Notes: generated from the letters alone by a model not told the origin. Shown: positions 1 to 52,939, counted from the stretch's first letter. The stretch is 52,939 nt of DNA from Macrostomum lignano (GCA_002269645.1 NIVC01004255.1:1-52939); one strand, 5' to 3'. Translations and numbers: made by a program.

Positions 1-3000
1 TAGAGAGGCGCCTTTCATACAGTAGATTGATGGACAGAAGCAGTTAGAGAGGCGCCCTTCATACATGTAGATTGATGGAAGAATTCGCAGTTAGAGAGGC
101 GCCCTTCATACATGTAGATTGATGGACAGAAGCAGTTAGAGAGGCGCCCTTCATACATGTAGATTGATAGACAGAAGCAGTTAGAGAGGCGCCCTTGATC
201 CAAGTAGATTGATAGACAGAAGCAGTTAGAGAGGCGCCCTTGATCAAGTAGATTGATAGACAGAAGCAGTTAGAGAGGCGCCCTTCATACAAGTAGATTG
301 ATGGACAGAATTCGCAGTTAGAGAGGCGCCCTTCATACATGTAGATTGATGGACAGAAGCAGTTAGAGAGGCGCCTTGATCCAAGTAGATTGATAGACAG
401 AAGCAGTTAGAGAGGCGCCCTTGATACAAGTAGATTGATAGACAGAAGCAGTTAGAGAGCGCCCTTCATACATGTAGATTGATGGACAGAAGCAGTTAGA
501 GAGGCCCTTCATACATGTAGATTGGACAGAAGCAGTTAGAGAGGCGCCTTCATACAAGTAGATTGATGGACAGAATTCGCAGTTAGAGAGGCGCCCTTCA
601 TACATGTAGATTGATGGACAGAAGCAGTTAGAGAGGCGCCATTCATACATGTAGATTGATAGACAGAAGCAGTTAGAGAGGCGCCCTTGATCCAAGTAGA
701 TTGATAGACAGAAGCAGTTAGAGAGGCGCCCTTCATACATGTAGATTGATGGACAGAAGCAGTTAGAGAGGCGCCCTTCATACATGTAGATTGATGGACA
801 GAAGCAGTTAGAGAGGCGCCCTTGATCCAAGTAGATTGATAGACAGAAGCAGTTAGAGAGGCGCCCTTCATACATGTAGATTGATGACAGAAGCAGTTAG
901 AGAGGCACCCTTCATACATGTAGATTGATGGACAGAAGCAGTTAGAGAGGCGCCCTTGATAATGTAGATTGATGGACAGAAGCAGTTAGAGAGGCGCCTT
1001 TCATACATGTAGATTGATGGACAGAAGCAGTTAGAGAGGCGCCCTTCATACATGTAGATTGATGGACAGAAGCAGTTAGAGAGGCGCCCTTCATACATGT
1101 AGATTGATGGACAGAAGCAGTTAGAGAGGCGCCTTCATACATGTAATTGATAGACAGAAGCAGTTAGAGAGGCGCCCTTGATCCAAGTAGATTGATAGAC
1201 AGAAGCAGTTAGAGAGGCGCCCTTCATCCAAGTAGATTGATAGACAGAAGCAGTTAGAGAGGCGCCCTTCATACAAGTAGATTGATGGACAGAATCGCAG
1301 TTAGAGAGGCGCCCTTCATACATGTAGATTGATGACAGAAGCAGTTAGAGAGGCGCCCTTGATCCAAGTAGATTGATAGACAGAAGCAGTTAGAGAGGCG
1401 CCCTTGATCAAGTAGATTGATAGACAGAAGCAGTTAGAGAGGCGCCCTTCATACATGTAGATTGATGGACAGAAGCAGTTAGAGAGGCGCCCTTCATACA
1501 TGTAGATTGATGGACAGAAGCAGTTAGAGAGGCGCCCTTCATACATGTAGATTGAGACAGAAGCAGTTAGAGAGGCGCCTTTCATACATGTAGATTGATG
1601 GACAGAAGCAGTTAGAGAGGCGCCCTTCATACATGTAGATTGATGGACAGAAGCAGTTAGAGAGGCGCCCTTCATACATGTAGATTGATGGACAGAAGCA
1701 GTTAGAGAGGCGCCCTTCATACATGTAGATTGATAGACAGAAGCAGTTAGAGAGGCGCCCTTATCCAAGTAGATTGATAGACAGAAGCAGTTAGAGAGGC
1801 GCCCTTGATCCAAGTAGATTGATAGACAGAAGCAGTTAGAGAGGCGCCCTTCATACAAGTAGATTGATGGACAGAATTCGCAGTTAGAGAGGCGCCCTTC
1901 ATACATGTAGATTGATGGACAGAAGCAGTTAGAGAGGCGCCCTTGATCCAAGTAGATTGATAGACAGAAGCAGTTAGAGAGGCGCCCTTGATCCAAGTAG
2001 ATTGATAGACAGAAGCAGTTAGAGAGGCGCCCTTCATACATGTAGATTGATGGACAGAAGCAGTTAGAGAGGGCCCTTCATACATGTAGATTGATGGACA
2101 GAAGCAGTTAGAGAGGCGCCCTTCATACATGTAGATTGATGGACAGAAGCAGTTAGAGAGGCGCCTTTCATACATGTAGATTGATGGACAGAAGCAGTTA
2201 GAGAGGCGCCCTTCATCCAAGTAGATTGATAGACAGAAGCAGTTAGAGAGGCGCCCTTGATCCAAGTAGATTGATAGACAGAAGCAGTTAGAGAGGCGCC
2301 TTCATACATGTAGATTGATGGACAGAAGCAGTTAGAGAGCGCCCTTCATACATGTAGATTGATGGACAGAAGCAGTTAGAGAGGCGCCCTTGATCCAAGT
2401 AGATTGATAGACAGAACAGTTAGAGAGGCGCCTTCATACATGTAGATTGATGGACAGAAGCAGTTAGAGAGGCACCCTTCATACATGTAGATTGATGGAC
2501 AGAAGCAGTTAGAGAGGCGCCCTTCATACATGTAGATTGATGGACAGAAGCAGTTAGAGAGGCGCCCTTCATACATGTAGATTGATGGACAGAAGCAGTT
2601 AGAGAGGCGCCCTTCATACATGTAGATTGATAGACAGAAGCAGTTAGAGAGGCGCCCTTGATCCAAGTAGATTGATAGACAGAAGCAGTTAGAGAGGCGC
2701 CCTTGATCCAAGTAGATTGATAGACAGAAGCAGTTAGAGAGGCGCCCTTCATACATGTAGATTGATGGACAGAAGCAGTTAGAGAGGCGCCCTTCATACA
2801 TGTAGATTGATGGACAGAAGCAGTTAGAGAGGCGCCTTCATACATGTAGATTGATAGACAGAAGCAGTTAGAGAGGCGCCCTTGATAAGTAGATTGATAG
2901 ACAGAAGCAGTTAGAGAGGCGCCCTTCATACATGTAGATTGATAGACAGAAGCAGTTAGAGAGGCGCCCTTGATCCAAGTAGATTGATAGACAGAAGCAG

Positions 3001-5880
3001 TTAGAGAGGCGCCCTTCATACATGTAGATTGATGGACAGAAGCAGTTAGAGAGGCCCTTGATCCAAGTAGATTGATAGACAGAAGCAGTTAGAGAGGCGC
3101 CCTTCATACAAGTAGATTGATGGACAGAAGCAGTTAGAGAGGCGCCCTTCATACATGTAGATTGATGGACAGAAGCAGTTAGAGAGGCGCCCTTGATCCA
3201 AGTAGATTGATAGACAGAAGCAGTTAGAGAGGCGCCCTTGATCCAAGTAGATTGATAGACAGAAGCAGTTAGAGAGGCGCCCTTGATCCAAGTAGATTGA
3301 TAGACAGAAGCAGTTAGAGAGGCGCCCTTGATCCAAGTAGATTGATAGACAGAAGCAGTTAGAGAGGCGCCCTTCATACATGTAGATTGATGGACAGATG
3401 CAGTTAGAGAGGCGCCCTTCATACATGTAGATTGATGGACAGAAGCAGTTAGAGAGGCGCCCTTGATCCAAGTAGATTGATAGACAGAAGCAGTTAGAGA
3501 GGCGCCCTTGATCCAAGTAGATTGATAGACAGAAGCAGTTAGAGAGGCGCCCTTGATCCAAGTAGATTGATAGACAGAAGCAGTTAGAGAGGCGCCCTTC
3601 ATACATGTAGATTGATGGACAGAAGCAGTTAGAGAGGCGCCCTTCATACATGTAGATTGATGGACAGAAGCAGTTAGAGAGGCGCCCTTCATACATGTAG
3701 ATTGATGGACAGAAGCAGTTAGAGAGGCGCCTTTCATACATGTAGATTGATGGACAGAAGCAGTTAGAGAGGCGCCCTTCATACATGTAGATTGATGGAC
3801 AGAAGCAGTTAGAGAGGCGCCCTTCATACATGTAGATTGATGGACAGAAGCAGTTAGAGAGGCGCCCTTCATACATGTAGATTGATAGACAGAAGCAGTT
3901 AGAGAGGCGCCCTTGATCCAAGTAGATTGATAGACAGAAGCAGTTAGAGAGGCGCCCTTGATCCAAGTAGATTGATAGACAGAAGCAGTTAGAGAGGCGC
4001 CCTTCATACAAGTAGATTGATGGACAGAATTCGCAGTTAGAGAGGCGCCCTTCATACATGTAGATTGATGGACAGAAGCAGTTAGAGAGGCGCCCTTGAT
4101 CCAAGTAGATTGATAGACAGAAGCAGTTAGAGAGGCGCCCTTGATCCAAGTAGATTGATAGACAGAAGCAGTTAGAGAGGCGCCCTTCATACATGTAGAT
4201 TGATGGACAGAAGCAGTTAGAGAGGCGCCCTTCATACATGTAGATTGATGGACAGAAGCAGTTAGAGAGGCGCCCTTCATACATGTAGATTGATGGACAG
4301 AAGCAGTTAGAGAGGCGCCTTTCATACATGTAGATTGATGGACAGAAGCAGTTAGAGAGGCGCCCTTGATCCAAGTAGATTGATAGACAGAAGCAGTTAG
4401 AGAGGCGCCCTTGATCCAAGTAGATTGATAGACAGAAGCAGTTAGAGAGGCGCCCTTCATACATGTAGATTGATGGACAGAAGCAGTTAGAGAGGCGCCC
4501 TTCATACATGTAGATTGATGGACAGAAGCAGTTAGAGAGGCGCCCTTGATCCAAGTAGATTGATAGACAGAAGCAGTTAGAGAGGCGCCCTTCATACATG
4601 TAGATTGATGGACAGAAGCAGTTAGAGAGGCACCCTTCATACATGTAGATTGATGGACAGAAGCAGTTAGAGAGGCGCCCTTCATACATGTAGATTGATG
4701 GACAGAAGCAGTTAGAGAGGCGCCCTTCATACATGTAGATTGATGGACAGAAGCAGTTAGAGAGGCGCCATTCATACATGTAGATTGATAGACAGAAGCA
4801 GTTAGAGAGGCGCCCTTGATCCAAGTAGATTGATAGACAGAAGCAGTTAGAGAGGCGCCCTTGATCCAAGTAGATTGATAGACAGAAGCAGTTAGAGAGC
4901 GCCCTTCATACAAGTAGATTGATGGACAGAATTCGCAGTTAGAGAGGCGCCCTTCATACATGTAGATTGATGGACAGAAGCAGTTAGAGAGGCGCCATTC
5001 ATACATGTAGATTGATAGACAGAAGCAGTTAGAGAGGCGCCCTTGATCCAAGTAGATTGATAGACAGAAGCAGTTAGAGAGGCGCCCTTCATACATGTAG
5101 ATTGATGGACAGAAGCAGTTAGAGAGGCGCCCTTGATCCAAGTAGATTGATAGACAGAAGCAGTTAGAGAGGCGCCCTTGATCCAAGTAGATTGATAGAC
5201 AGAAGCAGTTAGAGAGGCGCCCTTCATACAAGTAGATTGATGGACAGAATTCGCAGTTAGAGAGGCGCCCTTCATACATGTAGATTGATGGACAGAAGCA
5301 GTTAGAGAGGCGCCCTTGATCCAAGTAGATTGATAGACAGAAGCAGTTAGAGAGGCGCCCTTGATCCAAGTAGATTGATAGACAGAAGCAGTTAGAGAGG
5401 CGCCCTTGATCCAAGTAGATTGATAGACAGAAGCAGTTAGAGAGGCGCCCTTCATACATGTAGATTGATGGACAGATGCAGTTAGAGAGGCGCCCTTCAT
5501 ACATGTAGATTGATGGACAGAAGCAGTTAGAGAGGCGCCCTTGATCCAAGTAGATTGATAGACAGAAGCAGTTAGAGAGGCGCCCTTGATCCAAGTAGAT
5601 TGATAGACAGAAGCAGTTAGAGAGGCACCCTTGATCCAAGTAGATTGATAGACAGAAGCAGTTAGAGAGGCGCCCTTGATCCAAGTAGATTGATAGACAG
5701 AAGCAGTTAGAGAGGCACCCTTGATCCAAGTAGATTGATAGACAGAAGCAGTTAGAGAGGCACCCTTGATCCAAGTAGATTGATAGACAGAAGCAGTTAG
5801 AGAGGCGCCCTTGATCCAAGTAGATTGATAGACAGAAGCAGTTAGAGAGGCACCCTTGATCCAAGTAGATTGATAGACAG
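1..5880. repeat. 45-bp minisatellite, ~130 copies, truncated by window start
   Basis: Unit ATACATGTAGATTGATGGACAGAAGCAGTTAGAGAGGCGCCCTTC alternates with a variant (GATCCAAGTAGATTGATAGAC...). The 15-aa periodicity of the minus-strand ORFs matches 45 bp. Abrupt end at 5880. Confidence 0.98.
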
Positions 5881-6325
5881 ACTCCCTGTAAGCCTGTTTT
5901 TTGAAAATTGAATGGAAAATAGGTTTGATATTATTGTAAAAGTTTAATGTACTTTACCTTAAAAGCTGGTTGTCAATTGATAGGCGTTACTCAAGAGCTT
6001 TACTACAGCTAGATATATTTCCAAAATGGCCTAAATGATAACAAGACTTGGATAAATACTCAGGGCCTAGCCTTCTTAGAGCTAGCCTATGCCTAGTTTT
6101 AAAGCTGGCCTGTAGTGAGGAAATACTAGGCCTACCAATGTAAGAGTCAGCCTACTTGAGCTGTGGGATTTCAAACCAGCCAATAGGAACCAGACAGCGA
6201 ATTTTTACTCTTGGATGACTAACGCGAATTCTCACATTCACATGCCACAGCCAGGCTCCATATCCTTATTTTGCGCAGAACTAGGACCATTGCGCGTACG
6301 TCGGCCTAGGCCTCATCAATACAAC

Positions 6326-6599
6326 CAGTGGCGGCGCCAAGTTGGGGGCAGAGAGGGCTGCTGCCCCCGGGTGACCACCCTCCTAAGACCACCCTACCAT
6401 CCTTCCGTGGGGTGACCCACCATTAGTTTTTTAGCGCTCGTTGTATGCGTTTTTGTGAGATTATAGCGTATACTCTAATTTTAAAAATTCGCTGAGGGAG
6501 GGGTTTGAAAACCCAACCACCGCCCTCCCCCTTAATCCACAGAATTTACCTTAATCAGCATCGCCGCCACTGCGCACCGCCAAGGCTGCACCGCCACTA
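6326..6599. mobile_element. hAT-like MITE (~274 bp)
   Basis: Left TIR CAGTGGCGGCG (6326-6336). Perfect inverse CGCCGCCACTG at 6562-6572 and a second, outer end CCGCCACTA at 6591-6599. 8-bp flanks AATACAAC / AATAGAAC (7/8 match) fit an 8-bp TSD at the outer end. Confidence 0.65.
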
Positions 6600-6922
6600 A
6601 ATAGAACCAACATTAATGGGCATATCGAAAGAAAATATACATTTGGCCTATCGGAAATTTCAGTCACTAGGGCCTAAAGCAAAACGTAGGCCTATAGTAC
6701 TCGTATAGGCCTAAAACACCTTGTTTAAAGATTAGTAATTGAAGATACATATCTACATAACTTAATAAACTCTAATTTGTACCTAAACTCCTAATTTTCT
6801 CCGAGAACTCATCCTAGATTTATGGCTATCAATTACTAACTACCGTAATTAGCCCTAATTGGTTGTTCTGGTCAATTACGCGAAAGAGCGAAAGAGCGAA
6901 ATGGTTTCTGTATTTTAAAGTT

Positions 6923-9150
6923 AAAATGCTGAGCTAGGCCAAACTCAGCTCATTCTGAATTCATGATAGACTCAGGTGCTGGGATACACAGAGACAGTTA
7001 GAGAAGGAATCAGCCGGTTTGATGAAGATTATAGCGGCTCTTAAGTCCTCTCTGTGTTTGAGTGAAAATGCTGAGCTAGGCCAAACTCAGCTCATTCTGA
7101 ATTCATGATAGACTCAGGTGCTGGGATACACAGAGACAGTTAGAGAAGGAATCAGCCGGTTTGATGAAGATTATAGCGGCTCTCAAGTCCTCTCTGTGTT
7201 TGAGTGAAAATGCTGAGCTAGGCCAAACTCAGCTCATTCTGAATTCATGATAGACTCAGGTGCTGGGATACACAGAGACAGTTAGAGAAGGAATCAGCCG
7301 GTTTGATGAAGATTATAGCGGCTCTCAAGTCCTCTGTGTTTGAGTGAAAATGCTGAGCTAGGCCAAACTCAGCTCATTCTGAATTCATGATAGACTCAGG
7401 TGCTGGACACACAGAGACAGTTAGAGAAGGAATCAGCCGGTTTGATGAAGATTATAGCGGCTCTCAAGTCCTCTCTGTGTTTGAGTGAAAATGCTGAGCT
7501 AGGCCAAACTCAGCTCATTCTGAATTCATGATAGACTCAGGTGCTGGGATACACAGAGACAGTTAGAGAAGGAATCAGCCGGTTTGATGAAGATTATAGC
7601 GGCTCTCAAGTCCTCTCTGTGTTTGAGTGAAAATGCTGAGCTAGGCCAAACTCAGCTCATTCTGAATTCATGATAGACTCAGGTGCTGGGATACACAGAG
7701 ACAGTTAGAGAAGGAATCAGCCGGTTTGATGAAGATTATAGCGGCTCTCAAGTCCTCTCTGTGTTTGAGTGAAAATGCTGAGCTAGGCCAAACTCAGCTC
7801 ATTCTGAATTCATGATAGACTCAGGTGCTGGGATACACAGAGACAGTTAGAGAAGGAATCAGCCGGTTTGATGAAGATTATAGCGGCTCTCAAGTCCTCT
7901 CTGTGTTTGAGTGAAAATGCTGAGCTAGGCCAAACTCAGCTCATTCTGAATTCATGATAGACTCAGGTGCTGGGATACACAGAGACAGTTAGAGAAGGAA
8001 TCAGCCGGTTTGATGAAGATTATAGCGGCTCTCAAGTCCTCTCTGTGTTTGAGTGAAAATGCTGAGCTAGGCCAAACTCAGCTCATTCTGAATTCATGAT
8101 AGACTCAGGTGCTGGGATACACAGAGACAGTTAGAGAAGGAATCAGCCGGTTTGATGAAGATTATAGCGGCTCTCAAGTCCTCTCTGTGTTTGAGTGAAA
8201 ATGCTGAGCTAGGCCAAACTCAGCTCATTCTGAATTCATGATAGACTCAGGTGCTGGGATACACAGAGACAGTTAGAGAAGGAATCAGCCGGTTTGATGA
8301 AGATTATAGCGGCTCTCAAGTCCTCTCTGTGTTTGAGTGAAAATGCTGAGCTAGGCCAAACTCAGCTCATTCTGAATTCATGATAGACTCAGGTGCTGGG
8401 ATACACAGAGACAGTTAGAGAAGGAATCAGCCGGTTTGATGAAGATTATAGCGGCTCTCAAGTCCTCTCTGTGTTTGAGTGAAAATGCTGAGCTAGGCCA
8501 AACTCAGCTCATTCTGAATTCATGATAGACTCAGGTGCTGGGATACACAGAGACAGTTAGAGAAGGAATCAGCCGGTTTGATGAAGATTATAGCGGCTCT
8601 CAAGTCCTCTCTGTGTTTGAGTGAAAATGCTGAGCTAGGCCAAACTCAGCTCATTCTGAATTCATGATAGACTCAGGTGCTGGGATACACAGAGACAGTT
8701 AGAGAAGGAATCAGCCGGTTTGATGAAGATTATAGCGGCTCTCAAGTCCTCTGTGTTTGAGTGAAAATGCTGAGCTAGGCCAAACTCAGCTCATTCTGAA
8801 TTCATGATAGACTCAGGTGCTGGGACACACAGAGACAGTTAGAGAAGGAATCAGCCGGTTTGATGAAGATTATAGCGGCTCTCAAGTCCTCTGTGTGTTT
8901 GAGTGAAAATGCTGAGCTAGGCCAAACTCAGCTCATTCTGAATTCATGATAGACTCAGGTGCTGGGATACACAGAGACAGTTAGAGAAGGAATCAGCCGG
9001 TTTGATGAAGATTATAGCGGCTCTCAAGTCCTCTGTGTTTGAGTGAAAATGCTGAGCTAGGCCAAACTCAGCTCATTCTGAATTCATGATAGACTCAGGT
9101 GCTGGGATACACAGAGACAGTTAGAGAAGGAATCAGCCGGTTTGATGAAG
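6923..9150. repeat. 142-bp satellite, ~15.7 near-identical copies
   Basis: Unit starts at 6923, 7065, 7207 (period 142; occasional 140-bp variant). One EcoRI site per unit. Internal inverted repeats. Confidence 0.97.
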
Positions 9151-9929
9151 AGACTAGCTAGCTATAGCTTTTATATACTCAAAGGTGCTTTTGGGTCCAA
9201 TCTAATCACTTTGACCTTAGCTTATCTAAAATCTTACCTAAGAGGGCCCCACAAAAAGTAGGCAAACTTTTACGCAAACAAAAAGTATGAAATCTTTCAG
9301 TCCTTTTACGAATTGATGAGTGGCCGAAGCTGCCTTGGGCAATTCCATCTTCACACCCGTGCCAAAACATAGACAACGTGTGCGAATTGAGCCGATTTTC
9401 GAGTTACTTTTTACTCGTAGGTGCGAAAAATTGGGTGACAGACGGTTTGCGATAAGGGCTGTGTCTATTAATTCATTTTTACTGGGAACCGAATTTAAAT
9501 TCGCACATTTTAAGTCCGTAGGATTAGGCTCAAATTCTAAGCACGATTTTTCGCACCCAATAGTCAAGTATTGGTCTATTGTCTAGAATCCCAGACCCTG
9601 GGCCTTTTCTGAGGCAATAGGCGGCATGATCCACCTATCCTTATCTCTGACTATCGACTGTTTTGCAAAATTCGGTTTGTTTTCGCACTTCGTGGTGAGC
9701 CTGGAACCAATTCGCGCACATTTTAGACATGATGGGCCTAACGAAGCGCCAGAAGCATTATGTCATAACTTCACGCCCTTTCCACGAAGTAAATAAATGA
9801 TATGGCCTAAATAGCGACCGCAATGAAGCGAGAGAGATAAATCCATGCTTTGCATGCAGCATCCCGTTCATACTCCTGTTGCTCAATTTTGATATTTATT
9901 TTTAGAAGGAGCAGATGGAAAGAAAAAAG

Positions 9930-11105
9930 CAGATGGAGAGGAAGAGGCGGATGCAGAGGAAGGGCGGATGCAGAGGAAGGGATGGATGAAGAGGAAGGGA
10001 TGGAATCAGAGGAAGGGCAGATGCAGAGGAAGGGGCGGATGCAGAGGAAGGGCGGATGCAGAGGAAGGGCGGGTGTAGAGGAAGGGGCAGATGCAGAGGA
10101 AGGGCGGATGCAGAGGAAGGGGCGGATGCAGAGGAAGGGCGGATGCAGAGGAAGGGCGGGTGTAGAGGAAGGGGCAGATGCAGAGGAAGGGCGGATGCAG
10201 AGGAAGGGGCGGATGCAGAGGAAGGGCGGATGCAGAGGAAGGGGCGGATGCAGAGGAAGGGATGGATGAAGAGGAAGGGATGGAATCAGAGGAAGGGATG
10301 GAATCAGAGGAAGGGCGGATGCAGAGGAAGGGGCGGATGCAGAGGAAGGGATGGAATCAGAGGAAGGGATGGAATCAGAGGAAGGGCGGATGCAGAGGAA
10401 GGGGCGGATGCAGAGGAAGGGGCGGATGCAGAGGAAGGGGCGGATGCAGAGGAAGGGCGGATGCAGAGGAAGGGCGGATGCAGAGGAAGGGCGGGTGTAG
10501 AGGAAGGGGCAGATGCAGAGGAAGGGCGGATGCAGAGGAAGGGGCGGATGCAGAGGAAGGGCGGATGCAGAGGAAGGGCGGGTGTAGAGGAAGGGGCAGA
10601 TGCAGAGGAAGGGATGCATGCAGAGGAAGGGCGGATGCAGAGGAAGGGCGGATGCAGAGGAAGGGGCAGATGCAGAGGAAGGGATGCATGCAGAGGAAGG
10701 GCGGATGCAGAGGAAGGGATGGAATCAGAGGAAGGGCAGATGCAGAGGAAGGGCGGGTGTAAAGGAAGGGGCGGATGCAGAGGAAGGGGCGGATGCAGAG
10801 GAAGGGCGGATGCAGAGGAAGGGCGGATGCAGAGGAAGGGCGGATGCAGAGGAAGGGCGGGTGTAGAGGAAGGGGCGGATGCAGAGGAAGGGATGCATGC
10901 AGAGGAAGGGCGGATGCAGAGGAAGGGATGCATGCAGAGGAAGGGCAGATGCAGAGGAAGGGATGGAATCAGAGGAAGGGCAGATGCAGAGGAAGGGCGG
11001 GTGTAGAGGAAGGGGCGGATGCAGAGGAAGGGCAGATGCAGAGGAAGGGCGGATGCAGAGGAAGGGCAGATGCAGAGGAAGGGCGGATGCAGAGGAAGGG
11101 GCGGA
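9930..11105. repeat. Purine-rich 17/18-bp minisatellite (GCGGATGCAGAGGAAGG[G])
   Basis: Tandem units that differ in G-run length and in 5' half (GATGGAATCA, GCGGGTGTA, GATGCATGCA). Mixed 17/18-bp lengths shift the frame repeatedly. Confidence 0.95.
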
Positions 11106-11354
11106 TGGAAAAGGAGTGGATAGGGAGAAAGGATCCGCTGGCTTATTCTAGTCCCAGTGTCAGCAGATTTAAGCATAAAAAATCCTTTGGCTGATCCAGA
11201 ATTTGGGATTCCAACTGTAAATAAAAAAGCGCTACATATAGATGTGGCCAGAGTGAGAGATGGATAATTCCCATCTAAAGTTCTTGCATCCAGATTTCAA
11301 AAACTGAACGACGAGGAGAAAATTTGGCCTACGCAGACATGACCAGTTTTCCTC

Positions 11355-11495
11355 GTGCTGTCATTGGTTAGCCGAATTCCTTGCGCAGTCATGAGGATTG
11401 GCTGTTTCTGTTTGCTTTCCTGCGGCACCAATCAACTTTCCAACGTCCATTCATGCGTTTAAAATATTTGAATCAGGTTAAAAACCAATTGGCCC
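11355..11495. promoter_or_regulatory. CCAAT-box cluster, promoter-like; no linked gene identified
   Basis: ATTGGTT, ATTGGCT, ACCAATC and ACCAATTGG within ~140 bp of CpG-containing unique sequence. Confidence 0.25.
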
Positions 11496-11654
11496 TAGCT
11501 ACGTTAGACATTTGATTTTCAAGGCTCATCAATATCAACTGACATCTGCAACATCGTTTCGAGATCGGACATCCGGATTACTGCTGCCTTCGCGAAACGC
11601 TTAAAAATTTTGCTTCTAATTATTGACTTTGTATTCATAGTCTACGTTAACGGC

Positions 11655-12330
11655 CTCTCTATCTCTCCATCAGCCGCCCGTCTACTCTCTATCAGCCGCC
11701 CGTCTCCTCTCTATCAGCCGCCCGTCTCCTCTCTATCAGCCGCCCGTCTCCTCTCTATCAGCTGCCTGTCTCCTCTCTATCAGCCGCCCGTCTCCTCTCT
11801 ATCAGCCGCTTGTCTATCTCCTCTCTATAAGCTGCCTGTCTCCTCTCTATCAGCCGCCCGTCTCCTCTCTATCAGCCGCTTGTCTATCTCCTCTCTATAA
11901 GCTGCCTGTCTGTCTCCTCTCTATCAGCCGCCCGTCTCCTCTCTATCAGCCGCCCGTCTCCTTTCTATCAGCCGCTTGTCTATCTCCTCTCTATCAGCTT
12001 TCTGTCTCCTCTCTATCAGCCGCCCGTCTCCTCTCTATCAGCCGCTTGTCTATCTCCTCTCTATCAGCGGCTTGTCTCCTCTCTATCAGCCGCCTGCCTG
12101 TCTCCTCTTTATCAGCTTTCTGTCTATCTCCACTCTATCAGCCGCCCGTCTCCCCTCTATCAGCCACCCGTCTCCTCTCTATCAGCCGCCCGTCTCCTCT
12201 CTATCAGCCGCCCGTCTCCTCTCTATCAGCCGCCCGTCTCCTCTCTATCAGCCGCCTGCCTGTCTCCTCTCTATCAGCTGCCTGTCTATCTCCTCTCTAT
12301 CAGCTGCCTGTCTATCTCCTCTCTATCAGC
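11655..12330. repeat. 22-bp (variant 26-bp) pyrimidine-rich minisatellite
   Basis: Unit CCTCTCTATCAGCCGCCCGTCT; longer variant CCTCTCTATCAGCCGCTTGTCTATCT. Confidence 0.95.
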
Positions 12331-13117
12331 TCTCTATCAGATTTTGAATATTTATTGCGAGCTTTTTCTTTCTTGTCTTTGCAAAAAATCTACATGTATA
12401 CAAGGCTGGGGTAAACAGATGAAGCCAATGAGCCTATGGTTTTGGCGGTCCACCTTGTTGCAGTGATTGCAGTTTGAGAACGAGGTGATGGTTTTCTGGA
12501 AAATTTTAAGAATCCACAGCATTTTTTCTTCACATCTTGCATGCGACTACTTGAAGTAAAAATTTACGAGTATGATGAGAAAAAATAAAATATAAAATTA
12601 CAAGAACTTGTTTGCAAAAAAATCGTTTTTTTACAATTTTTTACTTTTACTTTATTCTTCTTCCTTAAGTTTTGAAAAATATTAACTATATGATAAAAAA
12701 AGGTTAAAAGTATACTAGAGGTACTTTTTTCTTTCAAAAACAAGGTAATAATGCCAAAATAAATGCTTATGTTGAAAGCTGAAACATTAGTAGGTCCTTC
12801 AGAAGAACTCCGAAATGGGCAAAGTATCAGCTCTGCTTTAAAGAACTTGTGTTTTTTAAAAATTCTTTAATGCTTTTCCGATTTGACTGTCTAAAATAAG
12901 TAGAAAAATATGGCTTTTTATCAATTTAGCATGAAAGAGTTTAAAGAAATGGCAAAAAGGTAAAAATCACGATTTTTCTATTCAATGGGGGGTACTCTAT
13001 TCAAATGCAGATAAACAATATTTTTCTACATTTATCTAAGCGAAAGTTATACTTTTTAGAAAGAGTATGAATTAATCTTTACAATGATATATATTTTAGA
13101 AAAAACGAACGAGAAAT

Positions 13118-13230
13118 AAAAAAGTTATTAGTGTTCAAACACAAAAACCGAACGTCAGATACCCTGTTCGGTTTGAAGATACCCTAGAATCATCGTTCGG
13201 TTTTGAGATAAAATCATCAATAACTTTTTT
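13118..13230. mobile_element. Palindromic centre of a degenerate AT-rich foldback/DNA-transposon relic (extent perhaps 12.5-13.7 kb)
   Basis: AAAAAAGTTATT (13118-13129) pairs with AATAACTTTTTT (13219-13230). CAAAAACCGAACG (13142-13154) pairs with CGTTCGGTTTTG (13194-13205). Ends and TSD not found. Confidence 0.35.
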
Positions 13231-14696
13231 TCTACTTGTGCAATAAAGTAAAGCAAACATTCATTTGAAAGAAAAAAATGTTTTAAACAACTTCGGAGTA
13301 GTTTCATTTTATTACACATTAAACTTTTTTTGCTATCTATGAGAGAATGTCGAAAAATGACACTTTCATGTTCGGTTGATGAGATCTTACCCTATGTTGT
13401 ATAATTATAGAGTGTAACATTATAAGATAGTTAAAGTTATTAAAATACATTATTATAGCTTTTCTATCATTTTCATTAGACTCATTTTAGGTCGTAATTA
13501 AACTTACCGTTTTAACAAATCATTTTATTAAAAATAAAGCTATACAAAAATAATTTGTGCTTTAATAGACTTTTTTACCTTTTAAAAACTTGAATAAATT
13601 TATTTTATAGCTTTATTGCTTTCAAATTGCCAAAAAACGAATTTTCATAAAACTTGCCCCTGATTTTTGGATTTCACCATTATCAATGAAAATGGTAACA
13701 TACAATTATTGTAAAAAGATTTATAACTTTTTTACTTGACAAATTTCAAAAGCAAGATGTCTTTTTATCCAGGCAAATAAATTTTATCAAATACAGTTAA
13801 AAAGTACTAATAAAATAACTAGGCCTATCAAAATCTCACTGGGCTGGAGTCCCTACTTATGGTTATACTCAACTTAAATGGGAATAAAGATTACATACTA
13901 CCATCTAATATACTAAATACAGACATACTAAATTTACTTACCCCCATATAATGTAATTAGTCTTTGTACTCTTAGGATAGGCAAAGTCTCCAAAGATAAC
14001 TTCATCATCTTTTTCTACTATTTCTTTATTTTTTATAGTGTAGTCTCGAATTATTGAAAGAACATCAGCCATGACAATACAAATTATTAACTACTTTAAT
14101 TTTTAAGGACTTGATCAGAAAAAAATTCACTGTAATTTTAGCCTGCAAATTTACAACGATTTCTTTCTAAGGCTCTAAACTCAACTAGCTCTCTAGCGGC
14201 TACCGAACAACACTATACTATACACTCGTCGTCATGCAATACAATATTTTTTCGTTGACTAGTTTTAAAAACTAGTTTTAATTCTTTAAAAATAACAAAA
14301 TTGTATAAAAAAGCAAATGCTAAAAAGCAATGAAAGTTAAAAAATTTTCAAAAAAATTAAACGAAATGTTTTTTATATGCTTTACTTTGGATCCAAATTC
14401 TTTTTTAAAAATTACTGTTTTCTAACTCAAATCCTCGCGCGCCAACTCCAACGCGACACTCTGGATAGATCACTCCACTCTCGCCCATTTTCATTTATGG
14501 ATGTTGATCTAAACTGAAACTTGAAGGTAAAAAACACTGAAGTTACTGACTTGACTATAGGTCACATGGGCAAAAATTACGCAACTGGTGTGGTGTACAA
14601 TGCTATAATTATATACTTTTTTTATTTAGACCTACAATACAATATGTGGCTTGTGGCCTAATGGTGCCCTAACCCACTGACCAAGAGCAATGGCTA

Positions 14697-14982
14697 GAGT
14701 TCCAGCACTGGAACCCATTTTCTAATAGCTATGGATCGGGCAGTCTTCTGCAGGCAGTTATCTACTAATACTAATGACATCTTTGAACATTAGAAGTATC
14801 TTCTTTTGAATCTCATCATTTTGTTTTGATCTCAGGCCCTATTTTGAACAAAATCTCAATATAAACCACCTGTCAAAAATTAAAATGTTTCTGCTATATT
14901 ATACCCATAAACTGCACTACAGGAATACCATTGCTAGATCCAAAGCCATTAAAAATGGGTTCCAATGCCAGAACTGGAACTC
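14697..14982. mobile_element. MITE (~286 bp), GAG...CTC termini flanked by TA
   Basis: ~45-bp imperfect TIR: GAGTTCCAGCACTGGAACCCATTTTCTAATAGCTATGGATC versus the reverse complement of the right end, GAGTTCCAGTTCTGGCATTGGAACCCATTTTTAATGGCTTTGGATC. TA at 14695-96 and 14983-84. Confidence 0.7.
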
Positions 14983-15191
14983 TAAGTCTCGAGCCTTTGC
15001 CCTGACCAAGACCTGATAGGCCTATGAGACCTACACCCTAGGCCCCTAGCCTAAACCTAGGCTAGTCAATGAGTCAAGCTAGGCATAATATTTTTAATAA
15101 AAAATAATGTATTCTTATAGTTATGCCTTCAGGTTGTTCTACAATTGGGTCCCATCATGTTTTTGAACTTTAAGCACTTGTAACTTTTGAA

Positions 15192-15848
15192 GGTGCGCAG
15201 TCATTTCGTCTGCCGCCTTTTCGTCTGCCGGCAGACAAAACGACTTTTTAAAATAAGTAGCAAAATAAGTTTTATAAATGGCTGAAATTAATTTATAGTT
15301 TATTTTTAATACTTATAATTTACTAGTAATTTTCAGATTTAGAATTAGATGTAGTCTTTGTATTTTTTATTTTGCTTATCGCAATGTTTCCAAGAAATAC
15401 AATTATTCGTATATAAGCTTTAATTGAATCTACGTAGTGAGCTATGAATGGGATTTATAATTTGTGCGCGTGTAACCTACTTATAATAAGTAAAATAATT
15501 CCAACTCGACTAATTGCTTTTGAGCTTTGAAGCTTTGAGACGGTTAAGAGATAGTATGGCGTCTGCCATATCATGACGAAAATGCATTGAATTCGTTCAA
15601 TTGCGTAGTTTAATAAATATAAAAAAATATTTAGAAATTACTCGTTTAAGTCATTACTACTAAGAAATGATCCCAATATCTTAGTCATTGTTATCTTAAA
15701 TATCTCAAATCTCAAATTAATGACAACAACTGACATATTTACACTTATTAAAACTTTATTGTTCGTTGGCAGACGAAACAACTGTATCGTATTCTTGCAG
15801 ACGAAAGGGTGGCAGACGAACTGGCGGCAGACGAAACAACCGTCAACC
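15192..15848. mobile_element. MITE (657 bp) with 8-bp TSD and GG...CC termini
   Basis: Perfect TSD CTTTTGAA (15184-15191 and 15849-15856). Both ends start GGT. Subterminal TTCGTCTGCC motifs are repeated and inverted at both ends. AT-rich non-coding interior. Confidence 0.85.
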
Positions 15849-15989
15849 CTTTTGAACTAGGGCCTATAGACCTAACATATTGTAGCCGCGTATTCTTGAA
15901 TTTGAACTGCCGGGACTTCTTTAGTCAGAGAAAAACTTGATTTATTTGCATTCCAGCTTGCTTGATTAAATAGACTGACTGCGATGGGG

Positions 15990-16230
15990 GAGGGCAGGGT
16001 GAAAAACGCAGCTTAGAAAATCCTAACCAATTGGATTTCGTCGATAGGGTAGGCACTAAGCACTCTATTGGTTGGGGCTCGTTATTCACGCGTTTTCAGC
16101 CAATCAGAAACAAAAAGAAATTTCTAGAAAAGACTATACGCAGGGGTGGGGTGACGCAGAAAGAAATATGGAGAAAACATCCGAAAACACTAGAAGAACA
16201 CTAGAAGTGCACGCGCACGCAAATTGAGCA
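15990..16230 (+). promoter_or_regulatory. Candidate promoter of BRX1 (or of a BRX1-GLMN unit)
   Basis: CCAAT boxes (AACCAATTGG, ATTGGTT, AGCCAATCAG), ACGCGT, GGGGTGGGG and GCACGCGCAC in a CpG-rich patch within otherwise very AT-rich DNA, ~1.9 kb upstream of the BRX1 acceptor. Confidence 0.45.
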
Positions 16231-16472
16231 CTATTACAATATAGAAAAAAAGTGGAAAAAGCAATCTGTGTCAAACTTCTCATTCTATATTTTTCTCATA
16301 GTTGCTTTTGAATTCTAAAACAGCTGAACACATAGTAGAGCATATGAACAATGTTATAGTTTATACTTTACTTTGGTATGTGTTTAGTTGTTTTAGAAAT
16401 TGATTGGGGGGGCAATTGTTTAGTCACTGTCAGCATATTTTATGTTTTGCTATAGCTATATGTTTTTTTGAT

Positions 16473-17103
16473 GGCACATGACCAAGATGGCCACACACCA
16501 AGATGGCCATAGCTTTAAACATCTAGATCAATAATGATAGCCTAATCCTAGCCTAGGTCTTTATATTTCACTTATTTCTTATTGATAATAATTTATATTA
16601 GGTATAGATCGTTAAGTCTTAGGCCTAAGGAGATAGATACTATAATATATCTATATTATATAATAATAATTCCTTTTGGCTTCAGCTTTTATTATAACCT
16701 AACCTATGGATATTTATCTAGGCCTACTACTAAATAAAACAAGTATATAGCCTAGTACAAAATAAAAACCTTGTTGCATATTAATCTCATTTTTATATAG
16801 CATTACTACTAGCAATGGTTTCTTGATAAACTAATAATAGCGATAGATCAGATGGATATAATGATAAAGAATAAGCCTAAATTGGCATAAACACTAAAAA
16901 AGATTAAAGTTTTTGTATTAGAGGTAATTATTTTCAAATCCATTATTGTTTTAATATTTATAAATATGATTGATTAAACATGCTATATAAAAAATAATAT
17001 AACAATAGATGTTACATTTCTAATTAATATTAAATGAAGAGTGGATATAATAGACATGCAATATTGTGGCCATCTTGGTATGTAGCCATCTTAGTCTTAT
17101 ACC
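16473..17103. mobile_element. Mutator-like MITE (631 bp) with 9-bp TSD
   Basis: Perfect TSD TTTTTTGAT (16464-16472 and 17104-17112). ~39-bp imperfect TIR starting GG, containing two CCAAGATGGCC motifs. GG termini plus a 9-bp TSD are typical of MULEs. Confidence 0.85.
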
Positions 17104-18119
17104 TTTTTTGATTATTCTCAAGGAACTCAAAGTAACAGGTATCTCTTTGGGAAAGAGCAATGGTAGTATGAAATACAAATAAGGTTTAAAATATACCTAC
17201 TTTCTAACCTATAAAATGGGCAACCACATATATGCCCAACCTCAAAATTTTACCCGTCCAATGCAATTTAGTTTTGTCCAGATTTGCAACTTAGTTCCTC
17301 TTGATAGCAACTTAGTTCCCCTAATTGTGACTTAATTTTAACTTTGTATATGACTTTTCTTGCCTTTTTCTTTTTTTCTCTTTTTCTTTCTCTCCTTTTT
17401 TCCTCTCTCTTTTCTCCCTCCTTTCTTTTCCTTTTCTCTTCCTCTCCTTTTTTTCCTTTCCCAATTTTTCATTTTTTGCATTTTCAATTTTGAAACTTAC
17501 CTTGGCTAGCAGCTATTTCACCCATCCAGTTTGGATAAGTTGGATAGGTGTTGGGTATATATGGGCAACCATATGGTGCATTGATTAAAAATGGCACAAA
17601 TATAAGGATAAGCAAGAGCATTGCAAACAAAGTTGATTAGCAAAAGTTTTAATACGTGGTCATTAAGCACTTTTAGCTTTTCATTAAGATATTATTCATA
17701 GAAATGGCAAAGGTGATTTGCCATTGTAATAAATATTAGTAATATTCAAAATAACTTAATTAATAGTTGGTTAAAATGACACTACATGATAGTTCTTATT
17801 AGTTTTGGTATATCATATATAAAATAAATATGCCCAAAGTGCAAGATGTAGTTTTGTTTAGTTTAAAAGACATTCTGTATTGTCTTTAAAAATGTATAAG
17901 ACTTTTAAAAGCTATTTAATTTAGTACCATCACAAGTCTTATCAGTTATGAACTATAAGTGTTCTTACCTAGTTTGTTTTAAATTAACAAAATCAAGTAT
18001 TGACAATGGGCATTCTTTCTGTCCCTGAAAAGGTGCTCAAATTCTAGTAATTTGATGGCATTTAAAAGCTCATATTTAACTGTGGAATATACTTTAAACT
18101 GGCTTCTTTTTGCTTTCAG

Positions 18120-19148
18120 AAGCGATCAAAGCAACAGCTCGGAGCTTCTGCCAATGGCCAACCAGTGGCCAAGAAGCAGAAAACTGCAAGTGCTAATGTG
18201 TCTGTAGAGAAAAAGTTGCCACCAAAGCAGATTATGCCAGACAAGGTGCAAGCAAAATCAAAGAAGAAACAGACAATAAACTTGAAGCCGGGAAAAAAAG
18301 CTAAACAGTCTCAGGCCACCCGACACATTGAGAATCCGCTCAAGCAGCCAGGCGTGCTGCCTCCCAAAGTGCGCAGCGGTGGCGACGCTGTTAAAAAATC
18401 AGAATGGACCAACCGGCAGAGGCTACTTACAGTAGCTTCACGCGGCGTCTCCTATCTTGGCCGGCATCTGTTGAAAGATTTTCAAGCCCTGCTGCCTCAG
18501 GCGAAATCCGATTCCAAGTTTGCTGGCAAAGATCAGTTAATTTTGTTGAACGAAATCGCCGAGATGCGCAATGCTAGTCACGTGATGTACGTGGAAACCA
18601 GGCGGAAACAGGATCTGTACATGTGGATTAGCCGGGTTGGCACTGGGCCAAGCGTGAAGTTTCTAGTTGAAAATGTTCACACTATGAGCGAACTGAAGCT
18701 AACTGGCAACTGTCTGAAAGGCTCCCGACACATCGTCGCTTTTGATTCGGCTTTCGAATCGAATGCTCAGCTTCGCCTAGTTAAAGAACTGTTCACCCAG
18801 GTATTCAACGTGCCGCGGTCTCATCCGCGTAGCAAACCATTCGTTGATCACGTGATGCTATTAGCTTGGCTAGACGGTCGAATCTGGCTTAGAAATTATC
18901 AGATCGTGAATGAAACTGGCGACATGGCCGAGATCGGGCCTCGTTGCGTTCTTCGACCAATTCGAATCTGGTCCGGTAGCTTCACTGGTCCTTGCCTGTT
19001 CGACAATCCGGCTTATGTGCCGCCGCCTAGACTGCGGGCTAACAACAGTTCTAAGTATGTTAGCAAGCTGCAGGCCAAGATGAGACAGCGGCTGCATTCG
19101 GATCTGCCGGCTTATATTGATGATCCTACTGACCAGGTGTTCCAGTGA
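18120..19148 (+). CDS. BRX1: Ribosome biogenesis protein BRX1 (Brix domain); coding exon starts at a splice acceptor, initiator AUG not encoded here
   Basis: Hallmark motifs WTNRQRLLTVASRGVSYLGRHLLKDF, ENVHTMSELKLTGNCLKGSR, HPRSKPFVDHV, WLRNYQI, EIGPR..L..IRIWSGSFTGP. The frame is open from the TTTTTGCTTTCAG acceptor (AG 18118-19; KRSKQQ...) to TGA 19146-48. Fallback in-frame ATG at 18234. Confidence 0.95.
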   Translation, partial: KRSKQQLGASANGQPVAKKQKTASANVSVEKKLPPKQIMPDKVQAKSKKKQTINLKPGKKAKQSQATRHIENPLKQPGVLPPKVRSGGDAVKKSEWTNRQRLLTVASRGVSYLGRHLLKDFQALLPQAKSDSKFAGKDQLILLNEIAEMRNASHVMYVETRRKQDLYMWISRVGTGPSVKFLVENVHTMSELKLTGNCLKGSRHIVAFDSAFESNAQLRLVKELFTQVFNVPRSHPRSKPFVDHVMLLAWLDGRIWLRNYQIVNETGDMAEIGPRCVLRPIRIWSGSFTGPCLFDNPAYVPPPRLRANNSSKYVSKLQAKMRQRLHSDLPAYIDDPTDQVFQ

Positions 19149-19627
19149 TTCTACTAATCATTTTTATGTGAACTCGACTGAAGCTTGATTTTGTTAATGG
19201 AATTGTGTATGTTGCCTTGTACTCTAGAAACTTCAAAGCTGTGGAACTTGAAATTGAGTTAAAAAATCTGAGGTTTCTCAGTGGTCCATGCGCGAAAATT
19301 AGTTCGCCCTGATATTGGTTTTGCATTAAATCTTAATTATGTTAGTGTACTTCGCAATTAAATAGCTCTGCTAATGTTTGCAACTTCCAATTTTATTGTG
19401 CGTTTCAACATTTGTCGCTCGTTATGTACCATCTTTAATTATGATTGCAAGAAAGAACGCGTTGATCTTTTAATGCTTGCGATGAAGCACATTGTGTTAA
19501 ATAACAAAACTGTACAAGCTACTTGAAGTTGCTTACAGTCTCCGCGACTCATAGGTGTGCAGGTGTGCTTGAATTTCAGATTTTTGCTTTTATTATCTTT
19601 ATCAAGTATCATTATCCTTACCATGGC

Positions 19628-21996
19628 TGGTAGAACTGTAGAGTATATATTGCCCGGTAGAACTGTAGAGTAGATATTGCCCGGTAGAACTGTAGAGTAT
19701 ATATTGCCCGGTAGAACTGTAGAGTAGATATTGCCCGGTAGAACTGTAGAGTATATATTGCCCGGTAGAACTGTAGAGTAGATATTGTCCGGTAGAACTG
19801 TAGAGTATATATTGTCCGGTAGAACTGTAGAGTAGATATTGTCCAGTAGAACTGTAGAGTAGATATTGTCCGGTAGAACTGTAGAGTAGATATTGTCCGG
19901 TAGAACTGTAGAGTAGATATTGTCCGGTAGAACTGTAGAGTAGATATTGTCCGGTAGAACTGTAGAGTAGATATTGTCCGGTAGAACTGTAGAGTAGATA
20001 TTGTCCGGTAGAACTGTAGAGTAGATATTGTCCGGTAGAACTGTAGAGTAGATATTGTCCGGTAGAACTGTAGAGTAGATATTGTCCGGTAGAACTGTAG
20101 AGTAGATATTGTCCGGTAGAACTGTAGAGTAGATATTGTCCGGTAGAACTGTAGAGTAGATATTGTCCGGTAGAACTGTAGAGTAGATATTGTCCGGTAG
20201 AACTGTAGAGTAGATATTGTCCGGTAGAGCTGTAGAGTAGATATTGTCCGGTAGAACTGTAGAGTATATATAGGCTGGTAGAGCTGTAGAGTAGATATTG
20301 TCCGGTAGAACTGTAGAGTAGATATTGTCCGGTAGAACTGTAGAGTAGATATTGTCCGGTAGAACTGTAGAGTAGATATTGTCCGGTAGAACTGTAGAGT
20401 AGATATTGTCCGGTAGAACTGTAGAGTAGATATTGTCCGGTAGAATTGTAGAGTAGATATTGTCCGGTAGAATTGTAGAGTAGATATTGTCCGGTAGAAC
20501 TGTAGAGTAGATATTGTCCGGTAGAACTGTAGAGTAGATATTGTCCGGTAGAACTGTAGAGTAGATATTGTCCGGTAGAACTGTAGAGTAGATATTGTCC
20601 AGTAGAACTGTAGAGTAGATATTGTCCGGTAGAACTGTAGAGTAGATATTGTCCGGTAGAACTGTAGAGTAGATATTGTCCGGTAGAACTGTAGAGTAGA
20701 TATTGTCCGGTAGAACTGTAGAGTAGATATTGTCCGGTAGAACTGTAGAGTAGATATTGTCCGGTAGAACTGTAGAGTAGATATTGTCCGGTAGAACTGT
20801 AGAGTAGATATTGTCCGGTAGAACTGTAGAGTAGATATTGTCCGGTAGAACTGTAGAGTAGATATTGTCCGGTAGAACTGTAGAGTAGATATTGTCCGGT
20901 AGAACTGTAGAGTAGATATTGTCCGGTAGAACTGTAGAGTAGATATTGTCCGGTAGAACTGTAGAGTATATATTGCCCGGTAGAACTGTAGAGTAGATAT
21001 TGTCCGGTAGAACTGTAGAGTAGATATTGTCCAGTACAACTGTAGAGTAGATATTGTCCGGTAGAACTGTAGAGTAGATATTGTCCGGTAGAACTGTAGA
21101 GTAGATATTGTCCGGTAGAACTGTAGAGTAGATATTGTCCGGTAGAACTGTAGAGTATATATTGCCCGGTAGAACTGTAGAGTAGATATTGTCCGGTAGA
21201 ACTGTAGAGTAGATATTGTCCAGTACAACTGTAGAGTAGATATTGTCCGGTAGAACTGTAGAGTAGATATTGTCCGGTAGAATTGTAGAGTAGATATTGT
21301 CCGGTAGAACTGTAGAGTAGATATTGTCCGGTAGAACTGTAGAGTAGATATTGTCCGGTAGAACTGTAGAGTAGATATTGTCCGGTAGAACTGTAGAGTA
21401 GATATTGTCCGGTAGAACTGTAGAGTAGATATTGTCCGGTAGAACTGTAGAGTAGATATTGTCCGGTAGAACTGTAGAGTAGATATTGTCCGGTAGAACT
21501 GTAGAGTAGATTTTGTCCGGTAGAACTGTAGAGTAGATATTGTCCGGTAGAACTGTAGAGTATATATTGCCCGGTAGAACTGTAGAGTAGATATTGTCCG
21601 GTAGAACTGTAGAGTAGATATTGTCCAGTACAACTGTAGAGTAGATATTGTCCGGTAGAACTGTAGAGTAGATATTGTCCGGTAGAACTGTAGAGTAGAT
21701 ATTGTCCGGTAGAACTGTAGAGTAGATATTGTCCGGTAGAACTGTAGAGTAGATATTGTCCAGTAGAACTGTAGAGTAGATATTGTCCGGTAGAACTGTA
21801 GAGTAGATATTGTCCGGTAGAACTGTAGAGTAGATATTGTCCGGTAGAACTGTAGAGTAGATATTGTCCGGTAGAACTGTAGAGTAGATATTGTCCGGTA
21901 GAACTGTAGAGTAGATATTGTCCGGTAGAACTGTAGAGTATGTACTGTCCGGTAGAACTGTAGAGTAGATATTGTCCGGTAGAATTGTAGAGTAGA
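19628..21996. repeat. 27-bp minisatellite, ~88 copies, between BRX1 and GLMN
   Basis: Unit GTAGAACTGTAGAGTAGATATTGTCCG. Produces the spurious (ISTLQFYRT)n ORF. Confidence 0.98.
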
Positions 21997-22135
21997 TAGG
22001 CAGATGAGACTGTCCAGATATGCAGGCTTAGCAGGGTATATTATAAACTTCTGTACGCTCGTATAGTTATGAATTCTCATAATCAGACGTTCAAAAAGGT
22101 CCCATCCGCCATAACATCAAAACTAATCTGAATGC

Positions 22136-22972
22136 ATGGATCCCGAAGCGCCCAAACTGCAGCTGCCGCTAACAGCGGAAGTTGAGCAGAGCCTAGCTGC
22201 AGATGACGAACAGAGGCTGCGCAGATGTCTGGACTCAGCCACAGATAAAGCCTTGGCTATAGAAGCATGGGACATTGCCCGATGCCTGTCGCTCTATCTG
22301 ACTCAGGGGAATCTTGAGAATCAGCCTGTATTATTTGTCCTATGCTCAACTGTGCTCAGAGATCGGGTATCAAAAATTGGCAGCGCCAAAGAAGTCCTCC
22401 TGGTGCTGATGGAAGCGCTAGACTGTTTTAAAGACGATTGCCGATTTGAGCACTTGATTCCGTCGGTTAGGAATTGCTTGAGTCGGGCTGGCGCCGCTAG
22501 CGCAGAGGCTGCTCTCGAAGTTCTCGGCGCTCATATTCAGTCCTGCGAAGATCCTCCGCCTCAGCTTGAAGGCGAAGAATTAGCCTTGATGCAGTCAGAT
22601 CCGGAGACTCAACGAGCTCTGAGATTAACTAGTCAGCTAGTGCAATTCATGAACGATTTGTTGCAGGACGCGGGTTCGAATCCGCCGAATAGACTAGTTC
22701 GAGCTGTGACTAATAGCGGGCTTAAATTGCTGGAGAAACCGCTGCTGCCTGCGGATCTGTGCTGGACCGGTAAGGATCAGCGGCTTAAATCCGATGCTTG
22801 CGAATTAGCTGCGGAAGTCACCAAACTGCTAACTGGTGTGCTGGGCCATCGCCTGGTCGATCTGGTGCTGAATGGGTCTGTTGATGATGTCACTGCATCC
22901 TCTCAGGCCAGATTGGCTTTGGCGTTTGTTGTTCTGACTGGAGCCTGCGGGCTTGGCGCTGCTTTTCCTCAG
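22136..22972 (+). CDS. GLMN: Glomulin (GLMN/FAP68, ALF4/YBP-family), exon 1 of 3
   Basis: ATG 22136; AWDI and SAKEVLLVLMEALD resemble the glomulin N-terminal GWDL and PKE.LL..LE motifs. Phase-0 donor CAG|GTGAGT after 22972 (279 codons). Confidence 0.85.
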
Positions 22973-22994
22973 GTGAGTGTGGGATGTTCATTGT

Positions 22995-24420
22995 CCTATA
23001 TTATATCCGCCTTATCAGGTGTGTGTGGGATTATATCCCCCTTATCAAGTGTGTGGGATTATATCCCCTCTATGGGGTATGTGCGATTATATCCCCTCTA
23101 GTGCATGTGGAATTATCCCCTCTATCAGGTGCATTTTTTGATTATATACCCTCTATGGAGTGCATGTGGTATTACATCCCCTCTATCAGGCGTGTGTGTG
23201 CGATTATATCCCATTCAATTAGGTGTGTGGGGTTATATCCCCTCTATCAGGTTGTGTGGGGGTTATATCCCCTCTATCAGGTTGTGTATGGGATTATATC
23301 CCATTCAATTAGGTGTGTAGGGGTTATATCCCCTCTATCAGGTTGTGTGGGGTTATATCCCCTCTATCAGGTTGTGTATGGGATTATATCCCATTCAATT
23401 AGGTGTGTAGGGGTTATATCCCCTCTATCAGGTGTGTGTGGGATTCTATCCCCTCTATTAGGTGTGTGGGATTATATTCCCTCTCAGGTGTGTGGGATTA
23501 TATTCCCTCTATTAGGTGTGTGGGATTATATCCCCTCTATCAGGTGTGTGTGCGGGATTATATCCCATCTATCAGGTGTGTGTGGGATTATATCCCATCT
23601 ATCAGGTGTGTGTGGGATTATATCCCATCTATCAGGTGTGTGTGGGATTATATCCCATCTATCAGGTGTGTGTGGGATTATATCCCATCTATCAGGTGTG
23701 TGTGGGATTATATCCCATCTATCAGGTGTGTGTGGGATTATATCCCATCTTTCAGGTGTGTGTGGGATTATATCCCATCTATCAGGTGTGTGTGGGATTA
23801 TATCCCATCTATCAGGTGTGTGTGTGATTATATCCCATCTATCAGGTGTGTGTGTGGGATTATATCCCATCTATCAGGTGTGTGTGGGATTATATCCCAT
23901 CTTTCAGGTGTGTGTGGGATTATATCCCATCTTTCAGGTGTGTGTGGGATTATATCCCATCTATCAGGTGTGTGTGGGATTATATCCCATCTATCAGGTG
24001 TGTGTGGGATTATATCCCCTCTATCAGGTGTGTGTGGGATTATATCCCATCTATCAGGTGTGTGTGGGATTATATCCCATCTATCAGGTGTGTGTGGGAT
24101 TATATCCCATCTATCAGGTGTGTGTGGGATTATATCCCCTCTATCAGGTGTGTGTGGGATTATATCCCATCTATCAGGTGTGTGTGGGATTATATCCCAT
24201 CTATCAGGTGTGTGTGGGATTATATCCCATCTATCAGGTGTGTGTGGGATTATATCCCCTCTATCAGGTGTGTGTGGGATTATATCCCATCTATCAGGTG
24301 TGTGTGGGATTATATCCCATCTATAAGGTGTGTGTGGGATTATATCCCATCTATCAGGTGTGTGTGGGATTATATCCCATCTACCAGGTGTGTGTGGGAT
24401 TATATCCTCTCTATCAGGGT
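22995..24420. repeat. 30-bp minisatellite filling GLMN intron 1
   Basis: Unit TCAGGTGTGTGTGGGATTATATCCCATCTA with internal GGGAT-TAT-ATCCC hairpin. Degenerate toward the 5' end, homogeneous from ~23550. Confidence 0.97.
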
Positions 24421-24526
24421 GTTTGAGATCAGGGGAGCATCAGGGGAGCAGGGGAGCAGACTGTTCTCATCTTATTTAGTATCCTTTCTAGTAATGACAG
24501 TTGCCCAATAACTCGTCACTGGGCAG

Positions 24527-25180
24527 GTGTACTCCAGCGCCTACCTGATGAGGCGCCTCCTGCCGGTGCTCTCAGCTTCCCTATCAGCCGAGATGTCGGC
24601 CTCAGCTCGAGCCGCCCTAACCGTGCTTAACCGTCTGCTGCTCAGCCCGGACTCTCTCGATCCCGGCCTATGGGATCTCGAGGAGTTTGTCGAATTCTGG
24701 TCCTCACTGCAGCGTTGCCTCATCCATCACCCAGCCTCCGACTGCCGGAAGCTGGCCCTGGACTGCCTGTCCGCCATCTTTGCCGCTATTGGACCCGTTG
24801 GCCGGCATCGAGCCATCCTGCGCAGCCTCCACTCTCAGGACCATCCCAGCTGCCGGGGCTTCTTCATCAGCCGGCTAAAAGATCAAATCGCTTTAGCTAT
24901 TGAATTGGCTGACTCTGGTAAAACCTGTCAACAGGTGGACCTGTTCACCGGTTCGTCTGCTTTGAGAATGCTTGAGAAAGCGTTTAGCCTGCCTAGGGGC
25001 GCGGTGTCGGATATGCTGGAGGAGGGCGAGGCTCTTCTAGCAGGTCTCAATCTGCTCAAATTTCTAACCATGCGAGACGGCAGGAACCGTACACTATTCT
25101 GGAATAAGTATCAGAAAATTCAAGAGACCTATTTAGACGAGATGCGCACCGGATTTAACATGTCAATGGCGCACTATAAG
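24527..25180 (+). CDS. GLMN: Glomulin exon 2
   Basis: Acceptor GGCAG|GTG TAC (PQ|VYS). LAGLNLLKFL..RD..N.T.FW and TGFNMSMAHYK match the glomulin C-terminal motifs (SLNLLRYL..KD..N.T.LW; GLNMSKAHY). Phase-0 donor AAG|GTAATA (218 codons). Confidence 0.9.
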
Positions 25181-25219
25181 GTAATAGTTATATTGGTGTA
25201 TTTTTTCTTGCCGATATGT

Positions 25220-25585
25220 ATCGAAAATAATAAAACAAGTAAACATTCAATCCGATATTTTTTGAAAAATAACCTAAATCAAGATAAAAATTGTGCTCCG
25301 ATATGTATCAAAAAACTTGAAATCGAATTTTAAAGATTCCCAGCCGATATGTATCGAAAATATCTTGAATTGAAACTAAAATTCGGAGCCGATATGTATC
25401 GAAAATATCTTGAATTGAAACTAAAATTCGGAGCCGATATGTATCGAAAAATAACTTTAATCAAGATAAAAATTGCGCTCTGATATGTATCAAAAAACTT
25501 CAATTGAATTATAGGTTCCGAGCCGACATGTATCGAAATTATGTTAAAATGAAATAAAGATTACGAGCCGATATGTATCGAAAGT
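25220..25585. repeat. Degenerate ~45-55-bp tandem repeat in GLMN intron 2 built on CCGATATGTATCGAAA
   Basis: About 8 copies of the near-palindromic CGATATGTATCG separated by AT-rich spacers. Confidence 0.85.
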
Positions 25586-25603
25586 TCACATTTTCAATTG
25601 CAG

Positions 25604-25942
25604 GCTGAGTATCGCAATCCGACCACGGAGGAAGATCTAATCGTGCCAGCCGAGGAGATGCGAGCGGACGGCATCGAGCCGAGCATCTCAGTTGGCGGGG
25701 TGCCCCTGCCGCCCATGTCTCGAACTGAGAAGCGTCAGGTGATGCGAGAGGCGCTTAACCGTCTGGAACTGCTGGTCTTTGTTCACGGCGAGGCCAGCGA
25801 CGCACTGGATCGACTGCGACCGTCTTGGGTGGCAGCGGCTCCCCGACCGGAGGGGGACGCCAACAATCCGTACGTGCGAGACGCCACGGAGGTGACGCAC
25901 ATACCCAATGATAACTGGGATCCCAGCGATCTTACCGTGTGA
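25604..25942 (+). CDS. GLMN: Glomulin exon 3 (terminal); full protein 609 aa
   Basis: Acceptor TTTTCAATTGCAG|GCT GAG TAT joins AHYK|AEYRN (cf. glomulin AHYEAEIKN). Stop TGA 25940-42. Confidence 0.88.
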   Translation, partial: AEYRNPTTEEDLIVPAEEMRADGIEPSISVGGVPLPPMSRTEKRQVMREALNRLELLVFVHGEASDALDRLRPSWVAAAPRPEGDANNPYVRDATEVTHIPNDNWDPSDLTV

Positions 25943-26029
25943 TCACTGACAAATAATTTGATTCATCGCTACAATCGGAGTGACGCTGGGATTTGGGATT
26001 ATTTTGGAGAGGATTTGGGATCATTTTGG

Positions 26030-26462
26030 GTACCTATGGGGATTTGGGATCATTTTGGATAGCTATGGGGATTTGAGATCATTTTGGATAGCTATGGGGA
26101 TTTGGGATCATTTTGGATAGCTATGGGGATTTGAGATCATTTTGGATAGCTATGGGTATTTGGGATCATTTTGGATAGCTATGGGGATTTGGGATCATTT
26201 TAGATAGCTATGGGGATTTGAGATCATTTTGGATTGCTATGGGGATTTGGGATCATTTTGGGTAGCTTTGGGGATTTGGGATCATTTTGGGTAGCTTTGG
26301 GTATTTGGGATCATTTTGGATAGCTATGGGTATTTGGGATCATTTTGGATAGCTATGGGGATTTGGGATCATTTTGGATAGTTATGGGGATTTGAGATCA
26401 TTTTAGATAGCTATGGGGATTTGGGATCATTTTGGATAGTTATGGGAATTTGGGATCATTTC
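26030..26462. repeat. 29-bp minisatellite, ~15 copies, just 3' of the GLMN stop
   Basis: Unit GATTTGGGATCATTTTGGATAGCTATGGG. Confidence 0.95.
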
Positions 26463-27059
26463 GAAAACTTAAAGTTTACCAAGTCTAGGGTTAGTTTTAC
26501 AATGTGCCAAAAAATTAAAGCAAACAATGATTTACAAGCAGACAGAAACGCGCTAATGACTGCAATAATTAACAAAAGTACCTGCTGAACTGCTGGTCAA
26601 GTTTCTTTCCAAACAAATTGACTGCATTTTTTGTATTATTTTGAGTACCTATGTAAACAATGTACAGTATTGAATGGCGTGAACCTGTGTGACACTTCAA
26701 TAGTTCAAAAAAATCCATTTTTCTTATCTCTTGGTTACAGCTTCCAAAGTATTTTGTTTCTAGAATTATTTTTATTTAAGCATATGGCTAAATAATTATT
26801 TTTTCGCTCCAACACAATGCACTAAAGACTGATAGGATAAATGAAACAAATGTAAATTACTGATATACAGCTTGATTCAATGAGCAAAACTTAGTCAATT
26901 AAATCAATGTGAAAGTGTTAACCTTGCATTATTTTTTATTGTTGCTGTACTCGTAAGCTACTTATTAATTAGTAGCTTAATTTGGGGATAGTACTTAATT
27001 ATCAATTCGCAATAGTGAGAAGGTCGAAAAATAATTCTGCATTTTTTACTGTAATGAGT

Positions 27060-27606
27060 GGCCTTTAGTGAGTGGCCTGTAATAAAAGCGGTCTGTATTG
27101 AACAGCCTGTAATGAGCGGCCCGTAGTGCGCAGCCTGTAATAAGCAGCCTGTAATGACCGGCCTGTAATGAGCAGCCTGTAAATGACCAGCCTGTAATGA
27201 CCGGCCTGTAATGAGTAGCCTGTAAGTGACCAGCCTGTAATGAGCGGCCTGTAATGAGCGGCCCGTAGTGAGCAGCCTGTAATAAGCAGCATGTAATGAG
27301 CGGCCTGTAATGAGCGGCCCGTAGTGACCAGCCTGTAATGAGCAGCCTGTAATGAGCAGCCTGTAATGAGCGGCGTGTAATGAGCAGCCTGTAATGAGAG
27401 ACCTGTAATGAGCGGCGTGTAATGAACAGCCTGTAATGAGAGACCTGTAATGAGCGGCGTGTAATGAGCAGCCTGTAATGACCAGCCTGTAATAATAAAG
27501 CAGCCTGTAATGAGCAGCCTGTAATAATAATAAAGCAGCCTGTAATGAGCAGCCTGTAATGAGCGGCCTGTAATGAGCGGCCTGTAGCAAGCAGCCTGTA
27601 ATGAGC
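27060..27606. repeat. 14-bp minisatellite just 3' of the Ly6 gene stop
   Basis: Unit TGAGCAGCCTGTAA with variants. Confidence 0.95.
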
Positions 27607-27677
27607 GGCAAACGAAACCAAGGTGAGTAATAGTTCACGGTCACACATGAGGCGGTCAAAATCTTTCCTTCTTGGCT

Positions 27678-28123
27678 TTATAAGCGCGCTAAAACGAGCG
27701 TCAGTGCGAGGAGCGCATTAGTAAGCAAACTGGCGCTATCAGCTGCGGCGCCGTTGCAGCCATCGTAGCGGCACATTGACACGCATCCGTCAAAATATTC
27801 TCTGCTATCATCAGATTGTTCAGCCTGCCCAATTAGCGACTTAGTGACGGCAAACCGACCGCAGTGGCTATTCTTATAATTCTCTATTAGTGTGTCAATT
27901 GAGCACCGACGAATCAGAACCTGCTGACCGTTGGACTGCTGGCGACCTTTGAGCTTGAAGCAGTAGCGCGCTGGGAATTGGCCAGATCGACCTAGACGAC
28001 CCTGACGGCAGTCCTGGACAAGCTGAGCGCCGGCGGCTGGTCGGGAGTCAAACGGGTCGTGACAGGCTGGATTGGAGCCGTTGATTGACTCGCAGACGAA
28101 GCAGCCAATGCTTGCGGATGAGA
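27678..28123 (-). CDS. Ly6/uPAR three-finger (quiver/sleepless-like) GPI-anchored protein, exon 2 (mature domain)
   Basis: IGCFVCESINGSNPACHDPF...GCVSMCRYDGCN: 10 Cys ending in CN, then small residues (GAAA) and a hydrophobic tail (LLTNALLALTLVLARL), a GPI signal. Phase-1 acceptor TTTTTTACCCACAG|TC. Stop TAA 27680-78. Confidence 0.88.
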
Positions 28124-28184
28124 CTGTGGGTAAAAAAGCAAGTTTGCTGCATAGGGTTGCACTCATGTTGTACTCATGATGCAA

Positions 28185-31100
28185 CAGTGACTGAAGTGTC
28201 TGTAAACTCTTCTGTTGACTGAAGTGTCTGTAAACTCTTCTGTTGACTGAAGTGTCTGTAAACTCTTCTGTTGACTGAAGTGTCTGTAAACTCTTCTGTT
28301 GACTGAAGTGTCTGTAAACTCTTCTGTTGACTGAAGTGTCTGTAAACTCTTCTGTTGACTGAAGTGTCTGTAAACTCTTCTGTTGACTGAAGTGCCTGTA
28401 AACTCTTCTGTTGACTGAAGTGTCTGTAAAGTAGTCTGTTAACTGAAGTGTCTGCAAACTCTTCTGTTAACTGAAGTGTCTGTAAACTAGTCTGTTGACT
28501 GAAGTGTCTGTAAACTCTTCTGTTAACTGAAGTGTCTGCAAACTCTTCTGTTAACTGAAGTGTCTGTAAACTAGTCTGTTGACTGAAGTGTCTGTAAACT
28601 CTTCTGTTGACTGAAGTGTCTGTAAACTCTTCTGTTGACTGAAGTGTCTGCAAACTCTTCTGTTGACTGAAGTGTCTGTAAACTCTTCTGTTGACAGAAG
28701 TGTCTGTAAACTAGTCTGTTAACTGAAGTGTCTGTAAACTAGTCTGTTGACTGAAGTGTCTGTAAACTAGTCTGTTGACTGAAGTGTCTGTAAAGTAGTC
28801 TGTTGACTGAAGTGTCTGTAAACTAGTCTGTTAACTGAAGTGTCTGTAAACTCTTATGTTAACTGCAGTGTCTGTAAACTAGTCTGTTGACTGAAGTGTC
28901 TGTAAACTCTTCTGTTGACTGAAGTGTCTGTAAACTAGTCTGTTGACTGAAGTGTCTGTAAACTCTTCTGTTGACTGAAGTGTCTGTAAACTCTTCTGTT
29001 GACTGAAGTGTCTGTAAACTCTTCTGTTAACTGAAGTGTCTGTAAACTCTTCTGTTGACTGAAGTGTCTGTAAACTCTTCTGTTGACTGAAGTGTCTGTA
29101 AACTCTTCTGTTAACTGAAGTGTCTGTAAACTCTTCTGTTGACTGAAGTGTCTGTAAACTCTTCTGTTGACTGAAGTGTCTGTAAAGTAGTCTGTTGACT
29201 GAAGTGTCTGTAAACTAGTCTGTTGACTGAAGTGTCTGTAAACTAGTCTGTTGACTGAAGTGTCTGTAAACTAGTCTGTTGACTGAAGTGTCTGTAAACT
29301 AGTCTGTTGACTGAAGTGTTTGTAAACTAGTCTGTTGACAGAAGTGTCTGTAAACTAGTCTGTTGACTGAAGTGTCTGTAAACTCTTCTGTTGACTGAAG
29401 TGTCTGTAAACTCTTCTGTTGACTGAAGTGTCTGTAAACTCTTCTGTTAACTGAAGTGTCTGTAAACTAGTCTGTTGACTGAAGTGTCTGTAAACTCTTA
29501 TGTTAACTGAAGTGTCTGTAAACTAGTCTGTTGACTGAAGTGTCTGTAAACTCTTATGTTAACTGAAGTGTCTGTAAACTCTTATGTTAACTGCAGTGTC
29601 TGTAAACTAGTCTGTTGACAGAAGTGTCTGTAAACTCTTATGTTAACTGAAGTGTCTGTAAACTCTTATGTTAACTGAAGTGTCTGTAAACTAGTCTGTT
29701 AACTGAAGTGTCTGTAAACTCTTATGTTAACTGAAGTGTCTGTAAACTCTTATGTTAACTGCAGTGTCTGTAAACTAGTCTGTTAACTGAAGTGTCTGTA
29801 AACTCTTATGTTAACTGAAGTGTCTGTAAACTCTTATGTTAACTGCAGTGTCTGTAAAGTAGTCTGTTAACTGAAGTGTCTGTAAACTCTTCTGTTGACT
29901 GAAGTGTCTGCAAACTCTTATGTTAACTGAAGTGTCTGTAAACTCTTATGTTAACTGCAGTGTCTGTAAACTAGTCTGTTAACTGAAGTGTCTGTAAACT
30001 CTTATGTTAACTGAAGTGTCTGTAAACTCTTATGTTAACTGAAGTGTCTGTAAACTAGTCTGTTAACTGAAGTGTCTGTAAACTCTTATGTTAACTGAAG
30101 TGTCTGTAAACTAGTCTGTTAACTGAAGTGTCTGTAAACTCTTATGTTAACTGAAGTGTCTGTAAACTCTTATGTTAACTGCAGTGTCTGTAAACTAGTC
30201 TGTTAACTGCAGTGTCTGTAAAGTAGTCTGTTAACTGAAGTGTCTGTAAACTCTTCTGTTGAATGAAGTGTCTGTAAACTCTTATGTTAACTGAAGTGTC
30301 TGTAAACTCTTATGTTAACTGCAGTGTCTGTAAACTAGTCTGTTGACTGAAGTTTCTGTAAACTCTTCTGTTGACTGAAGTGTCTGTAAACTAGTCTGTT
30401 AACTGAAGTGTCTGTAAACTAGTCTGTTGACTGAAGTGTCTGTAAACTCTTATGTTAACTGCAGTGTCTGTAAACTCTTATGTTGACTGCAGTGTCTGTA
30501 AACTAGGCTGTTAACTGCAGTGTCTGTAAACTCTTCTGTTGACTGAAGTGTCTGTAAACTCTTATGTTAACTGCAGTGTCTGTAAACTAGTCTGTTAACT
30601 GAAGTGTCTGTAAACTCTTATGTTAACTGAAGTGTCTGTAAACTCTTATGTTAACTGCAGTGTCTGTAAACTAGTCTGTTAACTGCAGTGTCTGTAAAGT
30701 AGTCTGTTAACTGAAGTGTCTGTAAACTCTTCTGTTGACTGAAGTGTCTGTAAACTCTTATGTTAACTGAAGTGTCTGTAAACTCTTATGTTAACTTCAG
30801 TGTCTGTAAACTAGTCTGTTGACTGAAGTTTCTGTAAACTCTTCTGTTGACTGAAGTGTCTGTAAACTCTTCTGTTAACTGAAGTGTCTGTAAACTAGTC
30901 TGTTGACTGAAGTGTCTGTAAACTCTTATGTTAACTGCAGTGTCTGTAAACTCTTATGTTAACTGCAGTGTCTGTAAACTAGGCTGTTAACTGAAGTGTC
31001 TGTAAACTCTTCTGTTGACTGAAGTCTCTGTAAACTAGTCTGTTGACTGAAGTGTCTGTAAACTCTTCTGTTGACTGAAGTGTCTGTAAACTAGTCTGTT

Positions 31101-32941
31101 GACTGAAGTGTCTGTAAACTCTTCTGTTGACAGAAGTGTCTGTAAACTAGTCTGTTAACTGAAGTGTCTGTAAACTAGTCTGTTGACTGAAGTGTCTGTA
31201 AACTCTTATGTTAACTGCAGTGTCTGTAAACTAGTCTGTTGACTGAAGTGTCTGTAAACTCTTCTGTTGACTGAAGTGTCTGTAAACTAGTCTGTTGACT
31301 GAAGTGTCTGTAAACTAGTCTGTTGACTGAAGTGTCTGTAAACTCTTATGTTTACTGCAGTGTCTGTAAACTAGTCTGTTGACTGAAGTGTCTGTAAACT
31401 CTTCTGTTGACTGAAGTGTCTGTAAACTAGTCTGTTAACTGAAGTGTCTGTAAACTAGTCTGTTGACTGAAGTGTCTGTAAACCCTTATGTTAACTGAAG
31501 TGTCTGTAAACTCTTATGTTAACTGAAGTGTCTGTAAACTAGTCTGTTAACTGAAGTGTCTGTAAACTCTTATGTTAACTGAAGTGTCTGTAAACTCTTA
31601 TGTTAACTGCAGTGTCTGTAAACTAGTCTGTTAACTGAAGTGTCTGTAAACTCTTATGTTAACTGAAGTGTCTGTAAACTCTTATGTTAACTGCAGTGTC
31701 TGTAAAGTAGTCTGTTAACTGAAGTGTCTGTAAACTCTTCTGTTGACTGAAGTGTCTGCAAACTCTTATGTTAACTGAAGTGTCTGTAAACTCTTCTGTT
31801 GACTGAAGTGTCTGTAAACTCTTATGTTGACTGAAGTGTCTGTAAACTCTTATGTTAACTTCAGTGTCTGTAAACTAGTCTGTTGACTGAAGTTTCTGTA
31901 AACTCTTCTGTTGACTGAAGTGTCTGTAAACTAGTCTGTTAACTGAAGTGTCTGTAAACTAGTCTGTTGACTGAAGTGTCTGTAAACTCTTATGTTAACT
32001 GCAGTGTCTGTAAACTCTTATGTTAACTGCAGTGTCTGTAAACTAGGCTGTTAACTGAAGTGTCTGTAAACTCTTCTGTTGACTGAAGTGTCTGTAAACT
32101 CTTCTGTTGACTGAAGTCTCTGTAAACTAGTCTGTTGACTGAAGTGTCTGTAAACTCTTCTGTTGACTGAAGTGTCTGTAAACTAGTCTGTTGACTGAAG
32201 TGTCTGTAAACTCTTCTGTTGACAGAAGTGTCTGTAAACTAGTCTGTTAACTGAAGTGTCTGTAAACTAGTCTGTTGACTGAAGTGTCTGTAAACTCTTA
32301 TGTTAACTGCAGTGTCTGTAAACTAGTCTGTTGACTGAAGTGTCTGTAAACTCTTCTGTTGACTGAAGTGTCTGTAAACTAGTCTGTTGACTGAAGTGTC
32401 TGTAAACTAGTCTGTTGACTGAAGTGTCTGTAAACTCTTATGTTAACTGCAGTGTCTGTAAACTAGTCTGTTGACTGAAGTGTCTGTAAACTCTTCTGTT
32501 GACTGAAGTGTCTGTAAACTCTTCTGTTGACTGAAGTGTCTGTAAACTAGTCTGTTAACTGAAGTGTCTGTAAACTAGTCTGTTGACTGAAGTGTCTGTA
32601 AACTCTTATGTTAACTGAAGTGTCTGTAAACTCTTCTGTTGACTGAAGTGTCTGTAAACTAGTCTGTTGACTGAAGTGTCTGTAAACTAGTCTGTTGACT
32701 GAAGTGTCTGTAAACTCTTATGTTAACTGCAGTGTCTGTAAACTAGTCTGTTGACTGAAGTGTCTGTAAACTCTTCTGTTGACTGAAGTGTCTGTAAACT
32801 CTTCTGTTGACTGAAGTGTCTGTAAACTAGTCTGTTAACTGAAGTGTCTGTAAACTAGTCTGTTGACTGAAGTGTCTGTAAACTCTTATGTTAACTGAAG
32901 TGTCTGTAAACTCTTCTGTTGACTGAAGTGTCTGTAAACTT
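28185..32941. repeat. 28-bp minisatellite, ~170 copies, forming nearly all of the Ly6 gene intron
   Basis: Unit ACTGAAGTGTCTGTAAACTCTTCTGTTG with variant slots CTCTTC/CTAGTC/CTCTTA, TTGAC/TTAAC and GAAG/GCAG. Confidence 0.98.
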
Positions 32942-33050
32942 TACTGTCCTTTTCTGTCATTTCTGTCAACTTGAGTATTTTTACTGTAGTGCCTGTCAAC
33001 TGCAGTAATTGAACTTCTATTAAATAACGTGCTAGAGAATGGCCACTCAC

Positions 33051-33153
33051 TTTGCACGCTGCAGGTCATAGTCAGTAGCAGATAGCAGCAGAAGCTTCTG
33101 CATAATAATCTAACAAGGTTACTGATGTTTCTTTGTTGACAATGAAGAGGCAT
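33051..33153 (-). CDS. Ly6/quiver-like gene exon 1 (signal peptide)
   Basis: ATG 33153; MPLHCQQRNISNLVRLLCRSFCCYLLLTMTCSVQ. Phase-1 donor A|GTGAGT joins exon 2 in frame (SVQ-I-SSASIGCFVC). Total 549 nt = 182 aa. Confidence 0.75.
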
Positions 33154-33691
33154 TTAGTAAGATTTTACTATAAAAATTGAAAAGTTTGAATTCAAACTCG
33201 AAGCCAAAATATCGAGTGGGGCTGTGCATTAATATATTTATTCTACAGATTCGACTTGCTGTGTTCGCTTTTAATTCCCTTGGGGAAGCCCAAGAACGCT
33301 TGGGGATACGTATTTTTTCTATTCCGCAGCGCGTGCATGTCAAACTGCAACTCCGCTAGACGACCATTTGCCGAAGTGGTTCCGCGACAAAACTGAAATT
33401 CCCGAATTCGGTCGCATTGCATCCTAAAGTGGTCGGATTATACAGCTGCAGCCGGGCAAATGCATAGATTTCTTTTCTGTGCAGCTCCGCCTGTTTGCTT
33501 TGCTGGGGTTTTAAGGACATCTGGCGCACTGTGCCGCTGGCTTGCAGCTCTATAGAGACTTACGCCTGACAGCTATGCATTCCAGAGACAGCAGTATAGA
33601 CGGTGGACAGATGTGCGTTTGACATTTCACCTAGCTAATACTGTTTGATTGGGTAAACCCGAGCTGCCTCTCTTTAATGTGGTGTAATATC

Positions 33692-34058
<367 letters not shown>

Positions 34059-34789
34059 ATGAGTTCTGGTTTATGGAGAGAAACTGTAACATGTCGCTGA
34101 GTGTAGATGTTTTTTTACTCGCAATAATTAATATTCACGTTTAAATTTGTGTTTTCTGACATAAAAGCTTCCATTATAAATACCTCCGCGTCACCCTGAA
34201 GACCCCCAGAGACACGGGGGACGAGGGGGGGGGCTTCCGTCGCACATCGAACTTTCTTGTACTTATTTGTTGTAGGTCCCTTTTACTGCCATATTGGTAG
34301 TCGTTGGCAGCTCTATATTCGACATTATTCCAGATACAGATAGACTGTAAAAGCTCTTGTGCAAGTGCAATACCCCCACCAACTAGCTGCAGGTATTTGA
34401 GGGAGACAGTTGAGAAAATTGTTTTTAAATTACTGTCTTCTCTAACTTTGAGTGGGCGTTTGTACCGTGTCACTCTGCGCGTTTAAGTTTGAGGCTTCAG
34501 CCAGTAAAATAAAATCTCTGCAGTAAAGTAAAGCGCTGCCGGGGTTGGACTGGAGAGCTGAAACAATTGACAGATGAATAGAAGAGTCGGAGAGACAGGA
34601 GAGCAGTGTACAGTGCTCAAACTTTTTTGGCTTGGAAAAAACAAAGTAGCCAGCTGAATTTTTTTCTTTCTTCATTTTTAAATACAGAAGACATCCGCAA
34701 AAACCCATCATATCTCTGCTCAAGCCTTTAAGCTTTTTAGTTTGTTTTTCTATCAGAAATAAGCGCTTGAATTGAATAATTGCTATAGA

Positions 34790-34919
34790 ATGATGACACA
34801 CAGAGCCGAGAAGTGCATGTTTGTTGTCGTTTTGATCTTCATCGGCACAGCGTTGAAGTCCCAGCAGACTCTGGGAGTGCGCATACATGCGACTGACAAA
34901 GAGTTGATGCCGGCTGCTG
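34790..34919 (+). CDS. Uncharacterised type-I membrane protein, exon 1 of 5 (signal peptide)
   Basis: MMTHRAEKCMFVVVLIFIGTALKSQQTLGVRIHATDKELMPAA; hydrophobic core FVVVLIFIG. Phase-1 donor CTG|GTGAGA. Upstream acceptor TTTGTTTTTCTATCAG at 34755-56. Confidence 0.65.
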
Positions 34920-34983
34920 GTGAGAATATCTATTAATTATATAAAAAGTACACAAACATTACATTACAAATCTATTAATCTAC

Positions 34984-35672
<689 letters not shown>

Positions 35673-36069
35673 TTAATCTACAAAAATCTACAAATCTATC
35701 TATTACAAAACATCGAACTTAAGTACAAGGACGCAACAGTAAAAATCTATAGAGAAATTTTTGAAGGCCACTTTTCACAGAAAAATACACTATGGAGATA
35801 GAAACTTTTCACTCTTTTCATATTAAAATAGTTATTGCTTTTAATAGAAGGAAGACCCAAAGTTCTGTTGATTTTTATAAAGCTTTTTGTTTAAAAAATT
35901 AGCATTATATGTCAATTTTTTTATTCTACGTACAATTTTTAGATAGTGTATTTTTGTGAGAAAAGTGGCCTTCAAAACTTTCAAAACTTGCCATGAAACG
36001 TGAGTTGCTTTGTAGTTATCCTTGCGAGGAGTAAGAAGGCTTTTCAACCCCCCACTCGTATTTCCACAG

Positions 36070-36221
36070 AGGCCTGGAATTCCAGCGTCTACTTGACATT
36101 CTGCAGCGGCCAGGCGAGCGTGCACTTCTCGCCGCCGCAGGCGCGCTGGCACCAGATTCGGGTGCAAATAAGAAGCAAACCCGGTGCTAACCTCAAGCCT
36201 AAGTACTTTAGACAGAGCGAG
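36070..36221 (+). CDS. Type-I membrane protein, exon 2
   Basis: Acceptor TATTTCCACAG|AG (phase 1); EAWNSSVYLTFC...KYFRQSE; phase-0 donor GAG|GTAATT. Confidence 0.7.
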
Positions 36222-36805
36222 GTAATTCGGTCATAGAAGATCATAACTGCAGGAGGGCTGTGGTGACATCGTTCACAACCAGCGTTGATAGCTTTCCATC
36301 TCGCTGGCTTTCGCTTCAGAAAAAATTTAAAAAACGCATAGCGTCTACTGTTTATTCAGTAGTTTTTCTGCGCATTTTCCCTTAAATTTATTGCTGCAGA
36401 CAACAAGCATTTAACTCGATGCACTCACTACAGCCGAAACTCAGCCTAGGGGGGGGCAGGCCCAATCTAGCTCAGCCAATGAGAGAGGAAGGAAAGATGC
36501 CAAGGTCAGTCACAAGCAAAAAAAGGCGCCACTCCTTGTCTCTCTTGCTCGCTATTGCATTCATTGGCTTCAAAAAGTATGAAGAAGCTATTGTACTGGG
36601 GTCTGCCTTTAGAATGCCGACTATTGCAGCTTGAAAAACTATAATTTTTTTTACTTTGCCAGTATACTTGTAATGACAAAAAACGCTAAGTTTGCTACTT
36701 AATGCAGTAGATTAGAGTATTTTTTGAGAGTGACATATTGTTATTCTAGTATCTGTAGCATGTGTATGTATCTATAACCATCCAATATATCATCATCCAT
36801 TTCAG

Positions 36806-36907
36806 CTCAGAAAGCTGGTCAGTCCAGACACTGGCTTGGCGAGAGTCGTCTTCGCAGACGCTGCCGCCTTCTCGAGCTCAGCTAGTAACGTCGGCTATTA
36901 CCCCTCG
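36806..36907 (+). CDS. Type-I membrane protein, exon 3
   Basis: Acceptor CCATTTCAG|; LRKLVSPDTGLARVVFADAAAFSSSASNVGYYPS; phase-0 donor TCG|GTAGGT. Confidence 0.7.
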
Positions 36908-37064
36908 GTAGGTCTGCATTCCTTTGTCTGGACTGGTCGTGCGATTGTTGCCCATGAAGAAGAGCCCCAAAATCCCTCAGTACGTGCCTGACAATGAGAA
37001 AGTTTGGGGATGTCATAGAAACACTCCATCGTGTGCCTGCGTGTGTGTCCACTGGGGTCCTCTA

Positions 37065-37830
37065 GAGACACTGACAATCCTCTAGGAACACAGACAACCC
37101 TATAGAGACATTGAATCCTTATTGAGATAATGTCATTCTTATTAAGACACTGACATAATTAATGAGACACTGACATCCTTATTAAGACACTGACATAATT
37201 AATGAGACACTGACATCCTTATTAAGACACTGAAATCCTTATTAAGACACTGAAATCCTGATTGAGATACTGACAACCCTATAGAGACACTGACAACCCT
37301 ATAGAGACACTGACATCAAAAATAAGGCAATGACATCCTTAATGAGACACTGACATCCGTATTGAGACACTGACATTCGTATTGAGACACTGACATCCGT
37401 ATTGAAACACTGACATTCCTATTGAGACACTGACATCCGTATTGAAACACTGACATCCGTATTGAAACACTGACATTCCTATTGAGACACTGACATCCGT
37501 ATTGAAACACTGACATCCGTATTGAAACACTGACATTCCTATTGAAACACTGACATCCGTATTGAAACACTGACATCCGTATTGAAACACTGACATCCGT
37601 ATTGAGACACTGACATCCCCATTGCGACACTGACATCCTTTGAGACACTGACACCACTCTAGAGATACTGACACCCCTCAGGAGATACTGACACCCCTCA
37701 GAAGATACTGACACCCCTCAGAAGATACTGACACCCCTCAGGAGATACTGACACCCTTCAGGAGATACTGACATCCCTCAGGAGACTGACAACCCTCTTA
37801 AGACACTGACTACCTTCCAGAAGCATGTCT
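37065..37830. repeat. 20-bp minisatellite (GAGACACTGAC core) in intron 3
   Basis: Unit ATTGAGACACTGACATCCGT and variants. Confidence 0.93.
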
Positions 37831-38026
37831 TCTTGGCTCCTCGAGGGCTGCTGGTAGACCTAATCGTCTTGAGTTTGAAATCCCCCCTAAGACGAACTAC
37901 TCGATAAATGATATAGGATAACCGTCTGAATTACGAGCTACTTAGTATCAAATTTCGAACATTTATTAAAGTGCATATCTAAGCAATTTTATTTGCCAAG
38001 TACATATTTTGTATTTTTCTACACAG

Positions 38027-38111
38027 GTCCGAATTCTTTCTGAAGCCAAGTCTAAGATGTACTGCACGTGGTGCCGGGAGCGTTCTACTCCCACTGGCTG
38101 TCTGTTCTATG
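38027..38111 (+). CDS. Type-I membrane protein, exon 4
   Basis: Acceptor TATTTTTCTACACAG|; VRILSEAKSKMYCTWCRERSTPTGCLFY; phase-1 donor G|GTGAGA. Confidence 0.72.
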
Positions 38112-38207
38112 GTGAGAATTGGCATTAGATAGATTTATACTACAATTAACCAATGACTTGAGGATTCGTATACGTTAGAATCTTTCCTTTGAGATTTATT
38201 TACTTAA

Positions 38208-38720
38208 GAATCTCATCCCGAGAGAATCTTGGCCCTGAGAAGAATCTCATCCCGAGAGAGTCTTGGCCCTGATTGAGAGAGTCTTGGCCCTGATTGAGAG
38301 AGTCTTGGCCCTGAGAATCTCATCCTGAGAGAGTCTTGGCCCTGAGAAGAATCTCATCCCGAGAGAGTCTTGGCCCTGATTGAGAGAGTCTTGGCCCTGG
38401 TTGAGAGAGTCTTGGCCCTGAGAATCTCATCCTGAGAAAGTCTTGGCCCTGAGAATCTCATCCTGAGAGTCTTGGCCCTGATTGAAAGAGTTTTGGCCCT
38501 GCGAATCTCATACAAAGAGAGTCTTGGCGCTGAGAATCACATCCCGAGAGAGTCTTGGCCCTGAGAATCTCATCCCGAGAGAGTCCTGGCCCTGCGAATC
38601 TCATACTAAGAAAGTCTTGGCCCTGAAAATCTCATCCTGAGAGTCTTGGCCCTGAGAATCTCACCCCGAGAGAGTCAGAGTCACCGACTGCCCTGAGAAT
38701 CTTAACCGAGAGAATCTCGC
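38208..38720. repeat. 31/21-bp composite minisatellite in intron 4
   Basis: Units TGAGAATCTCATCCCGAGAGAGTCTTGGCCC and TGATTGAGAGAGTCTTGGCCC. Confidence 0.92.
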
Positions 38721-38805
38721 TCATGAAAATCCTGCTCATTGAGAATGCTACAGAATCTCTCTATTAATAACCCTGAAATATGTGTCATTCTGTTTCCTCT
38801 TCCAG

Positions 38806-39014
38806 CCAACGGAACTATCACACCTGCATCAGACATCTGCAGACAAGCTTCTCCGGCAAGCCTTGTAGATTACAACTGCCGAAGGGATTCGACCTTAATT
38901 ATCCTGAGTTGCGTAGCCGGAGGCCTAATCCTTGGGTTGTTAGCTCTCTATAGCATTCTGACGATCTTTTATAACAACAGGCGCCCGCAGTACGACGATG
39001 ATTTTATGGACTAA
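38806..39014 (+). CDS. Type-I membrane protein, exon 5 (TM helix and short tail); full protein 225 aa
   Basis: Phase-1 acceptor TGTTTCCTCTTCCAG|CC. TM segment LIILSCVAGGLILGLLALYSILTIFY followed by NNRR (positive-inside) and tail PQYDDDFMD. Stop TAA. The five exons sum to 678 nt with all phases compatible. Confidence 0.75.
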
Positions 39015-39077
39015 TCGATGCTTAACTGCAATTGGAGCTTTTATATACGACCAAACTTCTCAGTAATATTGACATTG

Positions 39078-39668
39078 TCTAGAGACACTGACTACCTTCT
39101 AGAGACACTGACTACATTCTAGAGACACTGACATGCTTCTAGAGATACTGACATGCTTCTAGAGACACTGAATACCTTCTAGAGACACTGACTACATTCT
39201 AGAGACACTGACATGCTTCTAGAGATACTGACATGCTTCTAGAGACACTGAATACCTTCTAGAGACACTGACTACCTTCTAGAGACACTGGCTACCTTCT
39301 AGAGACACTGACTACCTTCTAGAGACACTGACTGCCTTCTAGAGACACTGACTACCTTCTAGAGACACTGACTGCCTTCTAGAGACACTGACATGCTTCT
39401 AGAGATACTGACATGCTTCTAGAGACACTGACTGCCTTCTAGAGACACTGACTACCTTAAAGAGACACTGACTACCTTCTAGAGACACTGACTACCTTCT
39501 AGAGACACTGACATGCTTCTGGAGACACTGACTACTTTCTAGAGACACAGACTACCTTCTAGAGACACTGAAACGCCTCTAGAGACACTGACCACCTCTA
39601 GAGACACTGACCACCACTAGAGACACTGACCACCACTAGAGACACTGACCACCACTAGAGACACTGAC
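39078..39668. repeat. 20-bp minisatellite (CTAGAGACACTGACTACCTT), same core as the 37.1-37.8 kb array
   Basis: Direct observation. Confidence 0.95.
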
Positions 39669-40119
39669 ACCACCCTCCCTCTATCGCCCTTGAACTCCTT
39701 TTAAGACATAACATTTGCTTTTATCATATTAGCAATCATTACCTGTATTGCAACTGTGAGCATTTTTCAAATCATTTAGTTTAGTATTCAAATAGTTCTA
39801 CATTTTATCGTATTGGTAGAATTTGTCTACCAGTTTTGTCTTTTTTTGTACAATGTAGACACCGAAAAATCGAACGAAATTTGAGTATATTTATCGTATT
39901 TTTAGGTTCTACTAATAGTATTACTATATGCGAAGTTCTTCCATGTTTTGTCCTGTGAAAATTATAAGAGCTTTTTGAATTATAATAAAATTCAAAAATG
40001 ATTATAATACAACAATTTATTATTCAGTAAAAAGCCGCCCTAAGGCATCACCTATTAATAAGCAGAATCCACGCTGTGATGTTCGAAAATGTTCCAACTT
40101 TAACTCCTTCAATCTCAGT

Positions 40120-42005
40120 TCTTAGAATCTCACGCCATAGAATCTCACCCTGACCCTTTAGAATCCTACCCTTAGAATTTCATCTATTAGAATCTCACTC
40201 ATAGGAAGTTCACCCCTCAGAAACTCACCCCTTAAAATCTCAACCCCTTGGAATCTCACCCCTTAGAATTTCACGCCTCAGAACTCACCCTTTAAAATCT
40301 CAACCCCTTAGAGTCTCGACACTCTTAGATTCTCACCCCTTAGAATCTCACCCCCTTAGAATCTCAACCCCTTGAAATCTTACCCCTTAGAATCTCACCC
40401 CCTTAGAATCTCAACCCATTGAAATCTTACCCCTTAGAATCTCACCCCTTAGAATCTCACCCCTTAGAATCTCACCCCTTAGAATCTCGCCCCTTAGAAT
40501 CTCACCCCTAAGAATCTCACCCCTTAGAATCTCACCTTTTAAAATCTCAACCCCTTAGAGTCTCGACACTCTTAGAATCTCACCCCTTAGAATCTAACCC
40601 CTTTTAGAATCTCAACCCCTTGAAATCTCACCCCTTAGAATCTCACCCCTTAGAATCTCACCTTTCAGAAGCTTACCCATAAGAATCTCACCCTTTAGAA
40701 CTCATCCCTTAGAATCTCCACACCTTAAAATCTCAACACTCTTTGAATCTCACCCCTTAGAATCTTACCTCTTAGAATATCACCCCTAAGAAATTCACCC
40801 CCTCCCAAACTCACCCCTTAGAATCTCACCCCTTAGAATCTCAACCCCTTAGAGTCTCAATACTCTTATAATCTCAGCCCTTAGAATCTCACCTCTTAGA
40901 ATCTCAGCCCTTAGAATCCCACCCCTTAGAATCTTACCCCTTAGAATCTCACCCCTTAGAATCCCACCCCTTAGAATCTCGCCCCTTTAGAATCTCATCC
41001 TCTAGAATCTCACCCCTTAGAATCTCAACCCCTTAGAGTCTCAACACTCTTAGAATCTCACCCCTTAGAATCTTACCCCTTAGAATATCACCCCTAAGAA
41101 ATTCACCCCTCCCAAACTCACCCCTTAGAATCTCACCCCTTAGAATCTCAACCCCTTAGAGTCTCAACACTCTTATAATCTCACCCCTTAGAATCTCGCC
41201 CCTTTAGAATCTCATCCTCTAGAATCTCACCCCTTAGAATCTCGCCCCTTTAGAATCTCATCCTCTAGAATCTCAACCCCTTAGAGTCTCAACACTCTTA
41301 TAATCTCAGCCCTTAGAATCTCACCCCTTAGAATCCCACCCGTTAGAATCTCGCCCCTTTAGAATCTCATCCTCTAGAATCTCACCCCTTAGAATCTCAA
41401 CCCCTTAGAGTCTCAACACTCTTATAATCTCAGCCCTTAGAATCTCACCCCTTAGAATCCCACCCCTTAGAATCTCGCCCCTTTAGAATCTCATCCTCTA
41501 GAATCTCACCCCTTAGAATCTTGCCCCTTTAGAATCTCATCTTCTAGAATCTCACCCCTTAGAATCTCAACCCCTTAGAGTCTCAACACTCTTAGAATCT
41601 CAGCCCTTAGAATCTCACCCCTTAGAATCCCACCCCTTAGAATCTCGCCCCTTTAGAATCTCACCCCCTTAGAATCTCAACCCCTTGAAATCTTACCCCT
41701 TAGAATCTCGCCCCTTTAGAATCTCATTCTCTAGAATCTCACCCCTTAGAATCTCACCCTTTAGAATCTCACCCTTTATAATCTCATCCCTCAGAATCTC
41801 ACCCTTTAGAATCTTACCCTTTATAATCTCATCCCTCAGAATCTCATCCCTAGAATCTCACACCTTAGAATCTCACACCTTAGAATCTCACCCCTTAGAA
41901 TCTCACCCCTTAGAATCTCACCCCTTAGAATCTCACACCTCAGAAATTTACCCTTTAGAATCTAAAACTCTTAGAATCTCACTACTTAGAATCTCACCCA
42001 TTAGG
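40120..42005. repeat. 15-bp minisatellite (TTAGAATCTCACCCC) with a ~124-bp higher-order period
   Basis: Marker variant TTAGAGTCTCAACACTC recurs at 41033, 41156, 41281 and 41405. Confidence 0.95.
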
Positions 42006-42759
42006 ATCTCAATCCTTTTAAGTGTTTTAAACATTCCAACTCACTCTCGGATATGAAACGGGTATTGAATCTCAAACTAAATGATTAATGTTCATTTGCT
42101 GTCCAAACTGTTCTTTGTCAACCCACTGGCTTTGAACTCAAACAGCACAAAGCACCTGTGACCAAGTCAGCAAAAATAATAATTATACGAAATGTTATCG
42201 CTTTCTTTCCCTTTTTGCTTTTGCCCGAGAATCCGATTTTGCATGCGTTTAATTAGAACAAAAATGCGCTGTTCCGTCCCCGCCCCTCAGCTCTCTCTAG
42301 CAAACAGAACCCACCATATGGGAGTGGGGCGGCGTCCCCAGCTGACCTTCGACGTGTCGCCTTGCCGAGAAACTAATTGAATTGGAACTGCCGGGGACAG
42401 CTCGAAGCTCGTCGGATAAGATCGAAGCGGGAAAAATTGGATAATTCCTCCATGCTGCTCTGTTGGCGGCCTGTGCTTTGTTGGTGTTTCTTAGAAATAC
42501 ATGTGCCGCCTCTTCTGGCAGCCAGAGCTGGATGTTCTTTTTGCCTTTCCTTGTGCTTTCTTGTGATAAACGAAAAAGGTCGTGCAGTTGCTTCAATATA
42601 ATTTCTGCATTTTTCTGTTGCATTTTTAAATGTTTTCTACCGATTTTTGCGGGCCACAATATCCTAATGACAGCCATACTCTGTACTTTTCACTCTTTAT
42701 TAACTTCATTCACTTTTCTGTTCATTCCTCCGTCGGTCACCTTATGGCTGACTCCGTCG

Positions 42760-43680
42760 GTAAATCTACTATTCACTCGGTCAGTCACTCTATTATTCAC
42801 TCGGTCAGTCACTCTACTATTCACTACGGCAGTCACTCTACTATTCACTACGGCAGTCACTCTACTATTCACTCCGTCAGTCACTCTACTATTCACTACG
42901 GCAGTCACTCTATTATTCACTACGGCAGTCACTCTACTATTCACTACGGCAGTCACTCTACTATTCACTCCGTCAGTCACTCTACTATTCACTCGGTCAG
43001 TCACTCTACTATTCACTACGGCAGACACTCTATTATTCAATCGGTCAGTCACTCTACTATTCACTCCGTCAGTCACTCTACTATTCACTACGGCAGTCAC
43101 TCTATTATTCACTACGGCAGTCACTCTACTATTCACTCCGTCAGTCACTCTACTATTCACTCCGTCAGTCACTCTACTATTCACTCCGTCAGTCACTCTA
43201 CTATTCACTCCGTCAGTCACTCTACTATTCACTCCGTCGGTAAATCTACTATTCTCTCCGTCAGTCACTCTACTATTCACTCGGTCAGTCACTCTACTAT
43301 TCACTACGGCAGACACTCTATTATTCAATCGGTCAGTCACTCTACTATTCACTCCGTCAGTCACTCTACTATTCACTACGGCAGTCACTCTATTATTCAC
43401 TACGGCAGTCACTCTACTATTCACTACGGCAGTCACTCTACTATTCACTCCGTCAGTCACTCTACTATTCACTCCGTCAGTCACTCTACTATTCACTCCG
43501 TCAGTCACTCTACTATTCAGTACGGCAGTCACTCTACTATTCAGTACGGCAGTCACTCTACTATTCAGTACGGCAGTCACTCTTCTATTCACTCCGGCAG
43601 TCACTCTACTATTCACTACGACAGTCACTCTACTTTTCACTTCGGCAGTCACTCTACGATTCACTCCGGCAGTCACTCGC
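42760..43680. repeat. 24-bp minisatellite, ~38 copies
   Basis: Unit GTCAGTCACTCTACTATTCACTCC; source of the 8-aa periodic ORFs. Confidence 0.97.
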
Positions 43681-43714
43681 ATATTTACACAATCACTGTA
43701 CTTCTCACATTTCA

Positions 43715-43902
43715 TCAACCACTGTAGCAATCTTTCACTCTCAAAAAAACTATACAAATAAAGCCATTGAACCCCAAAAGTAAAAAGGTTTTGTGCATCG
43801 GAAACATTTCTTGGGAGTTCTTTGACGATTTTCTTCTGTTGGGCGGCGTGGCAGATCCGACTGGGATGGCGGGGTAGATGGGGTCGTGCTTATTGGCAAC
43901 AG
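43715..43902 (-). CDS. Candidate exon of an unidentified minus-strand gene
   Basis: Strong acceptor CTTTCTTACTTGCTTTCAG|CTG; the phase-1 frame AVANKHDPIYPAIPVGSATPP... is open to a stop at 43715. No recognisable domain. Confidence 0.25.
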
Positions 43903-44131
43903 CTGAAAGCAAGTAAGAAAGTCAGTCAGTCAGAGGCGTAGACAGTTAAAAAGACCAAGATATCGGGATCTTAGGAGCTTTAAAAGGAATTAGCATCAGG
44001 TGACAGTTGGGGTTGGGAAAACGAAGCGATAAAAAGGAGAGGAAGCGGTCGAGAATTACTAAAAACTATCTGGATAGGAACTGAGCTTGCTAGTAAATAA
44101 GGAAGTTTCTTTAATCAATGCTTGAGCGGAC

Positions 44132-44303
44132 CATAGACTACAGAAACGTATTTGCATTTATTACCCTGTACTTGCGCCCGGCCACAGACTACAGAAACGT
44201 ATTTGCATTTATTACCCTGTACTTTTGCCCGGCCATAGACTACAGAAACGTATTTGTATTGATTAGCCTGCACTTGTGCCCGGCCACAGGCTGCAGAAAC
44301 GTA
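44132..44303. repeat. 51-bp tandem repeat, ~3.4 diverged copies
   Basis: CATAGACTACAGAAACGTATTTGCATTTATTACCCTGTACTTGCGCCCGGC repeated. Confidence 0.9.
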
Positions 44304-44706
44304 TTTCTTTGTTTTAAGTTTAAAAAATTTAGTTTTAAAAGGAGAAAATATCCAATCCAGATTCTCCTTGCTTTAAAACACCATAGGACGAGCCTTTTAG
44401 GATCAGAGAAGCGGAAGACGGGACCGAAAGGCTTAAACCCGCGAACAGCTTCCAGAAAGCAGCTGGGATGCCTCATCAGCATCAGAAATCGATTGGCTGG
44501 GTGGGTGGGAAGCCAGGGGGCTGCCTAGCAATATGGAATAGAGACATAAAAGATAAGCTTGGCGCATATGCTCGGAGAAAATAGCAAATAGAAATAGCAG
44601 ACGCGAACCAACTGCTGGCATTTGCTTTTTAGATGCAGCCTTAGCCGCCCATATTTTTGGCTAGATTTTTTTGAAAATTAGATTTTTTAGATTCGTCTGC
44701 TAGAGT

Positions 44707-44896
44707 CAGTGGCGCAACCAGGGGGGGGCGGGGGGGCGGTCGCCCCCCCCTTAGGCGGGGGACCGAAAAAAAATCAAAGGGGGGGACCAAGCGAATTTTC
44801 GCCAAAAACAGAGCCACCCCTCCGCCGCCCCCCCCTCCCGGGACTTTACCCTCAGAATCCGCCTCCCCCCTTGAAAAATTTCTGGTTGCGCTACTG
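44707..44896. mobile_element. hAT-type MITE (190 bp)
   Basis: 15-bp TIR CAGTGGCGCAACCAG / CTGGTTGCGCTACTG (1 mismatch). Perfect 8-bp TSD GCTAGAGT (44699-44706 and 44897-44904). G/C-run-rich interior. Confidence 0.92.
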
Positions 44897-45054
44897 GCTA
44901 GAGTTAGAGGGGACACAGTTCTTGGCAATTCTCTGTCCTGGTGAACTCGTTTGGCTGAAAGTACACAACTAGAAAGGAAGAAAGTTGAAAGTACTAAATG
45001 TACTTAAAAATATGAGACAGCGTTGACAGTTTGAGTAGAGAGTGGGGGAGAGGA

Positions 45055-46740
45055 GAAGATGTAAGAGAGTAGAGAGCGTAAGAGAATAAAGAGCGGGGAG
45101 AGTAGAGAGCAGGGAGAATAAACAGAGGAGAGAGTAGGCAGTGGAGAGAGTAGGCAGAGGAGAGAGTAGGCAGAGGAGAGAGTAGGCAGAGGAGAGAGTA
45201 GGCAGAGGAGAGAGTAGGCAGAGGAGAGAGTAGGCAGTGGAGAGAGTAGGCAGAGGAGAGAGTAGGCAGAGGAGAGAGTAGGCAGAGGAGAGAGTAGGCA
45301 GAGGAGAGAGTAGGCAGAGGAGAGAGTAGGCAGAGGAGAGAGTAGGCAGAGGAGAGAGTAGACAGAGGAGAGAGTAGGCAGAGGAGAGAGTAGGCAGTGG
45401 AGAGAGTAGGCAGAGGAGAGAGTAGGCAGTGGAGAGAGTAGGCAGTGGAGAGAGTAGGCAGTGGAGAGAGTAGGCAGAGGAGAGAGTAGGCACTGGAGAG
45501 AGTAGGCAGTGGAGAGAGTAGGCAGTGGAGAGAGTAGGCAGTGGAGAGAGTAGGCAGAGGAGAGAGTAGGCAGAGGAGAGAGTAGGCAGTGGAGAGAGTA
45601 GGCAGTGGAGAGAGTAGGCAGTGGAGAGAGTAGGCACTGGAGAGAGTAGAGAGCGGGGAGAATAAACAGAGGAGAGAGTAGGCAGAGGAGAGAGTAGGCA
45701 GAGGAGAGAGTAAGCAGAAGAGAGAGTAAGCAGAGGAGAGAGTAGGCAGAGGAGAGAGTAAGCAGAAGAGAAAGTAGGCAGAGGAGAGAGTAGGCAGTGG
45801 AGAGAGTAGGCAGAAGAGAGAGTAAGCAGAAGAGAGAGTAAGCAGAGGAGAGAGTAGGCAGAGGAGAGAGTAGGCAGAGGAGAGAGTAGGCAGTGGAGAG
45901 AGTAGGCAGTGGAGAGAGTAGGCAGAGGAGAGAGTAGGCAGAGGAGAGAGTAGGCAGTGGAGAGAGTAGGCAGTGGAGAGAGTAGGCAGAGGAGAGAGTA
46001 GGCAGAGGAGAGAGTAGGCAGTGGAGAGAGTAGGCAGAGGAGAGAGTAGGCAGAGGAGAGAGTAGGCAGAGGAGAGAGTAGGCAGAGGAGAGAGTAGGCA
46101 GAGGAGAGAGTAGGCAGTGGAGAGAGTAGGCAGAGGAGAGAGTAGGCAGTGGAGAGAGTAGGCAGTGGAGAGAGTAGGCAGTGGAGAGAGTAGGCAGAGG
46201 AGAGAGTAGGCACTGGAGAGAGTAGGCAGTGGAGAGAGTAGGCAGTGGAGAGAGTAGGCAGTGGAGAGAGTAGGCAGAGGAGAGAGTAGGCAGAGGAGAG
46301 AGTAGGCAGTGGAGAGAGTAGGCAGTGGAGAGAGTAGGCAGTGGAGAGAGTAGGCACTGGAGAGAGTAGGCAGAAGAGAGAGTAAGCAGAAGAGAGAGTA
46401 AGCAGAGGAGAGAGTAGGCAGAGGAGAGAGTAGGCAGAGGAGAGAGTAGGCAGTGGAGAGAGTAGGCAGTGGAGAGAGTAGGCAGAGGAGAGAGTAGGCA
46501 GAGGAGAGAGTAGGCAGTGGAGAGAGTAGGCAGTGGAGAGAGTAGGCAGAGGAGAGAGTAGGCAGAGGAGAGAGTAGGCAGAGGAGAGAGTAGGCAGTGG
46601 AGAGAGTAGGCAGGGGAGAGAGTAGGCAGAGGAGAGAGTAGGCAGTGGAGAGAGTAGGCAGGGGAGAGAGTAGGCAGAGGAGAGAGTAGGCAGTGGAGAG
46701 AGTAGAGAGCGGGGAGAGTGGAGAGCGGAGGAGAGCAGAG
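45055..46740. repeat. 16-bp polypurine minisatellite, ~105 copies
   Basis: Unit GCAGAGGAGAGAGTAG (14 of 16 bases purine); variants GTGG/CTGG/GAAG. Confidence 0.98.
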
Positions 46741-47139
46741 AGTGGGAAGCATACAGAGTAGGCTTTTCATCAATCTGTAACACAATACAGCTATAGATAT
46801 GCATCAGTTGTTAAAGCTCGCATCAGTTCAGTGGAAATTTGACGCACTGAATCAATACGATCGGATATGGGATAGGTTAGTTCCGGTTCATTTTCGGAAG
46901 TCTTCGGTTGAAACAATGCTAGACGTCTAAAAAACTGATAGTAACTTTACCCTCAGAATAGTATATATAAGACATATCACATAAGATACATCATGTTGCT
47001 CAGTAGTTAGAGAAATCCCATATCACTTTTCCTCTTGTCTGTCTAATAAGTAATTAAATACTTATCTTACTCTGTCATTGAAATTTAAGAAGTCAATAAT
47101 AAAGTTAAACTGGGTGTTACTTTAAAGATTTAACTAGAT

Positions 47140-48208
47140 AGATCACTCGCTATGGATCACTTGCTATAGATCTGTCGCTATAGATCACTCGCTATAGATC
47201 TGTCGCTATAGATCACTCGCTATAGATCACTCGCTATGGATCACTTGCTATAGATCACTCGCTATAGATCTGTCGCTATAGATCACTCGCTATCGATCAC
47301 TCGCTATAGATCACTCGGTATAGATCACTCGCTATAGATCACTCGCTATAGATCACTCGCTATAGATCTGTCGCTATAGATCACTCGCTATAGATCTGTC
47401 GCTATAGATCACTCGCTATCGATCACTTGCTATAGATCTGTCGCTATAGATCTGTCGCTATAGATCACTCGCTATAGATCACTCGCTATAGATCACTCGC
47501 TATAGATCACTCGCTATAGATCTGTCGCTATAGATCACTCGCTATAGATCACTCGCTATGGATCACTTGCTATAGATCTGTCGCTATAGATCACTCGCTA
47601 TAGATCTGTCGCTATAGATCACTCGCTATCGATCACTCGCTATAGATCACTCGGTATAGATCACTCGCTATAGATCACTCGCTATAGATCACTCGCTATA
47701 GATCTGTCGCTATAGATCACTCGCTATAGATCTGTCGCTATAGATCACTCGCTATCGATCACTTGCTATAGATCTGTCGCTATAGATCTGTCGCTATAGA
47801 TCACTCGCTATAGATCACTCGCTATAGATCACTCGCTATAGATCACTCGCTATAGATCTGTCGCTATAGATCACTCGCTATAGATCACTCGCTATAGATC
47901 TGTCGCTATAGATCACTCGCTATAGATCACTCGCTATGGATCACTTGCTATAGATCTGTCGCTATAGATCACTCGCTATAGATCTGTCGCTATAGATCAC
48001 TCGCTATCGATCACTCGCTATAGATCACTCGGTATAGATCACTCGCTATAGATCACTCGCTATAGATCACTCGCTATAGATCTGTCGCTATAGATCACTC
48101 GCTATAGATCTGTCGCTATAGATCACTCGCTATCGATCACTTGCTATAGATCTGTCGCTATAGATCTGTCGCTATAGATCACTCGCTATAGATCACTCGC
48201 TATAGATC
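47140..48208. repeat. 14-bp minisatellite with higher-order repeats
   Basis: Units CTATAGATCACTCG and CTATAGATCTGTCG. Marker CGGTA at 47316, 47652 and 48030. Confidence 0.97.
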
Positions 48209-48439
48209 CAAGCAATTCCTAATCCATCTGCTAGTTTTACAGCATCACTCTATTAAAAAGCAAGACTCACTTTCTGTTTCCCACCCCCAAGTCTCTCCGC
48301 TAGACAGCAGTGCACTGGCATCCACACCCAATACACCGTACTACCGTACCCCCCGCTCAGTCATACCTGAGGAGGTTTCTTTTAGCAATACTCATCATTT
48401 CACTTTCCCCGCTTGCCTATCAGTTAGGGTTATAATAGG

Positions 48440-48720
48440 CTTTCCGTTTTCTGATTGGTCGCAGTGAAATCTAGGCCAATAGCAGAGCTTTTTGTAGAGA
48501 GGGAGACACAGAAGAGACGCACAGGGAGCAAGAACGTATATCCCTAAAATAGAGGGTTTGGTGGTTGAGACTGACGTATTCCCAGGCCGCGGGAGGACAG
48601 AGCTTAGGGAATTACAGAGGGAGAGAGAAGAGCCTCGACTTGCAAAGTAAAAGTATTCGTGAGCCTTAGCCTAGTTTTTTATTATAAAGCAACTGGTATT
48701 ACGAAGGTGCCACGCCCCTA
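48440..48720. promoter_or_regulatory. Promoter-like segment
   Basis: CTGATTGGTC and GGCCAATAG CCAAT boxes, TGACGT, CCACGCCCC (Sp/KLF-like). A plus-strand donor AAG|GTAAGA follows at 48791. Confidence 0.3.
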
Positions 48721-49337
48721 CACAGCATCTCTATAGGTTAATCAGTATCTCCATTTAAAAAGAGAAGTCACAAAAAACAAGGAGATTAAGGTAAGACTTG
48801 ATTAACCTTTGCTCAATAACGACAAGAACTCGATATGTAACTTTTTCGAATTCTCGAGTCTCGAATATTAGAGAACTTGTAAAAAAAGTCTCAAAGAATT
48901 CTCACACTAGTTCTCAGGTACCTGCTAAGGGGTTGCCTTCAGAAAGAATAGACAGTGTGGCACCTGCCATAATTATGGGTCATAATTTATGCAACTCCCC
49001 TACAAGTCGCCAGCCTGCCTTGGAGCATTTCAATTTAATTTCACTAACACGCAACCAAGGCTGCTTGCGTATGGCACCCCCGCTGGGTTGCGACAAGAAG
49101 ACGATATTTAATCAAATCAAGTGGGATGGGACCAACCGCAGACACTGTCAGACAGACAGGCAGACTGACAGGCAGACAGACAGACAGACAGAATAAGAAA
49201 TTCACCCAACAAGAACCCTTGCAGATTTAAGTTAGTCTCCTATTTCTATTGCAATAAATTTTACTTTTAGTCTCAATAACACTTTTTTATAAAACTAGTC
49301 AGATGACAGATATCCAAAGCAAGGTTTTTCAGTTTTG

Positions 49338-49978
49338 GCATCTCTAACATACTCAGGTACCTTCAGTTCTGACATCTCTAACATACTCAGGTACCTTCAG
49401 TTCTGACATCTCTAACCTGCTCAGGTACCTTCAGTTCTGACATCTCTAACCTGCTCAGGTACCTTCACTTCTGACATCTCTAACCTACTCAGGTACCTTC
49501 AGTTCTGACATCTCTAACCTACTCAGGTACCTTCAGTTCTGACATCTCTAACCTACTCAGGTACCTTCAGTTCTGACATCTCTAACCTACTCAGGTACCT
49601 TCAGTTTTGACATCTCTAACCTGCTCAGGTACCTTCACTTCTGACATCTCTAACCTACTCAGGTACCTTCAGTTCTGACATCTCTAACCTACTCAGGTAC
49701 CTTCAGTCCTGACATCTCTAACCTACTCCGGTACCTTCAGTTCTGACATCTCTAACCTACTCAGGTACCTTCAGTTCTGACATCTCTAACCTACTCAGGT
49801 ACCTTCAGTTCTGACATCTCTAACCTACTCAGGTACCTTCAGTTCTGACATCTCTAACCTGCTCAGGTACCTTCAGTTCTGACATCTCTAACATACTCAG
49901 ATACCTTCAGTTCTGACATCTCTAACATACTCAGGTACCTTCAGTCCTGACATCTCTAACCTACTCCGGTACCTTCAT
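49338..49978. repeat. 34-bp minisatellite, ~19 copies
   Basis: Unit CTCAGGTACCTTCAGTTCTGACATCTCTAACCTA. Confidence 0.97.
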
Positions 49979-50057
49979 TTCGAACTGGGTTTTATCTTAA
50001 TATTAAACTTTCGCTCAACACAGCGGAGAGTATAAGCTGGTTAGGCAGAAGTCTCAC

Positions 50058-50296
50058 CTTCAGGACTCAGTGGCGAATGAAATAAAGCGAGAGTGAAAGA
50101 TTTTGTGCTCGCAGGTCGTCCACTTCCTGTAGAATCATCGGGTCTGCGGGTCTGTTCCGGCATTGCCATCCGCCAATGAATGGCGAAGTTTTGCAACGCC
50201 CGCGAGACGGGGGGAGAAGCGGCTGGGACCCTCTTCAGGGGCTGGGAGGTTGCGTGAGTTCCGCTCTCAACTGTGGCTTGGGCTGGGGTTGCGATT
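50058..50296 (-). CDS. Candidate internal exon (Pro/Ser/Thr-rich) of an unidentified gene
   Basis: Acceptor CCAGTTTCCTATATAG|, strong donor AAG|GTGAGA, only one frame open (IATPAQATVES...SPLSPE). Plus-strand splice-like sites overlap it, so the strand is not certain. Confidence 0.35.
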
Positions 50297-50483
50297 CTAT
50301 ATAGGAAACTGGGCGAGAGTGACTGCCCTGTGGGAGCATTGGGGAGAGGCAGGGGGTATTCTTGTGAATGACAATGGGAGCTTTTAGTACCATAACAATG
50401 CCATGTGGAATAGGGGAGTTGGAAGTGTAGAGTAGAGAAAGGGAAAGGAAGGTTGTGGGACACAGGGAGAAGTAGCCTAGTTA

Positions 50484-50826
<343 letters not shown>

Positions 50827-51636
50827 CTGTCTTTAATATTGCGTAATCACTCTATTACTGGCAATATCATAGGGGAATCAAGTAAGCGCGGATGTGACAT
50901 TTGTCTAATTACTCGAAATTATGAGCTTTTTGATGGTCACAGATTTTCCAAGCTTCGCACGGATGCGCAACTAAAGTAGAAAGAAGGACGCTGGATTCGA
51001 TTTTTCCTAGAAATGGGCTGGTAAGAAAAGGAGCGTATATATTTGCCTTATGTAACTCTACGAATGGCGCTAAAGGGGTTTGGCCATAGACAAATTCGGT
51101 GGAAAAAATCCGATGCCATAGACATGTGCAGAAAATCAGCAACCAATTCGGTCTAAACTGCGTTCTATTTGGGCTAGCTAACGATATAGAGCGCAAAAAA
51201 GGTATACTACACTCCAGCAGTCCATGCCTGCTCCTTGATAGATTGATAATTCCATAGCAACTGACTCATTAGCACAGCGTGGACAATATCGCACATTCAT
51301 CCAGTTGGATACGTCTACAGTCGAACAATGCAAACAAGAAAGAGTTGCAGCAGTATATCGTAAGCAAGCAGAAGGAAAGAATAAGCTAATGGAAAAAATC
51401 GACACTTACTTTTATTAGCTGAAAAGTGACTCATGCTAGCTGCTGAACTTGGAGCCAAACCTGCTTGCTGGACGACCAATTGCTATTGCAGACATTGCAG
51501 CTTAGGCATGGCTCTGCAGATGGATGAGTGGGCTGGGTATATTGGCTGGCGTTCCAATTTCTACGCATGTAGCCATGGGCGTGCCTAGTTGTGATTTTAC
51601 CGACTGTATCTTTCAAGGTATCATGTCTGCGTTCTT

Positions 51637-52165
51637 TAGTGTCTTATTAGTACCACAATATGTCTTTCTTTGGTGTCTTATTAGTACCACAATATGTCTT
51701 TCTTTGGTGTCTTATTAGTACCACAATATGTCTTTCTTTGGTGTCTTATTAGTACCACAATGTGTCTTCCTTTAGTGTCTTATTAGTACCACAATATGTC
51801 TTTCTTGGTGTCTTATTAGTACCACAATATGTCTTTCTTTGGTGTCTTATTAGTACCACAATATGTCTTTCTTTGGTGTCTTATTAGTACCACAATATGT
51901 CTTTCTTTGGTGTCTTACTAGTACCACAATATGTCTTTCTTTAGTGTCTTATTAGTACCACAATGTGTCTTCCTTTAGTGTCTTATTAGTACCACAATAT
52001 GTCTTTCTTTGGTGTCTTATTAGTATCACAATGTCTTCTTTAGTCTTATTAGTATCACAATGTCTTCTTTAGAGTCTTATTAGTATCACAATGTCTTCTT
52101 TAGAGTCTTATTAGTACCACAATATGTCTTCTTTAGAGTCTTATTAGTATCACAATGTCTGTCTT
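51637..52165. repeat. 34-bp minisatellite, ~15 copies, shortening toward the 3' end
   Basis: Unit GTGTCTTATTAGTACCACAATATGTCTTTCTTTG. Confidence 0.96.
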
Positions 52166-52939
52166 CTTGGGATGTCTTATCAGAATCGTGAATGTTCCAA
52201 AATCTCTGCACGACTGTCCCTCCATGGACCCTGGCGGTTGAAAAAGTCGGAATTCGTCATGGAATTTGTTATTCTATTAAGAAATTTCAAGTGCCATTAG
52301 TCCTACTGTTTATAGGACCTAAAAATCTGCACAACTATCAGTCAAACAAATCTATATTCAAGCTCCGTATTTTCTCACGAAGTCTTTCACTTTATAATAT
52401 TTAACCCGTGGCTATTAATATATATATTATTTATTTATCTTTGTCCAACTCCCAAAGAGGATATGAAGGATAGAATAATTAATTAATAGTTAATGGGATA
52501 TGCTGACTAAGAGAGAGAGAGAGTGTGTGTGTGTCTGTGGGAGATGGACATGGCATCGTTAATTGCTGATGATAAATTGTCCAGGCAGGTACAAACACAC
52601 ACACACACAGAATAAGTGACTGCAACAGTTCCAGCCTGATACTAGATTAGTGGTTTTTGTTCACTCATATTTGTGGACTTAAGCTAAACCAACAGCTTAT
52701 ATTGGTGTGTAATGTAGAAATAATGACCCCCATAAGCCACCAGTTCGTGTGTACACACACAGCGCACACGAAACTGTTTTTTTACCCTCGTGCGCTGTCT
52801 TAAGGACCGCGCGGGATATTTCAGAAGCAGCAGCAACAGTCAGCTTTTGTCCCCGGAATTTTTCTCCTCTCTTCCGCAAGAAGTGAAAAGGTTAGATACA
52901 TAGATATACAGGAAGCTATGCCAGTCTACAACTGAGGAA

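What the first reader, a model, noticed from the sequence alone, without database searches (positions are those of the whole stretch)
18100..18236. BRX1 appears to borrow its start codon from a trans-spliced leader
Seen: the BRX1 frame opens exactly at a strong acceptor (TTTTTGCTTTCAG|AAG CGA TCA AAG, phase 0). Upstream in the genome the frame hits TAA at 18063 with no ATG. The first ATG after the acceptor (18154) is out of frame and stops at 18207; the first in-frame ATG is 38 codons in (18234). Established: flatworm spliced leaders end in a conserved AUG that can act as the initiator methionine. Inference: SL-AUG + AAG... gives MKRSKQQLGASANGQPVAKKQ..., a 343-aa BRX1 with a basic N-terminus like other BRX1 proteins. 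An essential gene would then be untranslatable in full length without trans-splicing.
Basis: partly seen in the sequence, partly recalled or inferred. Interest (0 to 1): 0.8.

Follow-up and report, generated by a model that had tools for sequence, protein, structure and literature searches.

The report
Spliced leader supplies BRX1 start codon
In the flatworm Macrostomum lignano the ribosome-assembly gene BRX1 has no start codon of its own at the front of its reading frame and most likely takes it from the AUG that ends the trans-spliced leader, a known flatworm mechanism, so this is a sound but ordinary example.

Summary
The window is Macrostomum lignano contig NIVC01004255.1. GenBank annotates exactly 18120-19145 as a 342-aa "partial" BRX1 that lacks its ATG.

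The M. lignano spliced leader (SL) is 35 nt and ends in ATG. Joined at 18119|18120 it gives in-frame MKRSK…, and 59 of 99 distinct BRX1 orthologue N-termini match M-x(0-2)-KR.

There is indirect RNA evidence. The assembly was polished with RNA-seq. In a second copy of the locus the four bases before AAG have been overwritten by the SL tail (GCTGCATG|AAG instead of GCTTTCAG|AAG). The next gene downstream (glomulin-like, window 22139) shows the same scar and also needs the SL AUG, because its first in-frame Met is residue 91.

A 304-aa product from the ATG at 18234 would keep the whole Brix domain.

The mechanism has been known since Cheng et al. 2006, and a 2023 genome paper notes it for Macrostomum. 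This is therefore a new member of a known kind and of low interest.

No SL-containing read was seen directly. A 3-codon upstream micro-exon (17704-17712, "MAK") remains a minor rival.

The parts
18100..18119 (+). Polypyrimidine tract and trans-splice acceptor TGGCTTCTTTTTGCTTTCAG; the last six bases TTTCAG fit the published M. lignano trans-splice acceptor motif [T/C]TNCAG
   Evidence: Sequence; motif in PMC8629364; the annotated CDS begins at the next base
18120..19148 (+). BRX1 (Brix domain) coding exon: a single exon of 342 codons plus TGA, annotated in GenBank as a 5'-partial CDS of the BOX15_Mlig032767g1 family
   Evidence: Differences among the three copies are 6 synonymous to 1 non-synonymous
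18120..18233 (+). The 38 N-terminal codons (KRSKQQLGAS…KQI) that can be translated only from an AUG supplied upstream of the exon. GC is 47% here against 28% in the 300 nt before the acceptor
   Evidence: KR directly after the SL Met matches the orthologue N-termini
18154..18207 (+). Out-of-frame small ORF (MANQWPRSRKLQVLMCL*) that a scanning ribosome would meet before 18234 if the SL AUG were absent. A second out-of-frame ATG lies at 18196
18234..18236 (+). First in-frame genomic ATG (codon 39), the alternative start that would give a 304-aa protein with a complete Brix domain
18063..18065 (+). In-frame TAA in the outron that closes the BRX1 frame upstream of the acceptor
14073..18119 (+). 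Divergent intergenic region between the CDC73 ATG (14072, minus strand) and the BRX1 acceptor. It must contain the BRX1 promoter and outron; the transcription start site is not located. The sub-stretch 15192-16238 is an insertion specific to this copy
17704..17712 (+). The only upstream candidate cis exon in the right phase: ATGGCAAAG|GTGATT, which would give MAK+KRSK…. This is the rival feature, not part of the favoured model
   Evidence: The donor -1 G is lost in copy L001. Oyster and nemertean orthologues have no intron at this position
19629..21998 (+). 27-bp tandem array (about 88 copies) in the spacer between BRX1 and the next trans-spliced gene. Its copy number differs among the three locus copies
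22134..22138 (+). GCATG immediately before the annotated ATG-less CDS start of the glomulin-like gene, read as an SL-tail polishing scar over the true acceptor (inferred TTGCAG)
   Evidence: the window and L002 read GCATG, L001 reads TTGCTG. Polishing method
22139..22999 (+). First coding exon of the glomulin-like (PF08568) gene. The annotated CDS starts at GAT, the first in-frame Met is residue 91, and the exon's 3' end is approximate. This is a second SL-AUG-dependent gene

Best explanation
The BRX1 pre-mRNA of Macrostomum lignano is transcribed from a promoter somewhere in the roughly 4-kb divergent spacer shared with CDC73. Its 5' outron is removed by spliced-leader (SL) trans-splicing at the acceptor TTTCAG|AAG (18119|18120).

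The 35-nt SL ends in AUG. The mature mRNA therefore reads …UUAUUGCAUG|AAGCGAUCA…, and the SL AUG (nt 33-35, with G at -3) is the first AUG and is in frame with the intronless BRX1 ORF. Translation from it gives a 343-aa protein, MKRSKQQ…

What is shown and what is inferred:
- Shown: the sequence anatomy, the species and its SL sequence, the annotation boundary, and the SL-tail footprint in a paralogous copy.
- Inferred: that the footprint comes from SL-bearing RNA-seq reads, and that ribosomes actually initiate at the SL AUG.

The downstream glomulin-like gene is built the same way. By the published repeat-adjusted-distance criterion it probably forms an operon with BRX1.
For: 1. Species and SL. 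P0001 is 100% identical over 342 aa and is named 'BOX15_Mlig032767g1, partial [Macrostomum lignano]'. The SL sequence, ending in ATG, is given in PMC8629364.

2. Annotation boundary. In all three genomic copies the annotated CDS begins at the first base after the AG and lacks an ATG. The authors trimmed the SL from reads and cut transcripts at SL-read peaks.

3. Polishing scar. Copy L002 reads GCTGCATG|AAG where the window and L001 read GCTTTCAG|AAG. These are four consecutive substitutions in a 99%-identical alignment, each to the SL base at -2 to -5, while -7 and -8 stay genomic. The assembly was polished with Pilon using STAR-mapped RNA-seq.

4. Same scar at the next gene. It appears in 2 of 3 copies, and the third copy has an intermediate state (TTGCTG) with neither AG nor ATG. 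Per-base polishing explains that state; biology does not.

5. Orthologue N-termini. 59 of 99 distinct BRX1 N-termini match ^M.{0,2}KR, against a background of 1.9% per position. MKRSK matches; MPDKVQ (Met-39) does not.

6. Two out-of-frame ATGs precede the first genomic in-frame ATG.

7. The acceptor fits the published [T/C]TNCAG motif.

8. Variable sites among the copies fall from about 4% in the outron to 0.8% in the CDS, starting at the acceptor. The single change within the first 38 codons is synonymous.

9. Precedent. The flatworm SL AUG was shown to act as an initiator (Cheng et al. 2006, as cited). A Macrostomum genome paper states that the final ATG of the SL is the translation start codon.
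Against: - No SL-containing read or cDNA for this gene was seen directly. The exact 343-aa protein is not in the protein collection, and a junction search of metagenome contigs found nothing.
- The scar is in a paralogous copy, not in the window itself.
- The N-terminal region is low-complexity, and at 96 aa before the WTN motif it is longer than in most orthologues (median 41). A Met-39 start (57 aa before WTN) would also look normal.
- A 38-codon open frame occurs by chance in about 12% of shuffles.
- A candidate cis micro-exon in the right phase exists at 17704-17712.
Confidence: 0.78

Rival explanations
1. The mRNA is trans-spliced, or simply starts near 18120, but translation begins at the genomic ATG at 18234. 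This would give a 304-aa BRX1, and the first 114 nt would be 5' UTR that happens to be open in frame.
For: - 304 aa is the typical BRX1 length (median 307.5), and 57 aa before the WTN motif is closer to the orthologue median of 41.
- The Brix domain (residues 107-282) would be fully retained.
- A 38-codon open stretch occurs in 12.5% of shuffles.
Against: - With the SL attached, its AUG comes first, is in frame, and has a purine at -3.
- Two out-of-frame ATGs (18154 and 18196) precede 18234.
- MPDKVQ lacks the N-terminal KR(K) motif found in 59 of 99 orthologue N-termini, whereas MKRSK has it.
- The neighbouring gene has no in-frame Met for 90 codons, so use of the SL AUG is clearly needed at this locus.
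Confidence: 0.1
2. A cis-spliced 5' micro-exon (…ATGGCAAAG|GTGATT, 17704-17712) is joined to the same acceptor. This would give MAK-KRSKQQ…, so the start codon would be genomic and the SL not required, either as the main form or as an alternative isoform.
For: - It is the only upstream ATG-to-donor candidate in phase 0 between 14.1 and 18.06 kb.
- MAKKRSK resembles orthologue N-termini such as MAKKRK and MAKRKR.
- Parasitic flatworms often share acceptors between cis- and trans-splicing (PMC12582326).
Against: - About two such candidates are expected by chance from the 11 donor-like sites in this AT-rich region. This is my own estimate.
- The donor -1 G is lost in copy L001, and the exon is no better conserved than its surroundings.
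- Oyster and nemertean BRX1 have no intron after codon 3; their first exons encode 40 and 36 aa.
- The annotated model has no such exon and is left 5'-partial.
- The polishing scar at the acceptor is the SL tail (GCAT), not the micro-exon tail (CAAA).
Confidence: 0.07
3. The GCATG before AAG in copy L002, and before GAT at the glomulin-like gene, is real DNA. On this reading some gene copies have acquired a genomic ATG at the former trans-splice site and no longer depend on the SL.
For: The sequences are present in the deposited assembly. Ustyantsev and Berezikov report that a sequence once taken for the SL RNA maps to the 5' end of a trans-spliced protein-coding gene in Mlig_3_7.
Against: - It needs four adjacent substitutions that exactly match the SL at -2 to -5, occurring independently at two genes.
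- L001 shows an intermediate TTGCTG with neither an acceptor nor an ATG.
- The annotation still places SL-defined 5' ends at these positions.
- The assembly is documented to have been polished with RNA-seq.
Confidence: 0.03

Closest known systems
Schistosoma mansoni mRNAs that use the SL 3'-terminal AUG as initiator methionine (Cheng, Cohen, Ndegwa and Davis 2006, J Biol Chem 281:733; cited in PMC9851317, PMC12582326, PMC5832876)
   Same: The flatworm SL ends in AUG. The SL AUG is joined in frame to an ORF that has no AUG of its own at its 5' end. The targets are conserved housekeeping genes.
   Different: This is a different species and SL sequence, from a free-living macrostomorph. Initiation at the SL AUG was tested experimentally in that work, whereas here it is inferred.
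slORFs: ORFs created by SL addition (slORFfinder, PMC9851317)
   Same: The start codon is contributed by the leader, and the ORF is invisible to genome-only annotation.
   Different: slORFs in nematodes, ascidians and euglenozoa mostly rely on non-AUG NUG codons and are often novel or short ORFs. Here a canonical AUG starts a conserved full-length protein.
Macrostomum SL as treated in the M. cliftonense / M. hystrix genome paper (PMC10468722)
   Same: The same genus and a near-identical SL. [quoted passage not shown]
   Different: That paper makes a general statement and does not discuss BRX1. The M. lignano Mlig_3_7 annotation instead trimmed the ATG, which left CDSs such as this one flagged 'partial'.
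Nematode SL1 trans-splicing of outrons
   Same: Outron removal at a normal 3' splice site and operon resolution. BRX1 and the glomulin-like gene meet the published operon distance criterion.
   Different: Nematode SL1 and SL2 do not end in AUG, so the start codon there is genomic.

Membership tests
Flatworm SL-AUG-initiated mRNA (Cheng et al. 2006 type) | The organism's spliced leader ends in AUG immediately before the SL donor site | tested here: met
   The M. lignano SL is CGGTCTCTTACTGCGAAGACTCAATTTATTGCATG, followed by GTAAG in the SL RNA gene (PMC8629364). The species was identified.
Flatworm SL-AUG-initiated mRNA (Cheng et al. 2006 type) | The gene's 5' exon boundary is a trans-splice acceptor that receives the SL in vivo | tested here: met
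   The evidence is indirect. The annotated 5'-partial CDS starts at the base after TTTCAG in three copies, from a pipeline that cuts at SL-read peaks. An SL-tail polishing scar GCATG|AAG is present in copy L002. No SL read was inspected directly.
Flatworm SL-AUG-initiated mRNA (Cheng et al. 2006 type) | The SL AUG is in frame with the main ORF, with no intervening stop | tested here: met
   The exon starts in phase 0 at 18120, and the frame is open to TGA at 19146.
Flatworm SL-AUG-initiated mRNA (Cheng et al. 2006 type) | No genomic in-frame AUG at or near the 5' end of the ORF in the mature mRNA | tested here: met
   The first in-frame ATG is codon 39 (18234), preceded by out-of-frame ATGs at 18154 and 18196.
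Flatworm SL-AUG-initiated mRNA (Cheng et al. 2006 type) | Translation actually initiates at the SL AUG, giving a protein N-terminus of MKRSK… | not testable with these tools
   There is only comparative support: the M-x(0-2)-KR N-terminus occurs in 59 of 99 distinct orthologue N-termini.
BRX1 / Brix-domain ribosome biogenesis protein | A Brix domain above the Pfam gathering score, with best hits to BRX1 orthologues | tested here: met
   PF04427 scores 129.7 bits against a cut-off of 28.2. Top hits are named BRX1 homologues at about 50% identity with E around 1e-90.
M. lignano SL-resolved operon (criterion of Ustyantsev and Berezikov 2021) | Adjacent same-strand trans-spliced genes with a repeat-adjusted intergenic distance below 1 kb | tested here: met
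   The BRX1 stop is at 19148 and the next acceptor at 22138. The distance is 2990 nt minus a 2370-nt tandem array, about 620 nt; in L001 it is about 617 nt. The criterion is given. A polycistronic transcript itself was not observed.

The most novel reading that the evidence does not exclude
The GCATG found in the assembly in place of the acceptor (the BRX1 copy on NIVC01003351.1, and the glomulin-like gene in this window and on that contig) might be real DNA rather than a polishing scar. In that case the leader's terminal AUG would have been copied into the genome at former trans-splice sites, for example by RNA-templated repair from SL-bearing mRNA. Recently duplicated gene copies would then have been converted from SL-dependent to autonomous translation starts.
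Probability: 0.04. Interest if true: 0.7.

Novelty: new member of a known kind. Interest (0 to 1): 0.2.

Why it matters
Biologically this is a clean example, in a basal free-living flatworm, of a mechanism established in schistosomes. Two neighbouring housekeeping genes, BRX1 and a glomulin-like gene, have lost any start codon of their own and depend on the leader's AUG. That makes trans-splicing obligatory for their full-length products.

The practical consequences matter more:

- CDSs flagged 'partial' in the GenBank Mlig_3_7 annotation may, like this one, lack only the Met encoded by the leader.
- At this locus the assembly carries RNA-seq polishing scars that overwrite trans-splice acceptors with the SL tail. 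These destroy the AG and create false genomic ATGs.
- If such scars are widespread, they could bias acceptor-motif statistics and start-codon calls made on this assembly. The published acceptor motif was found at only 9,551 of 21,754 trans-splice sites. I did not test whether the scars contribute to that shortfall.

Tried and rejected
- **SL RNA gene in the window.** The Rfam scan found no RNA family at gathering score. A search for 29 nt of the SL with up to 3 mismatches found nothing. The SL RNA gene is therefore not here.
- **Exact protein look-ups.** Neither the 343-aa (M+342) nor the 304-aa (Met-39) protein is in the collection, so no transcript-derived protein is available to settle the start.
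- **SL-BRX1 junction in metagenome contigs.** No hits.
- **Gene ID Mlig032767, BRX1 or BRIX1 in papers and supplements.** Nothing held. The Wasik 2015 PNAS paper is not held.
- **Short SL-tail pattern in the window.** The count was not above chance overall: 42 found against 51 expected. The tail motif therefore means something only where it replaces an acceptor in an otherwise identical paralogue.
The ATG at 16345 reaches the GTATGT donor in phase 2 and would create TGA at the junction (read). The adjacent CCAAT-containing, GC-richer stretch at 15.98-16.23 kb lies in an insertion absent from the other two copies. Rejected.
- **Retrogene origin of the intronless CDS from an SL-bearing mRNA.** Rejected, because the window and L001 have a normal acceptor and no SL sequence upstream.
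- **Ancestral intron after codon 3.** Not found in oyster or nemertean BRX1.

Full report
**Observation**

- A pyrimidine tract and acceptor, TTTTTGCTTTCAG, end at 18119.
- From 18120 (AAG CGA TCA AAG) a single frame runs 342 codons to TGA at 19146-19148.
- Upstream in that frame there is a TAA at 18063 and no ATG before the acceptor.
- The ATGs after the acceptor are at 18154 and 18196, both in frame +1. The small ORF from 18154 ends at 18207. The first in-frame ATG is at 18234, which is codon 39.
- The product is a genuine BRX1: Pfam Brix domain, 129.7 bits, residues 107-282, and about 50% identity to many animal BRX1 proteins.
- Taken alone the pattern is only modestly unlikely. 12.5% of shuffles of the 114 nt stay open, and multiplying by 1/3 for phase gives about 0.04.

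**Identity of the locus**

- The best database hit is 100% identical over exactly these 342 residues. It is named 'hypothetical protein BOX15_Mlig032767g1, partial [Macrostomum lignano]'.
- The window is the whole contig NIVC01004255.1 of assembly GCA_002269645.1 (Mlig_3_7).
- Two further copies of the locus exist, on NIVC01002096.1 (L001) and NIVC01003351.1 (L002). This fits the known large-chromosome duplication in the sequenced DV1 line.
- In all three copies the annotated CDS starts at the first base after the acceptor and has no ATG.
- The three CDSs differ at 7 codons, 6 of them synonymously, so the copies are under purifying selection.

**The spliced leader and how the annotation was made**

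- M. lignano has one 35-nt spliced leader (SL), CGGTCTCTTACTGCGAAGACTCAATTTATTGCATG. It is attached to about 30% of genes, preferentially conserved ones.
- The top enriched motif at its acceptors is [T/C]TNCAG (PMC8629364). The BRX1 acceptor TTTCAG fits that motif.
- The Mlig_3_7 gene models were built by trimming the SL from reads, mapping the remainder, and cutting transcripts at the resulting peaks. ORFs were then called with TransDecoder (PMC5730564).
- A CDS that begins, ATG-less, on the first base after an AG is what that pipeline yields when the only start codon was in the trimmed leader. This last step is my inference.

**An RNA footprint left in the assembly**

- Over 480 nt around the acceptor the three copies are 99% identical. 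In L002, however, the bases before AAG read GCTGCATG, where the window and L001 read GCTTTCAG.
- These are four adjacent substitutions at -2 to -5. Each changes the base to the one the SL carries at that position (…TTGCATG). Positions -7 and -8 remain genomic.
- The methods of PMC5730564 state that the Canu assembly was polished with Pilon using Illumina DNA reads and RNA-seq mapped by STAR.
- Reads that begin a few bases inside the SL, if aligned end to end, would out-vote the DNA reads just upstream of a trans-splice site. I therefore read GCATG|AAG as a scar left by SL-BRX1 junction reads.
- L002 also has a private synonymous SNP 11 nt downstream of the junction (AAG to AAA, codon 4). I infer that this would make junction reads map uniquely to L002, which may explain why only this copy was altered.

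**The same pattern at the next gene**

- The gene 3 kb downstream is glomulin-like (PF08568). Its annotated CDS starts at GAT (22139), again without an ATG.
- The preceding bases are GAATGCATG in the window and L002, but AATTGCTG in L001.
- Assuming a true acceptor of TTGCAG, the first two copies again show -2 to -5 rewritten to GCAT. L001 shows only -2 rewritten, which leaves neither an AG nor an ATG.
- Per-base polishing explains such a half-converted site easily. Biology does not.
- This ORF has no in-frame Met until residue 91, so it too needs the SL AUG.

**Does translation start at the SL AUG?**

- With the leader attached, the AUG at nt 33-35 is the first AUG. It has G at -3 and is in frame.
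- Among the 116 retrieved homologues that start with Met there are 99 distinct N-termini. Of these, 59 match M-x(0-2)-KR (for example MAPKRKQQ, MGKRKR, MGKRSRK). The background frequency of KR elsewhere in the N-terminal regions is 1.9% per position.
- MKRSKQQ fits this pattern; MPDKVQ, from Met-39, does not.
- Without the SL AUG, a scanning ribosome would meet two out-of-frame AUGs before 18234.
- Variable sites among the copies drop from about 4% in the 700 nt of outron to 0.8% in the CDS, beginning at the acceptor. The single change in the first 38 codons is synonymous.
- These points favour the SL AUG, but they are comparative evidence and not proof.

**Qualifications and rivals**

1. *The Met-39 start.* A Met-39 product (304 aa) keeps the whole Brix domain and has the typical orthologue length (median 307.5). 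The gene is therefore not necessarily functionless without trans-splicing; only the first 38 residues depend on it.
2. *An upstream cis micro-exon.* A scan of 14.1-18.06 kb for ATG-to-donor exons in phase 0 found one candidate, ATGGCAAAG|GTGATT at 17704-17712. It would give MAK-KRSK, also a plausible BRX1 N-terminus.
   - I estimate that about two such candidates are expected by chance.
   - The donor's -1 G is lost in L001, and the exon is not better conserved than its surroundings.
   - Oyster and nemertean BRX1 have no intron after codon 3.
   - The annotation has no such exon, and the scar at the acceptor is the SL tail rather than the micro-exon tail.
   - I keep it as a minor rival, or a possible minor isoform.
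The CCAAT-containing stretch just upstream (15.98-16.23 kb) lies inside a 1,047-bp insertion (15192-16238) that the other two copies lack.
4. *A tandem acceptor.* CAG|AAG is a tandem (NAGNAG) acceptor. Use of the second AG would still be in frame and would give M-RSKQQ. This is read from the sequence and was not tested.

**Context**

- BRX1 lies head to head with CDC73, whose ATG is at 14072 on the minus strand. The BRX1 promoter and outron must therefore lie within about 4 kb.
- After subtracting the 27-bp tandem array, the distance from the BRX1 stop to the glomulin-like acceptor is about 620 nt. That is below the 1-kb repeat-adjusted threshold used to call M. lignano operons.

**Comparison with what is known**

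- All reported flatworm SLs end in AUG (PMC12582326).
- According to PMC9851317 (also cited), Cheng et al. [quoted passage not shown] - I found no mention of SL-AUG use in the three M. lignano papers I could read, and none of this gene.
- BRX1 is therefore a new, well-supported instance of a known mechanism and not a new kind of thing.

**Verdict**

My confidence is about 0.78 that the SL AUG is the main start.
- Novelty is low. The most useful by-product is technical: the 'partial' flag here reflects only a missing leader-encoded Met, and the Mlig_3_7 assembly contains SL-tail polishing scars at trans-splice acceptors.

Noticed in passing
window 22134-22999 (also L001 ~12311-12316 and L002 ~13046-13051): The next gene downstream is glomulin-like (PF08568, 608 aa). 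Its annotated CDS starts without an ATG at GAT (22139), immediately after GCATG, and its first in-frame Met is residue 91. It is a second SL-AUG-dependent gene. The GCATG (TTGCTG in L001) looks like an RNA-seq polishing scar over a TTGCAG acceptor.
   Followed up: yes
L002 9996-10000 (NIVC01003351.1 ~73823-73827, minus strand): The BRX1 acceptor in this paralogous copy reads GCATG|AAG instead of TTCAG|AAG. These are four adjacent changes to the SL tail, which create a false genomic ATG and remove the AG. The assembly was polished with RNA-seq.
   Followed up: yes
window 14233-14241, minus strand: TATTGCATG, an exact match to the last 9 nt of the SL, lies 160 nt upstream of the CDC73 ATG on the CDC73 strand and is identical in all three copies. 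It may be a third SL scar marking the CDC73 trans-splice site; the SL AUG there would open a 5-codon mini-ORF, MTTSV*. A second copy of the 9-mer at 17055-17063 (minus strand) has no gene context, so chance is not excluded.
   Followed up: partly
window 13393-14072: Only the first coding exon of CDC73 ([11 protein letters not shown]…, ATG at 14072, minus strand) is present in this contig. The stretch 13393-13678 is inverted relative to the other two copies and is followed by tandem arrays. No CDC73 is annotated within the stretch whose gene calls were returned (8120-29148). This is either a rearranged, truncated copy or a misassembly.
   Followed up: partly
window 15192-16238: Two adjacent insertions are absent from L001 and L002. 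The first is a 656-bp MITE-like element (15192-15847) with imperfect terminal inverted repeats and an 8-bp target-site duplication, CTTTTGAA. The second is a 358-bp piece (15881-16238) carrying the CCAAT-containing, GC-richer stretch that looked promoter-like.
   Followed up: partly
whole window, e.g. 1-5881, 19629-21998, 28188-32947: About 56% of the contig (29.8 of 52.9 kb) is tandem arrays with periods of 4-142 bp. The 27-bp array between BRX1 and the glomulin-like gene is 2.4 kb here, against about 0.7 kb in L001 and about 1.4 kb in L002. A 30-bp array (23000-24429) sits inside the glomulin-like gene.
   Followed up: partly
window 18120-19148: The M. lignano BRX1 CDS is intronless. The oyster and nemertean orthologues span about 3.5 kb, with a first intron after 40 and 36 codons respectively.
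   Followed up: partly
window 17360-17460 versus L002 8631-9301: The CT-rich low-complexity tract in the BRX1 outron is about 670 bp longer in copy L002.
   Followed up: no
window 18117-18122: CAG|AAG is a tandem (NAGNAG) acceptor. Splicing at the second AG would still leave the SL AUG in frame and give M-RSKQQ….
   Followed up: no
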